The notes under the pieces were generated by a model. The model had not been told where the DNA came from. It did no database searches and saw only the letters and a program-made list of their open reading frames with translations. DNA of 64,000 nucleotides, from the IMG/VR virus record IMGVR_UViG_3300012942_000033, positions 35,512 through 99,511 of that record. One strand, given 5' to 3'. Positions within the stretch are counted from its first letter, which is position 1, and every line of letters starts with the position of its first letter. This document shows, piece after piece, positions 1 through 64,000 of the stretch. This stretch comes from a virus. Taxonomy: Duplodnaviria > Heunggongvirae > Uroviricota > Caudoviricetes. Position numbers and translations under genes: made by a program.

Positions 1-1
1 T

Positions 2-469
2 CAGGTTCACCTGGAGGGCGTCTTCGAGACGCAGGATCTCTATGATAAATCTGACCGTAGCCGCCCAGAAACTTATGATCCGTCAGCTTTCAAGAAAGTT
101 CCTACAGAGCTCCTTCAGATCCGTGAAGTGATATATGAAGTTTTCAAAAGCGAAACGCCTATGCAGGTCATTGAGGAGAACCGAAAGATCCTTAACCTGA
201 TTGCCGGTGAAAAGGCCGAAAGAGGGGTGCTTGTCGATGAAGGTTTTGAAAAGGCGCCAGAGCGCGATCATAATGCTTCGGTGAAAGCGGCCAAGATCCA
301 TGCTGCCTCAATGTTGGCTGGGAATAAGCCAGAGCCTGAATTGGTTTCTGGTTTTGAGGAAACCGATGAAGAAGCTTTGGATAGGATGAAGGCAGCCCAG
401 GCCCATGCTGATTCTATGCTTGCTACTAACAAACCAGTTCCGCGATTGGTTGATGGTTTATTCGAATAA
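2..469 (+). CDS. hypothetical protein (5' partial; open frame continues to the window start)
   Basis: Frame is open from position 2 with no stop before 469. The ATG at 128 is internal, so the gene probably starts upstream of the window. Confidence 0.45.
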   Translation, partial: QVHLEGVFETQDLYDKSDRSRPETYDPSAFKKVPTELLQIREVIYEVFKSETPMQVIEENRKILNLIAGEKAERGVLVDEGFEKAPERDHNASVKAAKIHAASMLAGNKPEPELVSGFEETDEEALDRMKAAQAHADSMLATNKPVPRLVDGLFE

Positions 470-1485
470 TGACCCAGAATATCGTCTATGATACCCTGAT
501 TGGTTTGATGCCCGGAACCAGGAGGAGAACTGCCTCTGGTTGGACCGCAATGAACGGGGTGTGCTGTATCCATAATGGTGAGACACCAGATACTCGTCGG
601 AGAATGAGTATAGCAATGGGTGATGATGGCGTGAGCTGTTTGGTCTCCTGCTTCAACTGCAAGTTCAGAGCCATTTGGAAACCAGGTCAATTACTAGGAA
701 GGAAGATGACTTCCTTCCTAGGTTGGATGGGTATGTCAGATGAAGAGATCAAGAAACTAGGCTTCAAGATCTGGCAGGAACGCGAACGGCTCAAGTTGGA
801 TGCCAATTATGTGCCCCGAGAGGTCAAGCAGCTATCCTTCAATAAAACGACTCTACCAGAAGGCTCCAGGAATGTCCTGGAACTCCTCGATGAAGATTTC
901 GAGGATCCTAACTTCATTGATGTCATGGTTTACCTGATGGGTCGTGGCGAGGATATCATGAATGGCTATGACTTCTACTGGTCACCACTTAAAGATTATG
1001 ATCTGAATCGTCGCATTATCATACCGTTCAGATGGAATCATGAGATCGTTGGTTGGTCAGCTAGGGCTTCCTTCGCAACCAAATCACGTTATCATAGCAG
1101 CGTTCCTCATCACTATATCTTCAACACCGAAGTCACTGATAATGATTGGGAATATGTCTTCCTCTGTGAAGGGCCCTTTGATGCCATCGCAATAAACGGA
1201 GTGGCGAGTCTTGGTGACAAACTGAGCGAAGAGCAAATTCAATGGCTCAAGCATACTGGTAAGACCATCATTGTAGTTCCAGATATGCAGAAGGGTGGTG
1301 GCACTCTTGTGGATGTGGCAATTAGAGAAAATTGGCAGGTCAGCTTCCCCCGTTGGGATCAGGGTATCAAGGATGCAGCTGATGCGGTAAAAAGGTATGG
1401 CAAGCTCTACACCATTTGGTCCATTATTGACGCCAGAGTCTCCAACAAATTAGAAATCAATGTGCGACGACAGCGCCTACGATAA
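469..1485 (+). CDS. DNA primase (T4 gp61 / DnaG-like, zinc finger plus Toprim)
   Basis: N-terminal Cys/His zinc-binding motif (CCIHNGETPD...CLVSCFNC). C-terminal Toprim-like acidic motifs (CEGPFDAIAING...IIVVPDMQKGGG). Start overlaps the upstream stop (TAATGA). Sits next to the helicase as in T4-like replisomes. Confidence 0.7.
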   Translation: MTQNIVYDTLIGLMPGTRRRTASGWTAMNGVCCIHNGETPDTRRRMSIAMGDDGVSCLVSCFNCKFRAIWKPGQLLGRKMTSFLGWMGMSDEEIKKLGFKIWQERERLKLDANYVPREVKQLSFNKTTLPEGSRNVLELLDEDFEDPNFIDVMVYLMGRGEDIMNGYDFYWSPLKDYDLNRRIIIPFRWNHEIVGWSARASFATKSRYHSSVPHHYIFNTEVTDNDWEYVFLCEGPFDAIAINGVASLGDKLSEEQIQWLKHTGKTIIVVPDMQKGGGTLVDVAIRENWQVSFPRWDQGIKDAADAVKRYGKLYTIWSIIDARVSNKLEINVRRQRLR

Positions 1486-1505
1486 TAAGAGACCAGGAGG
1501 TCCAA

Positions 1506-3008
1506 TTGAGCCAAAGAAAAGACCAGGTAGAGCTCAAGGATTACAGTGAGGAAGTTCAAAAGGTCCTCATTCAGTTCATGCTTACCGACAACAGCGCTTT
1601 CGTGCGTTGTCAGAATATCATCAAACCAGAATACTGGAACGAGCGTCTGCGGCCCGCAGTTCGTTATATCCAGAAGTTTGCTAATGACTATCGCGCCCTA
1701 CCCACTCCAGAACAAGTGACGGCTGAGACTGGAATTGATACGCCAATCATTCCAAACGTACAACCGCAGCATACTGAGTGGTTTCTAGATACGGTCGCCG
1801 ACTTCTGTAAGCACAAAGCTATGGAAGCTCTGGTTTATGATGGGCCTACGCTCATAGCTACTGGTGATTATGCTGAATTAGAGCGTCGATCCAAAGAGAA
1901 CATGCTCATCAGTCTACAGACTGAACTGGGTACTGATTACTTTGGTGACCCCTTGGAACGCCTTGAGCGAATGAGGGATAGAACGGATACCACGCCAAGT
2001 GGTTGGCGAGACATTGATAGCAAACTCTACGGTGGTTTGAATCGTGGTGAGATCACCTTCTTCTGCGGTGGGCCTGGTACTGGTAAATCACTGTTCCTTC
2101 AGAATCTAGCACTCAACTGGGTTCAGATGGGTCTGAACGTCATCTACATCACGATGGAGCTCAGTGAGGAGCTCGTTGGTCTGCGCTTCGACGCAATGAT
2201 CACCGAGACTCCGACTAAGATGATCTTCAAGGATATCGAGGATGTCGCCATGCGCCTCGGTATGATGCGCAAATCCGGAGGTAAGGCGGCATCCTGGGGC
2301 AAACTCCAGATCAAGAAGATGCCTATGGCGGGTACGACCTCCAACATGATCCGCGCTTATCTTCAGGAGTATGAGATCCAGACAGGCCAGAAGCCAGATG
2401 CTATTCTGGTAGACTATCTCGATCTCATGATGCCTAATAGTGGCAAGATCAATATCAGTGATCAGTTCATCAAGGATAAGTTCACCTCAGAAGAGCTACG
2501 CGCACTTGCGGTGGAATGGAATATCCTTTGCGCCACGGCGTCACAGCTCAACCGTTCATCGATCCAAGAGCAAGATTTCGACGCAAGTCACATTGCTGGT
2601 GGTATCTCGAAGATCAACACCGCTGATAACGTGTTGGCTATCTTGACCACCGCGGCGATGAAAGACCGTGGTGAATACCAGATCCAATTCATGAAGACTC
2701 GATCGTCATCTGGTGTTGGCCAGAAGATCTTCCTCAAGATTGAGTCATCAACTCTGCGAATTACAGATGCGACTCAGGAGATGCTGGAAGGTAGAGGATC
2801 TGGTGTATCGGCAATTCAGGCTGGTCTACAGGCCAAGGTCAGCACAGTTGTTCCTAAGTCAATTGGCACATCATATGCGCCCGATAAGGGTCTTACAGGG
2901 CCAGCCGCGGAGAACCCCATTCTACAGCGCTCAACCATTGAGACAGCTGGTAAGATGGCCAAAGCTGGATCACAGTTGCGAGACATTGTGCTCAAGGGTC
3001 GAGACTAA
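1506..3008 (+). CDS. replicative DNA helicase (DnaB / T4 gp41-like)
   Basis: Walker A FFCGGPGTGKS. DnaB-family motifs (ITMELS, LVDYLDLM, ATASQLNRS). TTG start preceded by AGGAGG. Confidence 0.85.
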   Translation: MSQRKDQVELKDYSEEVQKVLIQFMLTDNSAFVRCQNIIKPEYWNERLRPAVRYIQKFANDYRALPTPEQVTAETGIDTPIIPNVQPQHTEWFLDTVADFCKHKAMEALVYDGPTLIATGDYAELERRSKENMLISLQTELGTDYFGDPLERLERMRDRTDTTPSGWRDIDSKLYGGLNRGEITFFCGGPGTGKSLFLQNLALNWVQMGLNVIYITMELSEELVGLRFDAMITETPTKMIFKDIEDVAMRLGMMRKSGGKAASWGKLQIKKMPMAGTTSNMIRAYLQEYEIQTGQKPDAILVDYLDLMMPNSGKINISDQFIKDKFTSEELRALAVEWNILCATASQLNRSSIQEQDFDASHIAGGISKINTADNVLAILTTAAMKDRGEYQIQFMKTRSSSGVGQKIFLKIESSTLRITDATQEMLEGRGSGVSAIQAGLQAKVSTVVPKSIGTSYAPDKGLTGPAAENPILQRSTIETAGKMAKAGSQLRDIVLKGRD

Positions 3009-3046
3009 GCAGAATTACTAAATACTCAGCTTACCAGTGAGGAGAA

Positions 3047-3331
3047 GTGTGGATGACTCGCCAACCCGACGACATCAGGAGGTACATCAGACTCACTGAA
3101 TCCTCATCCGTCGAGTTGGAAGACGATTTGGATCACATTGAAGTGCCTGATATCAATGACTCAGTTGATCTTATGCTCGAGGATATCAACGATATGGTCT
3201 TCAAGTTTCGTAGCTATAGCGAAGCAGATGTGAATCCTGATTACGCTCGTGGTATTGAGGAAGGATTGGCTCTTGCCGCCAACATGCTTGAGAGTTTGTT
3301 GGAACGCCATTCTGGTAACTCTAGCAAGTAA
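3047..3331 (+). CDS. hypothetical acidic protein
   Basis: ORF only; compact spacing; Shine-Dalgarno GAGGAGAAG upstream. Confidence 0.4.
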   Translation: MWMTRQPDDIRRYIRLTESSSVELEDDLDHIEVPDINDSVDLMLEDINDMVFKFRSYSEADVNPDYARGIEEGLALAANMLESLLERHSGNSSK

Positions 3332-3339
3332 GGGGTCCA

Positions 3340-3609
3340 ATGAAAGACGGTCGCGTAAAAAGTCTCATTGAAGAGCTCGATCTATTTGTTCCACAACGGG
3401 ATAAACACCAGATCATAGAAGCCCGTGCGAGTAATGTCATCGCCAGTGCTATGAATTTGGTCAGTTTGATCAATGAAAGTTTCACCGTTGAAGAAGCTGA
3501 GGAATTGAATCGTCGCCTTTTCAACGCTATCAAGAACCAAGATCCTGACAAGTTCAACAGGAAGGTCAGAGAGTTTCGTAAGATTGAGGAGGGCAAACGT
3601 GGCAAATAA
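3340..3609 (+). CDS. hypothetical protein
   Basis: ORF in series with its neighbours; charged helical composition. Confidence 0.4.
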   Translation: MKDGRVKSLIEELDLFVPQRDKHQIIEARASNVIASAMNLVSLINESFTVEEAEELNRRLFNAIKNQDPDKFNRKVREFRKIEEGKRGK

Positions 3610-4564
3610 TAGTGACGATATCCGCCGTCTTATGAATCTCATGGAAGGCATCCGAGAACCAACCCTCTTGGAAGGTTGGGTAGATGGTCTGAAGAATAAG
3701 ATCCATGGGCACCTGGGAAACCAGCAGCGCAAGCAGATGGCCAATGAGCTCAAGAAGGAATATTACACCTGGCTCGGTCAGACCGATCGCCGCGGAACCA
3801 TTGATGATATGGTTCGTTTCATGGCTTATCGCATTGGTTTCAAGGATGATGACATTGAGGCCGTGCTATCCAGGATCGGATATGATTCCAATGAGATCGA
3901 ATCAGCGGAAGATGATGAAGAAGAGGATCGGCCAGAACAGACGATCAGAAAGGGTTCAGAGGTTCAGGATGATCCAGAGGAAGAACCTGAATCCGATGAG
4001 CCCAAGGAACCCGAGGAAGTCACTGACGATCCTAGGAAGTACAAGGCATCCAATGGTGAATGGGATCGCAAGCGAATTAGCGCCCGTTTGGATAAGCTAC
4101 CCTTGGGTACAAAGTTGGTTTTGGGTTCAAGCAAATTCGTTCGTTCACTTGGTGATAAGGCCGAACAAACCGCTGAAAGCATCGTTGAAGATAATGGCTC
4201 GGATGAACTGATCTCCAAGGAGATGGTTAATCAGATTATGGATGCCAGTGCTACCAGGGTTAATGATCAATATCTTCTAAACGGGCCAGCTCGTGATGCT
4301 GAAGCAGCTATGATGACTCGAAGAGGTAGGAAGGGCCAAGGTCAGGCATCACCCAATATCCCCAATAAGGAAGGGTCGGGCCGCTATGACTCCAAGGAGA
4401 TGGTCAACATCCTGAAGTCAGACTTCCAGATCAATAACGCTAACTCCTTCGCCGATACGCTGACTCGCAAGGTTATGAAGGCGCCTAGTATTTCGAGCCT
4501 CAGTGATAACGACATGCATGATCTGGCTCTCCTGGGTTGGGCGTTGATTCGCGCCCGCAACTAA
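3584..4564 (+). CDS. hypothetical protein
   Basis: 326-aa ORF with an acidic central region. The internal out-of-frame ORF 3705..4211 is treated as spurious. Confidence 0.5.
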   Translation: MRRANVANNSDDIRRLMNLMEGIREPTLLEGWVDGLKNKIHGHLGNQQRKQMANELKKEYYTWLGQTDRRGTIDDMVRFMAYRIGFKDDDIEAVLSRIGYDSNEIESAEDDEEEDRPEQTIRKGSEVQDDPEEEPESDEPKEPEEVTDDPRKYKASNGEWDRKRISARLDKLPLGTKLVLGSSKFVRSLGDKAEQTAESIVEDNGSDELISKEMVNQIMDASATRVNDQYLLNGPARDAEAAMMTRRGRKGQGQASPNIPNKEGSGRYDSKEMVNILKSDFQINNANSFADTLTRKVMKAPSISSLSDNDMHDLALLGWALIRARN

Positions 4565-4572
4565 ATTGAAAT

Positions 4573-5769
4573 TTGAGCACCACATCTGCTAGATGTGGTG
4601 ACATGCCCAGCATTCCACATTTTGAAGATCTGAGTGCTCGAGAGATCTACGAGTCTCTTGACCTCAACTGGTCTGTCAGTGAAAAACTAGATGGTTCCTA
4701 CTTGGAAGCCGGTCTAGACGATGATGGATTCTTCTACAGCCACCGTAAGGGTGGTGAGCGGAATTATCATGTGAATGATTGGCCCGATGAGTGTTGGGCT
4801 GCCACCTATCGCATTGCTCATGACATGGCCGGAATGCTCATTGAGGCATTGCTCAAGGAACAAGCAATCAGCCCTGGCAACTATATGGGATTTGAGATCA
4901 TCCATGGAAATTGGCCCAATGTGGTCAGATACAATATACAGCCACCACATAACGGCGTCATGGTTATCACGACTATCTCCTGGAAGCCATCAACTACCTT
5001 CTACACCGTTATTGAGCGTTTCTCCACATTCTACAGGGCTCCAGTTCGCCGAAGTAGTGATGGTATAACGAGTCAGGTTGTGATGGAAGATCAGGATTGG
5101 GTGATCAAACCCAATCCTCAGATAGTTCCAGAATTAGTTCAAGCACGACTCAATCCATCGGCCCAGAGAGTTCGTAAGGTTCTCGATATATGGTTCCCCC
5201 AGGAGAGTAAGGTAGAAGGGTTCACGGTTGCTGAAATCCTTGATATCAATTTGGCCCGCAAGCATGAGAAATGTGGTGACCGCAATTGGAATGACCTACG
5301 CCGTGAACTCAAAAGGGAACGCGATCAACTTAGAGAATCCTTCCTGTCTTTGACTCTGCTATTCAAAGATGCCGCGTACAAGGTTCTAGTCGATGAAATG
5401 CCGAGTGTGTTGGGCGCAGGCTCCAGAAAGGAAGGAGTAGTCGTGCTGACGCCCAGAGGGCTGTTTAAGATAGTTAATCGTGACAGCTTCCTGGAGTCTA
5501 ATCTCTTCATCCACCGAATCAAATACATGCTGGTTGGTGGTCGGAGACCAGTCAGACCTTGCTTCTTGAGCCGAACCAAAGATTGGTCCTTGGAGAAGCG
5601 GTTACTGAGACTCAACACCCTCCTTTACCGGTATATGGCTCATAGGAATCGCCTGAGGCTTGTTGAGGATTATGGCTACACTCAGGAGATAGGTTACACC
5701 GGTGACCTACACCAACGCATGTTGAACCTATTCGCTGACACAAGAAAGAGAATCGAAGATGGGCGGTAA
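4573..5769 (+). CDS. ATP-dependent RNA/DNA ligase-like nucleotidyltransferase (Rnl1-like)
   Basis: Motif I-like SEKLDGSY (KxDG, compare T4 Rnl1 KEDG). Later EGVVVLTPRGLFKIVNRD resembles ligase motifs IV and V. Confidence 0.45.
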   Translation: MSTTSARCGDMPSIPHFEDLSAREIYESLDLNWSVSEKLDGSYLEAGLDDDGFFYSHRKGGERNYHVNDWPDECWAATYRIAHDMAGMLIEALLKEQAISPGNYMGFEIIHGNWPNVVRYNIQPPHNGVMVITTISWKPSTTFYTVIERFSTFYRAPVRRSSDGITSQVVMEDQDWVIKPNPQIVPELVQARLNPSAQRVRKVLDIWFPQESKVEGFTVAEILDINLARKHEKCGDRNWNDLRRELKRERDQLRESFLSLTLLFKDAAYKVLVDEMPSVLGAGSRKEGVVVLTPRGLFKIVNRDSFLESNLFIHRIKYMLVGGRRPVRPCFLSRTKDWSLEKRLLRLNTLLYRYMAHRNRLRLVEDYGYTQEIGYTGDLHQRMLNLFADTRKRIEDGR

Positions 5770-6652
5770 GGCATTCGAAGGGATAACTCGTCGAGTTACT
5801 AAGGATGAGGTAGCCTCCACGGTCACTTGGTTCATGAACGCATGGCCCGATTGGAACCTCAATCCAACACTCAACCTGCATCAGGCCCTCCTAGGTAGTG
5901 CGGGTAAGAATGAGACTTCCGGTGACATTGATTTGAACCTAGAGATTACATCATTTGATCAAACCAAGGTAGCTCAGCAAATAATTGAGCTCTTGGGTGA
6001 AGATAAGGTGAAACCAAGACCAGGCCATAACCAGATCTTTACCGCTGTTCCAATCAGTGGTGATCCAGCAAATGGTTACGTTCAGGTTGATCTGATGTTC
6101 GGTGATTATGTGTGGCAGAAGTTCAGTTACTTCTCACCTGAATACACTGACACGATTTCGTGGAGTGGTTTGAATCGCTGCGCGAGTGGCTTCAAAGGGC
6201 TTTATCGAACCGAGTTTATCAAGGCTCTAGTGGCTTTCAATTCCGATTGGGTATTGGAAGAAGGCGGCAAGATGATCGCCAGGGTTGGCCCTACCTTCTT
6301 TCATGATAAAGGCCTGGTGTGGCGCTATCGTCACCGTCCCATGCGAAAGGATGGCAAGGGCCGTATTCAGGCCCTTGTTGAGCTCAATAAGGATGACTTC
6401 CTTGCAATCTATCCAACTGCCATGCCTGCTAAGGCGAATGTGATCAATGATCCTGAGACGGTAGCAAAGCTTCTGTTTGATAACAAGGTGGCATCATCTG
6501 ACCTCAATACTTTGGAGTATATGGCGCGACTCCTTCGTCGACACTATGATCGTGACCAAATCAATAAGATCATCCAGATCTACCATGAACGGTTAAATAG
6601 CCTGAAGGTTGAGATACCTCTGAGTAAGTTTCGTCAGATTTGGTTGAGGTGA
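5759..6652 (+). CDS. Pol-beta superfamily nucleotidyltransferase
   Basis: LLGSAGKNETSGDIDLNLEI matches the hG[GS]x(9-13)DhD nucleotidyltransferase signature. Subfamily cannot be resolved from sequence alone. Confidence 0.45.
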   Translation: MGGKAFEGITRRVTKDEVASTVTWFMNAWPDWNLNPTLNLHQALLGSAGKNETSGDIDLNLEITSFDQTKVAQQIIELLGEDKVKPRPGHNQIFTAVPISGDPANGYVQVDLMFGDYVWQKFSYFSPEYTDTISWSGLNRCASGFKGLYRTEFIKALVAFNSDWVLEEGGKMIARVGPTFFHDKGLVWRYRHRPMRKDGKGRIQALVELNKDDFLAIYPTAMPAKANVINDPETVAKLLFDNKVASSDLNTLEYMARLLRRHYDRDQINKIIQIYHERLNSLKVEIPLSKFRQIWLR

Positions 6653-6656
6653 TGAT

Positions 6657-6842
6657 ATGCGTTGGAGCGAAATCGTAAATGAGACAGCTAGTGCTGGAGC
6701 AAGTTCTGCTGGAGGTGTAGCTACTTGCGTAGGTGGTCTTGGTGCTGGATTTGATCCTAATGGTCACAAGGGTATCTATGATACCGCAGAACGCAAGAAG
6801 AAGCGCAAGAAAGCCAAAACTTCCCCTATTATCCGTCGCTAA
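6657..6842 (+). CDS. small hypothetical protein (Gly/Ala-rich, basic C-terminus)
   Basis: ORF with a Shine-Dalgarno site. N-terminus MRWSEI is identical to that of ORF 14643..15008. Confidence 0.4.
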   Translation: MRWSEIVNETASAGASSAGGVATCVGGLGAGFDPNGHKGIYDTAERKKKRKKAKTSPIIRR

Positions 6843-6855
6843 ATGAACAACCTGA

Positions 6856-6863
6856 CTAAATAG
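6856..6863 (+). promoter_or_regulatory. candidate T4-type late promoter element (CTAAATAG)
   Basis: CTAAATA lies about 35 nt upstream of the ATG at 6898. The same motif precedes genes at 12334, 36260 and 37292. It resembles the TATAAATA / CTAAATA late-promoter box of T4-like phages. Confidence 0.4.
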
Positions 6864-6897
6864 AGATAACAGAAACTCTCTACTAGGAGATTTACAA

Positions 6898-7275
6898 ATG
6901 GCTTCTTACAAGATTCATGGTTGGTCCAAGGCACCTGATCAGTTCCTGACTGGTGGTCTTCCAATGTACACGGTCACCGTTACCAATGTTGACCTTACTG
7001 TAATGACCCCTGCTGATGCAGATGATGGCGAGCAGCACAATGTCGCTCTCGATAAGCTCGTTGAGCTCATCTCGACTCGTGCACAGCCTGTTGTTATTGG
7101 TACTGTTGGTCAGCATAGCTTCCGTTTTGCTGTTGAGCATGACGACGCTTTCGGTGGCACTGATTCCAGTGATAACGAGACCCTAGCTGGTTTTACGGCA
7201 AAGGTTCAGGCTGGTCTACAGGCAGCTCTAGATGACGACACCGTCACTGTTGCTATTGCTGCGTTCGTATTCTAA
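6898..7275 (+). CDS. hypothetical protein (probably highly expressed, possibly virion-associated)
   Basis: Strong Shine-Dalgarno site (TAGGAGA), late-promoter-like motif upstream and a strong terminator immediately downstream. Confidence 0.6.
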   Translation: MASYKIHGWSKAPDQFLTGGLPMYTVTVTNVDLTVMTPADADDGEQHNVALDKLVELISTRAQPVVIGTVGQHSFRFAVEHDDAFGGTDSSDNETLAGFTAKVQAGLQAALDDDTVTVAIAAFVF

Positions 7276-7298
7276 TCCTCGATTAGAACCGAAGACAG

Positions 7299-7336
7299 AA
7301 AAGCCCGCTAGCCGTAAAGACTAGCGGGCTTTTTGC
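7299..7336. terminator. bidirectional rho-independent terminator
   Basis: AAAAGCCCGCTAG-loop-CTAGCGGGCTTTTT lies between the convergent genes 6898..7275 (+) and 7349..7657 (-). It is A-rich on one side and T-rich on the other. Confidence 0.75.
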
Positions 7337-7348
7337 TGACTGGATGAA

Positions 7349-7657
7349 TTAGGCTGCGATGATCTCGAGCTTCGGCGCCTTGCGGGCCGGCTTGGTCTCC
7401 GGCGTATTCGCGGCATCGAAACGAGCGATCTGGGCCGTGGTCGGAATCTTGATGCCGTTGCCGAACCGATCAGCAAACCGATCACGATCCGCTGGCATTT
7501 CGAAATCGGCAACCACGTTGGCTGCTTCCTTGTTATCGTAGGCGAAGACCGAAACCTTCAGGCCCTTGAGGTAGCTGTAGATGCGCTGACGCTCGTTCTC
7601 GTTGGAGAAACGGGCGATACCCCGGTGACGATGAGTCGTATGATTACCATTGAGCAT
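7349..7657 (-). CDS. hypothetical protein
   Basis: 102-aa ORF ending at the bidirectional terminator. Confidence 0.5.
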   Translation of the reverse strand: MLNGNHTTHRHRGIARFSNENERQRIYSYLKGLKVSVFAYDNKEAANVVADFEMPADRDRFADRFGNGIKIPTTAQIARFDAANTPETKPARKAPKLEIIAA

Positions 7658-7714
7658 TTGTTGATCTCCTTTCTGTCTCCAGTAATAACAGAGAACTGGA
7701 AAGGGTCAACCTGT

Positions 7715-9376
7715 TTATTGGTCTGATATCAGGTGTGTGACATCTCGAACAACACTTTGAATTTCAATGAGTTTACCTTCTTCATCAAAGATGCCCCGAT
7801 CGATCCAATCCTGCCAACGGATCTCATCATGGCGTTGAATGCGATGAACGCCCCGTCTAACTTCATGCTCGGGCCGAATAGCTAACATGTAATCTTTGAA
7901 CTTCTGGTGATCACTCGGTGGTATCACCTCAAAGAGTGAGAAGCCGTTGATATCCTCGAGTTCTACATCAAAGTAGTCTCGAAAGGTCTGGTTGCTGAAG
8001 GTGATCTCGAAATTACTGTTGAAGCAGACCACCATATCAATGGTGTTATCGATGATCGTCTTGTAACGCTCTCGAGCTGTCTTGAGTTGGGTCTCGATAT
8101 CCTTGAACTCTGTGACATCACGCACGATCGCGATACGAGCCTCTGCGTTATCCCACTCAATAGCTCTACTGTTTACTGCGACCTCCTTGACATCACCCTC
8201 TTTAGTCAGGAACAGAGTCTCGTAGGATTTATCACTAACCAGGTCGGCGTCAGCGATGATCTTCTCGCGTTCCAAAGGATGAAGAAGATCGAAAGGATTG
8301 AGTTTCTCCAATTCAGTGTCATTGTAACCAGTCAGATTATAGGCTCGCTCGTTCCAATCCATGAGCTTCTTATAGTTGTGGATGAACATGGATTCCGATG
8401 ATGCGTCACTGAATGCTCTGAAATGTGATTCGCTCCGACTCAAATCCGTGTAGGCTTTCTTGAGCTCAGTGGTATCGTAGAAAACCAGAATCCATTGAAC
8501 TGCCTGATAGCCTTTGAAAATTGGTGTGATATGAACGTCAAACCACAGCTTCTTAGTGTCTTTGAATTCCAACTGAACCTCGTGGCGGGCGGTGATTTCC
8601 TCTCCTAGCGTTCGGCGCACCTTCCAGTAGGATTGGTCAATACCCAGGATATCTCGGAGATTCCTCTTACTAAGTTCGGCTCGGGTGGTATTGGTGATAC
8701 GCGCAAAGCCTTCATTGACGAATGTGATTTTATAGTCAGGGTCGTTCTTCTCAAGAATCACGAAACCAGTATTCGATGAATCAATCGTCGTAAGTAGCTC
8801 TTGATTCTTCTCGGCTAGCTCTTTCATGATCTTCGAGCTGCGAACTCTGTGAGTCACATTGCGGATCAGAATGATGTAATAGGTCTTGCTGTTGCTACGG
8901 GTGAATTTGCTCGCGCCGACATCAACGTAAATCTTGGCACCATCCTGGCAGATACCCATGAACTCTTCATAATGAACTGTCGCAAAGTCGTCTTCTTCAT
9001 TGACCTGCCCCATCATGTTTTCCATGAAGTCAGAATTAACGACCACTCCATCATCGAAATGAAAGAGGAGTGAGATGCTCTTGCCAATGACCTGGCGTTT
9101 CTTCCAGCCAAACATCGTTTCAGCAGCTGGGTTGAAGCTCTCAATGTTGCCATTGGTATCGACGAGTAGAAGGGCGTCACTTAGGAGTCTGGATGTTTGG
9201 TCGATCTGGTTCGCGTAGTCATCAATTCGGGCCTGGAGTGCGGTTGTGACATCCTGAGCTAGATCCATTGTGCCCTTGGCGGCCTTCTCTAGAGCTTCGC
9301 TACTATCGAGGGCCGCCTGTAGACTTGCTGATCTTGCTTTCTTCCGATCTTCCTTGGATTGCCCGAACCACTTCAT
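7715..9376 (-). CDS. multi-PAS domain protein (about four PAS/PAC repeats, no recognisable output domain)
   Basis: PAS-like segments recur, for example LLLVDTNGNIESFNPAAETMFGW, FVILEKNDPDYKITFVNEGFARITN, MFIHNYKKLMDWNERAYNLTGY and MVVCFNSNFEITFSNQTFRDYF. No HisKA, GGDEF or HTH domain is seen. Confidence 0.7.
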   Translation of the reverse strand: MKWFGQSKEDRKKARSASLQAALDSSEALEKAAKGTMDLAQDVTTALQARIDDYANQIDQTSRLLSDALLLVDTNGNIESFNPAAETMFGWKKRQVIGKSISLLFHFDDGVVVNSDFMENMMGQVNEEDDFATVHYEEFMGICQDGAKIYVDVGASKFTRSNSKTYYIILIRNVTHRVRSSKIMKELAEKNQELLTTIDSSNTGFVILEKNDPDYKITFVNEGFARITNTTRAELSKRNLRDILGIDQSYWKVRRTLGEEITARHEVQLEFKDTKKLWFDVHITPIFKGYQAVQWILVFYDTTELKKAYTDLSRSESHFRAFSDASSESMFIHNYKKLMDWNERAYNLTGYNDTELEKLNPFDLLHPLEREKIIADADLVSDKSYETLFLTKEGDVKEVAVNSRAIEWDNAEARIAIVRDVTEFKDIETQLKTARERYKTIIDNTIDMVVCFNSNFEITFSNQTFRDYFDVELEDINGFSLFEVIPPSDHQKFKDYMLAIRPEHEVRRGVHRIQRHDEIRWQDWIDRGIFDEEGKLIEIQSVVRDVTHLISDQ

Positions 9377-9377
9377 T

Positions 9378-9623
9378 TTACAGCTTCGACTTGATCTCTA
9401 TGAGAACCATTTTGAGGCCGTTTAGGGCCTCAGTGATCGTGATGTTGTTTTTGGAGTAATCGTCAATGATCTTGTAGATTTTCTCATCCTTCTTCTCGAG
9501 CTGCTTCATCAACCTGAAGCAATACCACCCGAGAGCCATGATGATGCCAAGGAGAATAGCCGTCAAAGCACCGGCCTCACCCTTGGCGATGAGAGAGACA
9601 ATGCTTTGAATCAAATCACCCAT
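9378..9623 (-). CDS. small membrane protein
   Basis: 81 aa with one hydrophobic transmembrane-like segment. Stop and start abut the PAS gene. Confidence 0.5.
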   Translation of the reverse strand: MGDLIQSIVSLIAKGEAGALTAILLGIIMALGWYCFRLMKQLEKKDEKIYKIIDDYSKNNITITEALNGLKMVLIEIKSKL

Positions 9624-9745
9624 GCGTTGTCTCCTTAATGCGACCTTATACCATATTTACCCAAAACGCTTTGCGGCCAGGTTGTTATCTGCTTACATTT
9701 CATTGGCCTTTTGAGTGATATGGTAAATATCACGTATTCCACTTT

Positions 9746-9934
9746 GTGAGTAGCCTGATGACTCTTTCTGAGCTCTTTGGGGACAACCCCCTACAAATGT
9801 CTATCGAAGAACGCCAATTCTTCGAGACAGCTAAACACCTGTGGGCCAACCAGTTCAATGCTATCATTCGAGAAAATCGAGGCCCGAAGATCAAGACGAG
9901 AATCGTAGTCAGGAAGGCCAAGAAGAATGGATAA
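9746..9934 (+). CDS. small hypothetical protein
   Basis: 62-aa ORF with a basic C-terminus; overlaps the next gene by 8 nt. Confidence 0.3.
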   Translation: MSSLMTLSELFGDNPLQMSIEERQFFETAKHLWANQFNAIIRENRGPKIKTRIVVRKAKKNG

Positions 9935-11276
9935 GTTCGATCTAGCTGATACTTTGGTTCAATATGGCGTCTCGGATAGCGATGCTCAGGCTTTGAAGGG
10001 TAGGATCTCGGGTGATGACCTGATGGATTTGATCTCCTATCTCAAGGATAATGGCCAAGGTGTACAGTTGGCTAAGGCTTCGGCTATCCTTGGTAAATAT
10101 GGCATTACGCTCAGGAGCAAGAAGGATATGACCAATTATCTAGACGCGAAATACGAGAGTCTCAGGCATGGTAAAGACCTAGATGAAACTTTCGGGTCTA
10201 TGACGCGGCTCGCCGAAGCATTTACCTATGCTGTTGAGGTTAATGAGCAAACCCGAGACCAAGTTCTTGACTGGTTGGATGAGAATCAGGTAAGCTACCA
10301 GGCTACCAGCCCCACAAACTACCGCATTGAATGTGGTGATCGTGATGTGGCTTACCGCACCGGTCGAGCGCTTTCAGAGATCCTCAGGAAGCCAACGGTG
10401 CGTGATGCCGTTGAAGTTGAGGAGAAGATGAGTAAGAATCCGAAGAAGCGTGTCAAAGACGCGAAGGCAAAGATGGCTGACATGAAGCCTCGTAATCCAG
10501 TGGTTGCTGCGGTCAAGACCCGTAGCGGTGCTGGAGCCCATGATGGTGGCAAGGATCCACGTAAGGTGGATAAGTTTGGCCGTGATGCCAAGCACAAGCC
10601 TCGTTTCGACGAGGAGATCGATAATGATAACCTGAACGAGGGAGTGATGGGTATGAAGCCAGTGAATCCACTTTTCCGCCTGCGCGAACTCGCAGGTCTT
10701 CCAATGAACGGCCTGGATGAAGATGACTTTGATGGCATCGAGATTCCAGAAGTTCCACAGAGTGATCCAGAGGGGCCACTGGCACCAGGGCCAGTTGGAG
10801 CCGATGAGGGCGCGCCAATGGATAGAGATCTAGCAGGTGGTATGGATGACCTGACACCTGATGCGACCGCAGAAGATGCACCCGTTGACATGGATGTACC
10901 AGCCGATGATATGACTGATATGGATGATGGCACGGTCGATGGCATGGGTGATGCCGATGACATCAATAATGTCGATGACATGGGCGATCTAGCAGATAGC
11001 GATATTGGTGCTCTTCCTCCACAGGATGCTGGAGTTCCTGGAGAGCTTGGTAGCGACCCCATTGAAGCAGTTCCTGGTATGGATCCAATGGCGCCAACTC
11101 AGAGTGAGGCAATGGCGCAGATTGAGGATGCCCTCAATAGCATTCAGACTGGTCTAGCTGATATCCGCCTCTCGGAGTACAAGAGCCTGATTCAGAAGTT
11201 ACAGGATCTTACCAATCAGGCCCAGATGATGGGTCGAGATTACCTGGGTGAGCGATTCGAGCGCCGCAAGAAGTAA
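9927..11276 (+). CDS. highly acidic Asp/Met/Gly-rich protein
   Basis: The C-terminal half is low-complexity (DDMTDMDDGTVDGMGDADDINNVDDMGDLADSD). The antisense ORF 10352..11062 is a shadow ORF. Confidence 0.6.
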   Translation: MDKFDLADTLVQYGVSDSDAQALKGRISGDDLMDLISYLKDNGQGVQLAKASAILGKYGITLRSKKDMTNYLDAKYESLRHGKDLDETFGSMTRLAEAFTYAVEVNEQTRDQVLDWLDENQVSYQATSPTNYRIECGDRDVAYRTGRALSEILRKPTVRDAVEVEEKMSKNPKKRVKDAKAKMADMKPRNPVVAAVKTRSGAGAHDGGKDPRKVDKFGRDAKHKPRFDEEIDNDNLNEGVMGMKPVNPLFRLRELAGLPMNGLDEDDFDGIEIPEVPQSDPEGPLAPGPVGADEGAPMDRDLAGGMDDLTPDATAEDAPVDMDVPADDMTDMDDGTVDGMGDADDINNVDDMGDLADSDIGALPPQDAGVPGELGSDPIEAVPGMDPMAPTQSEAMAQIEDALNSIQTGLADIRLSEYKSLIQKLQDLTNQAQMMGRDYLGERFERRKK

Positions 11277-11278
11277 TC

Positions 11279-11518
11279 ATGCGCTTTCTTGAGATTCGTG
11301 GTGGTATCCAGATTCCTGTTTCTCTTGAGGAACAGGATCTGATCGACCTGATTGAATCCAATGATAACGCGATAATCAAACGTAGTGATCTTGATGAGCG
11401 ACAGAAGGAAGTTGCTCGTAAAATGGTGAGTAGAGGTGTTCTTGAAAGAACCCAACACAATGGATCGCTCTACTACGTTGTAAGCAATCTAGACGATCTA
11501 TGGAGACACAATGACTAA
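11279..11518 (+). CDS. hypothetical protein
   Basis: ORF in an operon-like series; ATG overlaps the upstream stop. Confidence 0.4.
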   Translation: MRFLEIRGGIQIPVSLEEQDLIDLIESNDNAIIKRSDLDERQKEVARKMVSRGVLERTQHNGSLYYVVSNLDDLWRHND

Positions 11519-12227
11519 CTCACTAATTCCGATGGGGCCAAGCAACGCCGATAAGAGCGAAATGGCCCGCCTTCTTAAGATCATGAATGGTGGCGAAGGT
11601 GGTGGAGCAAATGTTCCTGCCGTTCGTGATGAGACAATTCATGGTTCCTACAGCGGTGGTTATGCTGGAACCCAGCGACCACTCCGTGAGAATGTTGCTC
11701 CACCGGTCTACTATCCAGGTGGAGGCACAAGCCGCGAAGAAGTCGATGCCATGAAGGTTCTGCTGGAGAAGATGAACGCCCTGGAGGGTAATGATGCTCC
11801 GGCTGCTCGCCAGGCACTAACTGAGACTAGCAATTATGCCGCTCCATCGGCTGGTGGCCAATACCAGGTTCTGGTTACTATCCAGGAGAGCAATGGTAAG
11901 GAAGTCAATCGTTACAATGTGGTTGATTCCAATCGTAATGATGTAGTTCCAGGGCTAGTGGTGAAGGAAGCTGCTACTGCGATCATGAAGCTGATGAATA
12001 AGGGTCATGCTTTGGCATCAACTAAGGTTCAGGAAGTCATCGAGCTTGAGGAGACCTTCAATCGTAACCGCATTGCTACTTCTCAGAATAAGTCTCGGTA
12101 TAACCGTTCGGTAGAGCTGGGTGAGACTGCCGCTGCCAAGGTTTTCAAAGAAAGATTCTCGACATCAAGAGCTAATGCCCTTGCGGCCCAGGATGATATC
12201 AAGAATATCCTAGAATCCATCCGTTAA
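11511..12227 (+). CDS. hypothetical protein
   Basis: 238-aa ORF followed by a stem-loop. Confidence 0.55.
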   Translation: MTNSLIPMGPSNADKSEMARLLKIMNGGEGGGANVPAVRDETIHGSYSGGYAGTQRPLRENVAPPVYYPGGGTSREEVDAMKVLLEKMNALEGNDAPAARQALTETSNYAAPSAGGQYQVLVTIQESNGKEVNRYNVVDSNRNDVVPGLVVKEAATAIMKLMNKGHALASTKVQEVIELEETFNRNRIATSQNKSRYNRSVELGETAAAKVFKERFSTSRANALAAQDDIKNILESIR

Positions 12228-12237
12228 TCAAAGAGCA

Positions 12238-12264
12238 AACGACCAGTTGGCCCAACTGGTCGTT
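12238..12264 (+). terminator. stem-loop, possible terminator
   Basis: AACGACCAGTTGG / CCAACTGGTCGTT perfect inverted repeat. There is no clear U-tract. Confidence 0.35.
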
Positions 12265-12289
12265 CCGTGCTGACTGAATGCCCTACAGA

Positions 12290-12297
12290 CTAAATAT
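12290..12297 (+). promoter_or_regulatory. candidate late promoter element (CTAAATAT)
   Basis: Lies about 37 nt upstream of the ATG at 12334. Confidence 0.35.
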
Positions 12298-12333
12298 ACA
12301 GAATATCGCAGCTTACTAGTCTGGAAGGATGCT

Positions 12334-12633
12334 ATGGTCATTGATGAACTCAACACCAGTTCAAACTACCGCTTGACTCGGATCCTCAATTTGTTGGAAT
12401 CGCTATTTGGTCTAACGATTGACTTCGATGCCGCCAAAAGTTTGGCAGAACTCCGGAGCCTTTATGAAGCGTATGGATTGGAACGTAGCAGGATTGTGAA
12501 GGAATCATCATTCAACTCCTGTAACACGGATCCCCAATACACAAAGGCTGTTCTGATCCAGGAAGCCATTCATATCTTCCTAAGTGAAGTTGCGCCAAAG
12601 CGTATCAAGCGAACCAAAAAGACTTCCTCTTAA
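12334..12633 (+). CDS. hypothetical protein
   Basis: 99-aa ORF. Confidence 0.45.
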   Translation: MVIDELNTSSNYRLTRILNLLESLFGLTIDFDAAKSLAELRSLYEAYGLERSRIVKESSFNSCNTDPQYTKAVLIQEAIHIFLSEVAPKRIKRTKKTSS

Positions 12634-12645
12634 GGAGCAAACCAC

Positions 12646-14598
12646 ATGACCAAGACCAAAATTGAAAAGCTCATGGCTATCAAAGAGGAGTTTGCTCGCA
12701 CGCAGGCTCGTCTTATGGCTGCCCGTAAGCTAGAGGAGAGTGCCAAGCCTCAAGGCATGTCAGCGCTTCTCGAGAATGACCTAGAGCAGGCAGAGCTAGT
12801 GCTAGCCGCTCAGGATATCATGCACAAGCTTCAGGATATGGCCGAAGACCTGGCCAAGATGAATGCCCAGGATCTCTTCCCCCTAGTTGACAAGATGAAG
12901 GCAGCTTTCGGTCAGGATGCTGCTCATTCCTTCGAAGAGAGCGCACAGGATGTCATCACCAACGCGATGAATACCGTTCGTCATGCGAAAGATGAGCTGG
13001 GTAACTCCATTATGCGTCTTGAAGGCAAGCTACCTGCCAGTGATATGGCTGCTGATGCCAACATGGATACTGGCGCGGATATGACTGCTCCTGCCGATAA
13101 TATGGGTGATGATTCGCAAGCCAGCGATGGTGATGTAGACGCAGCTTTCGATAATTTCGGAAGCGCCGATGCTGCCGCGGGCCCAGATGATGAACCACTT
13201 GGTCGTGCCAAGAAGGAGAGTGTTGAGTCGACTCGTGCTCCACTCCGCGAAAGCATTATCCTAGAGGCCGCTGGTAAGAAGCTCATCGAGACTGAAGGTC
13301 TTGATAACCTGATCGCGTGGGTGCTTAAGGAAGCCGCTGCTGGCATGCCAGAGGAGCACTTCCGCAGCTTTGCAACCAGCATTGCTACCAAGGCAGCTAA
13401 GGATCCAGTAAAGCTAGCCGGTTGGATTGGTAAGAAGAAGCATGGCATGGCCGCAATGGCCCAGTTGGCTCAGCCAACCTATACCCAGTCTCCAAACCTA
13501 GAAATCGTCGAATCCATTGAGGAAGGTAAGACCTTCCGCAAGGGTAATGATGACGATTCCGAGAAGGCCGAGAAGTTCTCCGCTCGTAGGAACGCCCGTA
13601 AGGCCAAGCAGAAGGGTGATGATCTAGAGGAAGGCAAGACCTTCCGTCACAATGATGATGAGGATTACGAGAAAGCCGATCGCATGAAGGCCCGCCGGGC
13701 TGCTCGTAAGGAGAAGCACAAAGGCGACGACCAGATTGATGAAGCTCGTCTAGCAGCGCGTCAGGTGGCCAAGATGATCGAGGCTTCGATTGCACAGACT
13801 GGCAAGGGTAACGCTGCCAAGTATGTGCGTGAATTTGCGAACCTCATGGCAAGCAAGGCTGGTCTGATGGAAGGTTCTGCTGATTATCAGAAGCAGATCA
13901 TCGAAGGCTTCGAGGCTGAGTTCGGTATGAAGCCAGCCGTCTACAGTGTTGTAAAGGTCAAAGAAGCAACACCTCCAATGAGTTCGATGGATCAGAAGAA
14001 TGCTAGCAGCGCAATGGCTAAGATGGCTAGCAAACTAGCAGGTGATTCGTCGGCTTCCGGCCAAAGTGTTCAGAGTGCGATGTCAGGCATGGATGGTTCG
14101 GAGCGTAGCATCGCAACTAAGATGCTGAATAAGATGAAAGCTCAGGGACAGAATCCAACCAATGCTGGTGAGTTCGTTCAGGGTGCCGCATCGATGATTG
14201 ATGGTGATGATCAGAACCAAGACACAAATGGTGAAAATGATTCGGCGACAACTGGTACGACTGGAACTAGCGGAACGGTAAAGGGTCCAGCAGAAATGGG
14301 TGAGAGCCTGGATGAGAATATCAACGCGGCTCATTGGCCCATTGATACAGCTGGCCAGTACAAGGGTGAGCCCTTCCAGACTGATTATGGTAAGCTGAAG
14401 CCAAATCCAAAGGGTGCTGGTAAGACCGAAGGCGGTGAAAAGGCTCCTGAACCAAAGGCTGATGAGGTCAAGGGTTCTAAGGCTCCAGAAGCCGAGAAAC
14501 CAAAGGCAAAGAAAGGCAATCCATTTGCCAAGAAGGCCGAGAAGACTGCTGAACCAGCTGAGGAGAAGGCTGAGGAAGCTGACGACTCCGAGAAGTAA
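12646..14598 (+). CDS. large charged low-complexity protein (possible scaffold or internal virion protein)
   Basis: 650 aa, rich in Ala/Lys/Glu/Asp and predicted helical. Contains the duplicated segment EEGKTFRKGNDDDSEKAEKFSARRNARKAKQKGDD / EEGKTFRHNDDEDYEKADRMKARRAARKEKHKGDD and a Lys-rich C-terminus. Several antisense ORFs are shadows. Confidence 0.6.
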   Translation: MTKTKIEKLMAIKEEFARTQARLMAARKLEESAKPQGMSALLENDLEQAELVLAAQDIMHKLQDMAEDLAKMNAQDLFPLVDKMKAAFGQDAAHSFEESAQDVITNAMNTVRHAKDELGNSIMRLEGKLPASDMAADANMDTGADMTAPADNMGDDSQASDGDVDAAFDNFGSADAAAGPDDEPLGRAKKESVESTRAPLRESIILEAAGKKLIETEGLDNLIAWVLKEAAAGMPEEHFRSFATSIATKAAKDPVKLAGWIGKKKHGMAAMAQLAQPTYTQSPNLEIVESIEEGKTFRKGNDDDSEKAEKFSARRNARKAKQKGDDLEEGKTFRHNDDEDYEKADRMKARRAARKEKHKGDDQIDEARLAARQVAKMIEASIAQTGKGNAAKYVREFANLMASKAGLMEGSADYQKQIIEGFEAEFGMKPAVYSVVKVKEATPPMSSMDQKNASSAMAKMASKLAGDSSASGQSVQSAMSGMDGSERSIATKMLNKMKAQGQNPTNAGEFVQGAASMIDGDDQNQDTNGENDSATTGTTGTSGTVKGPAEMGESLDENINAAHWPIDTAGQYKGEPFQTDYGKLKPNPKGAGKTEGGEKAPEPKADEVKGSKAPEAEKPKAKKGNPFAKKAEKTAEPAEEKAEEADDSEK

Positions 14599-14601
14599 AT
14601 A

Positions 14602-14630
14602 GGTTGGGGAGGCCACCCTCCCCAACACTT
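14602..14630 (+). terminator. rho-independent terminator
   Basis: GGTTGGGGAGG-CCAC-CCTCCCCAAC followed by a T-containing tract. Confidence 0.6.
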
Positions 14631-14642
14631 TAGGAGAATGTC

Positions 14643-15008
14643 ATGCGCTGGTCTGAAATTATTGATGAGGATCTCACACCAATCCAGATGGCCAAGAGTG
14701 CCATCATGGATATCATCTCGTCGCTAAAAGCGCAAGGTGTCACATCAATCACAGTTCAACAGATCATCGACCAACTCAAAGAAGATCCAGATTTTGAGGG
14801 TATGGAGATTGAAGGAGACCTGGTAAATCAGGCTCTTCAAGGAGTTCAAGGCCTTAAGATTGAAGCTGATCCTCAGACCAATCAAATGAGCGTCTTCATT
14901 GATAATCCAACTGCTGGTCGTCAGGTCGATCAAAAGCAAGCCGAGAAGGATGCCAACAATATCCATTCCGCTGCGATGCGTTCTATTGAAAGGAAGGATA
15001 AGGAATGA
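14643..15008 (+). CDS. hypothetical protein
   Basis: Shine-Dalgarno TAGGAGAA upstream. N-terminus MRWSEI is shared with 6657..6842. Confidence 0.5.
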   Translation: MRWSEIIDEDLTPIQMAKSAIMDIISSLKAQGVTSITVQQIIDQLKEDPDFEGMEIEGDLVNQALQGVQGLKIEADPQTNQMSVFIDNPTAGRQVDQKQAEKDANNIHSAAMRSIERKDKE

Positions 15009-15379
15009 ATACCTTCCCCACAGCCTCTGATGCACGAGCAGGTTCTCGCAATAACATAGCGATCCATAACGAGATCCGAGCAATAGAATCGGATATCTAT
15101 AACGCCATTGCTCAGGGTAAGATGAACGCAGATGTCAAGGATAGCCCATTTACTGTGACACCGACCGAGGGTGCACCCGACTCAGATATCAACGCCTATG
15201 ACTATTACGGAGCTCTATTCCAGGATACGCCTGGAAGCTCTGATGTTGATCTACTCTACCGCTCACTCAAGGAGCAAATTGACATCGTTCAACAGAACTT
15301 CACCAGTCTAGGCTATCAAGTTCAACCCCTTCAGAATACTGATACGGGTAACACGTTCTTCTGGAGGATCTTATGGTAA
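15005..15379 (+). CDS. hypothetical protein
   Basis: ATGA overlap with the upstream gene. Confidence 0.5.
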   Translation: MNTFPTASDARAGSRNNIAIHNEIRAIESDIYNAIAQGKMNADVKDSPFTVTPTEGAPDSDINAYDYYGALFQDTPGSSDVDLLYRSLKEQIDIVQQNFTSLGYQVQPLQNTDTGNTFFWRILW

Positions 15380-16998
15380 TGGAATTACTCAAGATGCTCA
15401 ACGAGACTAAGCTTCATTCACGCACTCATTATGATGGCCTTGACATCAGTGTTGAGGTTCCTGCTAATGGTTATCGCCGTGGTATCAACAAGAAGACTGG
15501 TGAGGAATGGTCTTACAAGATTCCAGCCAGCTACGGTTACATCAAAGGCACGCATAGCCCTGATGGCGAACACTTGGATTGCTATCTGAGGAAGAACCCC
15601 AAGAAGGGCGCTCAGGTTTATGTCATGCACCAGTTGACACCTGATGGTTCTCGCTTTGATGAGGATAAGGTAATGCTTGGTTATTCAAGCAAGAGCGAAG
15701 CTATCAAAGCATTCAAGGGCATGACTTTCAAGCCGGGTACGATGTACGGCGGTTGTACTGAATTTGATATGGAGCACTTCCAGGTGATCGCATTCAGTGC
15801 CTCAAATAGTCACGCCATGTTGACTAAGAATGCCACCTATGATGAATTCAAACGCAAGGGCCTGCTACCCAGGAACATCAAGAGCCCACTCATGGTTGCT
15901 CGGAAGGTTTGTGAGGGTCTAGCAGAAGGTCTTAACGAGATTGGCCAGACTCTAAGTCGTGGTGATCTCGAAGAATGTCTAGATTGGTCAGGTTACCATG
16001 AAGGCAGTTCAATCGAAGCAGTTCTTACTCGTGCCTATGGTCATTACTCAGGCACACCGTACATGCATGACTTTGGAACCCTATCAGAGGAAGAGTTCAA
16101 AGCCAAAGTGCTCAACCATATCATGGAGCAGGATGCTCTTCTGACTGATACCGAGGATCATTATGGATTGGAAGAAGCTATCGAGGAACTTGAACCTATC
16201 AGTGAAGATATTGGTGATATTGAAAGCGGTGACCGACATTCACCTGATCTTGAAATCGAAGAAGTAACGGAGGAAGCCATGGAAGCCAATAACTTTGCCG
16301 TAGTGGTTCATACCCAGATGATGGAAAACATTGGCTCGGCCGAGAATCCAAGTTGGGCAACTGCTGGAACTAAGGTTCTGCTGGTTCAGGAGGGTTTTGC
16401 TACTTGGGGTGAGGCACGCTCGGTCGCTGCCAAGGTTGCTGCGGGGCAGATCTCCGTTGAGCTATCGGAGAATGCTCATGTGCTTGGTATTGATGTCATG
16501 CCAACTGCTGATTACCACTACCTACATGAAGAGGTAGTAGAAGATGAGCCAGTTGAAGAAGACATGACCGATGATGTCTTCTTCCAACAGCAGGTCATGG
16601 AGATGAAAGCAAAGGCTGGTATCCGTGATGGCTCCTATGAAAACCAGGGCACACCTAGCGTTCATGAAACTCGCGAACGTCTCGCTAAGTTGACCCAAGA
16701 CTTTTACAAGGGTCTGGAAGCTCAGGAGCTCGAGGAAGCTACTGCCAAGTTGAGTGATGGTAAGATTGCTCATGCTCTTCGAGTAGTCAAGGAGACGCTG
16801 AAGGCAAATCCACATGCCAATGTCAATCAGGCAATCAGAGCTGTTTGTAAGAGGCTCTTTGGTGATCCAAACCTCGATGAAGAAGTGATCAAATATGCCG
16901 AATTTGAATATGGCACTCTAGATGAGTTCGATGATCAGATCCGTGGTCGGAAGGCACCTGAGAAGATCTCAAGAGTTATCACCAAATACGAGAACTAA
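15373..16998 (+). CDS. hypothetical protein
   Basis: 541-aa ORF. Confidence 0.6.
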   Translation: MVMELLKMLNETKLHSRTHYDGLDISVEVPANGYRRGINKKTGEEWSYKIPASYGYIKGTHSPDGEHLDCYLRKNPKKGAQVYVMHQLTPDGSRFDEDKVMLGYSSKSEAIKAFKGMTFKPGTMYGGCTEFDMEHFQVIAFSASNSHAMLTKNATYDEFKRKGLLPRNIKSPLMVARKVCEGLAEGLNEIGQTLSRGDLEECLDWSGYHEGSSIEAVLTRAYGHYSGTPYMHDFGTLSEEEFKAKVLNHIMEQDALLTDTEDHYGLEEAIEELEPISEDIGDIESGDRHSPDLEIEEVTEEAMEANNFAVVVHTQMMENIGSAENPSWATAGTKVLLVQEGFATWGEARSVAAKVAAGQISVELSENAHVLGIDVMPTADYHYLHEEVVEDEPVEEDMTDDVFFQQQVMEMKAKAGIRDGSYENQGTPSVHETRERLAKLTQDFYKGLEAQELEEATAKLSDGKIAHALRVVKETLKANPHANVNQAIRAVCKRLFGDPNLDEEVIKYAEFEYGTLDEFDDQIRGRKAPEKISRVITKYEN

Positions 16999-17000
16999 AT

Positions 17001-17027
17001 ATGGAGCGGGGCAAGACCCCGCTCCAT
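17001..17027 (+). terminator. rho-independent terminator-like hairpin
   Basis: ATGGAGCGGGG-CAAGA-CCCCGCTCCAT. Confidence 0.5.
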
Positions 17028-17091
17028 CCATGTCTAGGCTAGATCGGAAATAGACAAGATAACCAGAATTCCGTATAGCTAAGAGAAAGAC

Positions 17092-17790
17092 ATGATTCCA
17101 CAAAACAAGCAATTCACCTACCCCACTCTTGAGCGTATAACTCAAGAGGATGGAACCCGTCATTACATCTGTGATAAAGGCATACCTCACGCGAGCGTTA
17201 CTACCATATTGAGTGCAACTGAGGATAAGACTGGTCTGTTGGAATGGCGTGCCTGGGTTGGTGACAAGAAAGCCGACCAGATCCGAGATGAGGCCACCGG
17301 TCTGGGTTCTCTGATGCACACGCATTTGGAGAACTACATGATGGGTGAAGAACGGCCTGGTGGTTCCAATTTGGTTCGGCAGATGGCCAAGAATATGGCC
17401 GATACCATCATTGAGCGTGGCCTTGTAAACGTCAATGAAGTTTGGGCTATGGAGGAGATGCTCTACTTCCCCGGTCTTTATGCTGGAACGGCCGACCTAA
17501 TTGGTCTGCATCAAGGTGAACCGGCAATCATGGATTACAAGACCACCAAGGCCATGAAATCGAAGGATAAGATCAACAACTATGCGTGTCAGTTGGCCGC
17601 ATACGCATTAGCCCATAATGAGCTCTTTGGAACTCAAATCAAGAAGGGCGTGATCTTCATGGTAGCTCGAGACCTAAGCTTCTCTGAGTATGTCTTCGAG
17701 GGTGAGGAATTCGAGAAAGCAATCAACGAATGGTTGGATCGCCTAGATGTCTTCTTCAAGAGCCAGCCATCTGCTCTCGAGCCATCTTAA
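17092..17790 (+). CDS. PD-(D/E)XK family nuclease (RecB/Cas4-like exonuclease)
   Basis: A D...E.K-type motif occurs in ADLIGLHQGEPAIMDYKTTK. Size and layout are typical of phage PD-(D/E)XK exonucleases. Confidence 0.55.
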   Translation: MIPQNKQFTYPTLERITQEDGTRHYICDKGIPHASVTTILSATEDKTGLLEWRAWVGDKKADQIRDEATGLGSLMHTHLENYMMGEERPGGSNLVRQMAKNMADTIIERGLVNVNEVWAMEEMLYFPGLYAGTADLIGLHQGEPAIMDYKTTKAMKSKDKINNYACQLAAYALAHNELFGTQIKKGVIFMVARDLSFSEYVFEGEEFEKAINEWLDRLDVFFKSQPSALEPS

Positions 17791-18226
17791 CATGTTTACA
17801 GGCTCGACCATGTGTTCCAGCGGGGCAAGTGCAGGATGATTTATCACCATCCAAAGTGACCACGTAGATGTCACCCTTGCTGCCTTGGATCTCGAAGCTT
17901 TGAATCTTTGGTGATGGCGTATCGGCATCCCCGGATAACTCCTTGGATCCTAACACCTTGAGATATTCCACGTAATCAAGGTCAATGACTGATTCACCGA
18001 TATGATTGTTTGGCGTCTCCACACCAATCAATCTGAAGGTACCAGGTTTGTCCCATGGGTTGCTGTGAGCCACGATACCGATGGTAGGCAGACGATATTC
18101 ATTCATCCAAGCAAAGGTAAAACGAGTCAAGACCTCGACCCTGGTGCCAATCTTTGGAATCTTAATATCGCTCATAACGCCTTGTAGCAAAACAGGAACC
18201 AAAGTCAAGCCAGCAAATAAATACAA
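17756..18226 (-). CDS. SWIM zinc-finger protein
   Basis: C-terminal CTCPAGTHGRACKH fits the CxCxnCxH SWIM signature. The 3' end overlaps gene 17092..17790 convergently. Confidence 0.5.
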   Translation of the reverse strand: MYLFAGLTLVPVLLQGVMSDIKIPKIGTRVEVLTRFTFAWMNEYRLPTIGIVAHSNPWDKPGTFRLIGVETPNNHIGESVIDLDYVEYLKVLGSKELSGDADTPSPKIQSFEIQGSKGDIYVVTLDGDKSSCTCPAGTHGRACKHVKMAREQMAGS

Positions 18227-18231
18227 AGAAA

Positions 18232-18846
18232 TTGGAGGCGCCTATGTCAGTAATCCAGATCTCTCGGGTACAGCATCGTCGGGGCACAAGTGGTGAACTA
18301 CCTGACTCACTTGCCGATGGTGAGATTGGCATGACGACTGATACAGGCGAGGTCTTCATTGGAGCGCCTAACAATCCTAAAGTTCAAGGCCGCCACAGTT
18401 ACCCTTATCAGAATATCAAGATTCTAACTGAGCTTGACGTTCAGTATGGAGTCAGGGGTGATGTCTATTATCACGGAGCCCTGGAGAGCGCATTAAGCCC
18501 GGCCAATGGGCAATGGGTTTCTCTAGTAGGTCTATTCCCCACCAACTTGTCTCGCGATTTTGCGGTTCTGGATTTCTCACTCAGTAACAGTGCAGGCACG
18601 GTGAAGGTTCTTGGCGAGATCAGTGCTTGTATAGCAAGTGATGCTGATCTCAGTACAGTCAATGCTACTGTTAAGACCTCGGTTGGCTGGAGCGGTGATC
18701 TTAGTGATGCGTTCAAGCTGACCAAGGTAGATAATGAAGGCACTAGCACCTCAGGTATCACCTGGCTTGCTATGAAGAATACCTCAGGCATCCAGCTTAC
18801 GCTTTGTGTGTCAGGGCGGATTTGGACCACTCCTTCGGTTAGCTAA
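18232..18846 (+). CDS. hypothetical protein
   Basis: 204-aa ORF. Confidence 0.5.
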   Translation: MEAPMSVIQISRVQHRRGTSGELPDSLADGEIGMTTDTGEVFIGAPNNPKVQGRHSYPYQNIKILTELDVQYGVRGDVYYHGALESALSPANGQWVSLVGLFPTNLSRDFAVLDFSLSNSAGTVKVLGEISACIASDADLSTVNATVKTSVGWSGDLSDAFKLTKVDNEGTSTSGITWLAMKNTSGIQLTLCVSGRIWTTPSVS

Positions 18847-18861
18847 AAGCAGGAATCTGCC

Positions 18862-19314
18862 ATGAACCCCTTCTTATTGCCTCCTGCTGAGCGTCTTGCT
18901 GAGTGGAGAGAATTCCGCCTCAGCTTGAACCAGATGGATGAACTAGAGCAACTCAAACAGGTCGCCATCTGGGTAGCACAGGCACCTACCTCGACCTATG
19001 TTTTGGATTACAACGATGCCACGACATGGCCAGGCCCATGGGAACTTTTGAATCAAGGTGACTTTGACGATACTGCAAAAGCCTACCTTATGGAACAGAC
19101 TCTGATTATGATTGGATGGCAGGCCGATCGTCTTCGCCTACGGTATGTAAGGAACCGTAGTGCCTCGATGGAGACTATGATTTTGCTCGTTGATGGCAAA
19201 TGGGCTCTGAATTATTTCCACGCCGAGGTAATCAATTTTGACACGGAGCACCAGAATTGTGCATATTTGGTAAGCTACCGTGTAAACCCAGAGGGTGGGC
19301 ATCTAGAGGTCTAA
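18862..19314 (+). CDS. hypothetical protein
   Basis: 150-aa ORF. Confidence 0.5.
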   Translation: MNPFLLPPAERLAEWREFRLSLNQMDELEQLKQVAIWVAQAPTSTYVLDYNDATTWPGPWELLNQGDFDDTAKAYLMEQTLIMIGWQADRLRLRYVRNRSASMETMILLVDGKWALNYFHAEVINFDTEHQNCAYLVSYRVNPEGGHLEV

Positions 19315-19404
19315 TTAGCATTCCAGGATGGCGTCTAACGCCCTGGAGAATGCCAAATTGGGCTCACTAAATATCTGCCCTACGATAAAGAGAACAGGAA
19401 GTAA

Positions 19405-21717
19405 ATGGGCAGCACACCAATTCTGGTCGTCAAGCGTGACGGCCGTCAAGAGGCTCTTGACCTCGAAAAGATCCACAAAGTCGTCTTCTGGTCTTGTGAA
19501 GGCCTTACTGGTGTTTCACCAAGTGAAGTCGAACTCCGAGCCAAACTCCAACTCGAGGATGGCACTCCAAGCACTAAGATTCATGAGCTACTCATCAAGA
19601 GTGCCAGCGAACTCATCAGTGAAGAAACTCCAAATTACCAATACGTGGCGAGTCGGTTGGCTTCCTACCAATTACGTAAGGAAGTCTATGGTCGATATGA
19701 ACCATGGACCGTCAAGCAGGTCGTCGAGGCTAATGTAAAGGCTGGTCACTACACGAGTGAGCTCCTGGAGAACTTCGACGATGATGATTGGCGAAAGATG
19801 GAGAAGATCGTCAAACATTCGCGCGATGACCTGATTGCCTTCGCGGGTATGGAGCAATGGCGAGGCAAGTATCTGGTCAAGGATAGGGTTACTGGTCAGT
19901 TCTTTGAAACCCCACAAATTGCGATCGTGCTGATTGCTGCGATTGGGTTCATGGCTTACCCCAAAGAGAACCGCATGGAGTATATCAAGGATTTCTACGA
20001 TGCGGTCAGCCAGTTTGATATCAGTCTGCCTACGCCCATTATGGCCGGTCTTCGAACTCCACAGAAACAGTTCAGTTCATGCGTCACTATCGCGACTGAT
20101 GACTCTTTGGATTCTCTACTCGCGACCAATGGTGCAGTGGTCAAATACATCAGCCAGAAAGCAGGCCTAGGCATCGATATGTCAAGGGTTCGCGCTCACG
20201 GTTCCAAGATCCGTAATGGTGACGCAGAACATACTGGCATGATTCCATTCGTGCGCTGGTTCCAGAGCGCTGTGAAGAGCTGTTCACAGGGTGGCGTTCG
20301 TGGTGGTGCAGCTACGGTTCACTTCCCCCTATGGCACTATGAGTTTGAAGACCTGGTTGTGCTCAAAAACAACAAGGGCACCGAATTCAATCGTATTCGC
20401 CAATTGGATTACTCCTTCCTCTTCAATCGTATGATGTACAAGCGTTTGGTCGAGGGTGGTGACATTACGTTCTTCTCACCACGTGATGTACCAGGATTGC
20501 TTGATGCGTTCTACGCTGACCAGGATGAGTTTGACCGTCTTTACGTTCAGTATGAAGGTGATCCATCGATCCGTAAGAAGTCAATGAAAGCCCTCGATGT
20601 CTTCGTCATGTTTCTCACGGAGCGCAAGGAGACTGGCCGGATTTACCTCATGAACATTGATCATGCGAATACGCATGGCAGTTACATTCCTGAACTCGCA
20701 CCAATCACTCAGAGTAACCTTTGCCAGGAGATCACTCTGCCGACCTCACCACTTCAATCTTATGATTGTGATGAGGGTCGTATCTCACTTTGCACCTTGA
20801 GTGCTCTCAATTGGGGAAGAGTCAAGACTCCACATGATTTCGAGAAGCCAGCCAGATTGGTAGTGCGCTTCCTTGATGAGATCCTCAGCTATCAGAACTA
20901 TCCAGTTAAGGCGGCCGAACTGGCAACTAAGGAACTCCGCCCTCTTGGTGTGGGTATTGTGAATCTAGCCTACTTCCTCGCCAAGAATGGTTTGAAGTAT
21001 GATGATAATGCCTTGGCTCTTGTTGATGAATACATGGAAGGTATGTCATACTACCTGATCAAGGCTTCGGCGGATCTAGCTGTCGAGAAGGGGGCCTGTC
21101 AGGCTGTTTACAAATCCAAATATAGCAATGGCATCCTACCCATTGACACATACAAGCGTGATATTGATGCTTTGGTTGAGCCTCAATTCCGTATGGCTTG
21201 GGAGGATCTTCGAGCCCAGTTGCTCAAAACGGGTATTCGCAACACAACACTGATGGCTCTCATGCCAGCCGAAACATCGGCTCAGCTGAGTAACTCGACC
21301 AACGGCATTGAGCCAGTGCGAGCCCTAGTGAGTGAAAAGGTCAGTAAGCATGGCGTGTTGAAGCAGGTTGTGCCTGAGATCCAGAAGCTCAAGAATAAAT
21401 ATGAGCTCCTATGGGATCAGAAGAATCCACGTGGTTACATCAAGGTATGCGGAGTTCTCCAGAAGTATATCGACCAAGCTATCTCGGCAAACACCTCCTA
21501 TAACCCTGACCACTATGTTGATCGTGAGATTTCAATGAGGGAAATGATCACTGATCTACTGACGATGTACAAATACGGAATCAAGACTGCTTACTACTTC
21601 AATACGTATGATGGCCAGGAAGATGTCACCGTTATCAAGGAGACCACCTCGGAAGATGCTGAGAATGAGCTACTTGAAGACCTTCCTGAGGATGATTGCG
21701 AGGCATGCAAATTGTGA
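19405..21717 (+). CDS. nrdA: ribonucleoside-diphosphate reductase alpha subunit (class I) with N-terminal ATP-cone
   Basis: ATP-cone (VVKRDGRQEALDLEKIHKVV). Catalytic-core motifs (NLCQEI, PAETSAQLSN). C-terminal CxxC tail (CEACKL). Confidence 0.9.
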   Translation: MGSTPILVVKRDGRQEALDLEKIHKVVFWSCEGLTGVSPSEVELRAKLQLEDGTPSTKIHELLIKSASELISEETPNYQYVASRLASYQLRKEVYGRYEPWTVKQVVEANVKAGHYTSELLENFDDDDWRKMEKIVKHSRDDLIAFAGMEQWRGKYLVKDRVTGQFFETPQIAIVLIAAIGFMAYPKENRMEYIKDFYDAVSQFDISLPTPIMAGLRTPQKQFSSCVTIATDDSLDSLLATNGAVVKYISQKAGLGIDMSRVRAHGSKIRNGDAEHTGMIPFVRWFQSAVKSCSQGGVRGGAATVHFPLWHYEFEDLVVLKNNKGTEFNRIRQLDYSFLFNRMMYKRLVEGGDITFFSPRDVPGLLDAFYADQDEFDRLYVQYEGDPSIRKKSMKALDVFVMFLTERKETGRIYLMNIDHANTHGSYIPELAPITQSNLCQEITLPTSPLQSYDCDEGRISLCTLSALNWGRVKTPHDFEKPARLVVRFLDEILSYQNYPVKAAELATKELRPLGVGIVNLAYFLAKNGLKYDDNALALVDEYMEGMSYYLIKASADLAVEKGACQAVYKSKYSNGILPIDTYKRDIDALVEPQFRMAWEDLRAQLLKTGIRNTTLMALMPAETSAQLSNSTNGIEPVRALVSEKVSKHGVLKQVVPEIQKLKNKYELLWDQKNPRGYIKVCGVLQKYIDQAISANTSYNPDHYVDREISMREMITDLLTMYKYGIKTAYYFNTYDGQEDVTVIKETTSEDAENELLEDLPEDDCEACKL

Positions 21718-21792
21718 CGCGTTGAGCTCATCCTTTATAGACATGTAAGCAACCAGTACCGTATTCTGGTTGAAAGATAAGAGAGGCAGTAA

Positions 21793-22923
21793 ATGTCCGT
21801 TTTTAACCTCAACAAGGTCGATCACCTCACAGCGAAGATGTTCTTCGATCCAAGTGGGCCAGTTGATATCCAGCGGTTCGATCAGGTCAAATATCCTGAG
21901 TTGGAGCACCTGACCAACCAACAGCTTGGTTTCTTCTGGCGACCTGAAGAGATTGATTTGAATACTGATCGCGGCGACTTTGCGAAGCTTACTGATCACG
22001 AAAAGCACATCTTCACTAGTAACCTGAAGCGACAGATCCTACTTGATTCGGTTCAAGGAAGATCACCAACAGCGGCTTTTGGTTCAATCACCAGTCTACC
22101 AGAGATGGAGACTTGGGCGCAGACATGGGCTTTCTTTGAGACCATTCACTCACGCAGTTACACTCATATCATTCGGAACGTCTATCCTCATCCAGGTTCG
22201 GTCTTCGATGCCATGAAATCGATCCAGGAGATCGTGGATTGCGCCAAGGATATCTCTGCCAATTATGACGACCTCATCGAGGCCAGCAAGTGGTATGAAC
22301 TCCTTGGTGAGGGTGACCATAGGGTGAATGGCAAGAAGCTCAAGGTCGACATCTACGAGTTGAAGAAGAAGCTCTGGCTGACCATGATGAGCGTCAACAT
22401 CCTTGAAGGTGTGCGCTTCTATGTCAGCTTTGCCTGTTCCTGGGCATTCGCTGAGAACAAGCGAATGGAGGGCAATGCGAAGATCATCAAATTGATCGCT
22501 CGCGATGAGAATCTTCACCTAGCTGGAACGCAGAACCTCCTCCGCAATATCCTGAAAGCTGATGATCCCCATTACATCAAGATAGCCCAGGAGACTGAGG
22601 AGCAATGTATCGCGATGTATCTGTCAGCGATCCGACAGGAGAAGGAATGGGCTCGCTATCTCTTCAAAGATGGTTCCTTGATTGGTTTGAATGAAGCGCT
22701 CCTGAATGAGTATGTGGATTACATCGCAGGTACTCGAATGAGGGGTGTGGGTCTGAAGGCTCCATTCACTATTCCAGCTCGTAACCCTCTACCATGGACA
22801 AGTAGCTGGATTGCATCGAAGAGCGTTCAAGTAGCCCCCCAGGAGACAGAAATCTCATCATACGTCGTTGGTGGTGTGAAGCAGGATGCTAGTGCCGATG
22901 ACTTCAACACATTTGAGCTCTAA
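21793..22923 (+). CDS. nrdB: ribonucleoside-diphosphate reductase beta subunit
   Basis: Di-iron and tyrosyl-radical ligand context (ETIHSRSYTHII, EGVRFYVSFA, ARDENLHL). Lies immediately downstream of nrdA. Confidence 0.9.
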   Translation: MSVFNLNKVDHLTAKMFFDPSGPVDIQRFDQVKYPELEHLTNQQLGFFWRPEEIDLNTDRGDFAKLTDHEKHIFTSNLKRQILLDSVQGRSPTAAFGSITSLPEMETWAQTWAFFETIHSRSYTHIIRNVYPHPGSVFDAMKSIQEIVDCAKDISANYDDLIEASKWYELLGEGDHRVNGKKLKVDIYELKKKLWLTMMSVNILEGVRFYVSFACSWAFAENKRMEGNAKIIKLIARDENLHLAGTQNLLRNILKADDPHYIKIAQETEEQCIAMYLSAIRQEKEWARYLFKDGSLIGLNEALLNEYVDYIAGTRMRGVGLKAPFTIPARNPLPWTSSWIASKSVQVAPQETEISSYVVGGVKQDASADDFNTFEL

Positions 22924-23050
22924 TGTGTTGACCAAGAGAGCTTACGACATAGCTCGTCAACGAGCTGAGTTGATTCGGCAAGGTCTTGATCCAGATAACT
23001 GGCCAGAGATTACCAGCTATTACTTTGAAACTACCTACAGGAGATAGCCT

Positions 23051-23290
23051 ATGAACGCTACCATTTACAGCAAACCACATTGCCCCTTCTGTGACCAAGC
23101 GAAGATGCTTCTGAAGAATCGCGGTGTCAATTACACCGAGGTGAGTGCGGTTGAGAATCGTGACGCCCTAATTGAAAAGGTCACCGAGGCTACTGGTGCG
23201 GCACCTCGCACGGTTCCTCAGATCTGGCTCGATGAAACCTACATCGGTGGCTTCACTGAACTGAAAGCATGGTTCACAAACCAGCCATGA
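23051..23290 (+). CDS. glutaredoxin (NrdC/NrdH-like redoxin)
   Basis: CPFC active site in the first 12 residues; 79 aa; follows nrdAB. Confidence 0.8.
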   Translation: MNATIYSKPHCPFCDQAKMLLKNRGVNYTEVSAVENRDALIEKVTEATGAAPRTVPQIWLDETYIGGFTELKAWFTNQP

Positions 23291-23805
23291 GATCCTGTTA
23301 CTCCAAGGATGAGATGTTGATGGCCGTGGCTAAGAAAAAGCCACGGCTACAAGCCCTTATCGACAGGGTAACCGAGATGTCAGAAGAGGAGATAAAGGCC
23401 CTACAAGAGCCCCTGTGGGTAAGAGAGGCACTAGAAATCCTCAGACAGGCGAATGGCAGATCGCAGAAGATTAGGATCGCCGAAATCATCGAGCGAGCCG
23501 AAGAGCAAGAAGCACTGATTAGATCACAACCCCAAATGACCTACGAGGTTCGGATCTGGGATTGTGAACCTGATTTTGTGGGTTACGAGGGCATAGATCG
23601 CAGTTGGAAGATCCAGGTTGAAACCGGTGACACTTTCGTGATTATAACGGAGCACCAGGTCAAATTTGGAGACCAGTTGGTAACTGTTGGTCATGAAGAT
23701 CAATTCAATCTCTACCACAAGAGCAAGATGGTGGGTTATATGACCCTAGCCAATTACAACGGCTTTTATCGAGAGTTGATCAACCAGAAGCACAAGAACC
23801 TATAA
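23269..23805 (+). CDS. hypothetical protein
   Basis: 178-aa ORF. Confidence 0.5.
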   Translation: MVHKPAMRSCYSKDEMLMAVAKKKPRLQALIDRVTEMSEEEIKALQEPLWVREALEILRQANGRSQKIRIAEIIERAEEQEALIRSQPQMTYEVRIWDCEPDFVGYEGIDRSWKIQVETGDTFVIITEHQVKFGDQLVTVGHEDQFNLYHKSKMVGYMTLANYNGFYRELINQKHKNL

Positions 23806-23826
23806 ACTACGTGGATAAATACGGGT

Positions 23827-24123
23827 ATGCTAGTTGAAAAGAAGAGCCAGGGAACCGCAGTAGTAGCAATCAAGCTCATTACTGGTGAGGAGATCATCGC
23901 ACGTCGCCTCAGTGATGATGACAATCACATCATCGTCAGTCGCCCACTCGCGATGGTGATGGCGGAGAACCCCGACAACCCAACCCAGACCAGAGTGATG
24001 TTTACCCCTTGGATGGTTGCCGCTGGTAAGGAGACGGTGACGATCAAGAACCAACACGTCATTGCGGTCACACCAGCAAGAACGGATGCTGTTGATCAGT
24101 ATGAGCAGGCCATTTCTAACTAA
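23827..24123 (+). CDS. hypothetical protein
   Basis: 98-aa ORF. Confidence 0.5.
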   Translation: MLVEKKSQGTAVVAIKLITGEEIIARRLSDDDNHIIVSRPLAMVMAENPDNPTQTRVMFTPWMVAAGKETVTIKNQHVIAVTPARTDAVDQYEQAISN

Positions 24124-24124
24124 A

Positions 24125-24532
24125 TTGGTTGACCGGCTGAGGTTGGCGTCTTTGATTCTGACCAAGCCAGACCATTTAGTTCAATATCAAGCCAACTTAC
24201 CAATTGTCTATGATCCAGTGAATCGCCGCCTGGTCATTGAGGGGGATTTTGAGATCCAAGCTAAGGGCAATCTTTATCTGAACTCTGATCAGCACGTGGT
24301 GGTTCATAGCGGTAATACTGGCGGTCATTACACTCATGCGATCTGGCTCAATCCAGATCTGGAGGATGAATATGCTATCCATGTCGAAGATTGTGAACCA
24401 GGAAGCTCTCGACAGCCAGATTTACAATCCAACCACCAAGCCGTCTGTTTTGATGCTACAGCAGATCATGCAGACCACTCCGAGACCTGCTCCTTCTGCG
24501 ACTCAGCAAAATCCTCCCCCACCGCTGATTAA
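24125..24532 (+). CDS. hypothetical protein (start uncertain; TTG or GTG)
   Basis: This frame-2 ORF gives a plausible protein (QYQANLPIVYDPVNRRLVIEGDFEIQAKG). It overlaps the next ORF in another frame, so gene boundaries here are ambiguous. Confidence 0.3.
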   Translation: MVDRLRLASLILTKPDHLVQYQANLPIVYDPVNRRLVIEGDFEIQAKGNLYLNSDQHVVVHSGNTGGHYTHAIWLNPDLEDEYAIHVEDCEPGSSRQPDLQSNHQAVCFDATADHADHSETCSFCDSAKSSPTAD

Positions 24533-25295
24533 TTCCAGCGATACAAGCGTTGTGCCTCCTGAGCTGAAGGAGCACGTTGATGCCTTCTTCGCCCTACCAA
24601 CCACAAACCCCTACTATGGAGTTTTGGTCAATCCAGCATCATGTCTAATCGATGACATCAGGAATAACTTCACTGATTTGAATCAAGCAGGGCAGGATCT
24701 TGATGCCGCCTCTGGTCAAACTGATTGGGCTGATTACCAGGATGAATACGACCAAGACACGCAGGATATCGCTTCGGATCTCGATTCGATCCAAGATCAC
24801 ACAGATCGCCTAACGAGCAATCTACCAAGCCTGGCAGGAGTAGCACAAGGCGCCCTAGCCCTCGCTACTGTGATGAACCTTTTGAGTAATCCGTGTCTTG
24901 GTCTGGATGGCATGTTGGGGAGTGTCATGGATTCAGGTAAGCAACTCCTCAATGATGTGGCTAATCAGGTTAAGGCTGGTATTGGTCAGATCACAAGTGC
25001 TATAGGAGATGTGACATCTGCAATCCAATCCGGAGTACAGAGTGCAATCACCGCTGCTAAGGCGGCTATTGGACCACTCATGGATCAGATCAAAGATGGT
25101 ATCGCGGTAGCCAAGCAACAGGTTAGTGCTTTCATTGATAAGGCAAAGACCGAGATCATGAACTTTGCCAAAGCGGCTTTGGCACAACTACGTCAAGGTT
25201 TGGCTGAATTGATGGCTAACCTACCACAAGATCCTTGTCTGCGTGGTCTCCTAACCAGCGCGGCAACTGGCGCGGCCGCAGCAATCATCAAATGA
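24456..25295 (+). CDS. hypothetical protein (Gln/Ala-rich helical, possibly structural)
   Basis: The long open frame begins at 24336. Internal ATGs at 24369 and 24456 are alternative starts. The C-terminal half is coiled-coil-like. Confidence 0.45.
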   Translation, partial: LQQIMQTTPRPAPSATQQNPPPPLINSSDTSVVPPELKEHVDAFFALPTTNPYYGVLVNPASCLIDDIRNNFTDLNQAGQDLDAASGQTDWADYQDEYDQDTQDIASDLDSIQDHTDRLTSNLPSLAGVAQGALALATVMNLLSNPCLGLDGMLGSVMDSGKQLLNDVANQVKAGIGQITSAIGDVTSAIQSGVQSAITAAKAAIGPLMDQIKDGIAVAKQQVSAFIDKAKTEIMNFAKAALAQLRQGLAELMANLPQDPCLRGLLTSAATGAAAAIIK

Positions 25296-26269
25296 CCAAA
25301 CCAGCAGTAAGAAAGGGTGATAAGTGTACGGGTCATGGCGACGCAAAGCCAAGACCTTGTGACCAGGGTTCACCTGATACTTTCATCAATGGTAAGGCAG
25401 CCCACCGCCAGGGTGACCATTGGGCAGTTCATAAAAATCATGACAGTCACCTCGCAAAAGGTTCTGATTGCGTCTTTGTGAATGGTAAGGGTCAGGGTAG
25501 GGTTGGTGATCCTATCCTTTGTGGAAGTCGGTGCCAACAAGGTAGCCCGAACGTCTTCGTAGGTGATAATTCGAGTAGTGGCGGATCAAGTCAGTCAGGC
25601 CAAGGAGCAGCTTCTGCACCAATTGATTACACCAACCCATACCGCTTTGAAGGTGGTGCTGGTGCGGATGGTTATTCGGGTTCAGGCACCATTGAGACTG
25701 AAGGCGGCGTTACTGGTGCTAGTGATTCCGATACACCAGCCTCTGATCCTGATTCACAGGAGCCACTAGACGCAAGTGATGATGACGTTGATTGGCTCAC
25801 CACGTGTATGATTGATGAGGCGGGTAATCAGAGCCAGAAGGATGCTTGGGCAGCGGTAGCCGCTGTGGTAGTAGATCGACTACAGACTGGTAGAGCGACC
25901 GGAACGGTTAATCCGGCCTGGCACGGAACTATCAAGGGTATCGTTCTAGCTAATGGTCAATTCTCGGGCTTCTACTTTGAGATGATCAACCGTCACTACA
26001 CTAGAGTCGTAGCAAGCAAGGATTGGGCGGCTGCTGAAAAACGTGGCAAACAGAAGATGGCACGATATCGTCAGCGTTCTCAATGGAATGCCTTCCATGA
26101 GGTGGCCCAACAGGTCGTCAATGGATCCTACCAGGGCGGTGCAGGCTGGAGATTAGTTAAGAGTCGCCCTGCGCTCATGTACTGTAATCTGGCCATCTCA
26201 AATCCGCCCTGGGCCACCCAGAGCAAATATGTCACTAAAATCGAGGATCACACCTTTTTCGTGGCTTGA
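25292..26269 (+). CDS. PAAR-like domain protein fused to a SleB-type cell-wall hydrolase
   Basis: N-terminus has PAAR/gp5.4-like Cys/His/Gly repeats (KGDKCTGHGD...GSPDTFINGKAAHRQGDHWAVH...VFVNGKGQGRVGDPILCGSRC...SPNVFVGDN). C-terminus has a SleB/Hydrolase_2-like segment (CMIDEAGNQS...VVVDRL...GIVLANGQFSGF). ATGA overlap with the upstream gene. Confidence 0.6.
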   Translation: MTKPAVRKGDKCTGHGDAKPRPCDQGSPDTFINGKAAHRQGDHWAVHKNHDSHLAKGSDCVFVNGKGQGRVGDPILCGSRCQQGSPNVFVGDNSSSGGSSQSGQGAASAPIDYTNPYRFEGGAGADGYSGSGTIETEGGVTGASDSDTPASDPDSQEPLDASDDDVDWLTTCMIDEAGNQSQKDAWAAVAAVVVDRLQTGRATGTVNPAWHGTIKGIVLANGQFSGFYFEMINRHYTRVVASKDWAAAEKRGKQKMARYRQRSQWNAFHEVAQQVVNGSYQGGAGWRLVKSRPALMYCNLAISNPPWATQSKYVTKIEDHTFFVA

Positions 26270-26294
26270 CATCTTGGTGTCACGTTGCTATATA
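26266..26294 (+). promoter_or_regulatory. sigma70-type promoter driving the tmRNA gene
   Basis: TTGACA (26266-26271), a 17-nt spacer, then TATATA (26289-26294). This places the transcription start near 26301, just ahead of the tmRNA acceptor piece. Confidence 0.55.
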
Positions 26295-26300
26295 GGATGG

Positions 26301-26760
26301 GCTATTGAAGACCGACGCCAAGTATCGACTAGCGGACGCGGGGGCAGTACCCGCCAGGTCCACCATAGCAAGTGACCTAGGAGCACTCGGAGCAATCCGG
26401 GCGGCGCCAACACCACCGAGGGAATCGAAGGATCTCAACCGGATCTGGGTCTTGAGGATGGTATGAGGAAGGGTGGATGAAAGTGAGGCACCGCGGAAGG
26501 CCTCATGAGTAAGGTAAGTCACTTGCTTTGCTGGGCCTGAACTTAGGATCGACGTGGAAGAGAACGGCCGAGAGAAGATCCGGGAAACCGGTGAAGCGAT
26601 GGTAGGGGTGGCACCCTGGGGAAACCCGCAAAGCCACGCATGTAAATGCAAACGACAACACTGTCGAGGTCGCTCTCGCCGCTTAATTGTGGCGCGGGTA
26701 ACCGCCTAAAGTCTTAGGGCTTCGACTCCTTAAGCGCGGTATGGTTCCACCGGGCAACAG
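26301..26760 (+). ncRNA. ssrA: circularly permuted (two-piece) tmRNA gene (ssrA); acceptor piece precedes coding piece
   Basis: The acceptor 3' end GGACGCGGGGGCAGUACCCGCCAGGUCCACCA (CCA at 26363-26365) matches the E. coli tmRNA 3' end GGACGCGGGUUCAACUCCCGCCAGCUCCACCA. Downstream, GGGCCUGAACUUAGGAUCGACGUGG (from 26533) matches the tmRNA 5' end GGGGCUGAUUCUGGAUUCGACGGG. The tag frame GCA AAC GAC AAC ACT GTC GAG GTC GCT CTC GCC GCT TAA (26648-26686) encodes ANDNTVEVALAA followed by stop. The 3' boundary is approximate. Confidence 0.8.
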
Positions 26761-26827
26761 AAAGGGCCAACCTTCCTATTACTCTTGACCTATTGGTAAA
26801 CTCCATTATTCTGCCGGGTAATGGGGT

Positions 26828-28615
26828 ATGTGGATAGATCAGGGAGACCACAGAAACCTTTATAACGGGTCGCATCCAAGGCTTACATCTCCGGAGCGGG
26901 GGTTTGCTATGTCGGATGAGCCAGTTAATTTTTCATGGATTGACCAAGCGTTGGTCTATGATCAAGACAAAGAGGAACGAGTGGATAAAGCAATCAAATC
27001 CGACATCAACATCAAGATGCTTACCGAACTCGCTCCTACTATCATATGGACGCGGAATCCTAAGTGGGATTTGACCTATATCAACTCATTCTGGTTTGAA
27101 TTCACTGGATGTCAGGATAGGCCAGTCAGTGAGATTGATTGGCAGGTCTTCATCCATCCTGATGATCTACCTACCATTACAGCTTATTGGAAGACCGCTC
27201 TTGAGCTCAACTTGGAGTTCAAGGTTGATTTTCGCCTTCGCCGCCGAGACGGTGAATATAGGTGGTTCCAATCAGTAAGCCGGCCAGTCACCAACAAAGC
27301 CGGTGAAGTCATTCAGTGGCTCGGTGTTTCGTCGATCATCCAAGACCTCAAAGAGGCACAGGAGGAGACCGAACGTCTTCGTCAGGAACTTGAGGAGAAA
27401 GTTCTCCAAAGAACCCAGGCCCTTGAGGAAGCACAGGCACAGGTTCTAGCCGAAATAAGCGCACGTCAGGCCACCCAGGATGCTCTTCGTCAAGCTCAGA
27501 AGATGGAGAGCGTGGGCCAATTAACTGGTGGCATTGCGCATGATTTCAACAACATGCTCACGGTGATCATTGGTAACCTTGAGTTACTCAAAATGAGTGC
27601 GCCCAAGTTGGGGGATAATCCAGTCGCGAAACGCATGGAACGCAATGTCAGTATGGCGATCGAAGCCTCGATTAAAGCCGAGAAGCTTACTGCTCAGTTG
27701 CTAGCGTTCTCGAGAAAAGCCCGTCTTCAGCTTGAACGTCTTGATGCCAATGCGGTCGTTGTTGGTGTCAGAGAAATGGTTGAACGAGCTGTTGGTATCG
27801 CTGTTAGTTGTGAGATCGACATACAGGATGATCTCTGGCTTTGCCTTTCGGATAAGACCCAGCTCGAGAGCGCAATCATTAACCTGGCTATCAATGCTCG
27901 CGATGCAATGCCTCTGGGTGGTAAGTTGTGTATCTCCACGGCCAACAAGGAAGTTGGTGATCTACGCTTCGTTAGTGTTTCGGTCAGCGATACCGGTCAG
28001 GGTATGAACCTAGAAACCCTGGAGAAGGCTTGCGAACCATTCTTCACCACCAAGGACGTTGGTAAGGGAAGCGGTCTTGGGCTCTCGATGGTTTATGGAT
28101 TCTGCCAGCAAAGCAATGGCAAGTTGATTCTTGAGAGCGAGGAAGGCCATGGCACTACTGTTGAAATGCTCTTCCCCTATACGGCTGGCGAAACCATTGA
28201 GGCCACCCAAGCGGAGGAAGACTTCAACTTTGATGCCAACAAACAAAGCATCCTAGTTGTTGATGATGAACCAGCGGTCAGAGAATTAGCGTGTCAGCTA
28301 TTGACTGATGCGGGGTTCAATGTCGTTAGCGCTCAAGATGGTCAGACGGCCATCAATATAGTCAAAGACCTCACCATACCACTCGACCTTCTATTCACTG
28401 ATATCGTGATGCCAGGCGGCATTGACGGATTTAGTCTAGCCAAGGTGGCCAATCAGGTACGCCCCACTCTACCTGTTATCTTTACGACTGGCCACGCGGA
28501 AGTTGCCCTCAAGGAATTGAGGAAGGATCTGTCGCAGAAGCTCAAAGTCATCGGCAAACCTTACCGGTTGAACGAGTTGAAGCAAATGATCCTTCATGAA
28601 CTGGCTATCCAGTAA
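26828..28615 (+). CDS. hybrid sensor histidine kinase (PAS, HisKA, HATPase_c and C-terminal receiver)
   Basis: PAS-like N-terminus. H-box [20 protein letters not shown]-boxes DTGQGMN and [14 protein letters not shown]. Receiver domain [12 protein letters not shown]...[14 protein letters not shown]...TTGH. The true start may be the downstream ATG (MSDEPVNF). Confidence 0.8.
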
Positions 28616-28672
28616 TATTGATTTCAGGTAGCTGATCAGTTAGTAGATGGGTTCTACCAAACAAAAGGAAGA

Positions 28673-28861
28673 GTGGTCGTGAGTGTATGGAACCTACGGG
28701 CTGATCCCCAGTCTACAGAAATCATCGAAACGTGGCTCAAGGAAGAAGCCATCGAAGGCTATGTGATCAATGTAAAGCCCGAGGTTGTTCAAATTGACTT
28801 CTCGAGCATTGACGATGCGTTCCGCTTCCGCCTTCAATTTGATGAAGTGCTGGTCGATTGA
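28673..28861 (+). CDS. small hypothetical protein
   Basis: 62-aa ORF followed by a hairpin. Confidence 0.3.
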   Translation: MVVSVWNLRADPQSTEIIETWLKEEAIEGYVINVKPEVVQIDFSSIDDAFRFRLQFDEVLVD

Positions 28862-28871
28862 CCACAATGTG

Positions 28872-28899
28872 TGGGCTGGAATGATTCCAGCCCATATTT
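28872..28899 (+). terminator. terminator-like hairpin
   Basis: TGGGCTGGAA-TGA-TTCCAGCCCA followed by TATTTC. Confidence 0.45.
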
Positions 28900-29088
28900 C
28901 AAAGGCTTACAGCTTTGTGTAGCGACGCCAAAGTCTAGACTAGACTGGCGTCGTAATCTTCAATAGCTTGTGCGAACTACGTGTAACGCGCGTTGTGCAA
29001 TTTAGTTGCACAGGGCGTCTAAGTTTTTATGGAGCCACATAGCCCTAAGTCGTCACAGAGATCGATTCCTCAAGTTGCGTAGGTTACC

Positions 29089-29613
29089 ATGAGCCTGAAT
29101 GACTTTAAGACTGCGACGACCCTGATGAAGGCTATGGAAGAAGGTCCCCAATATGTAAGAGTTACTGCTGGATCACGCATTGGGACTATAGGTAGGGTGA
29201 TGATCATACGCACCAAATACTACAGCGCTCATGAGTATCAGCTAGCTGTCAAAGGCCGCCGTAGTTTTTGGATGAAAGGTAGTGACCTAGAGCACCTTCC
29301 AAACCATCGTGGCGGCACCCATTATGTCGTGAACCATGAGACGCCAACGTATAATGACCTAATGGGTCGTCGTATCGAGGTAGGCCAAACAATCCTCTTC
29401 CCCCGAGGCTGCGAAGGAGCAAGGGTGGATATGGTCATGGGCACAGTTCGCAGGATCAGCAATAAGGGCACCATCTACGCCAAACTCTTCAAGAGTGGCC
29501 ACAGTAACGATCTGGCTGGTAGGTTGGTCAGGGTTGGCAAGCCAGGCAGCGCTATGATAATCGATAAGGGAACCACCGACCAAGTGATGCTAGCCAAGTT
29601 GGCTGCGTTCTAA
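29089..29613 (+). CDS. hypothetical protein
   Basis: 174-aa ORF. Confidence 0.5.
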   Translation: MSLNDFKTATTLMKAMEEGPQYVRVTAGSRIGTIGRVMIIRTKYYSAHEYQLAVKGRRSFWMKGSDLEHLPNHRGGTHYVVNHETPTYNDLMGRRIEVGQTILFPRGCEGARVDMVMGTVRRISNKGTIYAKLFKSGHSNDLAGRLVRVGKPGSAMIIDKGTTDQVMLAKLAAF

Positions 29614-29625
29614 GAAAGGGAGTCT

Positions 29626-30000
29626 ATGTCGAATGGTCGTATTCTTCTAGTTGAGGATGAGCCAATGCTCCATTTCCTCTGGGAGGATATATGCGCGATC
29701 AACGATTTCGAAGTTGCCTTCACGGCCATGACCTGCCAGGAGGCGCTGGCTTACCTGGAAGAGAATAGTGATGACCTCTCGGGTGTTATCCTTGATGTGA
29801 ACCTACACGGTGAGATGTCTAATAGGGTAGCCGCCTATCTTAGAACCCTTGCCTTGCCAGTGGTAGTATCAACGGGTAGTCATCCAGATACGCTACCTCT
29901 GGAATTCAAGGGATGGCCCACACTTTGTAAACCTTACCGCCCTCACGACATTGTGAGCATTTTGCCAACCCTGGCTTTTAGCAAGCAGACAGTTAGGTAA
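29626..30000 (+). CDS. stand-alone response-regulator receiver (CheY-like) domain protein
   Basis: ILLVEDEP acidic pocket, VILDVNLHG with a candidate phospho-acceptor Asp, and VVVSTGSH. 124 aa with no output domain. Confidence 0.5.
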   Translation: MSNGRILLVEDEPMLHFLWEDICAINDFEVAFTAMTCQEALAYLEENSDDLSGVILDVNLHGEMSNRVAAYLRTLALPVVVSTGSHPDTLPLEFKGWPTLCKPYRPHDIVSILPTLAFSKQTVR

Positions 30001-30151
30001 CCAATCCTACATCTTCACTTGCAAGACCAGTTGATAGTCTGCATATAGTGCGAACGTGAACTGCCCCTCAACAGTTCACGCCGGGGTCTGGTGATGAGCC
30101 GGGGCTAACTTCTTCATTATCCAGACCCCATAGCCCGACTAAGTAGATCGT

Positions 30152-30454
30152 ATGGTAGACGATCTATTTCAGTGGCCTCGACCCCAAACAACCGTGGTGA
30201 ACCTCAAAGAGGAACACTATGATGTTCGTATTGATCGTAAGACCAAATGGGGCAATCCATTCGTCGTTGGCCGTGACGGCACTCGCGAGGAATGTATCCA
30301 ACAATTCGCCGATTGGGTTGTGGAGCAATCTCACCTAATGGAAGCGTTGCATGAACTCAAAGGTAAACGTCTGGGTTGTTGGTGTCACCCCCAAGCATGT
30401 CATGGTAACGTGCTTGCCAAACTTGCAGATGCGAGCAGACCTCCTACCAAATAA
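30152..30454 (+). CDS. DUF4326-like protein
   Basis: WGNPF...GKRLGCWCHPQACHG pattern recalled from the DUF4326 family. Confidence 0.45.
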   Translation: MVDDLFQWPRPQTTVVNLKEEHYDVRIDRKTKWGNPFVVGRDGTREECIQQFADWVVEQSHLMEALHELKGKRLGCWCHPQACHGNVLAKLADASRPPTK

Positions 30455-30464
30455 GATTTGACAG

Positions 30465-31127
30465 GTGACTCACCGTTCGCTTAGAGCGGTTCACATGGAT
30501 TTCATGGCCTTCCTCACCGCAACGCAGAATCTGGCTTTCCTTATTGCTGGCATTCTCGTAGCAGCAATCTTCGTCGTCGAGTTCCTAGGAACTATGATCG
30601 GGTTCTCCTTAAGTCATCTAGGACCTGACTTCCACATTGACCTAGATCATGATGGCACACCTGATCACCTTGAGGGTGCGGGCCTTATGGCTTGGCTCAA
30701 TCCTGGTGGCGTGCCGTTTATGATCTTCCTCACGTTGGGGACCACTATCTTCGCGATAGTGGGTTATGCGATTCAGGCTGTGAGTTGGTCTAACACCGCT
30801 TACCTTCTGCCTGGATTGGTCATTTGGCCAATTTCATTCCTATTGACGCTCATATGCGTTCGACCTTGGACCCGCTGGATCAACCGGGTTCTACCAAGGG
30901 AAGAAAGTAGCGATGTCAGCCTTAGCAGCCTTGTTGGTGAGTCTGGCGTAGTGACTGTGGGCCCTGTAACCAAAGAGCAATTTGGTTTCATCAGGGTTCG
31001 CGACAAGTTTGGCACTGATCATTCGATCCAGGTCGCAGCAAACAATGATGAGGTGTTTGCGATTGGTGCCGAAGTTCAACTAGTCGGACCTCACCCTACT
31101 AACCTGTATGCGTATCTAATCCGCTAA
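30465..31127 (+). CDS. NfeD-like membrane protein (partner of the SPFH/flotillin protein)
   Basis: Several N-terminal transmembrane helices. C-terminal OB-fold-like segment (GESGVVTVGPVTKEQFGFIRVRDKFGTDHSIQVAANNDEVFAIGAEVQLVG). Lies directly upstream of the flotillin gene, as in NfeD–SPFH operons. Confidence 0.6.
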   Translation: MTHRSLRAVHMDFMAFLTATQNLAFLIAGILVAAIFVVEFLGTMIGFSLSHLGPDFHIDLDHDGTPDHLEGAGLMAWLNPGGVPFMIFLTLGTTIFAIVGYAIQAVSWSNTAYLLPGLVIWPISFLLTLICVRPWTRWINRVLPREESSDVSLSSLVGESGVVTVGPVTKEQFGFIRVRDKFGTDHSIQVAANNDEVFAIGAEVQLVGPHPTNLYAYLIR

Positions 31128-31139
31128 CTGGAGAAAACC

Positions 31140-32876
31140 ATGTCTATCAAGTTCATTGGCTTGCTAGTCGGGCTGGCGGTCGTAGGATTCCTGATCCTCG
31201 GCATGATCATCACCCGGCTATATAAGCGAGCTTCCAAAGAGACTGCCTTCGTTCGCACCGGTATGGGCGGCCAGAAGGTGATCAAGGATGGCGGTGCGCT
31301 CGTCATTCCAGTCGTTCATGAAACCCTCGATATCAATATGCAGACCCTTCGTCTGTCGGTAAATCGCGGTGGTCAGAACGATTCGCTTATCACAAAGGAT
31401 CGCTTGCGCGTTGACGTGAATGCTGAATTCTACGTTCGGGTTGCTCCAGATACGGAGAGCATTGCTACGGCGGCTCAGACGCTTGGTCGGCGAACAATGG
31501 ATCCTAGCCAGCTAAGCACCCTCGTTGAGGGCAAGTTCGTTGACGCCCTGCGCGCTGCCGCTGCTTCGATGGATATGCAGGATCTGCATGAGAAGCGCAC
31601 CGAGTTCGTTCAGAAGGTCAAGACGACTGTTGCGGAGGATCTGAAGCAGAACGGTCTTGAACTTGAGTCGGTCTCGCTGACCAACTTGAACCAGACTGAC
31701 ATCAGTCACTTTGACGCCAACAACGCCTTCGACGCCGAGGGTCTTGCGGTCATTGCCAAGGTCACTAGTGCGCGCCGCAAGGAGCGCAATGACATCGAGA
31801 AGCAGACCGAGGTCGAAATCGAGACCAAAAATCTCGAGTCAACCAAGCGCACCTTGGAGCTCAAGCAAGAGGGTGAATTTGCTCGCCTGGATCAGGAGAA
31901 GCAGGTTCAGACTCGTGCGGCAGAGCAGGAATCGCAGCTTGCTATCGCTCGTGCGGAACGTGAACGTGAGGCGGCTGTCGCTGCTGAAGCGGCGAAGCAG
32001 GCGTCGGAACAGGCTCGTATTGAGCGTGAACGTGGCGTGAAGGTGTCTCAGACGGAAGCTGACCAGGCCACTGAACTGGCGGCTCAGGCCTCGCGTATTG
32101 CGGTTGCGGAGAAGTCAGAGGCAGAATCCAAGGCGAAGGCCAAGGCTGATGAGGCGCGAGCCGAAGCAACCAAGGCTGCTGAAAACGTGACGACCGTTTC
32201 GGCCACCGCACGAGCTGATCGTGAGGCGCAGATTGCGGTTATCGCTGCCGAGGGTGAAGCGAAGCAGAAAGCCGCGAGCATCACGGTTCAGGCCGAGGCT
32301 GAGCTCAAGGCTGCTGATTCACAGGCCAAGGCCAAGGAACGTCTCATCGAGGCTGACGCCAAGCGTTACGAGGTCGAATCCACGGGTCAGCGTTCGCTCC
32401 ATGAGGCTGGCAACGTGATCAGCCCCGAGAGCATGAACTTCCAGCTTCGGAAGGCCATGGTCGAGCGTCTGCCTGAGATCATCGAATCGATGACTAAGCC
32501 CATCGAGAAGATTGACAGCTTCCGTGTCGTTCATATGAACGGAGGCCTCAACATGGGCCATGGTGCTGCCAATGACGGCGCACCGGCTCTCGATAAGGGT
32601 AGCCTGTCGAATCAGATGACTGACGCTCTGCTGAACTATCGTATGCAGGTGCCATTCGTCGACGCGCTGGGCAAGGAACTCGGTATCGATTTCACTCAGG
32701 GCATGAATGGCATGGTGACTTCGGCGGGTCTCCCCGTTGAGGTTTCGGATCTGCCGGAAGAGCCCAAGCCCTCGATTCCGACCGAAGCACCTCGGTCTGC
32801 CACTACTCGTGAAGCCCCGCTGGCTCCTGAGGATAAGGCAGAGATCCAGAAGCTTGCTGGGATCGCCAACGGCTGA
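31140..32876 (+). CDS. flotillin-like SPFH/band-7 protein (FloT/YqiK-like)
   Basis: N-terminal transmembrane helix plus SPFH core, then a long Ala/Glu/Lys/Arg-rich coiled coil (EREAAVAAEAAKQASEQARIERE...). Confidence 0.8.
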   Translation: MSIKFIGLLVGLAVVGFLILGMIITRLYKRASKETAFVRTGMGGQKVIKDGGALVIPVVHETLDINMQTLRLSVNRGGQNDSLITKDRLRVDVNAEFYVRVAPDTESIATAAQTLGRRTMDPSQLSTLVEGKFVDALRAAAASMDMQDLHEKRTEFVQKVKTTVAEDLKQNGLELESVSLTNLNQTDISHFDANNAFDAEGLAVIAKVTSARRKERNDIEKQTEVEIETKNLESTKRTLELKQEGEFARLDQEKQVQTRAAEQESQLAIARAEREREAAVAAEAAKQASEQARIERERGVKVSQTEADQATELAAQASRIAVAEKSEAESKAKAKADEARAEATKAAENVTTVSATARADREAQIAVIAAEGEAKQKAASITVQAEAELKAADSQAKAKERLIEADAKRYEVESTGQRSLHEAGNVISPESMNFQLRKAMVERLPEIIESMTKPIEKIDSFRVVHMNGGLNMGHGAANDGAPALDKGSLSNQMTDALLNYRMQVPFVDALGKELGIDFTQGMNGMVTSAGLPVEVSDLPEEPKPSIPTEAPRSATTREAPLAPEDKAEIQKLAGIANG

Positions 32877-32906
32877 TCCTACCCTAGCAGGGCTTTGTAG
32901 GGAGGG

Positions 32907-33647
32907 GTGGCAGAAGTGCCACCCCTTTCCTATCTGAGTCTTTCTGTTGTAGACATTTCGGTAGCGAGCGCTAATACTGACTCTGACATGAGGAATAGCA
33001 TGACATTACGTATCGGAGGCATCGCAGCTTTGTGTGGTGCAGTTTGTGTCTTTGTGGGTGGTATGGCTGCGTTCCCCTTACATCTTATCGGTGACCTCAT
33101 GGTCAGCACTCCACTATCTGTGGCAACGGGTGTGGGTATTTGGTATTTCTGGCCTGGCCGCAAACCAGCCAATGATATCGAGACTCTGCTGAACGATCAG
33201 GAACTCCTCAAGAATGCGACCGGTCTGAGTAAGCGAGACATCGTCGAGACAATCAGGCTAGTAAGTGATAAGTTGGATCGCATCCTCATGAGTGCTGCTC
33301 AGATAAATGAGCCTAAGGTCACACGTCGTATCCAACATCTTGATGCGATTGGTCGGAAGATCATCGACGAGTTCAGGGTGCGACCCATTGGAATCCAGAG
33401 GTCACAAACATGGATCCATGCCTACTTGGATCAAGCCATTGAGTGCGTCGACCAATATGCTCAATTACATGGATCGAAGATCCGCAATGACGAGGTGCGA
33501 CGTCAGATGGTAGAGTTTGACGATATGTTGGTCGAACTCCAGGAGAAGTCGCAGGAATTGCTTGATCTGCTACTGACCCATGATACGACGACCTTCGATG
33601 TCAATGTTTCAGTATTTCGTGATATGATGAAGAACGAGGGAATCTAA
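32907..33647 (+). CDS. membrane protein (possibly XpaC-like); start likely downstream at MRNSMTLRIGG
   Basis: Two N-terminal transmembrane segments then a helical domain. Its position directly upstream of a TelA-like gene mirrors the Bacillus xpaC–yaaN pair. Confidence 0.35.
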   Translation: MAEVPPLSYLSLSVVDISVASANTDSDMRNSMTLRIGGIAALCGAVCVFVGGMAAFPLHLIGDLMVSTPLSVATGVGIWYFWPGRKPANDIETLLNDQELLKNATGLSKRDIVETIRLVSDKLDRILMSAAQINEPKVTRRIQHLDAIGRKIIDEFRVRPIGIQRSQTWIHAYLDQAIECVDQYAQLHGSKIRNDEVRRQMVEFDDMLVELQEKSQELLDLLLTHDTTTFDVNVSVFRDMMKNEGI

Positions 33648-34810
33648 TGACCGAGGCAACTATGACGCAGACCACCCTACCAGCTCTGACTCCTGAGGCA
33701 TCTCAGGTCTTGGATTCAACCTCGCTGGTTAGTTTGGCGCCGGCAGGCTCAGCGATTCAGATCACGAGTGTTTCTGAAGAGCGAGCCAAGGAGTTGGCTC
33801 AGAAGATCAACATCCACGACACACAGAGCATTATCGGCTTCGGTGTTGAAGCCCAGAAGGGTGTGACCCAGCTGAGTGAACAGATGCTTGAGGGTGTGCG
33901 AACCAAGGATACTGGCCCGGCTGGTGAAGCCCTCAACCTTATGGTTCATGAGATGCGTGGGCTGGATTTCAGCAAGCTCACATCCAAGCAAGGTTTGGTG
34001 GCGAGGATCCTCCACAAGGCCAGCAAGGTCACGCTATTCCTCGAGCAGTATGAAACGGTTCAATCGAAGATCAACAAGACCCAAGCGGTTCTTGATAGTC
34101 ACCGTATCCAGATGCTTCGTGGAGTGAAGGTGCTTGATCTGCTCTACAAGAAGACCCTCGAACTCCTGTATAACCTGGATGAGCAGATCGCAGCCGTTCA
34201 ATATAAACTCAACGAGGTCAACGCTAAGGATATCCCCGAGGCAAATGAGAAGGCCCAGCAGACCAAGGATATGGCTGACACCCAAGCGGCTGCTGATTTG
34301 ATCCAAGCTCGTGATGCCTTGGAGCGAAAGCTTCATGATCTACAGCTGAACCGCCAGATCACCATCCAGGCCCTACCTAGCATTCGTATCGTTCAATCCA
34401 ACGAAGTCGGTCTTTCGGAGAAGATCCAAGGCCAGATCCTCAACGCTTTGCCTCTTTGGAAGCGTAATATCGCACTAGCAGTCGAAATGGCGAAGACGCA
34501 GAATGCTGCCAAGGCCACCAAAGCAGCTAGTGATTTTACCAATGAACAGCTTCGTATTGGTGCGCAGATGCTTCAGCAATCCAACCTAGCGGTTCGAACT
34601 GAAATCGAGCGCGGTATGGTTGACATTGACAGCGTCAAGTTTGCCAACGATCAGTTGATCCAGACTATTGAGGATACGATCACGATCGCTCAGGAGGGTA
34701 AGAATATGCGAGCCCAGGCGGAACAGGAGCTCGCCCAGGCCGAGCAGAAGCTCAAGGAAACGCTTCTGAGCGCTGCTAATCGACAGGCGAATATGAAGGC
34801 TCTCGCGTAA
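33647..34810 (+). CDS. TelA-like (toxic anion resistance) family protein
   Basis: 387 aa, helical, with TelA-like conserved segments (IGFGVEAQKGVTQLSEQML, LNLMVHEMRGLDFSKL). ATGA overlap with the upstream gene. Confidence 0.55.
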   Translation: MTEATMTQTTLPALTPEASQVLDSTSLVSLAPAGSAIQITSVSEERAKELAQKINIHDTQSIIGFGVEAQKGVTQLSEQMLEGVRTKDTGPAGEALNLMVHEMRGLDFSKLTSKQGLVARILHKASKVTLFLEQYETVQSKINKTQAVLDSHRIQMLRGVKVLDLLYKKTLELLYNLDEQIAAVQYKLNEVNAKDIPEANEKAQQTKDMADTQAAADLIQARDALERKLHDLQLNRQITIQALPSIRIVQSNEVGLSEKIQGQILNALPLWKRNIALAVEMAKTQNAAKATKAASDFTNEQLRIGAQMLQQSNLAVRTEIERGMVDIDSVKFANDQLIQTIEDTITIAQEGKNMRAQAEQELAQAEQKLKETLLSAANRQANMKALA

Positions 34811-35259
34811 TGCGAAAAGCCACCCTTATCCTGGGTTGGTTGTGTCTTATCGGCGCGGTGGAGGGGCCAGGGCTCATAGCTAGCCCACCTGATAAGTTTG
34901 GATCACACGTAATCCAAATCGATCACGTCTATGATGGTGATACCTTCTACTTCAGGATGCCCGGTGCTTGGTCAGAGATCAGCATGGTAGGTGTTAGGGT
35001 GTTGGGTATTGACGCTCCTGAGAAGCGTGGTCGATGCCCTGCTGAACGCGCCTTGGCAAAAGAAGCCACTATTATGGCTCAACGCTTCTTAAGCCGTGGC
35101 CCGGTCACATTACAGCACGTTCGTTGGGACAAATACGGTGGTAGGATTGAGGCTGATGTTCTGGTTGACGGTCAGAGCCTCTCCGAGTATATGATCGACC
35201 AGAAGATGGCTCGACCCTATATGGGTGGTCATCGAGACAAAATGGAGTGGTGTCGTTGA
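34810..35259 (+). CDS. thermonuclease (staphylococcal nuclease-like) with an N-terminal signal or transmembrane segment
   Basis: SNase motifs GDTFYF and VRVLGIDAPE plus conserved Arg residues; hydrophobic N-terminus. Confidence 0.7.
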   Translation: MRKATLILGWLCLIGAVEGPGLIASPPDKFGSHVIQIDHVYDGDTFYFRMPGAWSEISMVGVRVLGIDAPEKRGRCPAERALAKEATIMAQRFLSRGPVTLQHVRWDKYGGRIEADVLVDGQSLSEYMIDQKMARPYMGGHRDKMEWCR

Positions 35260-35762
35260 CTGAGCAGTTTACTCTTTTCTACGGTGGGCCGGCAAGCCAA
35301 TGGTATGCCAGTGAGTTCACTGTTGATGGAGTGACCTACAACACCGCTGAGCAATACATGATGGCGCAGAAAGCCATCCTTTTTGATGATGCCGATGCCC
35401 TAGACATCATCATGAATACCGATAATCCGAAGATCCAGAAAGCCGCAGGTCGCCAGGTTCGAGGTTTCGATAAGGCACTCTGGGAGCAGAACGCCAAACT
35501 CTTCGTCTACCGCGCCAATTTCGCCAAGTTCACTCAGAACGCCGACCTTTTGGAATGGCTCATAGCAACTGTCGGTACAGCCCTTGTAGAAGCAAGCCCC
35601 TGGGACACCATCTGGGGGATAGGATTGGCAGCTAGTGATCCTCGAGCGCTAGATCGAAAGACCTGGAAGGGCACTAACTGGCTCGGTGAGATTATTACCA
35701 AGGTGCGCGCTGACATCATTGCGATGTCGATGATTCTCTTGGAACACCCGTTGGTATCCTAA
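35247..35762 (+). CDS. NADAR domain protein (YbiA/RibX-like N-glycosidase)
   Basis: FYGGPASQWYASEF..DGVTYNTAEQYMMAQKA...FTQN...LLAT...LVEASPWDTIWGIG aligns with E. coli YbiA. Confidence 0.7.
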   Translation: MVSLTEQFTLFYGGPASQWYASEFTVDGVTYNTAEQYMMAQKAILFDDADALDIIMNTDNPKIQKAAGRQVRGFDKALWEQNAKLFVYRANFAKFTQNADLLEWLIATVGTALVEASPWDTIWGIGLAASDPRALDRKTWKGTNWLGEIITKVRADIIAMSMILLEHPLVS

Positions 35763-36202
35763 TGGATCTACCTGATCTTTACAAGGATATCGTGAAGCAC
35801 CTGAGGGTGGTGCGTAATGTGGCCCGAGGTCACAAGGAAGCTCTCGGCACCAATGAGATCCAACACGATTGTATGACACCCTATGAGCGTGGTCGTATGA
35901 CTCGTTCATGTACCAGGCTCGGAGATAGGATTCATGACCTGATCGGTGAGCCAAGTCAGGCGAAGATTGCCTTCTCGTTCATGACCTATATGGTTGGCCT
36001 GGGCATCAATGGCTCCGCTTTCAGCAAGCCGGGCATCGGCACCTGGTCCAAATTGTGGCAGCTAGGCCAGCAATACATCCTGGATGAGAACATCACACAT
36101 GACCATTTCATCACTATGGTCAGCCACGTGGGTGGAATGTTGGATCAGCCATTAGCTGATGTTCCGGATCGTGTGATGCTCATGAAGCTCTCCATATCAT
36201 AA
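35762..36202 (+). CDS. hypothetical protein
   Basis: 146-aa ORF. Confidence 0.5.
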   Translation: MDLPDLYKDIVKHLRVVRNVARGHKEALGTNEIQHDCMTPYERGRMTRSCTRLGDRIHDLIGEPSQAKIAFSFMTYMVGLGINGSAFSKPGIGTWSKLWQLGQQYILDENITHDHFITMVSHVGGMLDQPLADVPDRVMLMKLSIS

Positions 36203-36226
36203 GCAAGTGATTTGCCCCGAGTATCG

Positions 36227-36234
36227 CTAAATAG
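36227..36234 (+). promoter_or_regulatory. candidate late promoter element (CTAAATAG)
   Basis: Lies about 26 nt upstream of the ATG at 36260. Confidence 0.4.
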
Positions 36235-36259
36235 GCTATACCCCTATAAGGAGAGATAC

Positions 36260-37210
36260 ATGGGACGTCCTCTTAACAAGAAGTTCTTCGGGGCCGGTTC
36301 GGGCGACCATTTCGTCGTTCTAGCTAAGGTCGGTGAAGACGATGTAGCTACCGCAGAGATTATCGAACAGACCGGCACCAAGCGTTTCGTAGTAGAAACC
36401 GAGAATGCTACCGGCGTTTGCGTTCTAGTTGACAAAGATTCTGATGATCTAGCGGCCGGTGAAATGCTTATCCAGGCCACTAACGCAGATGATGAGACTC
36501 AGAACGTCAAGGTTATCAAGGGTCGCACAGCCGTTCTAGCTGATGGCACGATCCACGCATGGTCGTTTGATGCTGCGGCAAATGCTCGAGTTCAAGTTAT
36601 TGCTGGTGAGGTTGAATCCGCTCCAGTCATCACCATCACTAACCAGCCCGGAGATGTCTCTGATGTTACCATTGGTGCATCGGTTCACTTCTACATCACG
36701 GCTACCGCAACTGAAGATGCCACCCCAACCTATCAGTGGCAGTCGGCTCCTTCGGGTTCTTCGACATTCACTGACATCGACGGCGCAACTGGCACGGAGT
36801 ATGACACTCCAGCGGTTAGCGAGGATGACAGCGGCCTGCAGGTTCGTTGTGTGGTTAGCGCAACCGGAGCTGAATCGGTTATCTCGAATGTCGCTACCTT
36901 GACAGTCAGAGCCCTTCCAGTGATCACGATCACATCGCAGCCAGAAAGCCAGACGGTCAATGATGGTGAGTCGGTAGACTTCACAGTTGAAGCCTCCGTT
37001 ACCGAGGATGCAACTCTTAGCTACGAGTGGCAATCGAGGATCGGTGAAGGTGCTTGGCAGCCAAACATTGGCAATGAAGCAACCTATCACATCGCAGGCG
37101 CATCGTCTTTGACTACTGGCACGGTCTTCCATTGTATTGTAAGTGCTACCGGTGGAGCAGAGCCAGTTACTTCCGATGAAGCTACCCTCACGGTCAACAA
37201 TCCAGGCTAA
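36260..37210 (+). CDS. Ig-like repeat structural protein (Hoc-like decoration or fibre protein)
   Basis: Start set at MGRPLNKKFFG, with Shine-Dalgarno AAGGAGAG. Three tandem Ig-like repeats (ITITNQPGDVSDVTIGASVHFYITATATEDATPTYQWQS / ITITSQPESQTVNDGESVDFTVEASVTEDATLSYEWQS). Paralogous to 37292..38263. Confidence 0.65.
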   Translation: MGRPLNKKFFGAGSGDHFVVLAKVGEDDVATAEIIEQTGTKRFVVETENATGVCVLVDKDSDDLAAGEMLIQATNADDETQNVKVIKGRTAVLADGTIHAWSFDAAANARVQVIAGEVESAPVITITNQPGDVSDVTIGASVHFYITATATEDATPTYQWQSAPSGSSTFTDIDGATGTEYDTPAVSEDDSGLQVRCVVSATGAESVISNVATLTVRALPVITITSQPESQTVNDGESVDFTVEASVTEDATLSYEWQSRIGEGAWQPNIGNEATYHIAGASSLTTGTVFHCIVSATGGAEPVTSDEATLTVNNPG

Positions 37211-37216
37211 TGATGA

Positions 37217-37251
37217 GCATGGCCTCGAGGATTACTCGAGGCCATGCTTTG
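37217..37251 (+). terminator. rho-independent terminator
   Basis: GCATGGCCTCGAG-GATTA-CTCGAGGCCATGC followed by TTTG. Confidence 0.65.
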
Positions 37252-37252
37252 A

Positions 37253-37260
37253 CTAAATAG
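37253..37260 (+). promoter_or_regulatory. candidate late promoter element (CTAAATAG)
   Basis: Lies immediately after the terminator and about 32 nt upstream of the ATG at 37292. Confidence 0.4.
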
Positions 37261-37291
37261 CAGACTTTGGGATTAACAGGAGGAGATCATT

Positions 37292-38263
37292 ATGGGTCGT
37301 CCAGTAGACAAGCAATTCTTTGGCCCAGATGCCATCCAATGTATTGCCAACGTGGGCAATGGTGAGGCAGCTGGATATATTGTTAAGCAGACCGCTTCTA
37401 GTGAGTTCCTCGTGAATGCCGGTGGTACCGAGAAGAAGTGTCACCTGGTTAACAAGGCCCCTGCTGATCTCCTGGTCGGCGAGATGGTGATTACCGTTCA
37501 GCTCGCTGATGATACTGTAGCCACGGTAACCACACTTAAGGGTCACAAGCTCACGACATCGCAGGGAAATCAGGTTGTCTGGAATACTGGTGTTCCAAGC
37601 AATCCAGCACCTGTCGCGGTGAGCACAAATGACGACGTGGTTCCTTTCCCCGATGCCACTCCGGTCGCTCCAACTGTTACTGAGAATGGCTCGATTTCGA
37701 CCAAATTCACGGCCGATAACCGTATGCTCGTAGGCACGGGAAACCCAATCAACAACATGATGATTGCTACTGACGGAGTGATCGAGGTTGCCATCGGCGC
37801 TCACTTGTACAATGATAGCAATGTGCCTGCCTCAGTTGATTCCAAGTACACCATGCAGTTGGCAACTGGTATCCAGGATAGCCTGGGCAATCCTAAGGAT
37901 AACAAGTGGGTCTATGCTTACAGCATTGGCCTGAAGCAGAACCCAAACCTCAAGGCTATCACTGACCTCTACGATGTGACGGCAAGCCTTAAGAAGGATG
38001 ATGCTGAGGTAGCTACCTTGACTCTAGAGAAGGCTGATGATAGCCTGCAGTTCGTCTTTGGTATCGCGGATAACGATCCAATCACTGATAGCTATGTGGG
38101 TACGCACCTAGAAGTCATCCAGAATACAGAGCGTTTCGACTTCATTGATTCCTCGTACACCGATGGTAGCTATTCGGTTTCGTTCACCGCAACCCCAAAG
38201 GGTGTTGGTGATCCAGTAACTGCGGCATTTACCGTAGAAGTCGCTGCTCCTGTAGCACCGTAA
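37292..38263 (+). CDS. structural protein, paralog of 36260..37210
   Basis: Shares the N-terminal MGRPVDKQFFG...VGNGEAAGYIVKQT...C.LVNK...DLLVGEM module. Strong Shine-Dalgarno AGGAGGAG. A terminator follows. Confidence 0.65.
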   Translation: MGRPVDKQFFGPDAIQCIANVGNGEAAGYIVKQTASSEFLVNAGGTEKKCHLVNKAPADLLVGEMVITVQLADDTVATVTTLKGHKLTTSQGNQVVWNTGVPSNPAPVAVSTNDDVVPFPDATPVAPTVTENGSISTKFTADNRMLVGTGNPINNMMIATDGVIEVAIGAHLYNDSNVPASVDSKYTMQLATGIQDSLGNPKDNKWVYAYSIGLKQNPNLKAITDLYDVTASLKKDDAEVATLTLEKADDSLQFVFGIADNDPITDSYVGTHLEVIQNTERFDFIDSSYTDGSYSVSFTATPKGVGDPVTAAFTVEVAAPVAP

Positions 38264-38268
38264 TTGAG

Positions 38269-38294
38269 AATGGCGGGGAGATCTCCCCGCCATT
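38269..38294 (+). terminator. rho-independent terminator
   Basis: AATGGCGGGGAG-ATCT-CTCCCCGCCATT followed by GTCTTG. Confidence 0.6.
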
Positions 38295-38310
38295 GTCTTG
38301 AGTGAAATTC

Positions 38311-38373
38311 TGGTTGACACCTGCCACTCCTATGTTAGTTCTGGTTTATCGGAAGACAAGGAGATCGAAAATG
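38311..38373 (+). promoter_or_regulatory. conserved promoter/leader cassette (TGGTTGACAC-N11-TATGTT ... AAGGAGATCGA-start)
   Basis: TTGACA at 38314-38319, an 11-nt spacer, TATGTT at 38331-38336, and an AAGGAGATCGA Shine-Dalgarno site before the ATG at 38371. Near-identical cassettes occur at 41057-41117 and 62271-62327. The GTTGACAC box also occurs at 43441 and 47144. Confidence 0.45.
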
Positions 38374-39507
38374 GCCGAGGGCAGAACCTACAATATCCCC
38401 GCAGTTCGTTTCGATTGGTTCAAGGCCAAGCTAGAGACTCTTGGTCGTAAGGCCAAGAAACTCAACGGTGATCGTCTGTTCTGTACGGTTGTTGGCTTCC
38501 ACAACGAGGAGGATACTGCCTCGCGTTGGCACGGTCAGAAGATCATGGAGGTCTTCGTAGCCTGCCCCGAACCCAAGCTCGAGGGTTGGGAATTTGTCGC
38601 CCGGATCGATCACGCACATGAAGTTGGCAACATCGTGCGCACCACTGGCTTGCGTAACCTTCCGGAGATTTACCGAGATCGTGGCCCCGTTTGTGATCAT
38701 TGTGGTCACAAGCGTCAGCGGCGCGATACCTTTGTGGTATTCAAGGAAGACGAGGGATTCAAGCAGGTTGGCAGCTCATGCCTTAAGGATTTCTTGGGTC
38801 ATGGTGATGCTGATCGTATAGCGAAGCTGGCTGAACTCCTGGCCAACATTCACGGTTTCATGCGTGGTTCCTATGATGGCGATATTGGCCTCCAGGATCG
38901 CCGCTACATTGACCTCGAGGATTACCTCGCCTACGTGGCTCAAGAGGTTCTCTACTACGGCTTCGTGAGTAAGAAGCTGGCCTACGAGACTGGTAAGGAA
39001 TCAACGGCTGAGCTGGCCCTGAGGAACTACCATAGCACCAAGGTTAAGCGCCCCACACAACAGCATCATGATATTGCGGCAGCGGCGCTCAATTGGGCAC
39101 AGAATCTCGACGAGACCGAGACCCAACCGCTGAACGATTACCTCCACAACGCCTGGGTGATCGCCAATACGGTAGCCATTGAAGATCGCAGCACTGGCAT
39201 TGCGGCCAGCATTGTGGGCGTATATATGCGGAACCAGCAGCCCAAGTCGACTGTAGTGAGCCAGCATATCGGCACGGTCGGTCAGAAGTTGGAGATCGAG
39301 TTGAAGGTCATCGATGCGCGCATCCTCGACAGCGGTTCCATCCTTCATACCTTCCACGATGTGGCGGGGAATGTCGTGAAGTGGTTCGCGAGCAACGCTC
39401 AGCTGGAGCGTAATCGGGTCTATAAGATCCAAGCAACCGTGAAGGCCCATAATGTCTACAAGGGCAAGAACGAGACGCTGTTGACGCGTTGTAAGGAAGC
39501 CCGGTGA
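38371..39507 (+). CDS. hypothetical protein
   Basis: Start placed at MAEGRTYNIP behind the conserved Shine-Dalgarno site. Confidence 0.55.
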   Translation: MAEGRTYNIPAVRFDWFKAKLETLGRKAKKLNGDRLFCTVVGFHNEEDTASRWHGQKIMEVFVACPEPKLEGWEFVARIDHAHEVGNIVRTTGLRNLPEIYRDRGPVCDHCGHKRQRRDTFVVFKEDEGFKQVGSSCLKDFLGHGDADRIAKLAELLANIHGFMRGSYDGDIGLQDRRYIDLEDYLAYVAQEVLYYGFVSKKLAYETGKESTAELALRNYHSTKVKRPTQQHHDIAAAALNWAQNLDETETQPLNDYLHNAWVIANTVAIEDRSTGIAASIVGVYMRNQQPKSTVVSQHIGTVGQKLEIELKVIDARILDSGSILHTFHDVAGNVVKWFASNAQLERNRVYKIQATVKAHNVYKGKNETLLTRCKEAR

Positions 39508-40247
39508 TTCACAATCGGCTCTGGAACGAGCACACCGAGTCATGGGCCTACATGCGGGAGCTCTACAACATCTTCTTTGAACATACCAAGGATATGAACT
39601 ACCTGACCAATGGTAATGCCTGGCAGGGTATGAAGCTGATCTCGGATCAATACACCAGGAACCGTGCCGAGTTCCAGTCGCTCAGTGATCCTAATCAAAT
39701 CCCCGCATGGTTGAAGGTAAACCAACATCGCCTCTTCAATGTGCCACTGATCCAATGCGAGAAAGACCGTAAGCCCACCAAGTTTGATCGCTTCGAGTTC
39801 GTGACCTTCAAGGAAGAAGAGCAGCTAGATCACCGGTTCTATTTCGGCAACTCCTCGATAGAGGAAGACATCAAAGGGCCAGGATACCAGGGCGATCTGA
39901 GGGTCTACATTCCATACAAGACTCTGAGATACGATGATACAGCGGTCAAGTGGGCCCTGGCTAGCATGGGCATCTACACCTTTGAAATGGTCTACGGTTC
40001 GAATGATCAGGGCCGTTACCTAGATGCACTATTTGTCATGCTGGCCAGGGATTGGCACTTCAAGGTTGATTTCGCTGATTGGCAGATCCGAGGTAGTCGG
40101 GCTGGTAAACCAAACCCTCTTTTCGATGATCTGACCGATGAAGAATATGATCAGCTCTCCGAAGAGGAGAAGGATCAGGTCGACTTACACGAGCGACTCT
40201 GGGAAATTGAAGAAGGCTATCATGATGACGAGGATGATCGGTTATGA
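39504..40247 (+). CDS. hypothetical protein
   Basis: 247-aa ORF with an acidic C-terminus. Confidence 0.5.
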   Translation: MIHNRLWNEHTESWAYMRELYNIFFEHTKDMNYLTNGNAWQGMKLISDQYTRNRAEFQSLSDPNQIPAWLKVNQHRLFNVPLIQCEKDRKPTKFDRFEFVTFKEEEQLDHRFYFGNSSIEEDIKGPGYQGDLRVYIPYKTLRYDDTAVKWALASMGIYTFEMVYGSNDQGRYLDALFVMLARDWHFKVDFADWQIRGSRAGKPNPLFDDLTDEEYDQLSEEEKDQVDLHERLWEIEEGYHDDEDDRL

Positions 40248-40456
40248 TTGATCAGATGTCGCCTCATATCGTGGTAAGGATATCATCGACCAAACGGATT
40301 GCCAATCTCCGTCGTTGGCTCACGGATAAGAATCTCCGTCTTGGTGAGGATTACGAGTATTATGGCAAGTCAGGTAAAGAGACGATTGCCTTTGGCTTTC
40401 CGGAAGCCAGGAAGCAGATGGCTTTCATGTTCAAGTTGACCTTCGGTGGCCAATAG
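40244..40456 (+). CDS. FKL-WG family small protein (C-terminal AFMFKLTFGGQ)
   Basis: 70 aa; the C-terminus carries the family motif. Confidence 0.5.
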   Translation: MIDQMSPHIVVRISSTKRIANLRRWLTDKNLRLGEDYEYYGKSGKETIAFGFPEARKQMAFMFKLTFGGQ

Positions 40457-40470
40457 AGTAGAGCCATCCT

Positions 40471-41055
40471 ATGGATCGAATTACTACAGGTGAGCCTTAC
40501 GGTAAGTTGATTCATCGCCATGTCAGTCGTAAATGGCAGACACCTGAACTCAAGGAATGGTGGTATTCAAAGTTCACTATGAGCCTGCGCAAGAAACTAG
40601 CCAAACTACATCATCGCCAGAATGGTCTTTGTATCTTCTGTGGCTGTGAAACCTGGCTCGCCATTGAGGGCGTAAAGAAACAGAACCCACCACCTGGAAT
40701 GCTATTAAAACAAATGGCTACTGCGGATCACAAGATTCCTCAGAGTCTCGGTGGCACTAACCGGATGACCAACCTGGCCATGGCGTGTATCCGTTGTAAC
40801 AATGATCGACAGACCACGCCATTTGAGGAATTTCTTGAAGTTCGTCAGGATCCAGTGAAATGGAAGGCTCGCAATCGTAAGCTCACCGCCAAGTATCAAC
40901 AGAATGCGGCCAAGCGTAAGAAGAATTCAGAGGCTCGCCGTAATGCTTTGGTCTGGAAGCTGGCGGTGTTATTCTACCTTCGGCCCGATCTTATACCAAC
41001 CGAAGAAGATATGGCAAGAGAATACGAACGACGAGCACGATACCGACGCCGATAA
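40471..41055 (+). CDS. HNH endonuclease
   Basis: CIFCGC...ADHKIPQSLGG...NLAMACIRCNNDRQ matches the HNH motif with a zinc-binding Cys pair. Confidence 0.7.
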   Translation: MDRITTGEPYGKLIHRHVSRKWQTPELKEWWYSKFTMSLRKKLAKLHHRQNGLCIFCGCETWLAIEGVKKQNPPPGMLLKQMATADHKIPQSLGGTNRMTNLAMACIRCNNDRQTTPFEEFLEVRQDPVKWKARNRKLTAKYQQNAAKRKKNSEARRNALVWKLAVLFYLRPDLIPTEEDMAREYERRARYRRR

Positions 41056-41056
41056 C

Positions 41057-41117
41057 TGGTTGACACTCACCAGTCTGGTGCTAGATCTAGCCTTGAGACA
41101 ACAAGGAGATCGACGTG
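41057..41117 (+). promoter_or_regulatory. conserved promoter/leader cassette (second copy)
   Basis: TGGTTGACAC...ACAAGGAGATCGAC-GTG. The -10-like element is weaker here (GGTGCT). Confidence 0.35.
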
Positions 41118-42242
41118 CTGAATAAGCTGATGACACCGGAGACGAAGAAGCTGAGCAAGGCCTTTGACATGGCCGGCTTCGAAATCCGTTTCGTCGGCGG
41201 CTGCGTTCGGGACGTTCTGCTGGGTGTTGAACCCAAGGATGTGGATTTCTGCACTGACGCCACTCCTGACGAGATGCGCGATATCGCGGTAATCAACAAG
41301 TTCAAGTTCCTGCCCACTGGCATCGATCACGGCACCGCAACCATCGTAGTTGATGGTGAGCCCTTTGAGGTCACCACCCTGCGCGTTGATGCGGAGACTG
41401 ATGGTCGTCATGCCAAGGTCGAGTTCACCAGGGATTTTGAACTGGATGCCGAGAGGCGTGACCTGACCATCAACGCAATGTCGATGGATACAAAGGGCAA
41501 TCTCTTCGACTATTTCGGTGGCCAGGAGGATCTGAAGAACAAGGTCGTGCGGTTCGTCGGTGATGCGAAGACGCGCATCGAGGAGGATTACCTGCGTATC
41601 CTGCGTTACTTCCGTTTCGCGGCTCGGTTCGATGCACAGATGGATCAGGAGACGCTGGATATCTTCAGCGATCCTGAAGTGCTGGCTGGTCTGAATCGAG
41701 TTAGTGTTGAGCGGTTCTGGTTGGAGATGTCAAAGCTGCTGACCTATAGCGCTCGGGTGCGAGTCATGGAGGCTATCTTTGGCACTGGCGTCAATGCTTC
41801 GTTGAATCTGTTTCGGTTCGAGCCCAATGAGCTGAGCCGGGCCGATGATGCGGTGGCCGCATTGGCAACGCTGATCTCGAGCGACGACGAGGAGCGGTTC
41901 TTCCAAATCTGGAAGATGAGCTCTCCGGAGGAGGCAAAGGTTCGCAACATGATCCGTAACCGCGGTGGGTTCCTGGATGAAGTGCGCGTTGAGGTCATGC
42001 TGACCCGCGATAAGTTCCCCAGGGATCACGTGGTGAGCCTGGCTCTGGTCGCCAGTGAGCCCACGCTGGCTCAACATGCTAGGGATTTTGTTGTTCCGAC
42101 CTTCCCCATTACGGGTAAGGATCTGATGGGTGTTGGTATGGCTCCAGGCCCACAGATGGGTCAGCGCCTGCGTCGGATGGAAGCAGCCTGGGTTGATAGC
42201 CGGTGGAACCTGGCCAAGGAAGCCCTGATGGAGATCGAGTAA
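41115..42242 (+). CDS. CCA-adding tRNA nucleotidyltransferase / poly(A) polymerase family protein
   Basis: Class II nucleotidyltransferase head motifs: FVGGCVRDVLLG, DVDFCTDATPDE, GIDHGTATIV, RRDLTINAMS. GTG start. Confidence 0.8.
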   Translation: MLNKLMTPETKKLSKAFDMAGFEIRFVGGCVRDVLLGVEPKDVDFCTDATPDEMRDIAVINKFKFLPTGIDHGTATIVVDGEPFEVTTLRVDAETDGRHAKVEFTRDFELDAERRDLTINAMSMDTKGNLFDYFGGQEDLKNKVVRFVGDAKTRIEEDYLRILRYFRFAARFDAQMDQETLDIFSDPEVLAGLNRVSVERFWLEMSKLLTYSARVRVMEAIFGTGVNASLNLFRFEPNELSRADDAVAALATLISSDDEERFFQIWKMSSPEEAKVRNMIRNRGGFLDEVRVEVMLTRDKFPRDHVVSLALVASEPTLAQHARDFVVPTFPITGKDLMGVGMAPGPQMGQRLRRMEAAWVDSRWNLAKEALMEIE

Positions 42243-42526
42243 TGGCTCGAATCACCTTCGAGGAATATCAGGCCCAACTGGAAGAGCGCACACGCGAAAG
42301 CATCTGCGTCATTCTGGTTGGGTTTGATCATATGATCAAACAGACTGATCCTCAATGGCCCGATACCTTCCGTTGGATAGCGGGACCTGAGATTGAGGCG
42401 TTCTTCAAGCGGCACGGGATCAAGAAGCTCGTGATTCGCAATTCCGATGAGCCCAACGAGACGAGCTACTATTTCTCCAAAGATCACGCGGATATCGCCA
42501 CGCTTTTTAAACTAACCTTTGGCTGA
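42242..42526 (+). CDS. FKL-WG family small protein (ATLFKLTFG)
   Basis: TAATG overlap with the CCA-enzyme gene; C-terminal family motif. Confidence 0.5.
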   Translation: MARITFEEYQAQLEERTRESICVILVGFDHMIKQTDPQWPDTFRWIAGPEIEAFFKRHGIKKLVIRNSDEPNETSYYFSKDHADIATLFKLTFG

Positions 42527-42529
42527 ACA

Positions 42530-42826
42530 ATGAGTGAGGTTCAATTCATCATTAGGGTTGATGATTCGACCCTCCTCGACCACAATGCGACTCTTCGCAC
42601 TGAAGTAGTGGAGTGGCTGAACGATGTGGCAGGCCAGGTGAAATGCGATCGCCGGCACGTTCATTTCATAACCAGCCCACCCAATTGGTGGTATGAACGT
42701 CATCCTAGAACTGATATCGGATTTACCACGCTCACTAGGATGGCTATTCAAGCGGAGCAGACCTGGGACGTATTCACGTTCATCGATCCGAAGCTCGCCC
42801 TCTTATTCAAACTGGCCTGGTTATGA
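42530..42826 (+). CDS. FKL-WG family small protein (ALLFKLAWL)
   Basis: C-terminal motif; tandem array member. Confidence 0.5.
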   Translation: MSEVQFIIRVDDSTLLDHNATLRTEVVEWLNDVAGQVKCDRRHVHFITSPPNWWYERHPRTDIGFTTLTRMAIQAEQTWDVFTFIDPKLALLFKLAWL

Positions 42827-43149
42827 CATTCAATAGCAAGATGGAACCTGGTCCTTGGTATGCTGATGGTATTGAAGTTGGTGTGGATGATGTGCCAGAG
42901 GATGACCTCCTCTACACTGTTACCCTACGAGCTAATAACAGGGCTATACGGCGTGATGATGTCTACAACATGCCTGTGCCTAGCTTGGCCCTTACAACCT
43001 GGCTTAAAGCTAGGAATCGTGCGGATGAACGGATTCGCATGTCGCAATATGAGTTGATCGATGATCAACAAGGTGAGCCTTATTTCGTAGTTCACTTCCA
43101 CTTTGAGGATAAGGATCTCGCTATGCTCTTCAAGCTGGTATGGGCATGA
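42823..43149 (+). CDS. FKL-WG family small protein (AMLFKLVWA)
   Basis: C-terminal motif; ATGA overlap. Confidence 0.5.
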   Translation: MTFNSKMEPGPWYADGIEVGVDDVPEDDLLYTVTLRANNRAIRRDDVYNMPVPSLALTTWLKARNRADERIRMSQYELIDDQQGEPYFVVHFHFEDKDLAMLFKLVWA

Positions 43150-43445
43150 TTAGGGGATATCATACACTCACTGAACTTGAGAACCAGGTTCGATCTCTCG
43201 TAGATAGGCTCGCTCTAACCAAGGATACCAAATACCATCGAGGAGCTCGCTTTGATTACAAGATCCAGCCAGACTGGAAGGCCATGTATAAGTTCAGGAG
43301 AGCCAACACGGCCAGACGCACATGTCTGCTGATCAATTGGTGTGACAAGCATTGCCAGGGTGATTACTCATATGATGGCCTGCCCGTAGGATTTAGCTTC
43401 AAGGTCAAGAGCGATGCCATGCTATTCAAGCTAGCTTGGGGTTGA
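43140..43445 (+). CDS. FKL-WG family small protein (WCDKHCQGDY plus AMLFKLAWG)
   Basis: Carries both the central W-C-x-x-H-C-x-G-D-Y motif and the C-terminal motif. Confidence 0.6.
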   Translation: MGMIRGYHTLTELENQVRSLVDRLALTKDTKYHRGARFDYKIQPDWKAMYKFRRANTARRTCLLINWCDKHCQGDYSYDGLPVGFSFKVKSDAMLFKLAWG

Positions 43446-43475
43446 CACTTAACAGGAATATGGTAGACACCTGGT

Positions 43476-43835
43476 ATGTATGATATTGAAGTGATCGACG
43501 GCCACAATTACGCGATAATCAACGAGGGGTCACCCTCGTATGAATTCCTGAAGGCCATGAACGCCAAGCTGGTCATGAAAAAGCTGGCAAGTGAACCAGG
43601 CGAGAAGATCTACCTGACCGCCAGTGAAGTCGGCCAACTTTGCCGAGGCTTCCAACGCAAAGACCTCAAGCGCCTGATGGATGTGGATCTGATTGAATAT
43701 GATCGTGAGCGGGTCTTTGAGGTATCAACCTCGACCTCCTACTATGAGGAATCCTACACCTTCACAGATTACGGCCTCGAGGTGATGAAGTTTATCAAGG
43801 CCGAAGGTGGTGATGTGGAGATCCGCCTCAACTAG
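43476..43835 (+). CDS. hypothetical protein
   Basis: 119-aa ORF preceded by a TTGACAC-N11-TATGGT motif (43443-43465). Confidence 0.5.
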   Translation: MYDIEVIDGHNYAIINEGSPSYEFLKAMNAKLVMKKLASEPGEKIYLTASEVGQLCRGFQRKDLKRLMDVDLIEYDRERVFEVSTSTSYYEESYTFTDYGLEVMKFIKAEGGDVEIRLN

Positions 43836-44104
43836 CGATTATCCCCAAGAGGGTGATCTGGCACTACATCACAATCGCGTTGGATACAAAGCATACAAGC
43901 GTTGTAAGGCCGGGCCGCACTGGTAATGGCTTGGATCAGACTTTCTCTGAAGTCAACGAAAGCGGAATACAGACTGGTGTTGATCATCTGACTAATGATT
44001 GGTTCGAGTTGACCATTGTAGTAACCTGAACCAGAGGGTATAGCCATAGACCTGATCACATCAGCAAGTGCATCAGCGTCTACGTATCTCTTTTCTTCAA
44101 CCAT
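43832..44104 (-). CDS. hypothetical protein
   Basis: 90-aa ORF. Confidence 0.4.
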   Translation of the reverse strand: MVEEKRYVDADALADVIRSMAIPSGSGYYNGQLEPIISQMINTSLYSAFVDFRESLIQAITSAARPYNACMLCIQRDCDVVPDHPLGDNR

Positions 44105-44460
44105 ACTTCCCAGGCTCCTCCGCCCCTTAAACTGTTGATCGATCTAACATGGGGATGATCAGCAAACCATCGGGGAAATTCATCATGAATCTGGCCACTA
44201 AGGCCAGTGATCACAATGACGTATTTGAAACCCTTCAGATACGCATCCTCGACATGTGACTTAGCTCTGACATACGCATCGTGTAAGAATGCCCCGTGGA
44301 GGTCCAAGACGGGCCTAAACGAGCTATTAAGTGGTTGGGGCTGTTGAACTCTGGATAGGGTCTCTACGGGGCTCACAGGGGAAGAGTCGAGGGGGCGAAT
44401 AGTCTTGGTGACCCTCCTCCAAAGTTCACTCTCCTCCTTAGTGAGCTTCCGCATTAGCAA
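44080..44460 (-). CDS. Smr domain protein
   Basis: LDLHGAFLHDAYVRAKSHVEDAYLKGFKYVIVITGLSGQ resembles the Smr (small MutS-related) domain, LDLHG...ItGkG. Confidence 0.5.
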   Translation of the reverse strand: MLMRKLTKEESELWRRVTKTIRPLDSSPVSPVETLSRVQQPQPLNSSFRPVLDLHGAFLHDAYVRAKSHVEDAYLKGFKYVIVITGLSGQIHDEFPRWFADHPHVRSINSLRGGGAWEVWLKKRDT

Positions 44461-45002
44461 CCCGCATCCCCGCGATAGATTTCATCCTCGACTTCTGTAA
44501 CATCAGGGTTAGGGTCTGTCAGCTTTGATATTGCTTCATCGACTGACATGAAGCCTGGCGTGGGTTCAGGGGCTGGTTCATCAGCCTTTGCCGGTGTCAC
44601 AACGTCAATGCTGTTGAAGGCCCATTCCATATCATGAACCACAAAACTACTATCTCCATAATCCAGAGTTAGATCATACTTTGTGAGCTCCAAGCCATTT
44701 GGTAGAAGGCCGAAATACACTCCATCTTGGCCACCATCCATCATCTCAAGGATGAAGGTCTTGGATAGGCCGAACCTTTGAGCAGCGATGAATGCCTCGC
44801 CCTGGATGGTAGCGCGTATCTTCGTCTTGATCTTCTGGTTCACAAAGTCAATGTCAATGCGGTAGATGTTCTGGGTCACCAATGGATCACATTGAGCAAT
44901 CCGAAAACGGTATCTGTAGAGTGGCGCTATAATGCCACTCATCTTACCTCCACCCAGGGGCACACCATATTTGGATAGGTTGGTCATAAGAGTCTCCTTC
45001 AA
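44454..45002 (-). CDS. hypothetical protein
   Basis: 182-aa ORF. Confidence 0.5.
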   Translation of the reverse strand: MKETLMTNLSKYGVPLGGGKMSGIIAPLYRYRFRIAQCDPLVTQNIYRIDIDFVNQKIKTKIRATIQGEAFIAAQRFGLSKTFILEMMDGGQDGVYFGLLPNGLELTKYDLTLDYGDSSFVVHDMEWAFNSIDVVTPAKADEPAPEPTPGFMSVDEAISKLTDPNPDVTEVEDEIYRGDAGC

Positions 45003-45132
45003 TATACACCCTATTTAACTGGCCTATAAACCACGCATTTATTGACTCTGGCTCACCAGTTCTGTAGATAAGCATATATAGAGGCCACCGACTCACCCCT
45101 CTCAAAAGATTCTGCGTCGCAAGAAGAGCCAA

Positions 45133-45810
45133 ATGGCCAAGAGAGCAGAAATGCCTAAATATCAATCGACAAAGACCTACGGCACTGATCGTGGTCTCTC
45201 CTGTTGCTTTCGCCAGTGGAAAGCAGATCATTCCCATTGTTCCACTCTTCATGGATACAGCCTGGGCTTTAAGTTCACCTTTGAGTCTGAGACACTTGAT
45301 GAAAAGAACTGGTGTTTTGATTTCGGAGGTATGAAGCCGATCAAAGCCTACTTGGATTACATGTTTGACCATACCATTCTGGTAGCGGAGGATGATCCAG
45401 CTCTTGAAGTTTTCAAGACTCTGGCGGCATTCTCGACAAAGGAAGAATTCAACGGAACAACCGATCATATTGGCTACCAGGAACCAACCCCTTACTCTCT
45501 AGGTCGGGTTTGTGATCTCCGTATCGTTCCTGGAGTGGGTTGTGAGCTCACGGCTAAGATGGTTTATGAGAAGACCGTTGAACTGTTGGAACAGATGAAG
45601 ACTGGTGATCTAGGCCGTTATACGGTCAATCCAGATGTGCGCCTAGTCAGCGTTGAATGCTTTGAGCATTCTTCGAATAGCGCCATCTACTATGGTGAGA
45701 ATGACCGAAAGGTTTTCGCCGTTGATGTTGGTAATCAGACTACTGAAGACCTAGCTTTCTTCACCAAGAAATTGGCAGAGGGATTAGCCGTTCCACCACT
45801 TGGTGAGTAA
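45133..45810 (+). CDS. 6-pyruvoyl-tetrahydropterin synthase / QueD-like protein
   Basis: HCSTLHGYS (CxxxHG[HY]) and FDFGGMKPIKAYLDYMFDHTIL resemble PTPS/QueD motifs. Confidence 0.5.
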   Translation: MAKRAEMPKYQSTKTYGTDRGLSCCFRQWKADHSHCSTLHGYSLGFKFTFESETLDEKNWCFDFGGMKPIKAYLDYMFDHTILVAEDDPALEVFKTLAAFSTKEEFNGTTDHIGYQEPTPYSLGRVCDLRIVPGVGCELTAKMVYEKTVELLEQMKTGDLGRYTVNPDVRLVSVECFEHSSNSAIYYGENDRKVFAVDVGNQTTEDLAFFTKKLAEGLAVPPLGE

Positions 45811-45831
45811 TCCACATACACTAGAGACAAA

Positions 45832-45862
45832 GACCCCCGCCTAAGGCGGGGGTCGTCCTTTC
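45832..45862. terminator. bidirectional terminator
   Basis: AAAGACCCCCGCC-TAAG-GGCGGGGGTCGTCCTTT lies between convergent genes. Confidence 0.65.
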
Positions 45863-45885
45863 ACGTTAGAGTCTATGGGCAAACC

Positions 45886-46431
45886 CTATCTACCGCCGGG
45901 TAGACTCGCAAACACATGGGCTCCGATACGGATCTTATTAACTAAGCGTTGGGTCCAAGAAAACTTCAACCGTGCCTGGTAGAAGAACGTAGAACCATCC
46001 GTAGGGTCATTCACTTTCTCCCCACTAATGAGTAAGACCGCTTTGCGTTGGCTTTCGAGCCATGCTGCCTTCTCATGTGGAATTTGTGCTCTCAATGGCC
46101 ACCTAGTCCAAGAAAATTGCCCTGGAGACCACACGACATCGCATACAGTATTGGCATTGAATGCGTCATGGTGAGTTCTGTTTAGGGTAACAAATCCAAC
46201 TGCCCATTGATCTCGAGAAGTTCCTCCTCGGATCTCATGATAGATGTTGAGTGCCATACACAACATCTGATCCTGATCGGTCGGGTCGGCTTGCTCAATT
46301 TGTGGGTCTATATCCCCTTGAGCCCTGACCGCACTGAGTAGCGCTTGGTATCTAGGTAGTGTCTCCGCTGCGGCTTGGTTGGGCGTTAGCCATAGAGACA
46401 TGAGGAGCACCAATGCTCCTAAAAATTTCAA
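45886..46431 (-). CDS. secreted SleB-type cell-wall hydrolase (candidate endolysin or spanin-region lysin)
   Basis: N-terminal signal peptide (MKFLGALVLLMSLWLTPNQAAA). Hydrolase_2-like core (ALNIYHEIRGG...AVGFVTLNRT...VCDVVWSPGQFSW). Confidence 0.6.
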   Translation of the reverse strand: MKFLGALVLLMSLWLTPNQAAAETLPRYQALLSAVRAQGDIDPQIEQADPTDQDQMLCMALNIYHEIRGGTSRDQWAVGFVTLNRTHHDAFNANTVCDVVWSPGQFSWTRWPLRAQIPHEKAAWLESQRKAVLLISGEKVNDPTDGSTFFYQARLKFSWTQRLVNKIRIGAHVFASLPGGR

Positions 46432-46500
46432 CCATCACCTCATTCATTGTTAATCCGATCTCCCCTTATACCCTGGAGAAGGGTGGTCCGTCAACTCAGC

Positions 46501-47106
46501 TTATAGGTTATGTCTATCTTCCAAGCTGAGTAGTTGTTCTCCTACGATGAGTTTGAAGAGCAACACGTCGTTTAATTTATCCAGGTAGAGGAACGTTCTG
46601 GGGCTGGTGACGAGTTTTACGGGGCCGGATAGCTTATCCAGTTCGGTTAGATTCTGAGGATCCAACCCCCACTTTGGGTCTTTGAATCCAAAACGATAGC
46701 CATACTCTCCGTAGAACTTCCCCTTGGGGCGAGGTTTGGGGAGGCCGAGATGCCAACATGTACGATCAACGATACGCACATGATTGAAGGTGAACATGAC
46801 CTGATGGCGGATGAACCAGCGAAGAACCTCAGGATCGTTGGAGAAGACGTTGAACTGATAGATTCGCTGATTGGATTGTAGGGCGATATCCTTGGCCATC
46901 AGATCGCTAAGGATGAGATCCTTGACCTGTTGCCAATCACCCCAATGAGTGATTTTCAATGATATGCCAAGGCCATAGGCGTACTGACCGAAGAATAGCG
47001 GTCTGCGCACTGTTTCGATCTGTGAATCCTCTACAAGATAACGTGCCATCAGTGCATCGCACGCCTTTTGGATTCTTTGTTCAAACGTCCAAGGCATACC
47101 CACCAT
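46501..47106 (-). CDS. hypothetical protein with an FKL-like motif (NDVLLFKLIVGEQ)
   Basis: 201 aa. The motif near the C-terminus resembles SDVLMFKLTWGGEQ of ORF 50883..51260. Confidence 0.45.
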   Translation of the reverse strand: MVGMPWTFEQRIQKACDALMARYLVEDSQIETVRRPLFFGQYAYGLGISLKITHWGDWQQVKDLILSDLMAKDIALQSNQRIYQFNVFSNDPEVLRWFIRHQVMFTFNHVRIVDRTCWHLGLPKPRPKGKFYGEYGYRFGFKDPKWGLDPQNLTELDKLSGPVKLVTSPRTFLYLDKLNDVLLFKLIVGEQLLSLEDRHNL

Positions 47107-47193
47107 GTAGCATTAGGTTGGGTTAAGGGCAAGGTATTTACCGCGTTGACACCTGGCTCATAGGTGTTAAAGCGGAGAGAATAAGGAGTTACG

Positions 47194-47646
47194 ATGGCTT
47201 TGGTTGATCCAGAACGACCGGAAGATCAGATGGCTTTACTCGATGAAGCCAGCATCTACTTCCTGCGAGCAATCAAGCAGCATTATACCCGAGATACATC
47301 ACTTGATGTAATGGAAGCCCTTACGCCCATTCTGGGTAAGGATTGGAAGGGGCGGATCATCTTTGGTCTGATGGCGAATAAGCACCAGGCCATTAGGGCT
47401 ATCAGTATTAACCGTATGACTGCCCCTGCACTTGTGAATAAGATCAAGGCAATCAAGGAAGTTCGAGCAATCAGTCGGTTGGGTCTCGTTGAAGCTAAGA
47501 CTCTTGTTGAGGCGGCGTATGAGCGCTCACAGGTTGTTAAGGTGGCTGAGCAGCCCGAAACCATGTCTCAGGATAGTTGGAATCTGATCCTAAGCAATAG
47601 TATCAACGCCATCAAGGATGCTGGCTTTAGAGTGGAGATCTCATGA
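47194..47646 (+). CDS. hypothetical protein
   Basis: 150-aa ORF with a GTTGACAC box upstream (47144-47152). Confidence 0.5.
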   Translation: MALVDPERPEDQMALLDEASIYFLRAIKQHYTRDTSLDVMEALTPILGKDWKGRIIFGLMANKHQAIRAISINRMTAPALVNKIKAIKEVRAISRLGLVEAKTLVEAAYERSQVVKVAEQPETMSQDSWNLILSNSINAIKDAGFRVEIS

Positions 47647-47888
47647 GCATATTGGCTAAGGTTCGTTCCGACCTCATGAAATCAGGTCTGAGCGAGGCTG
47701 AAGTTCTCGCGAATAGCGGTGGCATTCAGGGTATGTTTCAAGAGCTTCAGGATCTCAAACGCGAGATGAACGAGGCCAAGAAGAAGGCGGCCGATGAAGC
47801 CGCCAAACCATATCTCGAGGCCTTGGAAGCGCTCGAGAAGCGTTACTCAATTTTCGTGAAACTATCGGCCAGAGATTCGAGGAAGTAA
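47643..47888 (+). CDS. small coiled-coil protein
   Basis: 81 aa; ATGA overlap. Confidence 0.45.
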   Translation: MSILAKVRSDLMKSGLSEAEVLANSGGIQGMFQELQDLKREMNEAKKKAADEAAKPYLEALEALEKRYSIFVKLSARDSRK

Positions 47889-47897
47889 GGCAAGATC

Positions 47898-49238
47898 ATG
47901 GATAACAAGAGCATCAAATTCCCCGCCCGCCATTACGTGGGCTTCCAAGCCAGACCAAGTCAGGATGAACTCCCCCTGGGCTTCATGACTCCTGATGGTA
48001 CGGATAAAGCCGCGGAAAAGCGCAAGGCAACGGTGGATAATTGGGCAAAGGGCGGTGGCTATTATGCTCGGAACGAGGCAGAGGATAAACTCCCCGCCCA
48101 ATCCTACGAAAACAAGCCGATGATCGGCTTCAAGATGGGTCGCAATGTGCGACACGGATATGGCTGGGGTCAGGGCAACGTCAAGTGGCGTATCGAGGAT
48201 CCTCGGGGCTTTGAGCTCGAGATTACGAGCCCCAACTTGGCCCAGATCATGGCCTTCAGCACAATCGAAAAGGGTGAGATCCTCGAGGAATGTATCTGGG
48301 CACGCCTTGGTGCGGAGAATATCCTCGTCCCCGTGGATAGCGATGTCTATAAGAATACCGTTCGCAATACCGAACGCATGGCGAAGACTGCCAGTATGCG
48401 TGACATCAAGATTGGTGATTCTGCGGTGCTTCAGAACGGTGATGAGGGCGTCTATTACGGTGCCTTCTACATTGCGAATACCGACAAATACGGTTCCAAT
48501 TATTCGCACCAGCTGAGCTTCAGCGGCAAAAAGCGGCACGTTTTTCTCATGCAACATCCTGGTGCCGATGGTCACGAGTCGGTGAAATTCTTCAAGGCGG
48601 TCAGCGCTCCAAAACTCTCGGAGCTCTTCGAGGGTAAGGCTATGACCCATGAGGAAGCGGAGAAAGAGGTCAATCGGCTAGTTCAGAAGGGCGTGGCTCT
48701 TAACGAGGCCGGTCAGAGCTACCAGGAAGCCATTGGTGTCTCCATTGATCCAATCACTAAGGATGACTTCGTAATGACCGAAGAAGCCATCACGTATGAC
48801 GAGTTGATCAAGGAAGCCGAGGAGATGGAAGGTGCGGAGGCCTATATCCGCCAGGGCAATCTCTCCTACGCTCTTCGCTACCTAATACCTGGCAATTCAT
48901 TCGCAGACTTCCGAGGGCATTTGGTCTACGTTCCGGTCGAGGAGTGGGAAGCCAAGAAGTCAATGATGCCAGGTGGATCGAATCATAATCCACAGTATCA
49001 CAGTAACCCCAAGCATTGGCTCTTCAATTGTGTGGTCATGAATCCAGGTGCGTGGAGTCGTGGAAGCCTCACACCAGTGACCAAAACATCCACCCACGGT
49101 AGTGGATATTGGGCTTCCTCTCGACAGGAACCAGTTACAGAAACCATCGACCCGATGGTGGAGGATCTACCGACCTTGAAGCGCTTCCGAATGACTGCAA
49201 AGACCAAAACTGGTTGTGAGGTCGTCTTCTACCGCTGA
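47898..49238 (+). CDS. hypothetical protein
   Basis: 446-aa ORF. Confidence 0.55.
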   Translation: MDNKSIKFPARHYVGFQARPSQDELPLGFMTPDGTDKAAEKRKATVDNWAKGGGYYARNEAEDKLPAQSYENKPMIGFKMGRNVRHGYGWGQGNVKWRIEDPRGFELEITSPNLAQIMAFSTIEKGEILEECIWARLGAENILVPVDSDVYKNTVRNTERMAKTASMRDIKIGDSAVLQNGDEGVYYGAFYIANTDKYGSNYSHQLSFSGKKRHVFLMQHPGADGHESVKFFKAVSAPKLSELFEGKAMTHEEAEKEVNRLVQKGVALNEAGQSYQEAIGVSIDPITKDDFVMTEEAITYDELIKEAEEMEGAEAYIRQGNLSYALRYLIPGNSFADFRGHLVYVPVEEWEAKKSMMPGGSNHNPQYHSNPKHWLFNCVVMNPGAWSRGSLTPVTKTSTHGSGYWASSRQEPVTETIDPMVEDLPTLKRFRMTAKTKTGCEVVFYR

Positions 49239-49242
49239 TGAA

Positions 49243-49268
49243 AATGGGTGGCATTGCTGCCACCCATT
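49243..49268. terminator. bidirectional terminator
   Basis: AATGGGTGGCA-TTGC-TGCCACCCATT lies between convergent genes. Confidence 0.6.
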
Positions 49269-49270
49269 CC

Positions 49271-50620
49271 TTAGAACTTGACCTTCTTCAAGGCCTCTAC
49301 CTCTTCACGATAGATGGCCTTGCGGCGTTCGGGGTCTTTGAGGATCGCCTTGTATTCCTTGATGTCAGCTTCAAGCAATTTGATCTTAGCCAACACATCA
49401 GCGTAGGCGTCTTTGGTCCAACGATGAGCTGGTAGATTGACTATGCGGTCAATACGCTTCTCATCTAGCTTCAACTTGGTTGTGACCTTGCTGACATCTA
49501 GATCCAATGAAGCACGGTCCTTGATACCGCCCAGGCGTGCTGGTAGCTTATCATCAAAACACAGTTTGACGCCCTTCCAGAAGCCCAGTTCATAGTCGTT
49601 CTTGGCTACTAGGTTCTCATATCGCACCTTATACCAGCCAAGCCGCCATTCGACGAAATCCTGAATGAGCTTCTCGGCGCTATCATACTGACGAATTGAT
49701 GAACCGTTCCAATCAATGACCACGATACGCTCGCTCTTCTTCTGCTTGAGCTTGAAGTAGTCAATGGCCCGATTCACATTCCAACCTCTGGCTGACCCTC
49801 TGGGTAGCTTGATCGTAATATCAATGGCATCAGTGGAGCGATCCGTGTACATCGAGATACGATTCTCATCCTCATACGTGTTGAGTCGTTCTTTGAACTT
49901 CTCGAGAGTCAGATCAGGTGGAAGCTCAGTGATCTTGATCGTGCTGGTGTCTAGGATCTCGAGCTTACCAGTAAATTCCCATGAGTTCTCCTCAAGGTGT
50001 TTCACACCAATGTCATAGAGCTCATATGATGGAGCGATCCTCTTGAGCTTCTTACCATCCAAGACATCGAGAGTGGCCTGAACTAGGTTCTTGAAAGAGC
50101 GGGGAAGGATCTCCGTACTCCAGCCCACTGCGATACCCGAGACGCCATTGAGCAATACCGTTGGTATAAGAGGAAGGAAGTGTTGTGGCTCGATGGTTGA
50201 CCCGTCATAGTTCTCCTTGACTGGCACGATATCCATATCAGGAAACATCAACTCCTGAGCGGCCTTGCCCCGCTTAACATAGGTATAACGGGGGGCTCCA
50301 ATTCCATCAACAGGAGCAACACGGGTTCCGAATGACCCAATACCATCTAGGAGTGGCACGTTGTTGACATAGGGTGCGGCGAGCATCGAGATCGAACCAG
50401 CAGCACTCTGGTCACCATGCAAATAGAGCCCACTCGATATCATTTCTCCGGCCAATGAAACGGTCTTGATCTTATCCTGGCGGCTCTTGACCAACCATAA
50501 TGCTTTACGTTGGGCGTCTTTGAGCCCATCAGCAACCTTTGGAATGGCGCGTGACTCACAAACGTAGATCGAATATTCTCGAGAGGTGTCTAGGATATAG
50601 TTTGAGCTATTCTGGGTCAT
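49271..50620 (-). CDS. DNA topoisomerase II medium subunit (T4 gp52-like, GyrA-like catalytic domain)
   Basis: IPKVADGLKDAQRKALW aligns with GyrA LPDVRDGLKPVHRRVLY. Active-site Tyr context GAPRYTYVKR. Confidence 0.8.
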   Translation of the reverse strand: MTQNSSNYILDTSREYSIYVCESRAIPKVADGLKDAQRKALWLVKSRQDKIKTVSLAGEMISSGLYLHGDQSAAGSISMLAAPYVNNVPLLDGIGSFGTRVAPVDGIGAPRYTYVKRGKAAQELMFPDMDIVPVKENYDGSTIEPQHFLPLIPTVLLNGVSGIAVGWSTEILPRSFKNLVQATLDVLDGKKLKRIAPSYELYDIGVKHLEENSWEFTGKLEILDTSTIKITELPPDLTLEKFKERLNTYEDENRISMYTDRSTDAIDITIKLPRGSARGWNVNRAIDYFKLKQKKSERIVVIDWNGSSIRQYDSAEKLIQDFVEWRLGWYKVRYENLVAKNDYELGFWKGVKLCFDDKLPARLGGIKDRASLDLDVSKVTTKLKLDEKRIDRIVNLPAHRWTKDAYADVLAKIKLLEADIKEYKAILKDPERRKAIYREEVEALKKVKF

Positions 50621-50682
50621 TGAGTTGGCCTCTGTTTATCTGTGCAGTTTACTTAGCACACCAGAGTCAAGTCAATATCTGG

Positions 50683-50892
50683 TTATGACCATCTCGCCTT
50701 AAACAAAAGGGCTTCCTTGACATCCTCGAAATCCAGATAAGCTCTCCAGCCATCGCTGACCTCAATGACTGGATAGAACTGACGACCGAAAGCCAATTTG
50801 CACCATTCCATGAACTGAGGGGATGGTCTGTAGATTTCTTTATCATCTAGAGCGATGATATTATGAGCGGGTACACTGACTCTTATGGCCAC
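50683..50892 (-). CDS. FKL-WG family small protein (ALLFKARWS)
   Basis: C-terminal motif; first gene of the minus-strand array. Confidence 0.5.
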   Translation of the reverse strand: MAIRVSVPAHNIIALDDKEIYRPSPQFMEWCKLAFGRQFYPVIEVSDGWRAYLDFEDVKEALLFKARWS

Positions 50893-51260
50893 CTTGAACT
50901 GCCCCAGAAATTGGGCTGTTCACCACCCCAAGTGAGCTTAAACATCAAGACGTCTGATTTCCTCGCGAACCAAAGAGCTGGCGGCTTCTTACCCCCAACC
51001 TTGATCCGGCCCATATCGGCAATGAATTCTGGCCTGAAACGCTTGGTGCGGATCATATAGCTAACCGCCGCTATTTCGCGACCCATGACCTTCTTAGGAG
51101 TGAGACTACCCAGCCAAACGGCTATCCTTGTATCGAACTCATACCAGGGCCAATCAGGATCTATTCCAAATCGACTGGTCGTACAATACCGGTAGAATTC
51201 AGGTACATCTACCCGCCAGGGTCTTAGGGGATTACGCCACCATTGCCTACGAATTTTCAT
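50883..51260 (-). CDS. FKL-WG family small protein (DVLMFKLTWGGEQ plus 14-aa tail)
   Basis: The motif is followed by an unusual extension that overlaps the next gene; possible frameshift or genuine variant. Confidence 0.45.
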   Translation of the reverse strand: MKIRRQWWRNPLRPWRVDVPEFYRYCTTSRFGIDPDWPWYEFDTRIAVWLGSLTPKKVMGREIAAVSYMIRTKRFRPEFIADMGRIKVGGKKPPALWFARKSDVLMFKLTWGGEQPNFWGSSRWP

Positions 51261-51499
51261 CGGCCACCAAAGGTCATCTTGAACAGCACCGCCTCGCTCA
51301 CTTTATCAAACCAAAACAAGCCATCAATGTGGCTCCAGTGATGCTTACAATGTTCCTCACACCAATCCTCCAGATCATTAACCCAGAGCCAGTAGGTGTT
51401 GCGATTCCACGGATCATTGGGTGCGAAAACTTTGACCTTAACGGCATGGCGATAACCCGTGCGAAGGCCCTTATACCCTCGAGGGGGATTCCAAGACAT
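51257..51499 (-). CDS. FKL-WG family small protein (WCEEHCKHHW plus AVLFKMTFGGR)
   Basis: Both motifs present. Confidence 0.55.
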   Translation of the reverse strand: MSWNPPRGYKGLRTGYRHAVKVKVFAPNDPWNRNTYWLWVNDLEDWCEEHCKHHWSHIDGLFWFDKVSEAVLFKMTFGGR

Positions 51500-51581
51500 A
51501 GCGATACTCCAGGAAGCGTGATTGCTTCCTAGTGTTCGCTGTGAAGGGCCTTACGATCAATCATAAACCTCGAATAGCACC

Positions 51582-51773
51582 TTATCCAATAAGTTCAACC
51601 TTGAGTATGGTGATTCGACTACCAGGCTTTTGCTTTTCGCCCCATCTAAGAGCGGCATTCCGAGCCTGACCCTCGCTCATATGATATCCCCAGAATACCA
51701 GATCGGTATCCTCATTCACGGTATCATGCATCAAGGTGATCTTCCAGAGCTTACACTGATTCATATCATCCAT
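51582..51773 (-). CDS. small hypothetical protein (no family motif)
   Basis: 63-aa ORF inside the array. Confidence 0.35.
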   Translation of the reverse strand: MDDMNQCKLWKITLMHDTVNEDTDLVFWGYHMSEGQARNAALRWGEKQKPGSRITILKVELIG

Positions 51774-52029
51774 TCGCTAATTTGAAAAGCATTGCGTCAT
51801 TGGCATCGGTAAAAAGAACCTGCGTGATGTTGAAAGGGTTAATCCTGAACTCACCTTGACAATTACCAGAACACCAGGCTTTAGCAAACTCGGTCATTTC
51901 CACTACCAAGTCAGTCATCCCCATTGGGCATTTACCCCTAGCCATCGCATCATCCAGGATATGACGACACATTGAACTTCTGAGGCCTAGATCAACCTGA
52001 TAGGTAAAACGGTAAAGGTCATCCATCAT
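51766..52029 (-). CDS. FKL-WG family small protein (WCSGNCQGEF plus AMLFKLANG)
   Basis: Both motifs present. Confidence 0.55.
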   Translation of the reverse strand: MMDDLYRFTYQVDLGLRSSMCRHILDDAMARGKCPMGMTDLVVEMTEFAKAWCSGNCQGEFRINPFNITQVLFTDANDAMLFKLANG

Positions 52030-52340
52030 AGGCTTCCACCCCAGACTAATTTGAATGCTGCGGCATCTTGGTCACTTTGGAAGTAGACCTTATACTGGTT
52101 TCGCTGGATGCTATTGAGTAAGGAATGATAGGGGTGATCCTCCGTACCAATCCTTGGCATCACACCTTGGCCCGAGATAACGACTGATTCTTGGGTCATC
52201 CTCTCTAGCCAGTCTCGGAGGTCATGATGGTTATCCTCCTTCATCTGGATGTGGAAGCTCGTAGCTCCCTTGATGTCAAGGTACCATTTGACCTGATCCT
52301 CTCGATCAACGATATAGATGCGTTGGTTCAGATCTGCCAT
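52026..52340 (-). CDS. FKL-WG family small protein (AAAFKLVWGGSL)
   Basis: C-terminal motif. Confidence 0.5.
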   Translation of the reverse strand: MADLNQRIYIVDREDQVKWYLDIKGATSFHIQMKEDNHHDLRDWLERMTQESVVISGQGVMPRIGTEDHPYHSLLNSIQRNQYKVYFQSDQDAAAFKLVWGGSL

Positions 52341-52579
52341 TGGTTTTCAAATGCTTCCGCGTCATCATGATTCTTGAACCATGCGGTAACTTCATAGGAT
52401 CGACCAATGCCGATTCGTTCTGGTTGAAACTCAACTACCCTATACTGCATGGGGCCCTTTAGGTGCTCTCTACACCAATGAACTATGAACTCCTCATCAA
52501 ACACACCACGCTCGAATTCCTTGATACGCTTATGTGGCATGTGCTTAGGTGGTGTTCCGTTTCTATGTACTGTCCCCAT
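52328..52579 (-). CDS. divergent FKL-WG family member (HWCREHLKG plus DAEAFENQWQI)
   Basis: Central WC motif is retained; the C-terminal motif is degenerate. Confidence 0.4.
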   Translation of the reverse strand: MGTVHRNGTPPKHMPHKRIKEFERGVFDEEFIVHWCREHLKGPMQYRVVEFQPERIGIGRSYEVTAWFKNHDDAEAFENQWQI

Positions 52580-52792
52580 CTAATGCCTCAACTTGAAGAT
52601 GATCGCCTGCTCCTTCGTCTCGAAGGATAAGCCCTTAATTTCGTGATTACCCACATAGTGAAAAGCTACCGTATGGGTGATTCGCATCTCCATGAGTATT
52701 TCCCAGGCCCGATTGAAAGCATCACTCTTAAAGGCAAGTGGTGGATTGAACTCTATGTACTTTCTAGTGGCCCGCTCGGGCATGAATGCCAC
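52580..52792 (-). CDS. FKL-WG family small protein (AIIFKLRH)
   Basis: Truncated C-terminal motif. Confidence 0.45.
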   Translation of the reverse strand: MAFMPERATRKYIEFNPPLAFKSDAFNRAWEILMEMRITHTVAFHYVGNHEIKGLSFETKEQAIIFKLRH

Positions 52793-53040
52793 CTCAATTT
52801 GAACATCATCGCATCCTGCGGTTCCGCGAATGTGATATTGATTGCGATCTGGGTGTGGCCCATGCCGTAGGCCTTTATTCCACTAGAGTGACACCACTCC
52901 TCTAGTGCGTCAATAATTCTGGTGGCAAAGACCTCCCAGGATTTCTCCACGTCATTATCGATCAACCTGAACTGCAGACCAATTGAATTGCCGATAGCTT
53001 TGATCTGTCTGTCATACCTCATGAAGGAGAACGTAATCAC
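52753..53040 (-). CDS. FKL-WG family small protein (EWCHSSG plus AMMFKLRWHS with tail)
   Basis: Both motifs present; the tail overlaps the next gene. Confidence 0.5.
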   Translation of the reverse strand: MITFSFMRYDRQIKAIGNSIGLQFRLIDNDVEKSWEVFATRIIDALEEWCHSSGIKAYGMGHTQIAINITFAEPQDAMMFKLRWHSCPSGPLEST

Positions 53041-53330
53041 ACGCCACCGAAGGCCAATTTGAAAGCCATAGCATCGGCCTTATTCTTGAATCTCCAGCTG
53101 TAGCGAATGCTGGTGTAGTGAAGGCGAACCCTCACAGGGTTGAGGCCCTGTGGTGCATTGGTCTCAACTTTGCGTTCATAACCCCAAGTCTGGCCCAGGT
53201 CACCAAGTTGATCTCCACACCATTGATTGACATCCATCATCTGCATGAAGTCATCTTCAACAGGCGTAGTCTGGTATTCAATCCAATGGGGGAACTGGTA
53301 GTCGGGTAATTCCTGATAGGTCAGCTTCAT
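53037..53330 (-). CDS. FKL-WG family small protein (QWCGDQLGD plus AMAFKLAFGGV)
   Basis: Both motifs present. Confidence 0.55.
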   Translation of the reverse strand: MKLTYQELPDYQFPHWIEYQTTPVEDDFMQMMDVNQWCGDQLGDLGQTWGYERKVETNAPQGLNPVRVRLHYTSIRYSWRFKNKADAMAFKLAFGGV

Positions 53331-53338
53331 TTACCTAC

Positions 53339-53629
53339 TTATCTGTCCCAACTGAGCTTAAACATCAAAGCATCATTGGCATTCTTGAATGTCAAAGCGT
53401 AGGTAAGATGGAGATAATGGGTAGTTGGGTCATGAGCCTTACCATTGAAGCACCAACCAAATTGGTCATTATCCAGATTCGCTATGAATTCCATGTAGGT
53501 TGGCGCCTGCTTACCTACATTCTCTTCAAGCCATCCGACGGCTTCTTGGCTCAGGATATCGCTGTAACGATTCAACCAACCCAGACTGTCAGATACTGGT
53601 ATGTAGATCGTAGTCGTTTCGTAGGTCAT
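53339..53629 (-). CDS. FKL-WG family small protein (GWCFNGKAHD plus ALMFKLSWDR)
   Basis: Both motifs present. Confidence 0.55.
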   Translation of the reverse strand: MTYETTTIYIPVSDSLGWLNRYSDILSQEAVGWLEENVGKQAPTYMEFIANLDNDQFGWCFNGKAHDPTTHYLHLTYALTFKNANDALMFKLSWDR

Positions 53630-54048
53630 TCACCACCCCACGTTAGCTTAAAGAGCATAGCATCATTGTGGTTTTCAAACCAGAACCACATGCTTGGTGT
53701 GGTCACTCCAAGGGTGTCGAGGATCTCACGATCAATTTCTCTTTGAAGGTCGCGCGCCAAAGCATCAGTAATCATCGCTTCTAACCAATTCGAATCATTG
53801 GCTTTGCGTGGATTGGGTATCAGACCATCAGCTATATCAATACTGCGTTGATAGACATCATCATCGATCAAGACCTTATCATGAGATCTCGCGTAATCGC
53901 CTTGGCAGTTTTCTCGGCACCATGTATCAACCTCCGTAACATCGTCATGATAGACTGACACTCGAACACCTTGACGTTCGAGTTTAAGCCATCTCTCGGC
54001 TGTTGCTCTGTCATGGAACTCGGCGTTGATCATTGGAATCTGGCTCAT
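53626..54048 (-). CDS. FKL-WG family small protein (TWCRENCQGDY plus AMLFKLTWGGE)
   Basis: Both motifs present; the longest typical member. Confidence 0.55.
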   Translation of the reverse strand: MSQIPMINAEFHDRATAERWLKLERQGVRVSVYHDDVTEVDTWCRENCQGDYARSHDKVLIDDDVYQRSIDIADGLIPNPRKANDSNWLEAMITDALARDLQREIDREILDTLGVTTPSMWFWFENHNDAMLFKLTWGGE

Positions 54049-54049
54049 A

Positions 54050-54340
54050 TTAGCACCACGTTAATTTGAAAATTACGGCCGCATCTGGATTTCTGATCTC
54101 CACGCAAGCAGACCAGCTATAAAGAAGGGGTGGCATGTGATTGTCGCCGAGGTGATGGAAGGTTACCATGTAATCCCTGGTGAGCTTATAACCTCTATCA
54201 TCAAACCAACTACCAAACAGATGGCGGATTGCTTTGCGACGATCATTCGCTTTAGGATAATGGTAGTGAAGATCAGGATACCTTCCATCTTCACCACATT
54301 CAATCTGAAACAGTTTCTCCAGGTAGACCATCATCCCCAC
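54050..54340 (-). CDS. FKL-WG family small protein (AVIFKLTWC)
   Basis: C-terminal motif. Confidence 0.5.
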   Translation of the reverse strand: MGMMVYLEKLFQIECGEDGRYPDLHYHYPKANDRRKAIRHLFGSWFDDRGYKLTRDYMVTFHHLGDNHMPPLLYSWSACVEIRNPDAAVIFKLTWC

Positions 54341-54612
54341 GTGAGTTTGAATAGCAGAGCATCGGCCTCATTGAGGAAGGCGAAACCCGTTCTCCCCATC
54401 ACATTAACGGGTTTGGGTGGAGAAGAGCAATTTACTCGGCACCATCGCATAAGCACCGCCATACCCTGGTTGATTTCATTGGTAGTGTATCTGGTAAACA
54501 TGGCAGGATGGATCACACCACCAATTTCAACAATGCGATCCACACTGATATAGGCAACGATGTCAGTTTCACTTGGAGTGTACCAGATGGTCAACCAATC
54601 TCGATATGGCAC
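54331..54612 (-). CDS. FKL-WG family small protein (RWCRVNCSS plus ALLFKLTWG)
   Basis: Both motifs present. Confidence 0.55.
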   Translation of the reverse strand: MPYRDWLTIWYTPSETDIVAYISVDRIVEIGGVIHPAMFTRYTTNEINQGMAVLMRWCRVNCSSPPKPVNVMGRTGFAFLNEADALLFKLTWG

Positions 54613-55026
54613 TTAGAGGCCACCAAACTTCAATTTGAGGAACATAGCCATCTTGGGGTCTCGAACGCAGACTTGTATCGCACCCTTGCCTTTGTGGGTC
54701 GTTTCACCCCTCACATACCAATCATAATCCTGAGGTCTTTGATACCAATCCAGGCCAAATGCACGGCGTTCTCCCGCGTTCCTGTCTAGCCATTCCTTGA
54801 TGCCAGGTTTGATCTGAGTGACCCATTTGTCTTCTGGATCAGGTTCGTAGAAGTCATCCTTCGGTATATAGACATTAGCATAACCATCGGCCTTATCTGG
54901 TTCATCCTTCCAGAATTCCTCTGGGTCAACTGGCTCAGTTGGAGTCAGATCCAGATGAGTATTCCAGTTCTTGGGGGTCTTTGACCAAGACCAGAGGTAT
55001 GGAATGTCTTCTTCATTCTCTTCCAT
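54613..55026 (-). CDS. FKL-WG family small protein (AMFLKLKFGGL)
   Basis: C-terminal motif; abuts the topoisomerase large-subunit gene. Confidence 0.5.
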   Translation of the reverse strand: MEENEEDIPYLWSWSKTPKNWNTHLDLTPTEPVDPEEFWKDEPDKADGYANVYIPKDDFYEPDPEDKWVTQIKPGIKEWLDRNAGERRAFGLDWYQRPQDYDWYVRGETTHKGKGAIQVCVRDPKMAMFLKLKFGGL

Positions 55027-56898
55027 TTAGAGCCCGATCCAGGCCTTTCGATCATCTGACCGCTTACTGTTGAAGATCAAATCCAGTGTCTCCTCCATCT
55101 TGCCATCATCGACTACTGGATAGACCTCTGGGTTCTTGAGTGAATATTCCCAATCCTCACGAGTCAAAGTGCCAAGACCTTTAGCTCTGGTAATGGTCCA
55201 ACCGCTATAGGCTTCAGGGCTGAAATCCTGGTAGTTATGAGCATACCAGTATTTGCGCGTCTTACCCCTCTCCGCGATGATGAAGGGCGTGCGGAAGATG
55301 TGAACGAATGGGTGCTTTGGATCCTGAAAGAGTTCTGGCCAATAGGTGTGGAAGAAGTTGATCAGCAGGGCACCGATGTTGAGGCCGTCTGGGTCCATAT
55401 CATGGGCCACATAGACCTTGCCATAGCGAAGATCATCCAATTTGGCCTTCTGGCCAATTACCAAACCCAGGCAATTCATGATGTCACCGAGTTCCTTGTT
55501 ATCGATGACCTTCTTGGGTGATTCTCCATTCACATTGAGCACCTTACCCTTCATGCCTAGACCACCATGAAGATCAGGATCTCGGCAACTCCCCATACCC
55601 GAGATAGCGCTCTCACCTTCGGCTAGGAAGAGGATACACTTGGAACGATCCTTACCAGTGGCATCCATGAGCCTTGGAACCTTATTGCGGAGGTTCTTCT
55701 TCGCCGCCTTCGCGATATCAGCGGCATCTTTCTTCATCGTGCGCTCAGCACAACGCTTGTAGATATCCTCAATCCAGTCTCGGTTCTTACGGATGAACTC
55801 CTTGTAGAGATCTGGATTTTCGAGATGAGCCTTGATGATCCTGCTGACTTCCTCGTTAATCAGGCGGGTTTTGCTTTGACTATCGAAGTTAGGGCCATGC
55901 ATGTTGGTGATGTTGTAGATGAGTACACCTTCGGTGACATCTGAGCGGTTGGGTTGGAGGCGACGTTTCTTTGATTCACGTTCAAGAGCGGTAAGGAGAT
56001 TACCATAGAAGAGACGGCGGAAGGTCTCGATGTGAACACCACCATTGAATGCTGGAATGTTGTTGACGATCGTATGAACGTGTTCTCCTGATTCGATCCA
56101 GTTGGGCACAATCCAGAAGCGACTACGGAAGGTGTCTTCCTTGATCTCAATGGCCATTGGCTTCATACCGGGGAATAAGGTCTGCTCAGGTCGGGGCTTA
56201 ACCTTGATCTGCTCACCATTGTAGTAGATCTTGATCAGAGGGTTACAGATAGCAACCTCAGTAACTCGAGAGCGGATGAATTCCTCAGGAAGGATCAGAT
56301 CGGAGAAGACTTCACTGGATAGCTTGAATGTGATCTTCGTGCCATTCTGGCCTTGCCTCTTCGTCAGCTTGACCTTACCAAACTGAAGCGAGTCACCAAA
56401 TACCGCATTACCCTCGGTGAATTCCTGTTGGAACCTCTCGCCATCCTTCTGGATATCTAGCTTGAAATACTCGGAGCAGAAGTTCACGACACTGGCGCCA
56501 ATACCATTGGTACCCGCAACTTCGCCTCGTTCTTCAAAGTTACGACCAGCTCTCGCCTCTGTCATAACCAACGTGGCTAGGTGCATCTTATGCGCGTCAT
56601 CATAGGCGATTGGAATACCCCTACCATCATCCTCAACGCTCATTTCTCGAGTCGTTGGATCATAGGTCACTCTGATCTTACTACCAAAGCCATGACCCAC
56701 AAGTTCGTCGAGTGAGTTATCGAGGATCTCTCGGAAACCCGTATAGAGGGCTGGAACCCAAGTGGTTTCGACAGGAGTGGGCTTACCATCCACAAATTCC
56801 AAAATGGTCTGGGTATGTGGCGCGCGGCTACCCAGATACATTTCCGTTCGCAATCTCGCGTGCGAGTAATCAGAAAGTTTCTTAATGTTGTTTGACAT
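55027..56898 (-). CDS. DNA topoisomerase II large subunit (T4 gp39-like; GyrB-like ATPase plus Toprim)
   Basis: GHKL ATPase N-terminus (LRTEMYLGS...ILDNSLDE...DDGRGIP). Toprim segment CILFLAEGESA aligns with GyrB LyLVEGDSAGG. 623 aa. Confidence 0.85.
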   Translation of the reverse strand: MSNNIKKLSDYSHARLRTEMYLGSRAPHTQTILEFVDGKPTPVETTWVPALYTGFREILDNSLDELVGHGFGSKIRVTYDPTTREMSVEDDGRGIPIAYDDAHKMHLATLVMTEARAGRNFEERGEVAGTNGIGASVVNFCSEYFKLDIQKDGERFQQEFTEGNAVFGDSLQFGKVKLTKRQGQNGTKITFKLSSEVFSDLILPEEFIRSRVTEVAICNPLIKIYYNGEQIKVKPRPEQTLFPGMKPMAIEIKEDTFRSRFWIVPNWIESGEHVHTIVNNIPAFNGGVHIETFRRLFYGNLLTALERESKKRRLQPNRSDVTEGVLIYNITNMHGPNFDSQSKTRLINEEVSRIIKAHLENPDLYKEFIRKNRDWIEDIYKRCAERTMKKDAADIAKAAKKNLRNKVPRLMDATGKDRSKCILFLAEGESAISGMGSCRDPDLHGGLGMKGKVLNVNGESPKKVIDNKELGDIMNCLGLVIGQKAKLDDLRYGKVYVAHDMDPDGLNIGALLINFFHTYWPELFQDPKHPFVHIFRTPFIIAERGKTRKYWYAHNYQDFSPEAYSGWTITRAKGLGTLTREDWEYSLKNPEVYPVVDDGKMEETLDLIFNSKRSDDRKAWIGL

Positions 56899-57038
56899 GA
56901 ACGACCCTTATTCTTTGGTGTAATCTACGGTTTCACCCTCCTGAACGTCAATCTCCAGCTCAGGCACAAATTGATTTATCTTTCTTGCGCTTTGGGGAGA
57001 ATGAGCCTAATAATTCCTGCTTAGGATGGAGGTGCTCT

Positions 57039-57452
57039 GTGAAAGCCTATGAGATCATTGAAACCGATGAAAAGCCGCGGCGCGGTTATCAGGCCTTTGA
57101 GCTCGATGCGGCAAGTCGAAGCCATTTGGCCAAGATCTTCCCTCCTAAGTTCCCCGAGTTCATTGGTCATCACATCACCTATGCCTTTGGCGTGATGTCT
57201 AGTGATCCCCTGCCGGAGGCTTCAAGGATTCAGGTTGTAGGATATGCCTGTGATCCAGAAGGTATTGAAGCCTTGGTCGTATCCATTGATGGTACGACAG
57301 AACGGCCCGATGGTAAGACTTTTCATATCACTTGGTCTTTGGATCGTAGCGCGGGTTTCAAGCCAGTGAATTCCAATGATCTTATTGCGAAAAGGGGTTG
57401 GTCAAGGATGCGTGGATCGATAAATATTGTCGCCACCGCTAGGTTTTTCTAG
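57039..57452 (+). CDS. 2H phosphoesterase (LigT / cyclic phosphodiesterase-like)
   Basis: Two H-x-T-x motifs (GHHITYAFG and TFHITWSLD) at the spacing expected for the 2H superfamily. GTG start behind GGAGG. Confidence 0.45.
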   Translation: MKAYEIIETDEKPRRGYQAFELDAASRSHLAKIFPPKFPEFIGHHITYAFGVMSSDPLPEASRIQVVGYACDPEGIEALVVSIDGTTERPDGKTFHITWSLDRSAGFKPVNSNDLIAKRGWSRMRGSINIVATARFF

Positions 57453-57545
57453 GGCATATTACATCAAAGGGTTGAAGCGGTTCTCCTAATCACCCTTTTG
57501 GATTCGCTTATCGCACGGCGCGATCTTTTTGGTTAGGAGTTAAGA

Positions 57546-57932
57546 ATGGCAAAGCTTCACAAGCACCTTATCGTTCATGCAGAAGTTGACCGCCCTCCCC
57601 TGAAGGAGGATGAACGATTTGTTGAACAATGGCTCACACAGATCGTTCACAATATGGGTATGGAGGTGCTCAAAGAGGCTTCAGCTGAATATTGTGAGCA
57701 GGTGGGTAACCGCGGCATGACTGCTGGAGTTTACATCACCACCTCACACATGATCCTCCACACCTGGGATGAATGTGAACAGCCCTTCATCGAGTTCGAC
57801 ATCTATACCTGTAGCGATCTCGATCCGGAGATGGCATTCAAGGCTCTTGAGGTCTTTGGTGCCAAGAACATCTCTTACAAGTTCATCGACCGTTACAATG
57901 GTCTGACTGACTTGGATGCCGGCAAGCGCTAA
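57546..57932 (+). CDS. S-adenosylmethionine decarboxylase-like protein (SpeD/SpeH class)
   Basis: YITTSHMILHTWDE aligns with the AdoMetDC self-cleavage and active-site segment (ESHisiHTWPE); about 128 aa. Confidence 0.55.
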   Translation: MAKLHKHLIVHAEVDRPPLKEDERFVEQWLTQIVHNMGMEVLKEASAEYCEQVGNRGMTAGVYITTSHMILHTWDECEQPFIEFDIYTCSDLDPEMAFKALEVFGAKNISYKFIDRYNGLTDLDAGKR

Positions 57933-58010
57933 AACGGTTATCCAGCGTGATAAGTAGACAGTCCGCTTCGGCGGTCTTTATCACACTGAATATCTCTTAA
58001 AGGCACACGT

Positions 58011-59276
58011 ATGGCATTCATTCTTTTCACCTTCCTCATCGCGATGGCTATCAGTAGTGTCGCGGCATATTTCTCACTTGTTGGTATGGGCACCCTGTTT
58101 GCGGCAACATTCTGGGGTGTAGTCATCATGGCTGGCACTCTAGAAGTGGGCAAGATCGTAGCGACCAAATGGGTTCATGCCAATTGGCGCAATCCGAGAG
58201 CTCCTTGGTATTTCAGAGGTCTATTCTGTGTTTTCATCGCAGCTCTGATGATCATTACCAGTCTTGGTATCTACGGCTATCTCAGTAAGGGCCATTTGGA
58301 GCAGAAAGCACCAATCGCTGGTCTGGAAATTCAAGTCAATCAGCTCGAGGTTCAGATCCAGCAGAAGCAGGCTGAAAATCAGCAACTTCAGACACGCCTG
58401 GATCAGATCAGCAGGATCACTGATAAGAGCTTGGAGAAGTCTGGCACTAGAGCCCTTTGGGTTGCGAATAGCCAGAAGAAGGAAGCAGCGAATATCCAGG
58501 ATCGTATCAACGATAATTTTGATGCTATCAACGCCCTGAATACCAAGTTGGTTCCACTCAAGACTCAAGGTGCGGAGGTGGAGGCCAAGTTAGGCCCAGT
58601 CAAGTACGTGGCTGAGCTATTTGGTCTTAAGGATCCAGAATACGCCGTCAGGATCGTGATCTGTATTATCATGGTGGCCTTCGATCCATTGGCTCTGAGC
58701 CTCTTCATCGCAGGTAGCATTTCACTTACAGATTGGCGTGAGAAGCGTCAGGCTGAAAAAGCAAACTCTGGTCAGGTGTTACCAAAGGAAGAACTTCAAA
58801 CCTCCTTACCAATGGTGGATGAGCCTCAGCCCGCTGATTCCATTTTGGAGCAACTCGATCCTATAGAGGGCGAGGGTCACTCGGTTGATATCCAGGATTT
58901 CAACAAGGCATTCGATGATGAACGTCGCGAATTTGAGACGGTTCGTTCGGATCTAGAACAGCAATTCATCCAGCAAGCTGCTGATCTGGATAAGCGAGCC
59001 ACCACCATTCAGCAGGATGAAGAAGCTCTTCAGACGGCTCACCAACAACTCCTTGAAATGGAAGCCCGTCTTACTGATGAGCGTGACCTCCTGAAACAGT
59101 GGGAAGATCAGCTAACCCAGCAACAGACGGTCATCAATAATTGGGTACCGCCCTCGGAAGATACCCGGAGTGACAAAGAGAAGATCATCGAGATGCTCGA
59201 GCGGAATCCGCAGGTGGTGAATGAAATAGTGAGCGTGGTTGATGCCATGCGCCCACCCTTTAGACCAGGTCTATAA
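58011..59276 (+). CDS. membrane-anchored coiled-coil protein
   Basis: Three N-terminal transmembrane helices, then a long Gln/Glu-rich coiled coil, and a further hydrophobic segment near residue 200. Confidence 0.55.
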   Translation: MAFILFTFLIAMAISSVAAYFSLVGMGTLFAATFWGVVIMAGTLEVGKIVATKWVHANWRNPRAPWYFRGLFCVFIAALMIITSLGIYGYLSKGHLEQKAPIAGLEIQVNQLEVQIQQKQAENQQLQTRLDQISRITDKSLEKSGTRALWVANSQKKEAANIQDRINDNFDAINALNTKLVPLKTQGAEVEAKLGPVKYVAELFGLKDPEYAVRIVICIIMVAFDPLALSLFIAGSISLTDWREKRQAEKANSGQVLPKEELQTSLPMVDEPQPADSILEQLDPIEGEGHSVDIQDFNKAFDDERREFETVRSDLEQQFIQQAADLDKRATTIQQDEEALQTAHQQLLEMEARLTDERDLLKQWEDQLTQQQTVINNWVPPSEDTRSDKEKIIEMLERNPQVVNEIVSVVDAMRPPFRPGL

Positions 59277-59361
59277 TGCGAACTGCTGATCAAGGCTATA
59301 CGATAATAGGTGGTATCCAGCATACCACTAAATATCGGTAAGCAGAGTTCGAGGTCGCGTA

Positions 59362-60618
59362 ATGAGTGAAACCAAAAAGAATCTGAGCTGCTCTTTCTGT
59401 AGCAAGCGACAGGAAGACGTTCAGAAGCTAATTGCTGGCCCTGATGTTTTCATCTGTAATGATTGCGTTCAGCTTTGCGCAGATATCCTCAAAGAGGATG
59501 AGGGCGCGATTGCTTCCTTGGGTTTCAAAGACGGTATTCCTAGCCCTCGCCAGATCAAGGAGTTCCTGGATCAGTATGTGATTGGGCAGGATGAGGCCAA
59601 AATGGTCATGGGTGTTGCGGTTCATAATCATTACAAGCGTCTGGCCAATCCAGTCGTTGATGATGTTGAACTCGAGAAATCCAATATCCTCCTACTTGGC
59701 CCCACCGGCTCCGGTAAGACCCTGATGGCTCGAAGCATTGCGAAGCTTCTTGATGTGCCTTTCACGATTGCTGATGCGACCAGCCTCACTGAAGCAGGTT
59801 ATGTGGGTGATGATGTCGAGACGATCATCACACGCCTACTCCAAGTCTGTGATAATGATGTATCGAAGGCAGAGCGTGGTATCATCTACCTGGATGAGGT
59901 GGATAAGAAGGCTAAGAGGGGTGATTCTGCTTCCATTAGTCGTGATGTCTCGGGTGAAGGCGTCCAACAAGCCCTCCTCAAGATCATTGAGGGTAGTGAA
60001 GTTCGAGTTCCAGTAACGGGTAACCGCAAACATCCTAATGCCGAAATGGCGGTCGTAAACACCAAGAATATCCTCTTCATTGTTGGTGGGGCCTTCGTGG
60101 GTCTCGACGATATTGTGGCCAAACGCCTCAACAAGAATCGAAGCGGCATTGGTTTTGGGGCGGCGATCCAAATGGCTTCTGATCCAAAGAAAGCAGCTAG
60201 CGAGGCTTTCCTCAAAATGGTCGAACCAGAGGATCTAACCAAGTTCGGTCTGATACCTGAACTAGTGGGCCGTCTTCCGGTTATTACCAATCTAGAAGAG
60301 CTAGATCAGGATCAAATGGTTAAGGTACTCACTGAACCCAAGAACGCGCTAGTGAAGCAATTCCAGAAGCAGTTCCAACTCGCTGGGGTTCAATTGGAAT
60401 TCGATGAGGATGCCTTGAGGGCAATCGCCAAGGATGCGATTATCCGTAAGACTGGAGCACGTGGTCTTCGAAGCGTTATCGAAAAGCGCTTGATCAAGGT
60501 CCAATTTGATCTACCTGATCTCAAGGCTCAAGGGGCCCATGCGGTTCGAGTAAGTCAGGATGTCATTACTGGTTCGGCCGAACCACTCGTCGTTTATGAG
60601 AAAGCGGCCAATGAATGA
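59362..60618 (+). CDS. clpX: ATP-dependent Clp protease ATP-binding subunit ClpX
   Basis: N-terminal C4 zinc-binding domain (CSFCSKRQEDVQKLIAGPDVFICNDCVQLC). Walker A LLLGPTGSGKTLMA. ClpX-type IGF-loop region and sensor motifs. Confidence 0.85.
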   Translation: MSETKKNLSCSFCSKRQEDVQKLIAGPDVFICNDCVQLCADILKEDEGAIASLGFKDGIPSPRQIKEFLDQYVIGQDEAKMVMGVAVHNHYKRLANPVVDDVELEKSNILLLGPTGSGKTLMARSIAKLLDVPFTIADATSLTEAGYVGDDVETIITRLLQVCDNDVSKAERGIIYLDEVDKKAKRGDSASISRDVSGEGVQQALLKIIEGSEVRVPVTGNRKHPNAEMAVVNTKNILFIVGGAFVGLDDIVAKRLNKNRSGIGFGAAIQMASDPKKAASEAFLKMVEPEDLTKFGLIPELVGRLPVITNLEELDQDQMVKVLTEPKNALVKQFQKQFQLAGVQLEFDEDALRAIAKDAIIRKTGARGLRSVIEKRLIKVQFDLPDLKAQGAHAVRVSQDVITGSAEPLVVYEKAANE

Positions 60619-60678
60619 TTGACACCAATTACGCTCGTGTTAATCTCCCCGTTATCTATAGGAAAGGAAGTACTGCCT

Positions 60679-61197
60679 GTGAGTTCTAATTATGCGGTGA
60701 ATGACCAAATCCGAGCAAGGGAGGTCAGACTCATCGCCGACAATGGTGAGCAAGTTGGAGTCATTTCAACCATTGAGGCTCGCCGCCGGGCTAATGATGC
60801 CGGCTTGGATCTAGTAGCCATCAATATCAGCAACGGGGTTCCGATCTGTAAGATCCTCGATTATGGCAAGTTCAAATATGATCAGAGCCGTAAGGATCGC
60901 GAGAATGCGAAAAAGAATCGCGAATCACGAGTAGAGCTCAAAGAGATCCAGCTCAGGCCCACCACAGACAGTAATGATATAGCGATCAAAGCCAAAAGAG
61001 CTCAAGGCTTCCTCGAGGATGGCAATAAGGTCAAAGTCATCCTGAAATTCAAAGGGCGTGAGATCACTCACATGGATGTTGGCGCACAGGTAATGCAGAC
61101 CTTCCTTGCCAGCCTGAGTGACTACAAACTGGAACGCCCGGTAAGCCGCAGCGAACGGCAACTTTTTACGATCTTGGTGCCTCTCCCCAAGAAGTAA
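60679..61197 (+). CDS. infC: translation initiation factor IF-3
   Basis: Aligns along its length with E. coli IF3: IRAREVRLI vs IRAQEVRLT, GLDLVAIN...PICKILDYGKFKYDQSRK vs GVDLVEIS...PVCRIMDYGKFLYEKSK, and KEIQLRPTTD...KFKGREITHMDVG vs KEIKFRPGTD...RFRGREMAHQQIG. The start is probably non-ATG (GTG at 60679 behind GGAAAGGAAG); the TTG at 60619 is the alternative. Confidence 0.8.
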   Translation: MSSNYAVNDQIRAREVRLIADNGEQVGVISTIEARRRANDAGLDLVAINISNGVPICKILDYGKFKYDQSRKDRENAKKNRESRVELKEIQLRPTTDSNDIAIKAKRAQGFLEDGNKVKVILKFKGREITHMDVGAQVMQTFLASLSDYKLERPVSRSERQLFTILVPLPKK

Positions 61198-61220
61198 ACC
61201 CTAGGAATAAACCAGAAGAT

Positions 61221-61246
61221 TGATCACAAGGGCGGCCTTGTGATCA
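61221..61246 (+). terminator. rho-independent terminator-like hairpin
   Basis: TGATCACAAGG-GCGG-CCTTGTGATCA lies downstream of infC. Confidence 0.5.
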
Positions 61247-61561
61247 ACTCTGTCTTGGCCTATTGTGAATTCCAATCTGATTGACTGTTCATCGCCCGTT
61301 AAGATTCCTAAACAAGGCATCTTGGATGGTAGATTCTGATAAAGCATTGATATTCAATGACGTAAGCCAGATGATCAAAAGGTTCTGGAGGTTTCGTTGC
61401 ACCGCAGTAACTATTTTTCGTAACTTTTAGGCTTGTGTGGATTAAGCTCTTAGCATAGCTTGATCACACAGCACGACACAGTTGAGGGGGTGACGGGTTG
61501 TAAGGTGTAGCCGGGTCGCGCCAGCAACCACCTTTACCGAAAAACAAATTGTATAGGAGCG

Positions 61562-61951
61562 GTGGCTTCGATGGGCGTCGTGCGTTTATTCGGTCAAACG
61601 GATGCTGATAAAGCTTCATCCAACCTACCAGTTAATGATGATCTTGAGTCAGCTCAAATCATCAACTTGGCTTCTCATCCTAAGGCTCTGAAGAATGTAC
61701 CACCAAGTACGGTACAACATCAAATGAAAACCGTTTTGGCTTCTCATGGGGTTGATTTCTCATGTCGCGATACCAAAAAGGATTTTCAGATCATCATCTT
61801 CCTGGTTCAGGGTATCTTTGATAGACAGGATGGTGCAGTTATGTCACAAGAATCACTTCTTGGTGAGACTTTGCGCCATGTATTCAAAGGAGATGATAAC
61901 GATGCCAGGGACACAGATGAGCTCTTTGGAGACCTGCTTAATCAGCTGTAG
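61562..61951 (+). CDS. hypothetical protein
   Basis: 129-aa ORF after a roughly 300-nt non-coding stretch. Confidence 0.4.
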   Translation: MASMGVVRLFGQTDADKASSNLPVNDDLESAQIINLASHPKALKNVPPSTVQHQMKTVLASHGVDFSCRDTKKDFQIIIFLVQGIFDRQDGAVMSQESLLGETLRHVFKGDDNDARDTDELFGDLLNQL

Positions 61952-62270
61952 TGAGACCCAGAAGAGCCAAAAGGCAGACATTCTGAAGAAGACCGACAAA
62001 ATGATCCGGGTTGCCATCCAGGGCACCAGCATCACATTCAATCTTACTCGGAGTGATACCCGTCGGCCATACGTTGGAAGTCTACATGGCCTCGAGTTCA
62101 CAACAAACGGCTGATCCAAAGGCGTCACAGACGCTCAAAGAAGCTCATCACAAGGGTTGGCTCGCCGGTGTAGCCTTGCGTCTAGGATGCGGCGGAGCCC
62201 CTCGAAACCCCTATCACAGGGATGATGAAGAGTATCTCTATTGGGAGATTGGCTTCGAGGAAGGTATCGC

Positions 62271-62327
62271 TGGTTGACACCCTGGCTTCCTATGTTAGTC
62301 TGAGCCTAAACATAGGAGATCGACTTG
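62271..62327 (+). promoter_or_regulatory. conserved promoter/leader cassette (third copy)
   Basis: TTGACA at 62274-62279, an 11-nt spacer, TATGTT at 62291-62296, then CATAGGAGATCGAC-TTG. The leader can form the TCCTATGTT/AACATAGGA hairpin. Confidence 0.45.
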
Positions 62328-63098
62328 AAACTGCTCTTACAACTGGATCTTACGCCGATTGTGGAATCCATCCTAAAGGGTGAGTTTCCAGATAATGATC
62401 TGACTGTTGATCAACAGGTCGCGCTTGTGAATCAAGCAGCACATGACCTGGTGGCGTTGGGTGGTGTCGATGACCCTGAAGCCATAATGGAGCAAGTCAA
62501 CAACTTGGCTCTCTGGCTGGGTGGTCTCCATGCTGATATCCAGGTTTATGCCTGGCAACTAATTCGTCGAGTCAAGCATATTGGCGTTCTGGCCGATGAT
62601 AAGACCGCAGTTCGTCTTAGGCCATTGGAGGAAAAGATCTTCCAGGATACACCCTATGAGGCCGAGAGCTTTGAGGATCTGAACCATTACGCTTGGCCCA
62701 AGACGTTCTTGGATGGTAGCACGTTTGAGGATCGTCTTGAGGCGGTCTTCAAACAACAGCTTCAAGACGATCCACCGGAGATAGTTTCACCGGATATGAT
62801 CCTCAACGGTATCGGTCACGATACCGTGCTCAATTTCAGCGATGCTTACGCACAGACCTCGGCATGTTGTCATACTCTTTCGGAGAGCAAAGACTATAAG
62901 CCCGAGAAGGGTAAACTAGCCAATATGCGATATCATGAGCGCATGGATAATTTTCTAGGCTGGCTCGCCAATCAGGAGCCCGAGATTGCGATCTTTGGTT
63001 TGAGAACCATCCTGGTTATTTTTCGCCTCCTCGTAGATCCTAGCAAGTTGACCAATTGGGAAAAGTTCAGTGATTATGCTGATCTTCTTCCTAAATAG
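62325..63098 (+). CDS. hypothetical protein (TTG start)
   Basis: 257-aa ORF behind the conserved cassette. Confidence 0.5.
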   Translation: MKLLLQLDLTPIVESILKGEFPDNDLTVDQQVALVNQAAHDLVALGGVDDPEAIMEQVNNLALWLGGLHADIQVYAWQLIRRVKHIGVLADDKTAVRLRPLEEKIFQDTPYEAESFEDLNHYAWPKTFLDGSTFEDRLEAVFKQQLQDDPPEIVSPDMILNGIGHDTVLNFSDAYAQTSACCHTLSESKDYKPEKGKLANMRYHERMDNFLGWLANQEPEIAIFGLRTILVIFRLLVDPSKLTNWEKFSDYADLLPK

Positions 63099-63684
63099 TG
63101 ACACCCAATAACTGGGTACGTTATTCAGAGTACCAATGCCTTAAATAGGCAATCATACCAGCCTCACATTACCCTTGTCCGGAAGAAGACGGAATGGATG
63201 AGCCGCTGGAGCGACTGGCTATCTTTCACCGGGCTGTGATGCTCGGCGCGTTCCGCGTAGGTTGCTGCCAGGATAAAGAATAAGCGCCAATGGTTGTGAG
63301 CTCTCGAGACCCTCGAACTCACAAGTCCAACCATGCTACTTGAAAGGTGTGATTGGGCTACCGCCACTACTCCAGGATACCTAGCTGAAAAGACGACAGG
63401 GTGACCCCGTCGCAGAGTCCACTCTGCGCTAGTTTCAAGGTGTTGCTGATAACCTCTAACTGCAAGACTGTATTCCCTTTACGGTAAGACATAATGGTGT
63501 CTTTATCGTAAGGGGGATAAAGGTGTGACTTCCTACCTACTGCAAGTTCGCCGCATTCGCTCAGTCGCTCATTTGCCATTATCGTTCAGTTATCGCTCAG
63601 TCGTCAAATCTCAAAGATTTCGCAGAGGATGATCCACCAGAGATTCGTGGAAGCGGTTCTCAGAGAATCTCAGAGATCATTGGT

Positions 63685-64000
63685 TCAACTAGAACCCCAT
63701 AGCAACCAGACATCTGGCTGTGCATTCTTCACGATATCGCGGAAGTCTTCCGAATAACTCTCATCAGCAAGGAACTCTTCAAGCTTCTCCTGATAGGCGG
63801 CACGATGGGCATCACTCGGTGTCATCTGCTGGATAATCGAGGAACCACGTTCGTTGGTACATTCATCCAGGCTACCCATTGCAATGCCGAAATAGCATGG
63901 TGCAGTGCCATTGCCACTATAGGAAGTTTCACAGGCTCCATCGAGGAATGCGTCGAGATCATCTTCGTCTGTGGTTTTATCGAAGAGTGAGCTTACATCA
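63685..64000 (-). CDS. hypothetical protein (5' partial; runs off the window end)
   Basis: The minus-strand frame stays open from 64000 down to the stop at 63685. The internal Met at 63879 is not necessarily the start. Confidence 0.35.
   Translation of the reverse strand, partial: DVSSLFDKTTDEDDLDAFLDGACETSYSGNGTAPCYFGIAMGSLDECTNERGSSIIQQMTPSDAHRAAYQEKLEEFLADESYSEDFRDIVKNAQPDVWLLWGSS

Follow-up and report, generated by a model that had tools for sequence, protein, structure and literature searches.

The run of small open reading frames (ORFs) between the two topoisomerase II genes of this phage raises the question of whether they encode one family of proteins and, if so, what the motif shared near their C termini represents. 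All 20 ORFs that an earlier note had assigned to such a family (19 small ones and a 201-aa protein) are present at the coordinates it gave in the window, that is, the whole 64,000-nucleotide stretch analyzed, and the motif is found in every one. An HMM built from the C-terminal 35 residues of the 20 members and searched against the 1106 six-frame ORFs of the window recovered all of the training sequences (E <= 1.6e-7). The best nonmember reached only E = 0.88; therefore, no other ORF in the window resembles the family. These ORFs are real small genes, and the mini-domain that they encode is uncatalogued. A Trp located 18 to 64 residues N-terminal to the FK motif is nearly invariant (>=90% of members), and a W-C pair occurs in about 10 members. 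The full WCxxNCxG[DE][YF] box is limited to three (53626-54048, 43140-43445, and 51766-52029), with partial versions in 51257-51499 and 54331-54612. The description of the C-terminal module as near-identical was too strong, since the mean pairwise identity of the 14-residue motif is 39%. The N-terminal extension varies from 11 to 86 residues and the Trp-to-FK spacing from 18 to 64.

Fourteen members lie on the minus strand, flanked upstream by the gene encoding the topoisomerase II large (GyrB-like) subunit (55027..56898, minus strand; 70% identity to Phosso and 60% to Atu_ph07), whose stop codon directly adjoins the first gene of the family, and downstream by the gene encoding the A (GyrA/ParC-like) subunit (49271..50620, minus strand; PF00521 on orthologs). 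Their existence stands, but they are not strictly consecutive as had been claimed, because an unrelated 63-aa ORF (51582..51773, minus strand) interrupts the array. This ORF is conserved at the equivalent position in related phages, and its ortholog in the related phage contig L015 is 79% identical (omega, 0.12).

The first family gene, 54613..55026 (137 aa), has the variant motif AMFLKLKFGGL (family HMM E, 2.1e-6), and no ortholog of it was found in L015 or L018. It is followed by 54331..54612 (93 aa; WCRVNCSS and then GFAFLNEADALLFKLTWG; E, 7.6e-17), with an L015 ortholog that is 80% identical (omega, 0.10), and by 54050..54340 (96 aa; IRNPDAAVIFKLTWC), which is matched by the family HMM and for which no clear ortholog was found in L015 or L018. 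The gene at 53626..54048 (140 aa; WCRENCQGDY and then FWFENHNDAMLFKLTWGGE) has a capsid-like insert at residues 89 to 113. Next come 53339..53629 (96 aa; LTFKNANDALMFKLSWDR; L015 ortholog 73% identical, omega 0.15), 53037..53330 (97 aa; WRFKNKADAMAFKLAFGGV; L018 ortholog 52% identical), and 52753..53040 (95 aa; family HMM), in which the motif precedes a 12-residue tail (FKLRWHSCPSGPLEST). The weakest motif of all, KEQAIIFKLRH, is that of 52580..52792 (70 aa), which the broader family HMM missed, although its L015 ortholog (73% identical) passes. A degenerate helix (DDAEAFENQWQI) is found in 52328..52579 (83 aa; L015 ortholog 85% identical), and 52026..52340 (104 aa; IYIVDREDQVKWY) belongs to a widely conserved ortholog group. 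The family HMM also matches 51766..52029 (87 aa; WCSGNCQGEF and then DANDAMLFKLANG) and, beyond the 63-aa ORF, 51257..51499 (80 aa; WCEEHCKHHW and then VSEAVLFKMTFGGR). The array ends with 50883..51260 (125 aa; pI 10.6; an 11-residue tail after the motif) and 50683..50892 (69 aa), the latter 62 nt upstream of the A-subunit gene. Array junctions are overlaps of 4 to 40 nt or gaps of 0 to 8 nt, and promoter- or terminator-like sites were not enriched in the array; the family genes would be cotranscribed with their neighbors.

The five members reported on the plus strand are also present, laid out as a lone gene, 40244..40456 (70 aa; MAFMFKLTFGGQ; C-terminal HMM), plus a four-gene run after the gene for the CCA-adding enzyme (41115-42242). 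This run occupies a position equivalent to that of Phosso genes 499 to 503 and consists of 42242..42526 (94 aa; C-terminal HMM), 42530..42826 (98 aa; PKLALLFKLAWL; sequence P0024 is identical), 42823..43149 (108 aa; KDLAMLFKLVWA; C-terminal HMM), and 43140..43445 (101 aa; WCDKHCQGDY and then KSDAMLFKLAWG; C-terminal HMM). The 201-aa protein (46501..47106, minus strand) carries the domain in diverged form close to its C terminus (LNDVLLFKLIVGEQ plus 12 residues) and is the ortholog of Phosso gene 508 (34% identity over the full length; E, 9e-39). Metagenome forms of 211 to 217 aa look similar to it.

Conservation of the motif acts at the protein level. The conserved F, K, L, and A residues are encoded by all synonymous codons (Lys by AAG 9 times and AAA 9 times; Leu by five codons), the DNA repeats of the array are only 62 to 81% identical and are restricted to the motif, and codon-position GC in the family genes is that of the flanking topoisomerase genes. 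Reciprocal-best orthologs of 11 of the 14 array members occur in L015 in the same order (40 to 85% identity). Wherever dS could be estimated, omega was 0.10 to 0.43, values that are rough because dS is close to saturation for the genomes compared. Evolution of the family genes outpaces that of the topoisomerase genes on either side (dN of 0.08 to 0.55 versus 0.05 to 0.12), and the regions that vary among paralogs are well conserved between orthologs. The ordered orthologs, the low omega, and the conservation of the variable regions do not support the suggestion that the family is rapidly diversifying or hypervariable; the paralogs are old, individually maintained, and under purifying selection. 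The same results, together with the recovery of 1383 protein clusters from many samples (representatives at 50% identity), bear on the view that the ORFs are noncoding or decayed duplicate remnants and that the motif is a DNA-level repeat, e.g., a recombination or regulatory element. That view could draw on the canonical Shine-Dalgarno sequences found before only 4 of 21 starts and on the G-rich TGGGGTGG that the WGG codons put 4 to 10 nt ahead of several downstream start codons. However, it is effectively refuted by the codon diversity, the number of clusters, and the ordered orthologs with omega below 0.5, and we give it virtually no chance.

The family is expanded in Phosso-like jumbo phages of Alphaproteobacteria and in related metagenomic contigs, with dozens of copies per genome; its carriers form a group of giant phages that infect soil bacteria. 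The 64-kb window contains 20 copies and Phosso at least 52, and IMG/VR contigs of 119 to 436 kb have arrays of 6 to 9 members. Copies are confined to nonstructural operons, with 14 of them here within the topoisomerase II operon, and none was found in the virion gene region of Phosso (177 to 318 kb). L015, L018, and L019 likewise have syntenic arrays between both topoisomerase genes, and at the equivalent place, 15 small ORFs follow one another in a JGI contig of about 407 kb; between these genes, Phosso has four members and Atu_ph07 has none. The family was not found in Pfam-A, PHROGs, NCBIfam, PADLOC, or PDB sequences, and literature searches yielded no description of it. The earlier note, which did not recognize the motif from any characterized phage family, is borne out by these searches, and its view that one single-domain family is present in many copies is also supported.

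The shared motif is most likely the core of a folded domain rather than a tag. The predicted fold is a small alpha/beta domain whose core of approximately 50 to 60 residues would comprise a helix with h-x-x-W-[C/L]-x-x-N at its end, a beta-hairpin with the last strand h-x-F-x-F, and a C-terminal amphipathic helix, D-A-x-L-F-K-L-x-W, with a G-G cap. AlphaFold models, which have only moderate overall confidence, place in the core of 43140-43445 (m16e4616485c9; residues 51 to 101 at pLDDT 79 to 95) a helix (51 to 71), a hairpin (76 to 78 and 85 to 87), and a second helix (90 to 100). Extra strands in the model of 52026..52340 (ma9fba73b22ed; pLDDT 74.7, pTM 0.65) give a beta-alpha-beta-beta-alpha sandwich. 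The smallest natural members (52 to 53 aa) consist of the Trp helix, hairpin, and helix alone. Hydrophobic or aromatic residues occupy 8 of the 12 conserved positions, a pattern that suggests burial in the core, and the predicted three-element core would make both motifs of the earlier note hydrophobic core and helix caps, not a linear signal. With two strands and two helices in about 50 residues, such a core may require a partner or dimerization for stability. A pure fold core leaves two features unaccounted for, the invariant Lys and the strong preference for ending 3 to 6 residues beyond FKL (about 80% of members, typically in WGG or WGGx); both could mark a common functional site.

That ending preference recalls C-terminal degrons and tags, such as ssrA-LAA for ClpXP and the GG termini of Pup or ubiquitin-like proteins. 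The conserved extreme C terminus ends in GG or GGE, the window has genes for a ClpX-like ATPase (59332-60618) and for a tmRNA with a tag ending in LAA, and Phosso also has ClpP, ClpS, and further Clp-family ATPases. The module could then be a linear signal (a phage or host ClpXP degron or a capsid-targeting sequence) on cargo or regulated-turnover proteins, similar to the targeting or degradation signal proposed earlier. We consider this very unlikely: the module is predicted to be structured (a strand plus an amphipathic helix, pLDDT 86 to 95 by AlphaFold) and not beta-grasp, is conserved together with the distant Trp, and is internal in two- and three-domain proteins. Other members, including three in the window, carry 10- to 30-residue extensions after it, the residue following GG is variable, the structural block of Phosso is without members, and single members also occur in prophage-like regions with no Clp genes within the 16 kb examined. 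A conserved module joined to a variable region, an invariant Lys, a conserved C-terminal cap, and the unusually rich proteostasis gene set of the host phages would also suit degradation or targeting adaptors that dock a common partner, e.g., the phage Clp machinery, and recruit substrates through their variable parts, like the F-box, BTB, and ankyrin families that are expanded in large eukaryotic viruses. However, co-occurrence gives no signal (Atu_ph07 has ClpX and no recognizable member in one 13.5-kb region; no Clp genes lie near the copies in the prophage-like region examined), and the conserved positions are mostly hydrophobic and resemble a core more than a surface patch, making such adaptors highly improbable.

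Two further readings look to particular resemblances. The insert of 53626-54048, which separates the Trp helix from the final strand, is similar to the spine helix of the gp23-type major capsid protein and is 48% identical to residues 199 to 223 of the Phosso capsid protein, and segments in this subfamily match the E-loop strand plus spine helix. Pfam Gp23 (PF07068) matches 6 of the 17 members of the 140-aa subfamily (up to 45 bits; best E, 1.2e-11), hhalign of the subfamily against a capsid protein alignment gives a probability of 85.6% (E, 5.6e-6), and Phosso gene 170 has a different capsid segment, the C-terminal YKG...PYVPL...RYG (25.8 bits versus a Pfam threshold of 24.4). That all members originate from the major capsid protein and act on it, as mimics modulating assembly or as decoys for capsid-sensing host immunity, is nevertheless decidedly unlikely. 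By itself, 53626-54048 scores just 10.9 to 13.7 bits, such segments occur in only 9 of 347 family sequences as fragments of 25 to 60 residues grafted on the small domain with the rest of the HK97 fold absent, general family profiles lack capsid similarity (probability < 1%), and the family genes are away from the head genes. RRM- and ACT-type ferredoxin-like alpha/beta sandwiches are also among the closest known systems, and by eye, GF-x-F-x4-DA-x2-h-x2-h-G resembles RNP1 plus helix 2 in the RRM consensus. Many Phosso clusters lie among genes for tRNAs, aminoacyl-tRNA synthetases, the CCA-adding enzyme, and RNA ligases, consistent with RRM-like RNA-binding proteins serving the large tRNA/translation gene set of the phage. 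This neighborhood may merely reflect common placement in accessory regions, however, and an RNA-binding role is unlikely given that the domain lacks the fourth strand, none of the >130 members scanned matched a Pfam RRM or ACT model, and the family pI (4.6 to 10.6) has a median of 5.7, with 43% of members below 5.5.

A comparable lineage-specific expansion of a small domain in a jumbo phage is the ~35-copy zinc-ribbon family of Bacillus phage G (Iyer et al. 2021, PMC7824862), a survey that does not mention the present domain. Both families have dozens of single-domain paralogs in arrays in one very large genome, with a role presumed to be regulatory or conflict related. Unlike the zinc ribbons, this domain is alpha/beta and as a rule without a metal-binding signature, and its lineage is that of gp23-type phages of Alphaproteobacteria. 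The array is also like the small early ORFs of the "hyperplastic region" reportedly described in a review of the T4 genome for T4-like phages, in that its genes are packed and translationally coupled between essential early/middle genes and vary in number among relatives. However, those ORFs are mostly mutually unrelated, whereas in the present array a single domain family accounts for nearly all genes, most of which are retained as orthologs in related phages.

We tentatively favor, as a possibility somewhat short of probable, an uncatalogued alpha/beta domain, expanded in Phosso-like phages, that serves as a scaffold for paralog-specific partner binding. The working analogy is with poxvirus Bcl-2-like proteins and African swine fever virus MGF360/505, in which a small stable fold is duplicated many times and paralogs are thought to bind different host targets; no evolutionary relation is implied. 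The binding-scaffold role is proposed by this analogy. The variation in N-terminal length, Trp-to-FK spacing, and pI, together with the conservation of paralog-specific regions between orthologs, is in line with a scaffold that has variable surfaces. The common scaffold would carry paralog-specific N-terminal extensions and loop inserts, each paralog may use these to bind a different partner, and the 53626-54048 subfamily would mount a segment copying the capsid spine helix. Judging the timing of expression from gene neighborhood only, the paralogs may be accessory early/middle proteins for host takeover, anti-defense, or assembly control, and an effector or anti-defense role is a plausible candidate for this family.

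Fourteen motif-ending ORFs of 69 to 140 aa occupy 4.4 kb of the minus strand (50683-55026) between the genes encoding the large, GyrB-like subunit (55027-56898) and the A subunit (49271-50620) of topoisomerase II. On the plus strand, the ORF listing also has one member standing alone (40244-40456) and, immediately after the gene for the CCA-adding enzyme, four in a row (42242-43445), and a 201-aa protein encoded on the minus strand (46501-47106) carries a diverged copy of the domain near its C terminus. Every gene named in the earlier note is thus present at its coordinates. An HMM trained on the last 35 residues of these 20 sequences retrieved all 20 from among the 1,106 six-frame ORFs of the window (E ≤ 1.6e-7), and there is no 21st member, the next-best ORF having an E value of 0.88. 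A 63-aa ORF inside the array (51582-51773, minus strand) does not carry the family motif; it is a separate small gene with an orthologue at the same position in the related phage contigs L015 (79% identical, omega of 0.12) and L018.

For the large topoisomerase subunit, identity is 70% with the Sinorhizobium phage Phosso (469 kb) protein and 60% with that of Agrobacterium phage Atu_ph07 (490 kb), and the window comes from a jumbo phage whose capsid protein is of the gp23 type. It encodes a two-piece (permuted) tmRNA (26262-26777, plus strand; Rfam alpha_tmRNA, 98.8 bits) with the tag peptide ANDNTVEVALAA. A phage-encoded tmRNA of the alphaproteobacterial type points to an alphaproteobacterial host, which is therefore the probable one. 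The 201-aa protein is 34% identical to the product of Phosso gene 508 (E of 9e-39), and its branch of the family may be the oldest as well as the most conserved. Its positional counterpart in Atu_ph07 is a 208-aa protein (L002 9284-9910, plus strand) with a degenerate C terminus, YIYLTEEVDAVTASMILSS.

These ORFs are genuine genes with constraint at the protein level, and the non-coding status that the earlier note had allowed for is excluded. For the conserved F, K, L, and A residues, all synonymous codons are used (Lys AAG 9 and AAA 9; five codons for Leu), and only 44% of identical residues share a codon. DNA repeats within the array are 62 to 81% identical and restricted to the motif. Together with the synonymous codon diversity, this rules out a DNA-level element. 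The GC content of the family genes by codon position (0.52/0.38/0.53) is like that of the topoisomerase genes. Junctions between neighboring genes, those with the topoisomerase genes included (n = 16), are tight: nine overlap by 4 to 40 nt, five are spaced by 0 to 8 nt, and only two have gaps of >60 nt. A scan for promoters and terminators found no enrichment of promoter- or terminator-like sites, and this, with the tight packing, suggests that the array and the topoisomerase genes form a single operon. From this context, its expression would be timed with that of replication genes. Of 21 starts, only 4 are preceded by a canonical Shine-Dalgarno motif. At array junctions, for example, at 53629-53650, 52029-52050, and 51260-51280, the W-G-G codons of one gene (TGGGGTGG or TTTGGTGG) sit 4 to 10 nt before the start of the next and might also act as a weak ribosome-binding site that couples translation of the two.

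A second element is common to the family. In the full-length alignment, 90% or more of members have a Trp, which mostly stands in the context h-x-x-W-[C/L]. The WCxxNCxG[DE][YF] box described in the earlier note is complete in three members and partial in two more. A general metal site at WCxxNC is unlikely, as the Cys is not conserved and W-L is commoner than W-C (95 versus 75). Two AlphaFold models were built with family alignments. The model of 52026-52340 (pLDDT of 74.7, pTM of 0.65) runs strand, short helix, strand, helix, strand, strand, helix. That of 43140-43445 is poorly defined in its N-terminal half, and its core (residues 51 to 101, pLDDT of 79 to 95) comprises the Trp helix, a hairpin with G-F-S-F as its second strand, and the helix S-D-A-M-L-F-K-L-A-W. 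Since the predicted core holds both the Trp helix and the C-terminal helix, the two "motifs" appear to be parts of a single compact domain. Of the 12 conserved positions, eight are hydrophobic or aromatic and would form the core of the fold, and the Asp and Gly-Gly are at the positions expected for helix caps. The motifs of the earlier note are most likely the fold core of this domain. About 80% of members terminate 3 to 6 residues past FKL, which fits single-domain proteins with that helix as the last element.

The earlier note had listed a shared C-terminal targeting or degradation signal among the candidate roles, and the Clp genes of these phages lend such a signal, or a Clp adaptor, some plausibility. 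A ClpX-like ORF (59332-60618, plus strand) shows, by eye, a zinc-ribbon-like N terminus and a Walker A motif; the L015 orthologue of a 150-aa ORF (47194-47646, plus strand) matches Pfam Ribosomal_L12; and Phosso also has ClpP, ClpS, IF-1, IF-3, S21, ribosome recycling factor, and several aminoacyl-tRNA synthetases. The Phosso-like clade has an unusually large set of proteostasis and translation genes. An ssrA-like degron calls for a free, unstructured, accessible C terminus with conserved terminal residues. Internal copies of the motif are found in the tandem-domain proteins P0032, P0045, P0049, P0050, and P0162; 10 to 30 residues trail it in 50883-51260, 52753-53040, 46501-47106, and the 211- to 217-aa forms; the residue after GG is E, D, A, K, Q, S, R, or none; and the last 12 residues are predicted to be helical and packed on the hairpin (pLDDT of 86 to 95). 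The internal copies, trailing residues, variable end, and predicted folding weigh against an ssrA-like degron and likewise against an end of the Pup or ubiquitin kind, and the motif probably does not act as a terminal signal. Modifiers of the latter kind have a beta-grasp fold (or, for Pup, are disordered), an invariant GG or GGQ/E end, and conjugation enzymes nearby, whereas the fold predicted here is helix-hairpin-helix, the termini vary (WG, WGGx, WL, WA, and WS), and inspection of the neighboring genes revealed no conjugation enzymes. The arguments against a linear signal leave room for a shared surface site, the Lys being invariant.

A role in binding nucleic acids was also considered. 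For an RRM-like RNA binder, we took a beta-alpha-beta-beta-alpha-beta fold with four strands as the standard; in a search for RRM profiles (RNP1/RNP2), no Pfam RRM family was among the matches at E values up to 1. Members differ widely in the spacing from Trp to FK (18 to 64 residues) and in the N-terminal extension (11 to 86 residues). Their pI ranges from 4.6 to 10.6 in the window, with a median of 5.7 across 281 members, 43% of which are below 5.5. The spread of 4.6 to 10.6 makes a uniform nucleic-acid-binding or DNA-mimic role unlikely, and both were set aside on this basis. For the degron, the Clp adaptor, and the RRM-like RNA binder, as for an origin of the family from a capsid protein, there is some support and more against.

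The capsid-protein reading arises from a 140-aa gene of the array (53626-54048, minus strand) that is part of a widely conserved subfamily. Six of 17 subfamily members match Pfam Gp23 (major capsid protein, PF07068), the best being P0109 (E of 1.2e-11). Some open with a segment resembling the gp23 E-loop strand (KQVVTAKTRQLNATYKVEIAQ versus KQVVEAKSRQLKAQYSIELAQ; BLASTP, 4e-9), and all carry a spine-helix-like insert. When the subfamily was compared with a capsid alignment, hhalign returned a probability of 85.6% (E of 5.6e-6), and residues 89 to 113 of 53626-54048 are 48% identical to residues 199 to 223 of the Phosso capsid protein. The window gene itself is weak (10.9 to 13.7 bits), and the capsid signal leans on the subfamily; against PF07068, it reaches 13.7 bits over model positions 170 to 197 only, below the gathering threshold of 24.4 bits that, with coverage of the HK97-fold core, would be required of a gp23-type capsid protein. 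P0109 (45.1 bits) and the product of Phosso gene 170 (25.8 bits) exceed this threshold through fragments of 30 to 60 residues. The latter (L023:13923-14303, minus strand) starts with the C-terminal beta segment of gp23, YKG..DA..YY.PYVPL ... RYG, so that two unrelated members, the 53626-54048 subfamily and Phosso gene 170, carry different gp23 fragments. In the profile-profile comparison, the general family profile gave a probability below 1% against capsid, and capsid HMMs matched only 9 of 347 family sequences. The likeness therefore belongs to particular members, and derivation of the whole family from a capsid protein was set aside on the negative comparison with the general profile. In the longer members, only capsid-protein fragments were found as domain fusions; other Pfam matches were noise.

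The family is large. When 1.84 billion representatives were searched exhaustively with HMMER, 1,383 clusters were returned at E ≤ 1e-3, most of them single-domain proteins of 50 to 105 aa; the smallest are of 52 to 53 aa, and some have two or three tandem domains. All matches in a word-indexed search were unannotated proteins, many on contigs of 400 to 480 kb. The exact DALLFKLTWGG coding pattern is found in 11 IMG/VR contigs, mostly of 100 to 436 kb, and arrays of six to nine members are present in the IMG/VR contigs L003, L008, and L012. The motif being too short for BLAST, the whole Phosso genome was scanned with HMMs, which revealed no fewer than 52 members, or about 8% of its roughly 660 genes, every one of them annotated "hypothetical protein." They cluster at 3 to 14, 95 to 100, 113 to 122, 166 to 177, 348 to 349, 369 to 370, and 377 kb, and the same scan found none among the virion genes at 177 to 318 kb. 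With 20 copies in the window and at least 52 in Phosso, the earlier description of a single-domain family kept at high copy number holds.

DNA of relatives was sought with degenerate DNA patterns; the alignment offers no sufficiently conserved stretch. In 185,579 species genomes of bacteria and archaea, the degenerate pattern had three matches, in Novosphingobium, Methylobacterium, and a proteobacterial MAG; one Methylorubrum copy is located in a prophage-like region. In Methylobacterium sp. E-066 (L035 5847-7067, plus strand), only the last strand and helix are present (VKFDVLSDALLFKLTWG), without the upstream Trp helix, and this half-domain stands at the start of a stop-to-stop frame of 406 aa; it is probably a remnant, either fused to an unrelated gene or lying next to one. 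A near-identity DNA search against phage records had no match, and in a tblastn search of 50,697 phage records, three of four queried members had no meaningful match, and the fourth matched Phosso alone. In the 13.5 kb of Atu_ph07 examined, the degenerate counterpart of the 201-aa protein is the only recognizable member; three Atu_ph07 proteins are weak structural matches in BFVD.

Library searches bear out the earlier impression of an uncatalogued motif. Ten window members, 10 compact metagenomic members, and the 114 aligned family sequences had no relevant match at family threshold in Pfam-A 2025, PHROGs v4, NCBIfam 20, or PADLOC 2, and a profile search of PDB sequences gave nothing below an E value of 0.6. 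No account of the family emerged from full-text literature searches on the motif, on Phosso, and on families of paralogues in phages like Atu_ph07. In their survey of jumbo phages, Iyer et al. (PMC7824862) report a zinc-ribbon expansion of about 35 copies in phage G, a comparable multiplication of paralogues, and make no mention of the small-domain family. Thus, the family is new, and lineage-specific paralogue expansion in very large phages is already known. The present case is such an expansion, with many one-domain paralogues per genome, partly in tandem arrays.

Copy number between the topoisomerase genes differs among related genomes. There are 14 members and one unrelated ORF in the window, 12 members and an inserted 216-aa ORF in L015, four members in Phosso, and none in Atu_ph07; 13 to 14 small ORFs occupy the interval in L018 and L019, and 15, counted as ORFs only, in a JGI contig of about 407 kb. 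Eleven of the 14 array members have reciprocal-best orthologues in L015, with order kept and identities of 40 to 85% (compared with 93% and 88% for the topoisomerase subunits on either side), and 10 have orthologues in L018. The earlier note had viewed the family as rapidly diversifying or hypervariable. Array members do evolve faster than core genes (dN of 0.08 to 0.55 versus 0.05 to 0.12 for the topoisomerase genes), yet the orthologues are syntenic, and omega is 0.10 to 0.43 for those with estimable dS, these being rough values with dS near saturation; that view is therefore not upheld. In the 104-aa group, the paralogue-specific regions IYIVDREDQVKWY and VISGQGVMPRxGTxDHP are well conserved between orthologues. 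Such conservation, with the ordered orthologues, indicates that the paralogues are old and individually maintained. The 216-aa ORF of L015 (7714-8364, plus strand), which is absent from the window, lies just before the topoisomerase A-subunit gene, has a Cys/His-rich C terminus, and is possibly a homing endonuclease. A window ORF (40471-41055, plus strand) between the member at 40244-40456 and the CCA-adding enzyme gene is HNH-like by eye. Mobile nucleases may help to remodel the family arrays.

Overall, a new virus-centered family of small domains, massively expanded in Phosso-like jumbo phages, is well supported, as are its location in nonstructural operons and the purifying selection on its old paralogues. 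We infer that the small domain would serve as a common scaffold on which paralogue-specific extensions and inserts could provide a separate partner for each copy, and that the proteins may be accessory early or middle factors in host takeover, anti-defense, or assembly control. The capsid-like grafts of some members suggest a scaffold able to carry mimic segments. A further step, in which a tiny, stable helix-hairpin-helix domain would act as a display scaffold for short pieces copied from other proteins and the paralogues would be molecular mimics or decoys, seems to us improbable. If they are mimics, they could blunt capsid-sensing host immunity or could tune or poison capsid assembly, that of competing phages included.

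Jumbo phages carry hundreds of small genes annotated without function that are usually taken as unrelated orphans, and here many "hypothetical proteins" become one domain family and one tractable question. The minimal domain of 52 residues is within reach of NMR, a culturable phage-host pair is available (Phosso on Sinorhizobium meliloti), and the arrays offer defined orthologues and natural differences in copy number for deletion and expression screens. At a minimum, a family entry is warranted, which would end gene-by-gene annotation as orphans. If the paralogues are specific binders or mimics, they would supply small natural binding scaffolds and would be to bacterial viruses what the multigene families are to large viruses of eukaryotes.

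Follow-up and report, generated by a model that had tools for sequence, protein, structure and literature searches.

The stretch of DNA analyzed here (the window, 64,000 nucleotides) includes two adjacent open reading frames that were originally predicted to encode a full-length ClpX, comprising a zinc-binding domain and an AAA+ module, and translation initiation factor IF3. Such a pair raises the questions of whether the genes are what they appear to be, whether they belong to the phage, and whether their adjacency means that their products work together. Taken as a whole, our explanation, which we consider probable, is that these are genuine phage genes, inherited in a conserved gene island, whose products would act as part of a ClpXP protease and as an additional IF3. 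The features on which the analysis is based are listed in Table 1.

Table 1. Features of the window discussed in the text
Feature	Position	Strand	Basis
Permuted alphaproteobacterial-type tmRNA, tag ANDNTVEVALAA	26262..26772	+	ARAGORN, Rfam
CCA-adding enzyme	41115..42242	+	Pfam PolyA_pol head domain (E 4e-34) and tRNA_NucTran2_2
Topoisomerase IV subunit A-like, second synteny anchor	49271..50620	-	PF00521 on public contig
Topoisomerase II large subunit (GyrB-like), synteny anchor	55027..56898	-	Pfam on public contig, annotations of relatives
p421, 421-aa predicted inner-membrane protein, upstream neighbor of clpX	58011..59276	+	AlphaFold2, locus survey
clpX, 418 aa, ATG start	59362..60618	+	NF003745, TIGR00382, Pfam, E. 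coli alignment, motifs
clpX-IF3 spacer, 60 nt	60619..60678	+	Sequence
infC-like gene, two-domain IF3, 172 aa, GTG start (most likely)	60679..61197	+	TIGR00168, IF3_N and IF3_C, PDB matches
Strong 12-bp GC-containing hairpin, 23 nt past IF3 stop	61220..61247	+	Terminator-like site, fold

Identity of the ClpX and IF3 Genes

The clpX ORF matched the equivalog model NF003745 at 590 bits (cut-off 359, E 2e-177), with residues 4-416 of 418 aligned to profile positions 2-413, and TIGR00382 at 554 bits (cut-off 371). Its Pfam domains are zf-C4_ClpX (residues 9-45, E 8e-17), AAA_2 and ClpB_D2-small. Solved structures of E. coli ClpX aligned to the phage protein end to end (E 2.6e-149), and the E. coli protein (PDB 8e91/6wrf; 57.8% identity) has the same length, architecture and functional motifs. 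These motifs are the zinc-binding CxxC...CxxC (C10/C13/C32/C35, aligned with the E. coli cysteines), Walker A (GPTGSGKT, 113-120), the pore-1 loop (GYVG, 146-149), Walker B (YLDEVD, 176-181) and sensor-II (GARGLR, 365-370), together with two loops that are the same as in E. coli: the RKH loop for ssrA-type degrons (222-224) and the ClpP-docking loop GIGFG (262-266), in which the IGF tripeptide occupies residues 263-265. As predicted from its sequence, the window ClpX is complete, with every element for ATP hydrolysis, substrate grip and ClpP docking.

The ORF that follows (60619..61197) matched the infC model TIGR00168 at 177 bits (cut-off 60, E 2.5e-52), and its product contains both IF3_N (E 1.5e-27) and IF3_C (E 6.7e-26). 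Solved IF3s in the PDB matched it over residues 3-171 (E 2e-36). Both ORFs are above the equivalog cut-offs for the families named in the original prediction and it is impossible that these family matches arose by chance. The expectation of a full-length ClpX is therefore borne out by the equivalog, Pfam, motif and E. coli alignment evidence, as is that of an IF3 directly after it by the TIGR00168 and Pfam matches. Antisense ORFs of up to 134 aa inside clpX and the IF3 gene were interpreted as by-products of the coding strand.

Start and Expression of the IF3 Gene

The maximal IF3 ORF begins with a TTG (60619) right behind the clpX stop, and the conserved protein starts about 20 codons later. 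Based on its sequence context, the start is most likely the GTG at 60679, which has the Shine-Dalgarno GGAAAGGAAG ahead of it (60661-60670). The window's IF3 ORF has no in-frame ATG 5' of the N-domain, and no AUU-class codon with a Shine-Dalgarno was found in the start region. An independent gene call on the public ENA contig gave the same start and the same 172-aa product. A GTG start with a Shine-Dalgarno is kept in all 12 jumbo-clade loci, while the start in more distant phage lineages is ATG. The proposal that the phage IF3 uses a non-ATG start as cellular infC does is consequently correct as to the non-ATG codon, but not as to the likeness with infC. Many cellular infC genes are characterized by an AUU, AUA or AUC start, although this does not define the IF3 family, and the autoregulation of infC relies on a non-canonical codon of the AUU class, against which IF3 discriminates. 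GUG belongs to the canonical class of start codons and therefore infC-style AUU autoregulation is not implied for the phage gene.

The spacer between clpX and the IF3 gene contains a TTGACA (60619-60624) that abuts the clpX stop, a possible extended -10 TGTTAATCT (60638-60646) and, overlapping the clpX end, a weak 9-bp hairpin (60617-60645) with arms GAUUGACAC/GUGUUAAUC. TTGAC[AC] lies 0-5 nt from the clpX stop in the window, in loci L004, L005 and L010, and in phages Phosso and Atu_ph07. Based on this conservation, the IF3 gene of the window's sub-clade appears to be served by a separate sigma-70-like promoter located at the clpX end. The promoter reading draws solely on the recurrence of TTGAC[AC] at this site across phages, as neither a consensus promoter scan of the region nor counts of TTGACA-N15-18-TANNNT showed enrichment over shuffled sequences. 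Alternatively, the TTGACA box could belong to a hairpin instead of a promoter: hairpins at the equivalent position in L005, L010 and Phosso have z-scores of -3.7 to -4.3, compared with -1.5 in the window, and that of Phosso is a strong 16-bp hairpin as opposed to the weak one of the window. The hairpin downstream of the IF3 gene (dG -27 kcal/mol, z -4.3; equally stable in 0 of 200 shuffles) was scored as a terminator-like site on both strands, with a weak U-tract, and is probably a terminator or a transcript-stabilizing element.

Related Phages and Genomic Context

The gene order around the window clpX is syntenic with that of the jumbo phages Atu_ph07 and Phosso (470-490 kb). In all three, clpX and the IF3 gene follow topoisomerase genes that lie on the opposite strand, and S21 and ClpS are encoded farther downstream; in the window, S21 and ClpS are encoded just past its end on the same strand as clpX-IF3, and the topoisomerase large-subunit gene diverges from the p421-clpX-IF3 block. 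A 125-kb public contig encodes a ClpX identical to that of the window. The nearest relatives of the window are IMG/VR viral contigs of 462-470 kb, and the closest isolates are the Sinorhizobium phages Phosso (PV764938, 469 kb) and AP-J-162 (471.5 kb). Identities to Phosso and Atu_ph07, respectively, are 70 and 60% for the topoisomerase large subunit, 67 and 57% for topoisomerase subunit A, 65 and 55-56% for ClpX, and 52 and 45-46% for IF3, and the clpX-IF3 pair of Phosso has ~71% DNA identity to that of the window. A near-identity search with 24 kb of the window found no match among deposited phages, and thus the window phage represents a different, uncultivated species. Judging from these gene-level comparisons, its source is an uncultivated jumbo phage of the Atu_ph07/Phosso type, whose relatives have genomes of 460-490 kb. 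Atu_ph07, Phosso and AP-J-162 are all phages of Rhizobiales.

The Agrobacterium phage Atu_ph07 (Polybotosvirus, 490 kb; ClpX gp2, AUZ94814.1; IF3 gp1, AUZ94813.1) resembles the window in having genes for topoisomerase IV subunit A and the topoisomerase large subunit on one strand and hypothetical gene(s), ClpX and IF3 on the other, an IF3 with a GTG start and a Shine-Dalgarno, a TTGACA box at the clpX stop, and ClpS downstream on the same strand. It differs in its GC content (37%, vs. ~49% for the window), in having no p421 homolog upstream of ClpX, and in having no tmRNA (PMC11242549). Phosso has a 143-aa ORF in the place of p421. In AP-J-162, clpX is immediately next to IF-3 (gp547) and topoisomerases, and the gene list of that phage includes a tmRNA, S21 and L7/L12 (PMC11242549), an inventory which is matched by the window phage. 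The island backbone of the window is also found in Salicola phage SCTP-2 (440 kb), whose host is a halophilic gammaproteobacterium, where genes 197-192 encode, on one strand, Topo II, topo II, a p421-like protein, ClpX, a hypothetical protein and ClpS. Unlike the window, SCTP-2 has topoisomerase genes co-directional with clpX and no IF3, and its ClpX is only ~36-38% identical to that of the window. Neighboring ClpX and IF3 genes carry annotations as such in the Atu_ph07 and Phosso genomes, and the AP-J-162 pair has been described in print. The pair in the window is therefore a further instance of a known feature, not a discovery.

The tmRNA and CCA-adding enzyme that were predicted to accompany the pair were both confirmed (Table 1), and an L7/L12-like protein gene is also among the translation genes of the window. 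IF3, tmRNA, S21 and CCA-adding enzymes are established in huge phages (PMC7162821). The tmRNA scored 98.8 bits against RF01849 and 70.3 bits against RF04321 and had no blastn match among deposited phages; its alphaproteobacterial type is consistent with the host, which is probably an alphaproteobacterium. The tag ends in LAA, which is the type of degron recognized by ClpX. No SmpB or SspB was detected in the ~40 window ORFs scanned (which included the small ORFs in part), and trans-translation would therefore depend on host SmpB. The window also encodes an RNR, a DnaB-like helicase and a PAAR-hydrolase protein, as well as a hybrid histidine kinase, PAS proteins, flotillin/YqiJ and TelA.

A Colinear Gene Island Around Phage ClpX

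In 69 uncultivated phage loci the order p421 - ClpX - IF3 and/or S21 - Hsp20 - ClpS is strictly colinear; a literature search found no published description of this island. The first member, p421, is all-helical in its AlphaFold2 model (mean pLDDT 81): three TM helices at the N-terminus are followed by a long helical hairpin and a fourth TM helix, after which a disordered linker leads to a long C-terminal helix. No family was found for it in Pfam, NCBIfam or PHROG, and a Foldseek search of the PDB with the model returned generic coiled-coil matches only (best E 0.026, TM < 0.3), while a BFVD fold search returned only uncharacterized viral proteins. DUF4407 was considered and rejected, as one homolog matched at E 1.6e-4, which is below the cut-off, and only one of 40 members matched. 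A p421 homolog adjoins ClpX upstream in 65 of the 75 assessable viral loci, and the family, which no database names, numbers 2,518 cluster representatives (E <= 1e-30) and comprises thousands of phage membrane proteins. A 130-aa family found elsewhere between p421 and ClpX is absent from the window, Phosso and Atu_ph07.

IF3 adjoins ClpX in 34 of 81 loci. Distances for the two proteins are correlated across loci (r = 0.90; none of 2000 permutations was as high), with IF3 evolving ~1.3 times faster than ClpX, and the pair persists where ClpX identity has fallen to ~50% and that of IF3 to 35-45%. The ClpX-IF3 pair is inherited as a unit within a colinear phage island. The IF3 start inferred in about 21 distant loci abuts the clpX stop or overlaps it, implying co-translation.

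The adjacency could nevertheless be functionally meaningless, a case of frozen synteny in which a single insertion brought ClpX and IF3 into an early or replication-proximal region, itself conserved, of a T4-like or jumbo ancestor. The two genes would have been retained there since, their products acting independently. This view, while not likely, is one we take seriously. The whole neighborhood (topoisomerases, p421, ClpX, IF3/S21, Hsp20 and ClpS) is colinear, and consequently any two of its members will appear linked. In addition, about half of the ClpX loci have no IF3, with an exonuclease or S21 after ClpX instead; IF3 seems to have its own promoter in the window's sub-clade; and p421 homologs are found unaccompanied by ClpX in Pelagibacter phage Mosig and in XacN1. 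It is, however, at odds with the co-translation implied in the distant loci, and with the survival of the pair over the divergence noted above. Also against it is the fact that a 30S initiation protein, either IF3 or S21, and then proteostasis genes are found repeatedly after ClpX, which looks functionally themed.

A more ambitious reading, which we put forward tentatively and regard as rather doubtful, is that this is an old, vertically inherited island for takeover of the ribosome and proteome, whose components cooperate and whose ClpX is a distinct phage lineage and not a recent capture from a host. Such an island, comprising p421, in some cases the 130-aa protein, ClpX, IF3 and/or S21, Hsp20 and ClpS, sometimes with ClpP nearby, would be common to T4-like and jumbo phages of many environments. 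It would bring together a membrane-anchored partner or substrate of ClpX, protease adaptors and 30S initiation proteins, and its members would be co-expressed and in places translationally coupled.

The Partner of the Phage ClpX

The original prediction noted that there is no clpP in the window, and from this supposed that the phage ClpX would partner with host ClpP or act as an unfoldase. The observation stands, and extends to the 6.6 kb beyond the window, where no clpP was found either. The supposition is less secure, since both cultured relatives, Atu_ph07 and Phosso, encode a ClpP of their own, the gene being far from clpX in each, and the docking loop is universal among the phage proteins: all 72 linked phage ClpX proteins keep the [IVLMF]G[FY] tripeptide for ClpP docking, along with the zinc cysteines, Walker B, the sensor-II Arg and the pore-1 loop, and 60 of them keep the RKH. 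Judged from these sequences, ClpP docking is under selection throughout the phage proteins. As the cultured relatives have their own ClpP, we consider a phage ClpXP to be at least as likely as a partnership with host ClpP. In two scans of viral contigs, one with the Atu_ph07 ClpP alone and the other with a Phosso-led ClpP alignment, the window's nearest relatives were not among the matches listed.

A ClpP-independent role has been proposed for the ClpX of Atu_ph07 and AP-J-162, based on the topoisomerase genes that adjoin clpX and by analogy to lambda O and Mu transposase (PMC6102473, PMC11242549, PMC7824862). The phage ClpX would then act mainly as an unfoldase or remodeler in phage DNA replication or virion assembly. 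The proximity to topoisomerase genes is kept in Atu_ph07, Phosso, SCTP-2 and the window, and clpP is absent nearby. We nonetheless think this improbable, as a universally retained docking loop is hard to explain without ClpP binding and both Atu_ph07 and Phosso encode ClpP. Moreover, the topoisomerase genes run opposite to clpX and are missing from most ClpX loci outside the jumbo clade, whereas the same-strand neighbors of clpX are translation and proteostasis genes.

The Role of the Phage IF3

The phage IF3 consists of an N-domain, a lysine-rich (basic) linker and a C-domain, without an extension or extra domain. Cellular IF3s (E. coli and G. stearothermophilus; PDB 8jsg, 5me0) have the same architecture and 30S-binding residues, at ~40% identity to the phage protein. 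At the positions of E. coli Y75, R99, D106, K110, R129, R131 and R133 the window IF3 has Y, R, D, K, K, K and R, respectively, and R25, K72, Y75, R99, D106, K110, R/K129, R/K131, R133 and E134 (E. coli numbering) are each kept in 33-34 of 34 phage IF3s. The phage proteins differ from that of E. coli at R116, which is G/E, and at Y107, which is I/L.

These differences bear on the possibility that the phage IF3 is a tool of takeover and discrimination and not a simple supplement, with excess or altered IF3 favoring phage mRNAs or suppressing leaderless and other non-canonical starts of the host, making it in effect a host shut-off factor. The faster evolution of IF3 relative to ClpX, its identity of only 42-52% to the IF3s of cells or of relatives, and the substitutions at R116 and Y107 would fit such a role, as would the published proposal of "interception and redirection" of translation (PMC7162821). 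The core residues for 30S binding and fidelity are, however, nearly invariant, as expected for an IF3 that works normally, and no domain has been added, and we therefore view a shut-off function as quite unlikely.

Phage Origin of the Pair

It is extremely improbable that the region is of cellular origin, whether as host genes or through mis-binning of a bacterial contig: while ClpX and IF3 are typical cellular genes and the window has a hybrid histidine kinase, PAS proteins, flotillin/YqiJ and TelA, neither gene is in its cellular context (clpP-clpX-lon, as in E. coli, or thrS-infC-rpmI-rplT), clpX being placed instead between p421 and IF3, the gene order matches that of isolated phages, the nearest relatives are viral contigs, and every cellular ClpX locus retrieved has clpP upstream and lacks IF3. 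Based on the synteny with Atu_ph07 and Phosso, the lack of the bacterial clpP-clpX layout in 79 of 80 IMG/VR ClpX loci, and the presence of the RNR, DnaB-like helicase and PAAR-hydrolase genes, we conclude that ClpX and IF3 are genuine phage genes.

In an NJ tree the window ClpX groups, with weak support, with phage ClpX proteins and apart from clpP-linked cellular ones. The topoisomerase-linked jumbo ClpX clade has 85% bootstrap, and monophyly of all phage-linked ClpX has an NJ bootstrap of 44% with a small cellular outgroup. That outgroup consists of 15 scattered cellular ClpX loci (<=56% identity) retrieved with window-specific peptide patterns and is no guide to the closest donor.

Proposed Mechanism and Significance

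We infer the mechanism in its entirety, including expression, activity and partners, from conservation. ClpX would form a ClpXP protease, either with host ClpP or with a ClpP from another part of the phage genome, as is found in both cultured relatives, and this protease would remove proteins tagged by the phage tmRNA, whose tag ends in LAA, and possibly also clear selected host or phage regulators. ClpS would deliver N-degron substrates to ClpAP. The extra IF3, along with the phage S21 and the L7/L12-like protein, would keep 30S subunits free and initiation-competent, and these subunits would then be available for translation of phage mRNAs in a stressed or slow-growing host. IF3 would be expressed from its own sigma-70-like promoter in the window's sub-clade and by translational coupling to clpX in distant lineages.

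Of more value than the pair itself is the comparative result that phage ClpX is nearly always found in one colinear gene set. This leads to the hypothesis that large phages carry a coordinated kit for proteolysis and translation initiation, as opposed to having picked up single host genes at random, a hypothesis that is testable in the culturable phages Atu_ph07, Phosso, AP-J-162 and SCTP-2.

Identity and Setting of the ClpX and IF3 Genes

No near-identical deposited relative of the window was found. A distant DNA search matched the Sinorhizobium jumbo phage Phosso (469 kb), with about 71% identity over ClpX and IF3, and also the Agrobacterium jumbo phage Atu_ph07 (490 kb). Both share the gene order of the window: the genes for topo IV A and a topoisomerase large subunit lie on one strand, and ClpX followed by IF3 lies on the other. 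Database relatives of ClpX, IF3 and p421, the ORF just upstream of clpX, share contigs, several of them 462-470 kb in length. Further genes consistent with a jumbo phage encode the RNR large and small subunits, a DnaB-like helicase, SpeD, a PAAR plus cell-wall-hydrolase protein and an L7/L12-like protein. The tmRNA and CCA-adding enzyme cited in the original prediction are both present. Beyond the window end, a public contig carries, on the strand of ClpX and IF3, the genes for ribosomal protein S21 and ClpS together with a NUDIX gene.

Features of the ClpX-IF3 region and its relatives (window positions unless a fetched viral locus, L, is named)
Feature	Location	Strand	Details
Four-PAS protein	7715-9376	-	
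PAAR-hydrolase fusion	25235-26269	+	
tmRNA	26262-26772		permuted, alpha-type; tag ANDNTVEVALAA
Hybrid sensor histidine kinase	26828-28615	+	PAS, HisKA, HATPase_c, receiver
Receiver-domain protein	29626-30000	+	stand-alone
YqiJ, flotillin/SPFH protein	30465-32876	+	
XpaC-like protein, TelA	32907-34810	+	
CCA-adding enzyme	41115-42242		
L7/L12 C-domain-like protein	47194-47646	+	
topo IV A	49271-50620		synteny with Phosso, Atu_ph07
Topoisomerase large subunit	55027-56898		synteny with Phosso, Atu_ph07
phrog_36523 protein	56985-57452	+	HHxT-like motif
SpeD	57546-57932	+	S-adenosylmethionine decarboxylase
p421	58011-59276	+	421 aa; predicted membrane and coiled-coil protein
clpX	59362-60618	+	418 aa, ATG start; ORF table
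IF3 open frame	60619-61197	+	directly after clpX ORF; ORF table
Stretch past IF3	61198-61561		about 360 nt
Hairpin after IF3	61220-61247		dG -27 kcal/mol, z -4.3
S21	L003 15044-15307 (about window 64405-64668)	as ClpX/IF3	
ClpS	L003 17898-18191 (about window 67259-67552)	as ClpX/IF3	
130-aa family example	L009 6388-6819		39 other loci; family without annotation
Compact island	L017 2524-7602		p421-like, 142-aa ORF, ClpX, IF3, S21, Hsp20, ClpS within 5 kb; Pfam-confirmed
Spacer hairpins of relatives	L005 11264-11292; L010 11259-11293; L001 7100-7136		z about -4

The window also carries two-component signalling hardware in a phage genome, comprising the hybrid kinase immediately 3' of the tmRNA, the receiver-domain protein and the four-PAS protein. 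Two pairs of bacterial-type membrane-stress genes are neighbours: YqiJ with flotillin, resembling E. coli yqiJK, and an XpaC-like 'Halogen_Hydrol' protein with TelA. The PAAR-hydrolase fusion, which probably serves at the tip of the tail spike or in injection, is oddly placed beside RNA and signalling genes, its end abutting the tmRNA gene. Between the topoisomerase and p421 sit the phrog_36523 protein, whose Atu_ph07 homologue lies upstream of ClpX, and SpeD, which turns up again close to ClpX at several distant loci.

HMM searches placed both ORFs above equivalog cut-offs, bearing out the prediction of a full-length ClpX (zinc-binding domain plus AAA+ module) directly followed by an IF3 homolog. 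The clpX ORF scored 590 bits against NCBIfam NF003745 (cut-off 359) and 554 bits against TIGR00382, and its product has the Pfam domains zf-C4_ClpX, AAA_2 and ClpB_D2-small; the IF3 frame scored 177 bits against TIGR00168 infC (cut-off 60), with both IF3_N and IF3_C. The window ClpX aligns end to end with the solved E. coli ClpX (E 2.6e-149), and solved IF3 structures match the window IF3 (E about 2e-36).

Both phage proteins keep residues needed by their cellular counterparts. Alignment to the E. coli ClpX structure, and a later multiple alignment, identified four zinc cysteines (C10, C13, C32, C35), Walker A (GPTGSGKT), Walker B (YLDEVD), pore-1 (GYVG), sensor-II (GARGLR), the RKH loop and an IGF-type ClpP-docking loop (GIGFG) in the window ClpX. 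All 72 phage ClpX proteins compared share, in kind, the zinc site, Walker B, sensor-II, pore-1 loop and docking tripeptide (hydrophobic-Gly-Phe/Tyr), and 60 of them retain RKH. In the phage IF3s, residues equivalent to E. coli R25, K72, Y75, R99, D106, K110, R/K129, R/K131, R133 and E134 are retained.

The IF3 frame has no ATG ahead of the conserved N-domain and most likely starts at GTG 60679, with GGAAAGGAAG upstream at normal spacing; on an identical public contig, the gene as called likewise encodes this 172-aa product. The proposed non-ATG start was thus correct, but not its likeness to cellular infC. Autoregulation of infC depends on an AUU-class codon that IF3 refuses, and since GUG belongs to the canonical class the start codon is no evidence for infC-like feedback. 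The aligned start is GTG with a Shine-Dalgarno sequence in 12/12 loci of the topoisomerase-linked jumbo clade, and ATG in lineages farther from it.

Spread and Co-inheritance of the Pair

The bacterial clpP-clpX layout occurs in only one of 80 fetched IMG/VR loci encoding a ClpX relative. Of 81 assessable loci, 34 have IF3 immediately after ClpX; the contigs concerned range from 8 kb to over 500 kb. The predicted IF3 start touches or overlaps the clpX stop at about 21 distant loci (ATGA, TAATG, TAGTG, or a start within the clpX 3' end), which suggests translational coupling. The two genes have been inherited together, as their pairwise distances correlate over the 34 loci (r = 0.90; 0/2000 permutations as high), IF3 diverging about 1.3 times faster than ClpX. 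In a neighbor-joining tree all phage ClpX proteins with these neighbours fall apart from clpP-linked cellular ClpX. One ancient origin is suggested and not more, since bootstrap support is 44% for the whole phage group; it is 85% for the jumbo clade.

A Colinear Island and an Upstream Membrane Protein Family

The pair belongs to a wider island, seen in IMG/VR loci L004-L083, whose downstream order on the same strand is always ClpX-[IF3]-[S21]-[Hsp20]-ClpS. Among 69 linked loci, 37 have IF3 or S21, 40 have Hsp20 and 46 have ClpS; in loci lacking IF3, ClpX is directly followed by S21 or an exonuclease. ClpP is found within 10 kb downstream in three loci. The island is spread out in the window, with S21 about 3.8 kb and ClpS about 6.6 kb past ClpX. 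Salicola phage SCTP-2 has the order topo II, topo II, p421-like, ClpX, hypothetical, ClpS, and the neighbouring genes of three mid-size contigs match viral protein families.

A p421 homologue adjoins ClpX upstream in 65 of 75 assessable viral loci, and in 40 of these 65 a member of a family of about 130 aa lies between the two; the window, Phosso and Atu_ph07 lack this family. The AlphaFold2 model of p421 is all-helical (mean pLDDT 81), running from three N-terminal TM helices through a long helical hairpin, a fourth TM helix and a disordered linker to a long C-terminal helix. Strongly conserved motifs of the family are GIYGYLSKGHLEQ..AP, LVPLK...EVEAKLGPVKYVAELFG and AFDPLA. Searches of Pfam, NCBIfam and PHROG gave no family for p421, PDB gave no matching fold, and BFVD returned uncharacterised viral relatives only. 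The family is very large: an exhaustive profile search gave 2,518 cluster representatives at E <= 1e-30. Because some homologues occur without ClpX (in Pelagibacter phage Mosig, XacN1, Xoo-sp13, RsoM2USA and others), the linkage may reflect synteny rather than partnership. Neither this family nor the colinear island was found described in the searchable literature.

Signals Flanking IF3

The distance between clpX and IF3 in the window is 60 nt. TTGAC[AC] lies 0-5 nt from the clpX stop in the window, in three fetched loci (L004, L005 and L010), in Phosso and in Atu_ph07, with differing surrounding sequence. In the window, TGTTAATCT, a possible extended -10, follows 13 nt past this box, and a similar pair, TTGACACC...TGTTAGTCT, occurs at 62274-62301, ahead of the next large ORF (62325). 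The form TTGACACC...TGTTA[AG]TCT is common to that site and the clpX stop (60617-60646). The spacer is also foldable: its hairpin has z about -1.4 (weak) in the window and L004, against z -3.7 to -4.3 (strong) in L005, L010 and Phosso, where unrelated sequences occupy the same position. As generic promoter scans around the pair showed no enrichment, we infer rather than assign a promoter here; the repeated element could be a promoter, operator or RNA processing site.

The strong hairpin after IF3 opens a stretch without a convincing ORF, Rfam match or tRNA match; the corresponding region of Phosso has two small ORFs and a tRNA-Ile.

Proposed Roles and Relation to Earlier Work

As anticipated, clpP was not found in the window, nor in the next 6.6 kb. 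The suggested partnership with host ClpP needs correction: Atu_ph07 and Phosso each encode a ClpP, far from clpX and 82% identical to one another, so the partner is possibly the phage's own. Since ClpP docking is under selection, we infer from the conserved residues that ClpX would act as a ClpXP protease rather than a lone unfoldase. The tag of the phage tmRNA has LAA at its end, the degron type that proteobacterial ClpX reads with its pore and RKH loops. Together with S21 and the L7/L12-like protein, the phage IF3 would maintain a supply of 30S subunits and accurate initiation for phage mRNAs. The identities, phage origin and theme originally proposed were right, and the interpretation as a whole is partly supported.

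The ClpX-IF3 pair was largely known already. Atu_ph07 has seven Clp proteins, including ClpX (gp2), ClpP (gp676) and ClpS, and its ClpX has been tied to neighbouring topoisomerases (PMC6102473). In the Sinorhizobium jumbo phage AP-J-162, which has tmRNA, S21 and L7/L12, clpX directly adjoins IF-3 (gp547) and topoisomerases (PMC11242549). The Atu_ph07 accessions for ClpX and IF3 are also cited in a comparative study of jumbo phages (PMC7824862), and IF3, S21, tmRNA and CCA-adding enzymes have been described in huge phages (PMC7162821). No experimental work on phage ClpX or IF3 was found in the literature. What the present analysis adds is the wide colinear island in which the pair sits and the unnamed membrane protein family.
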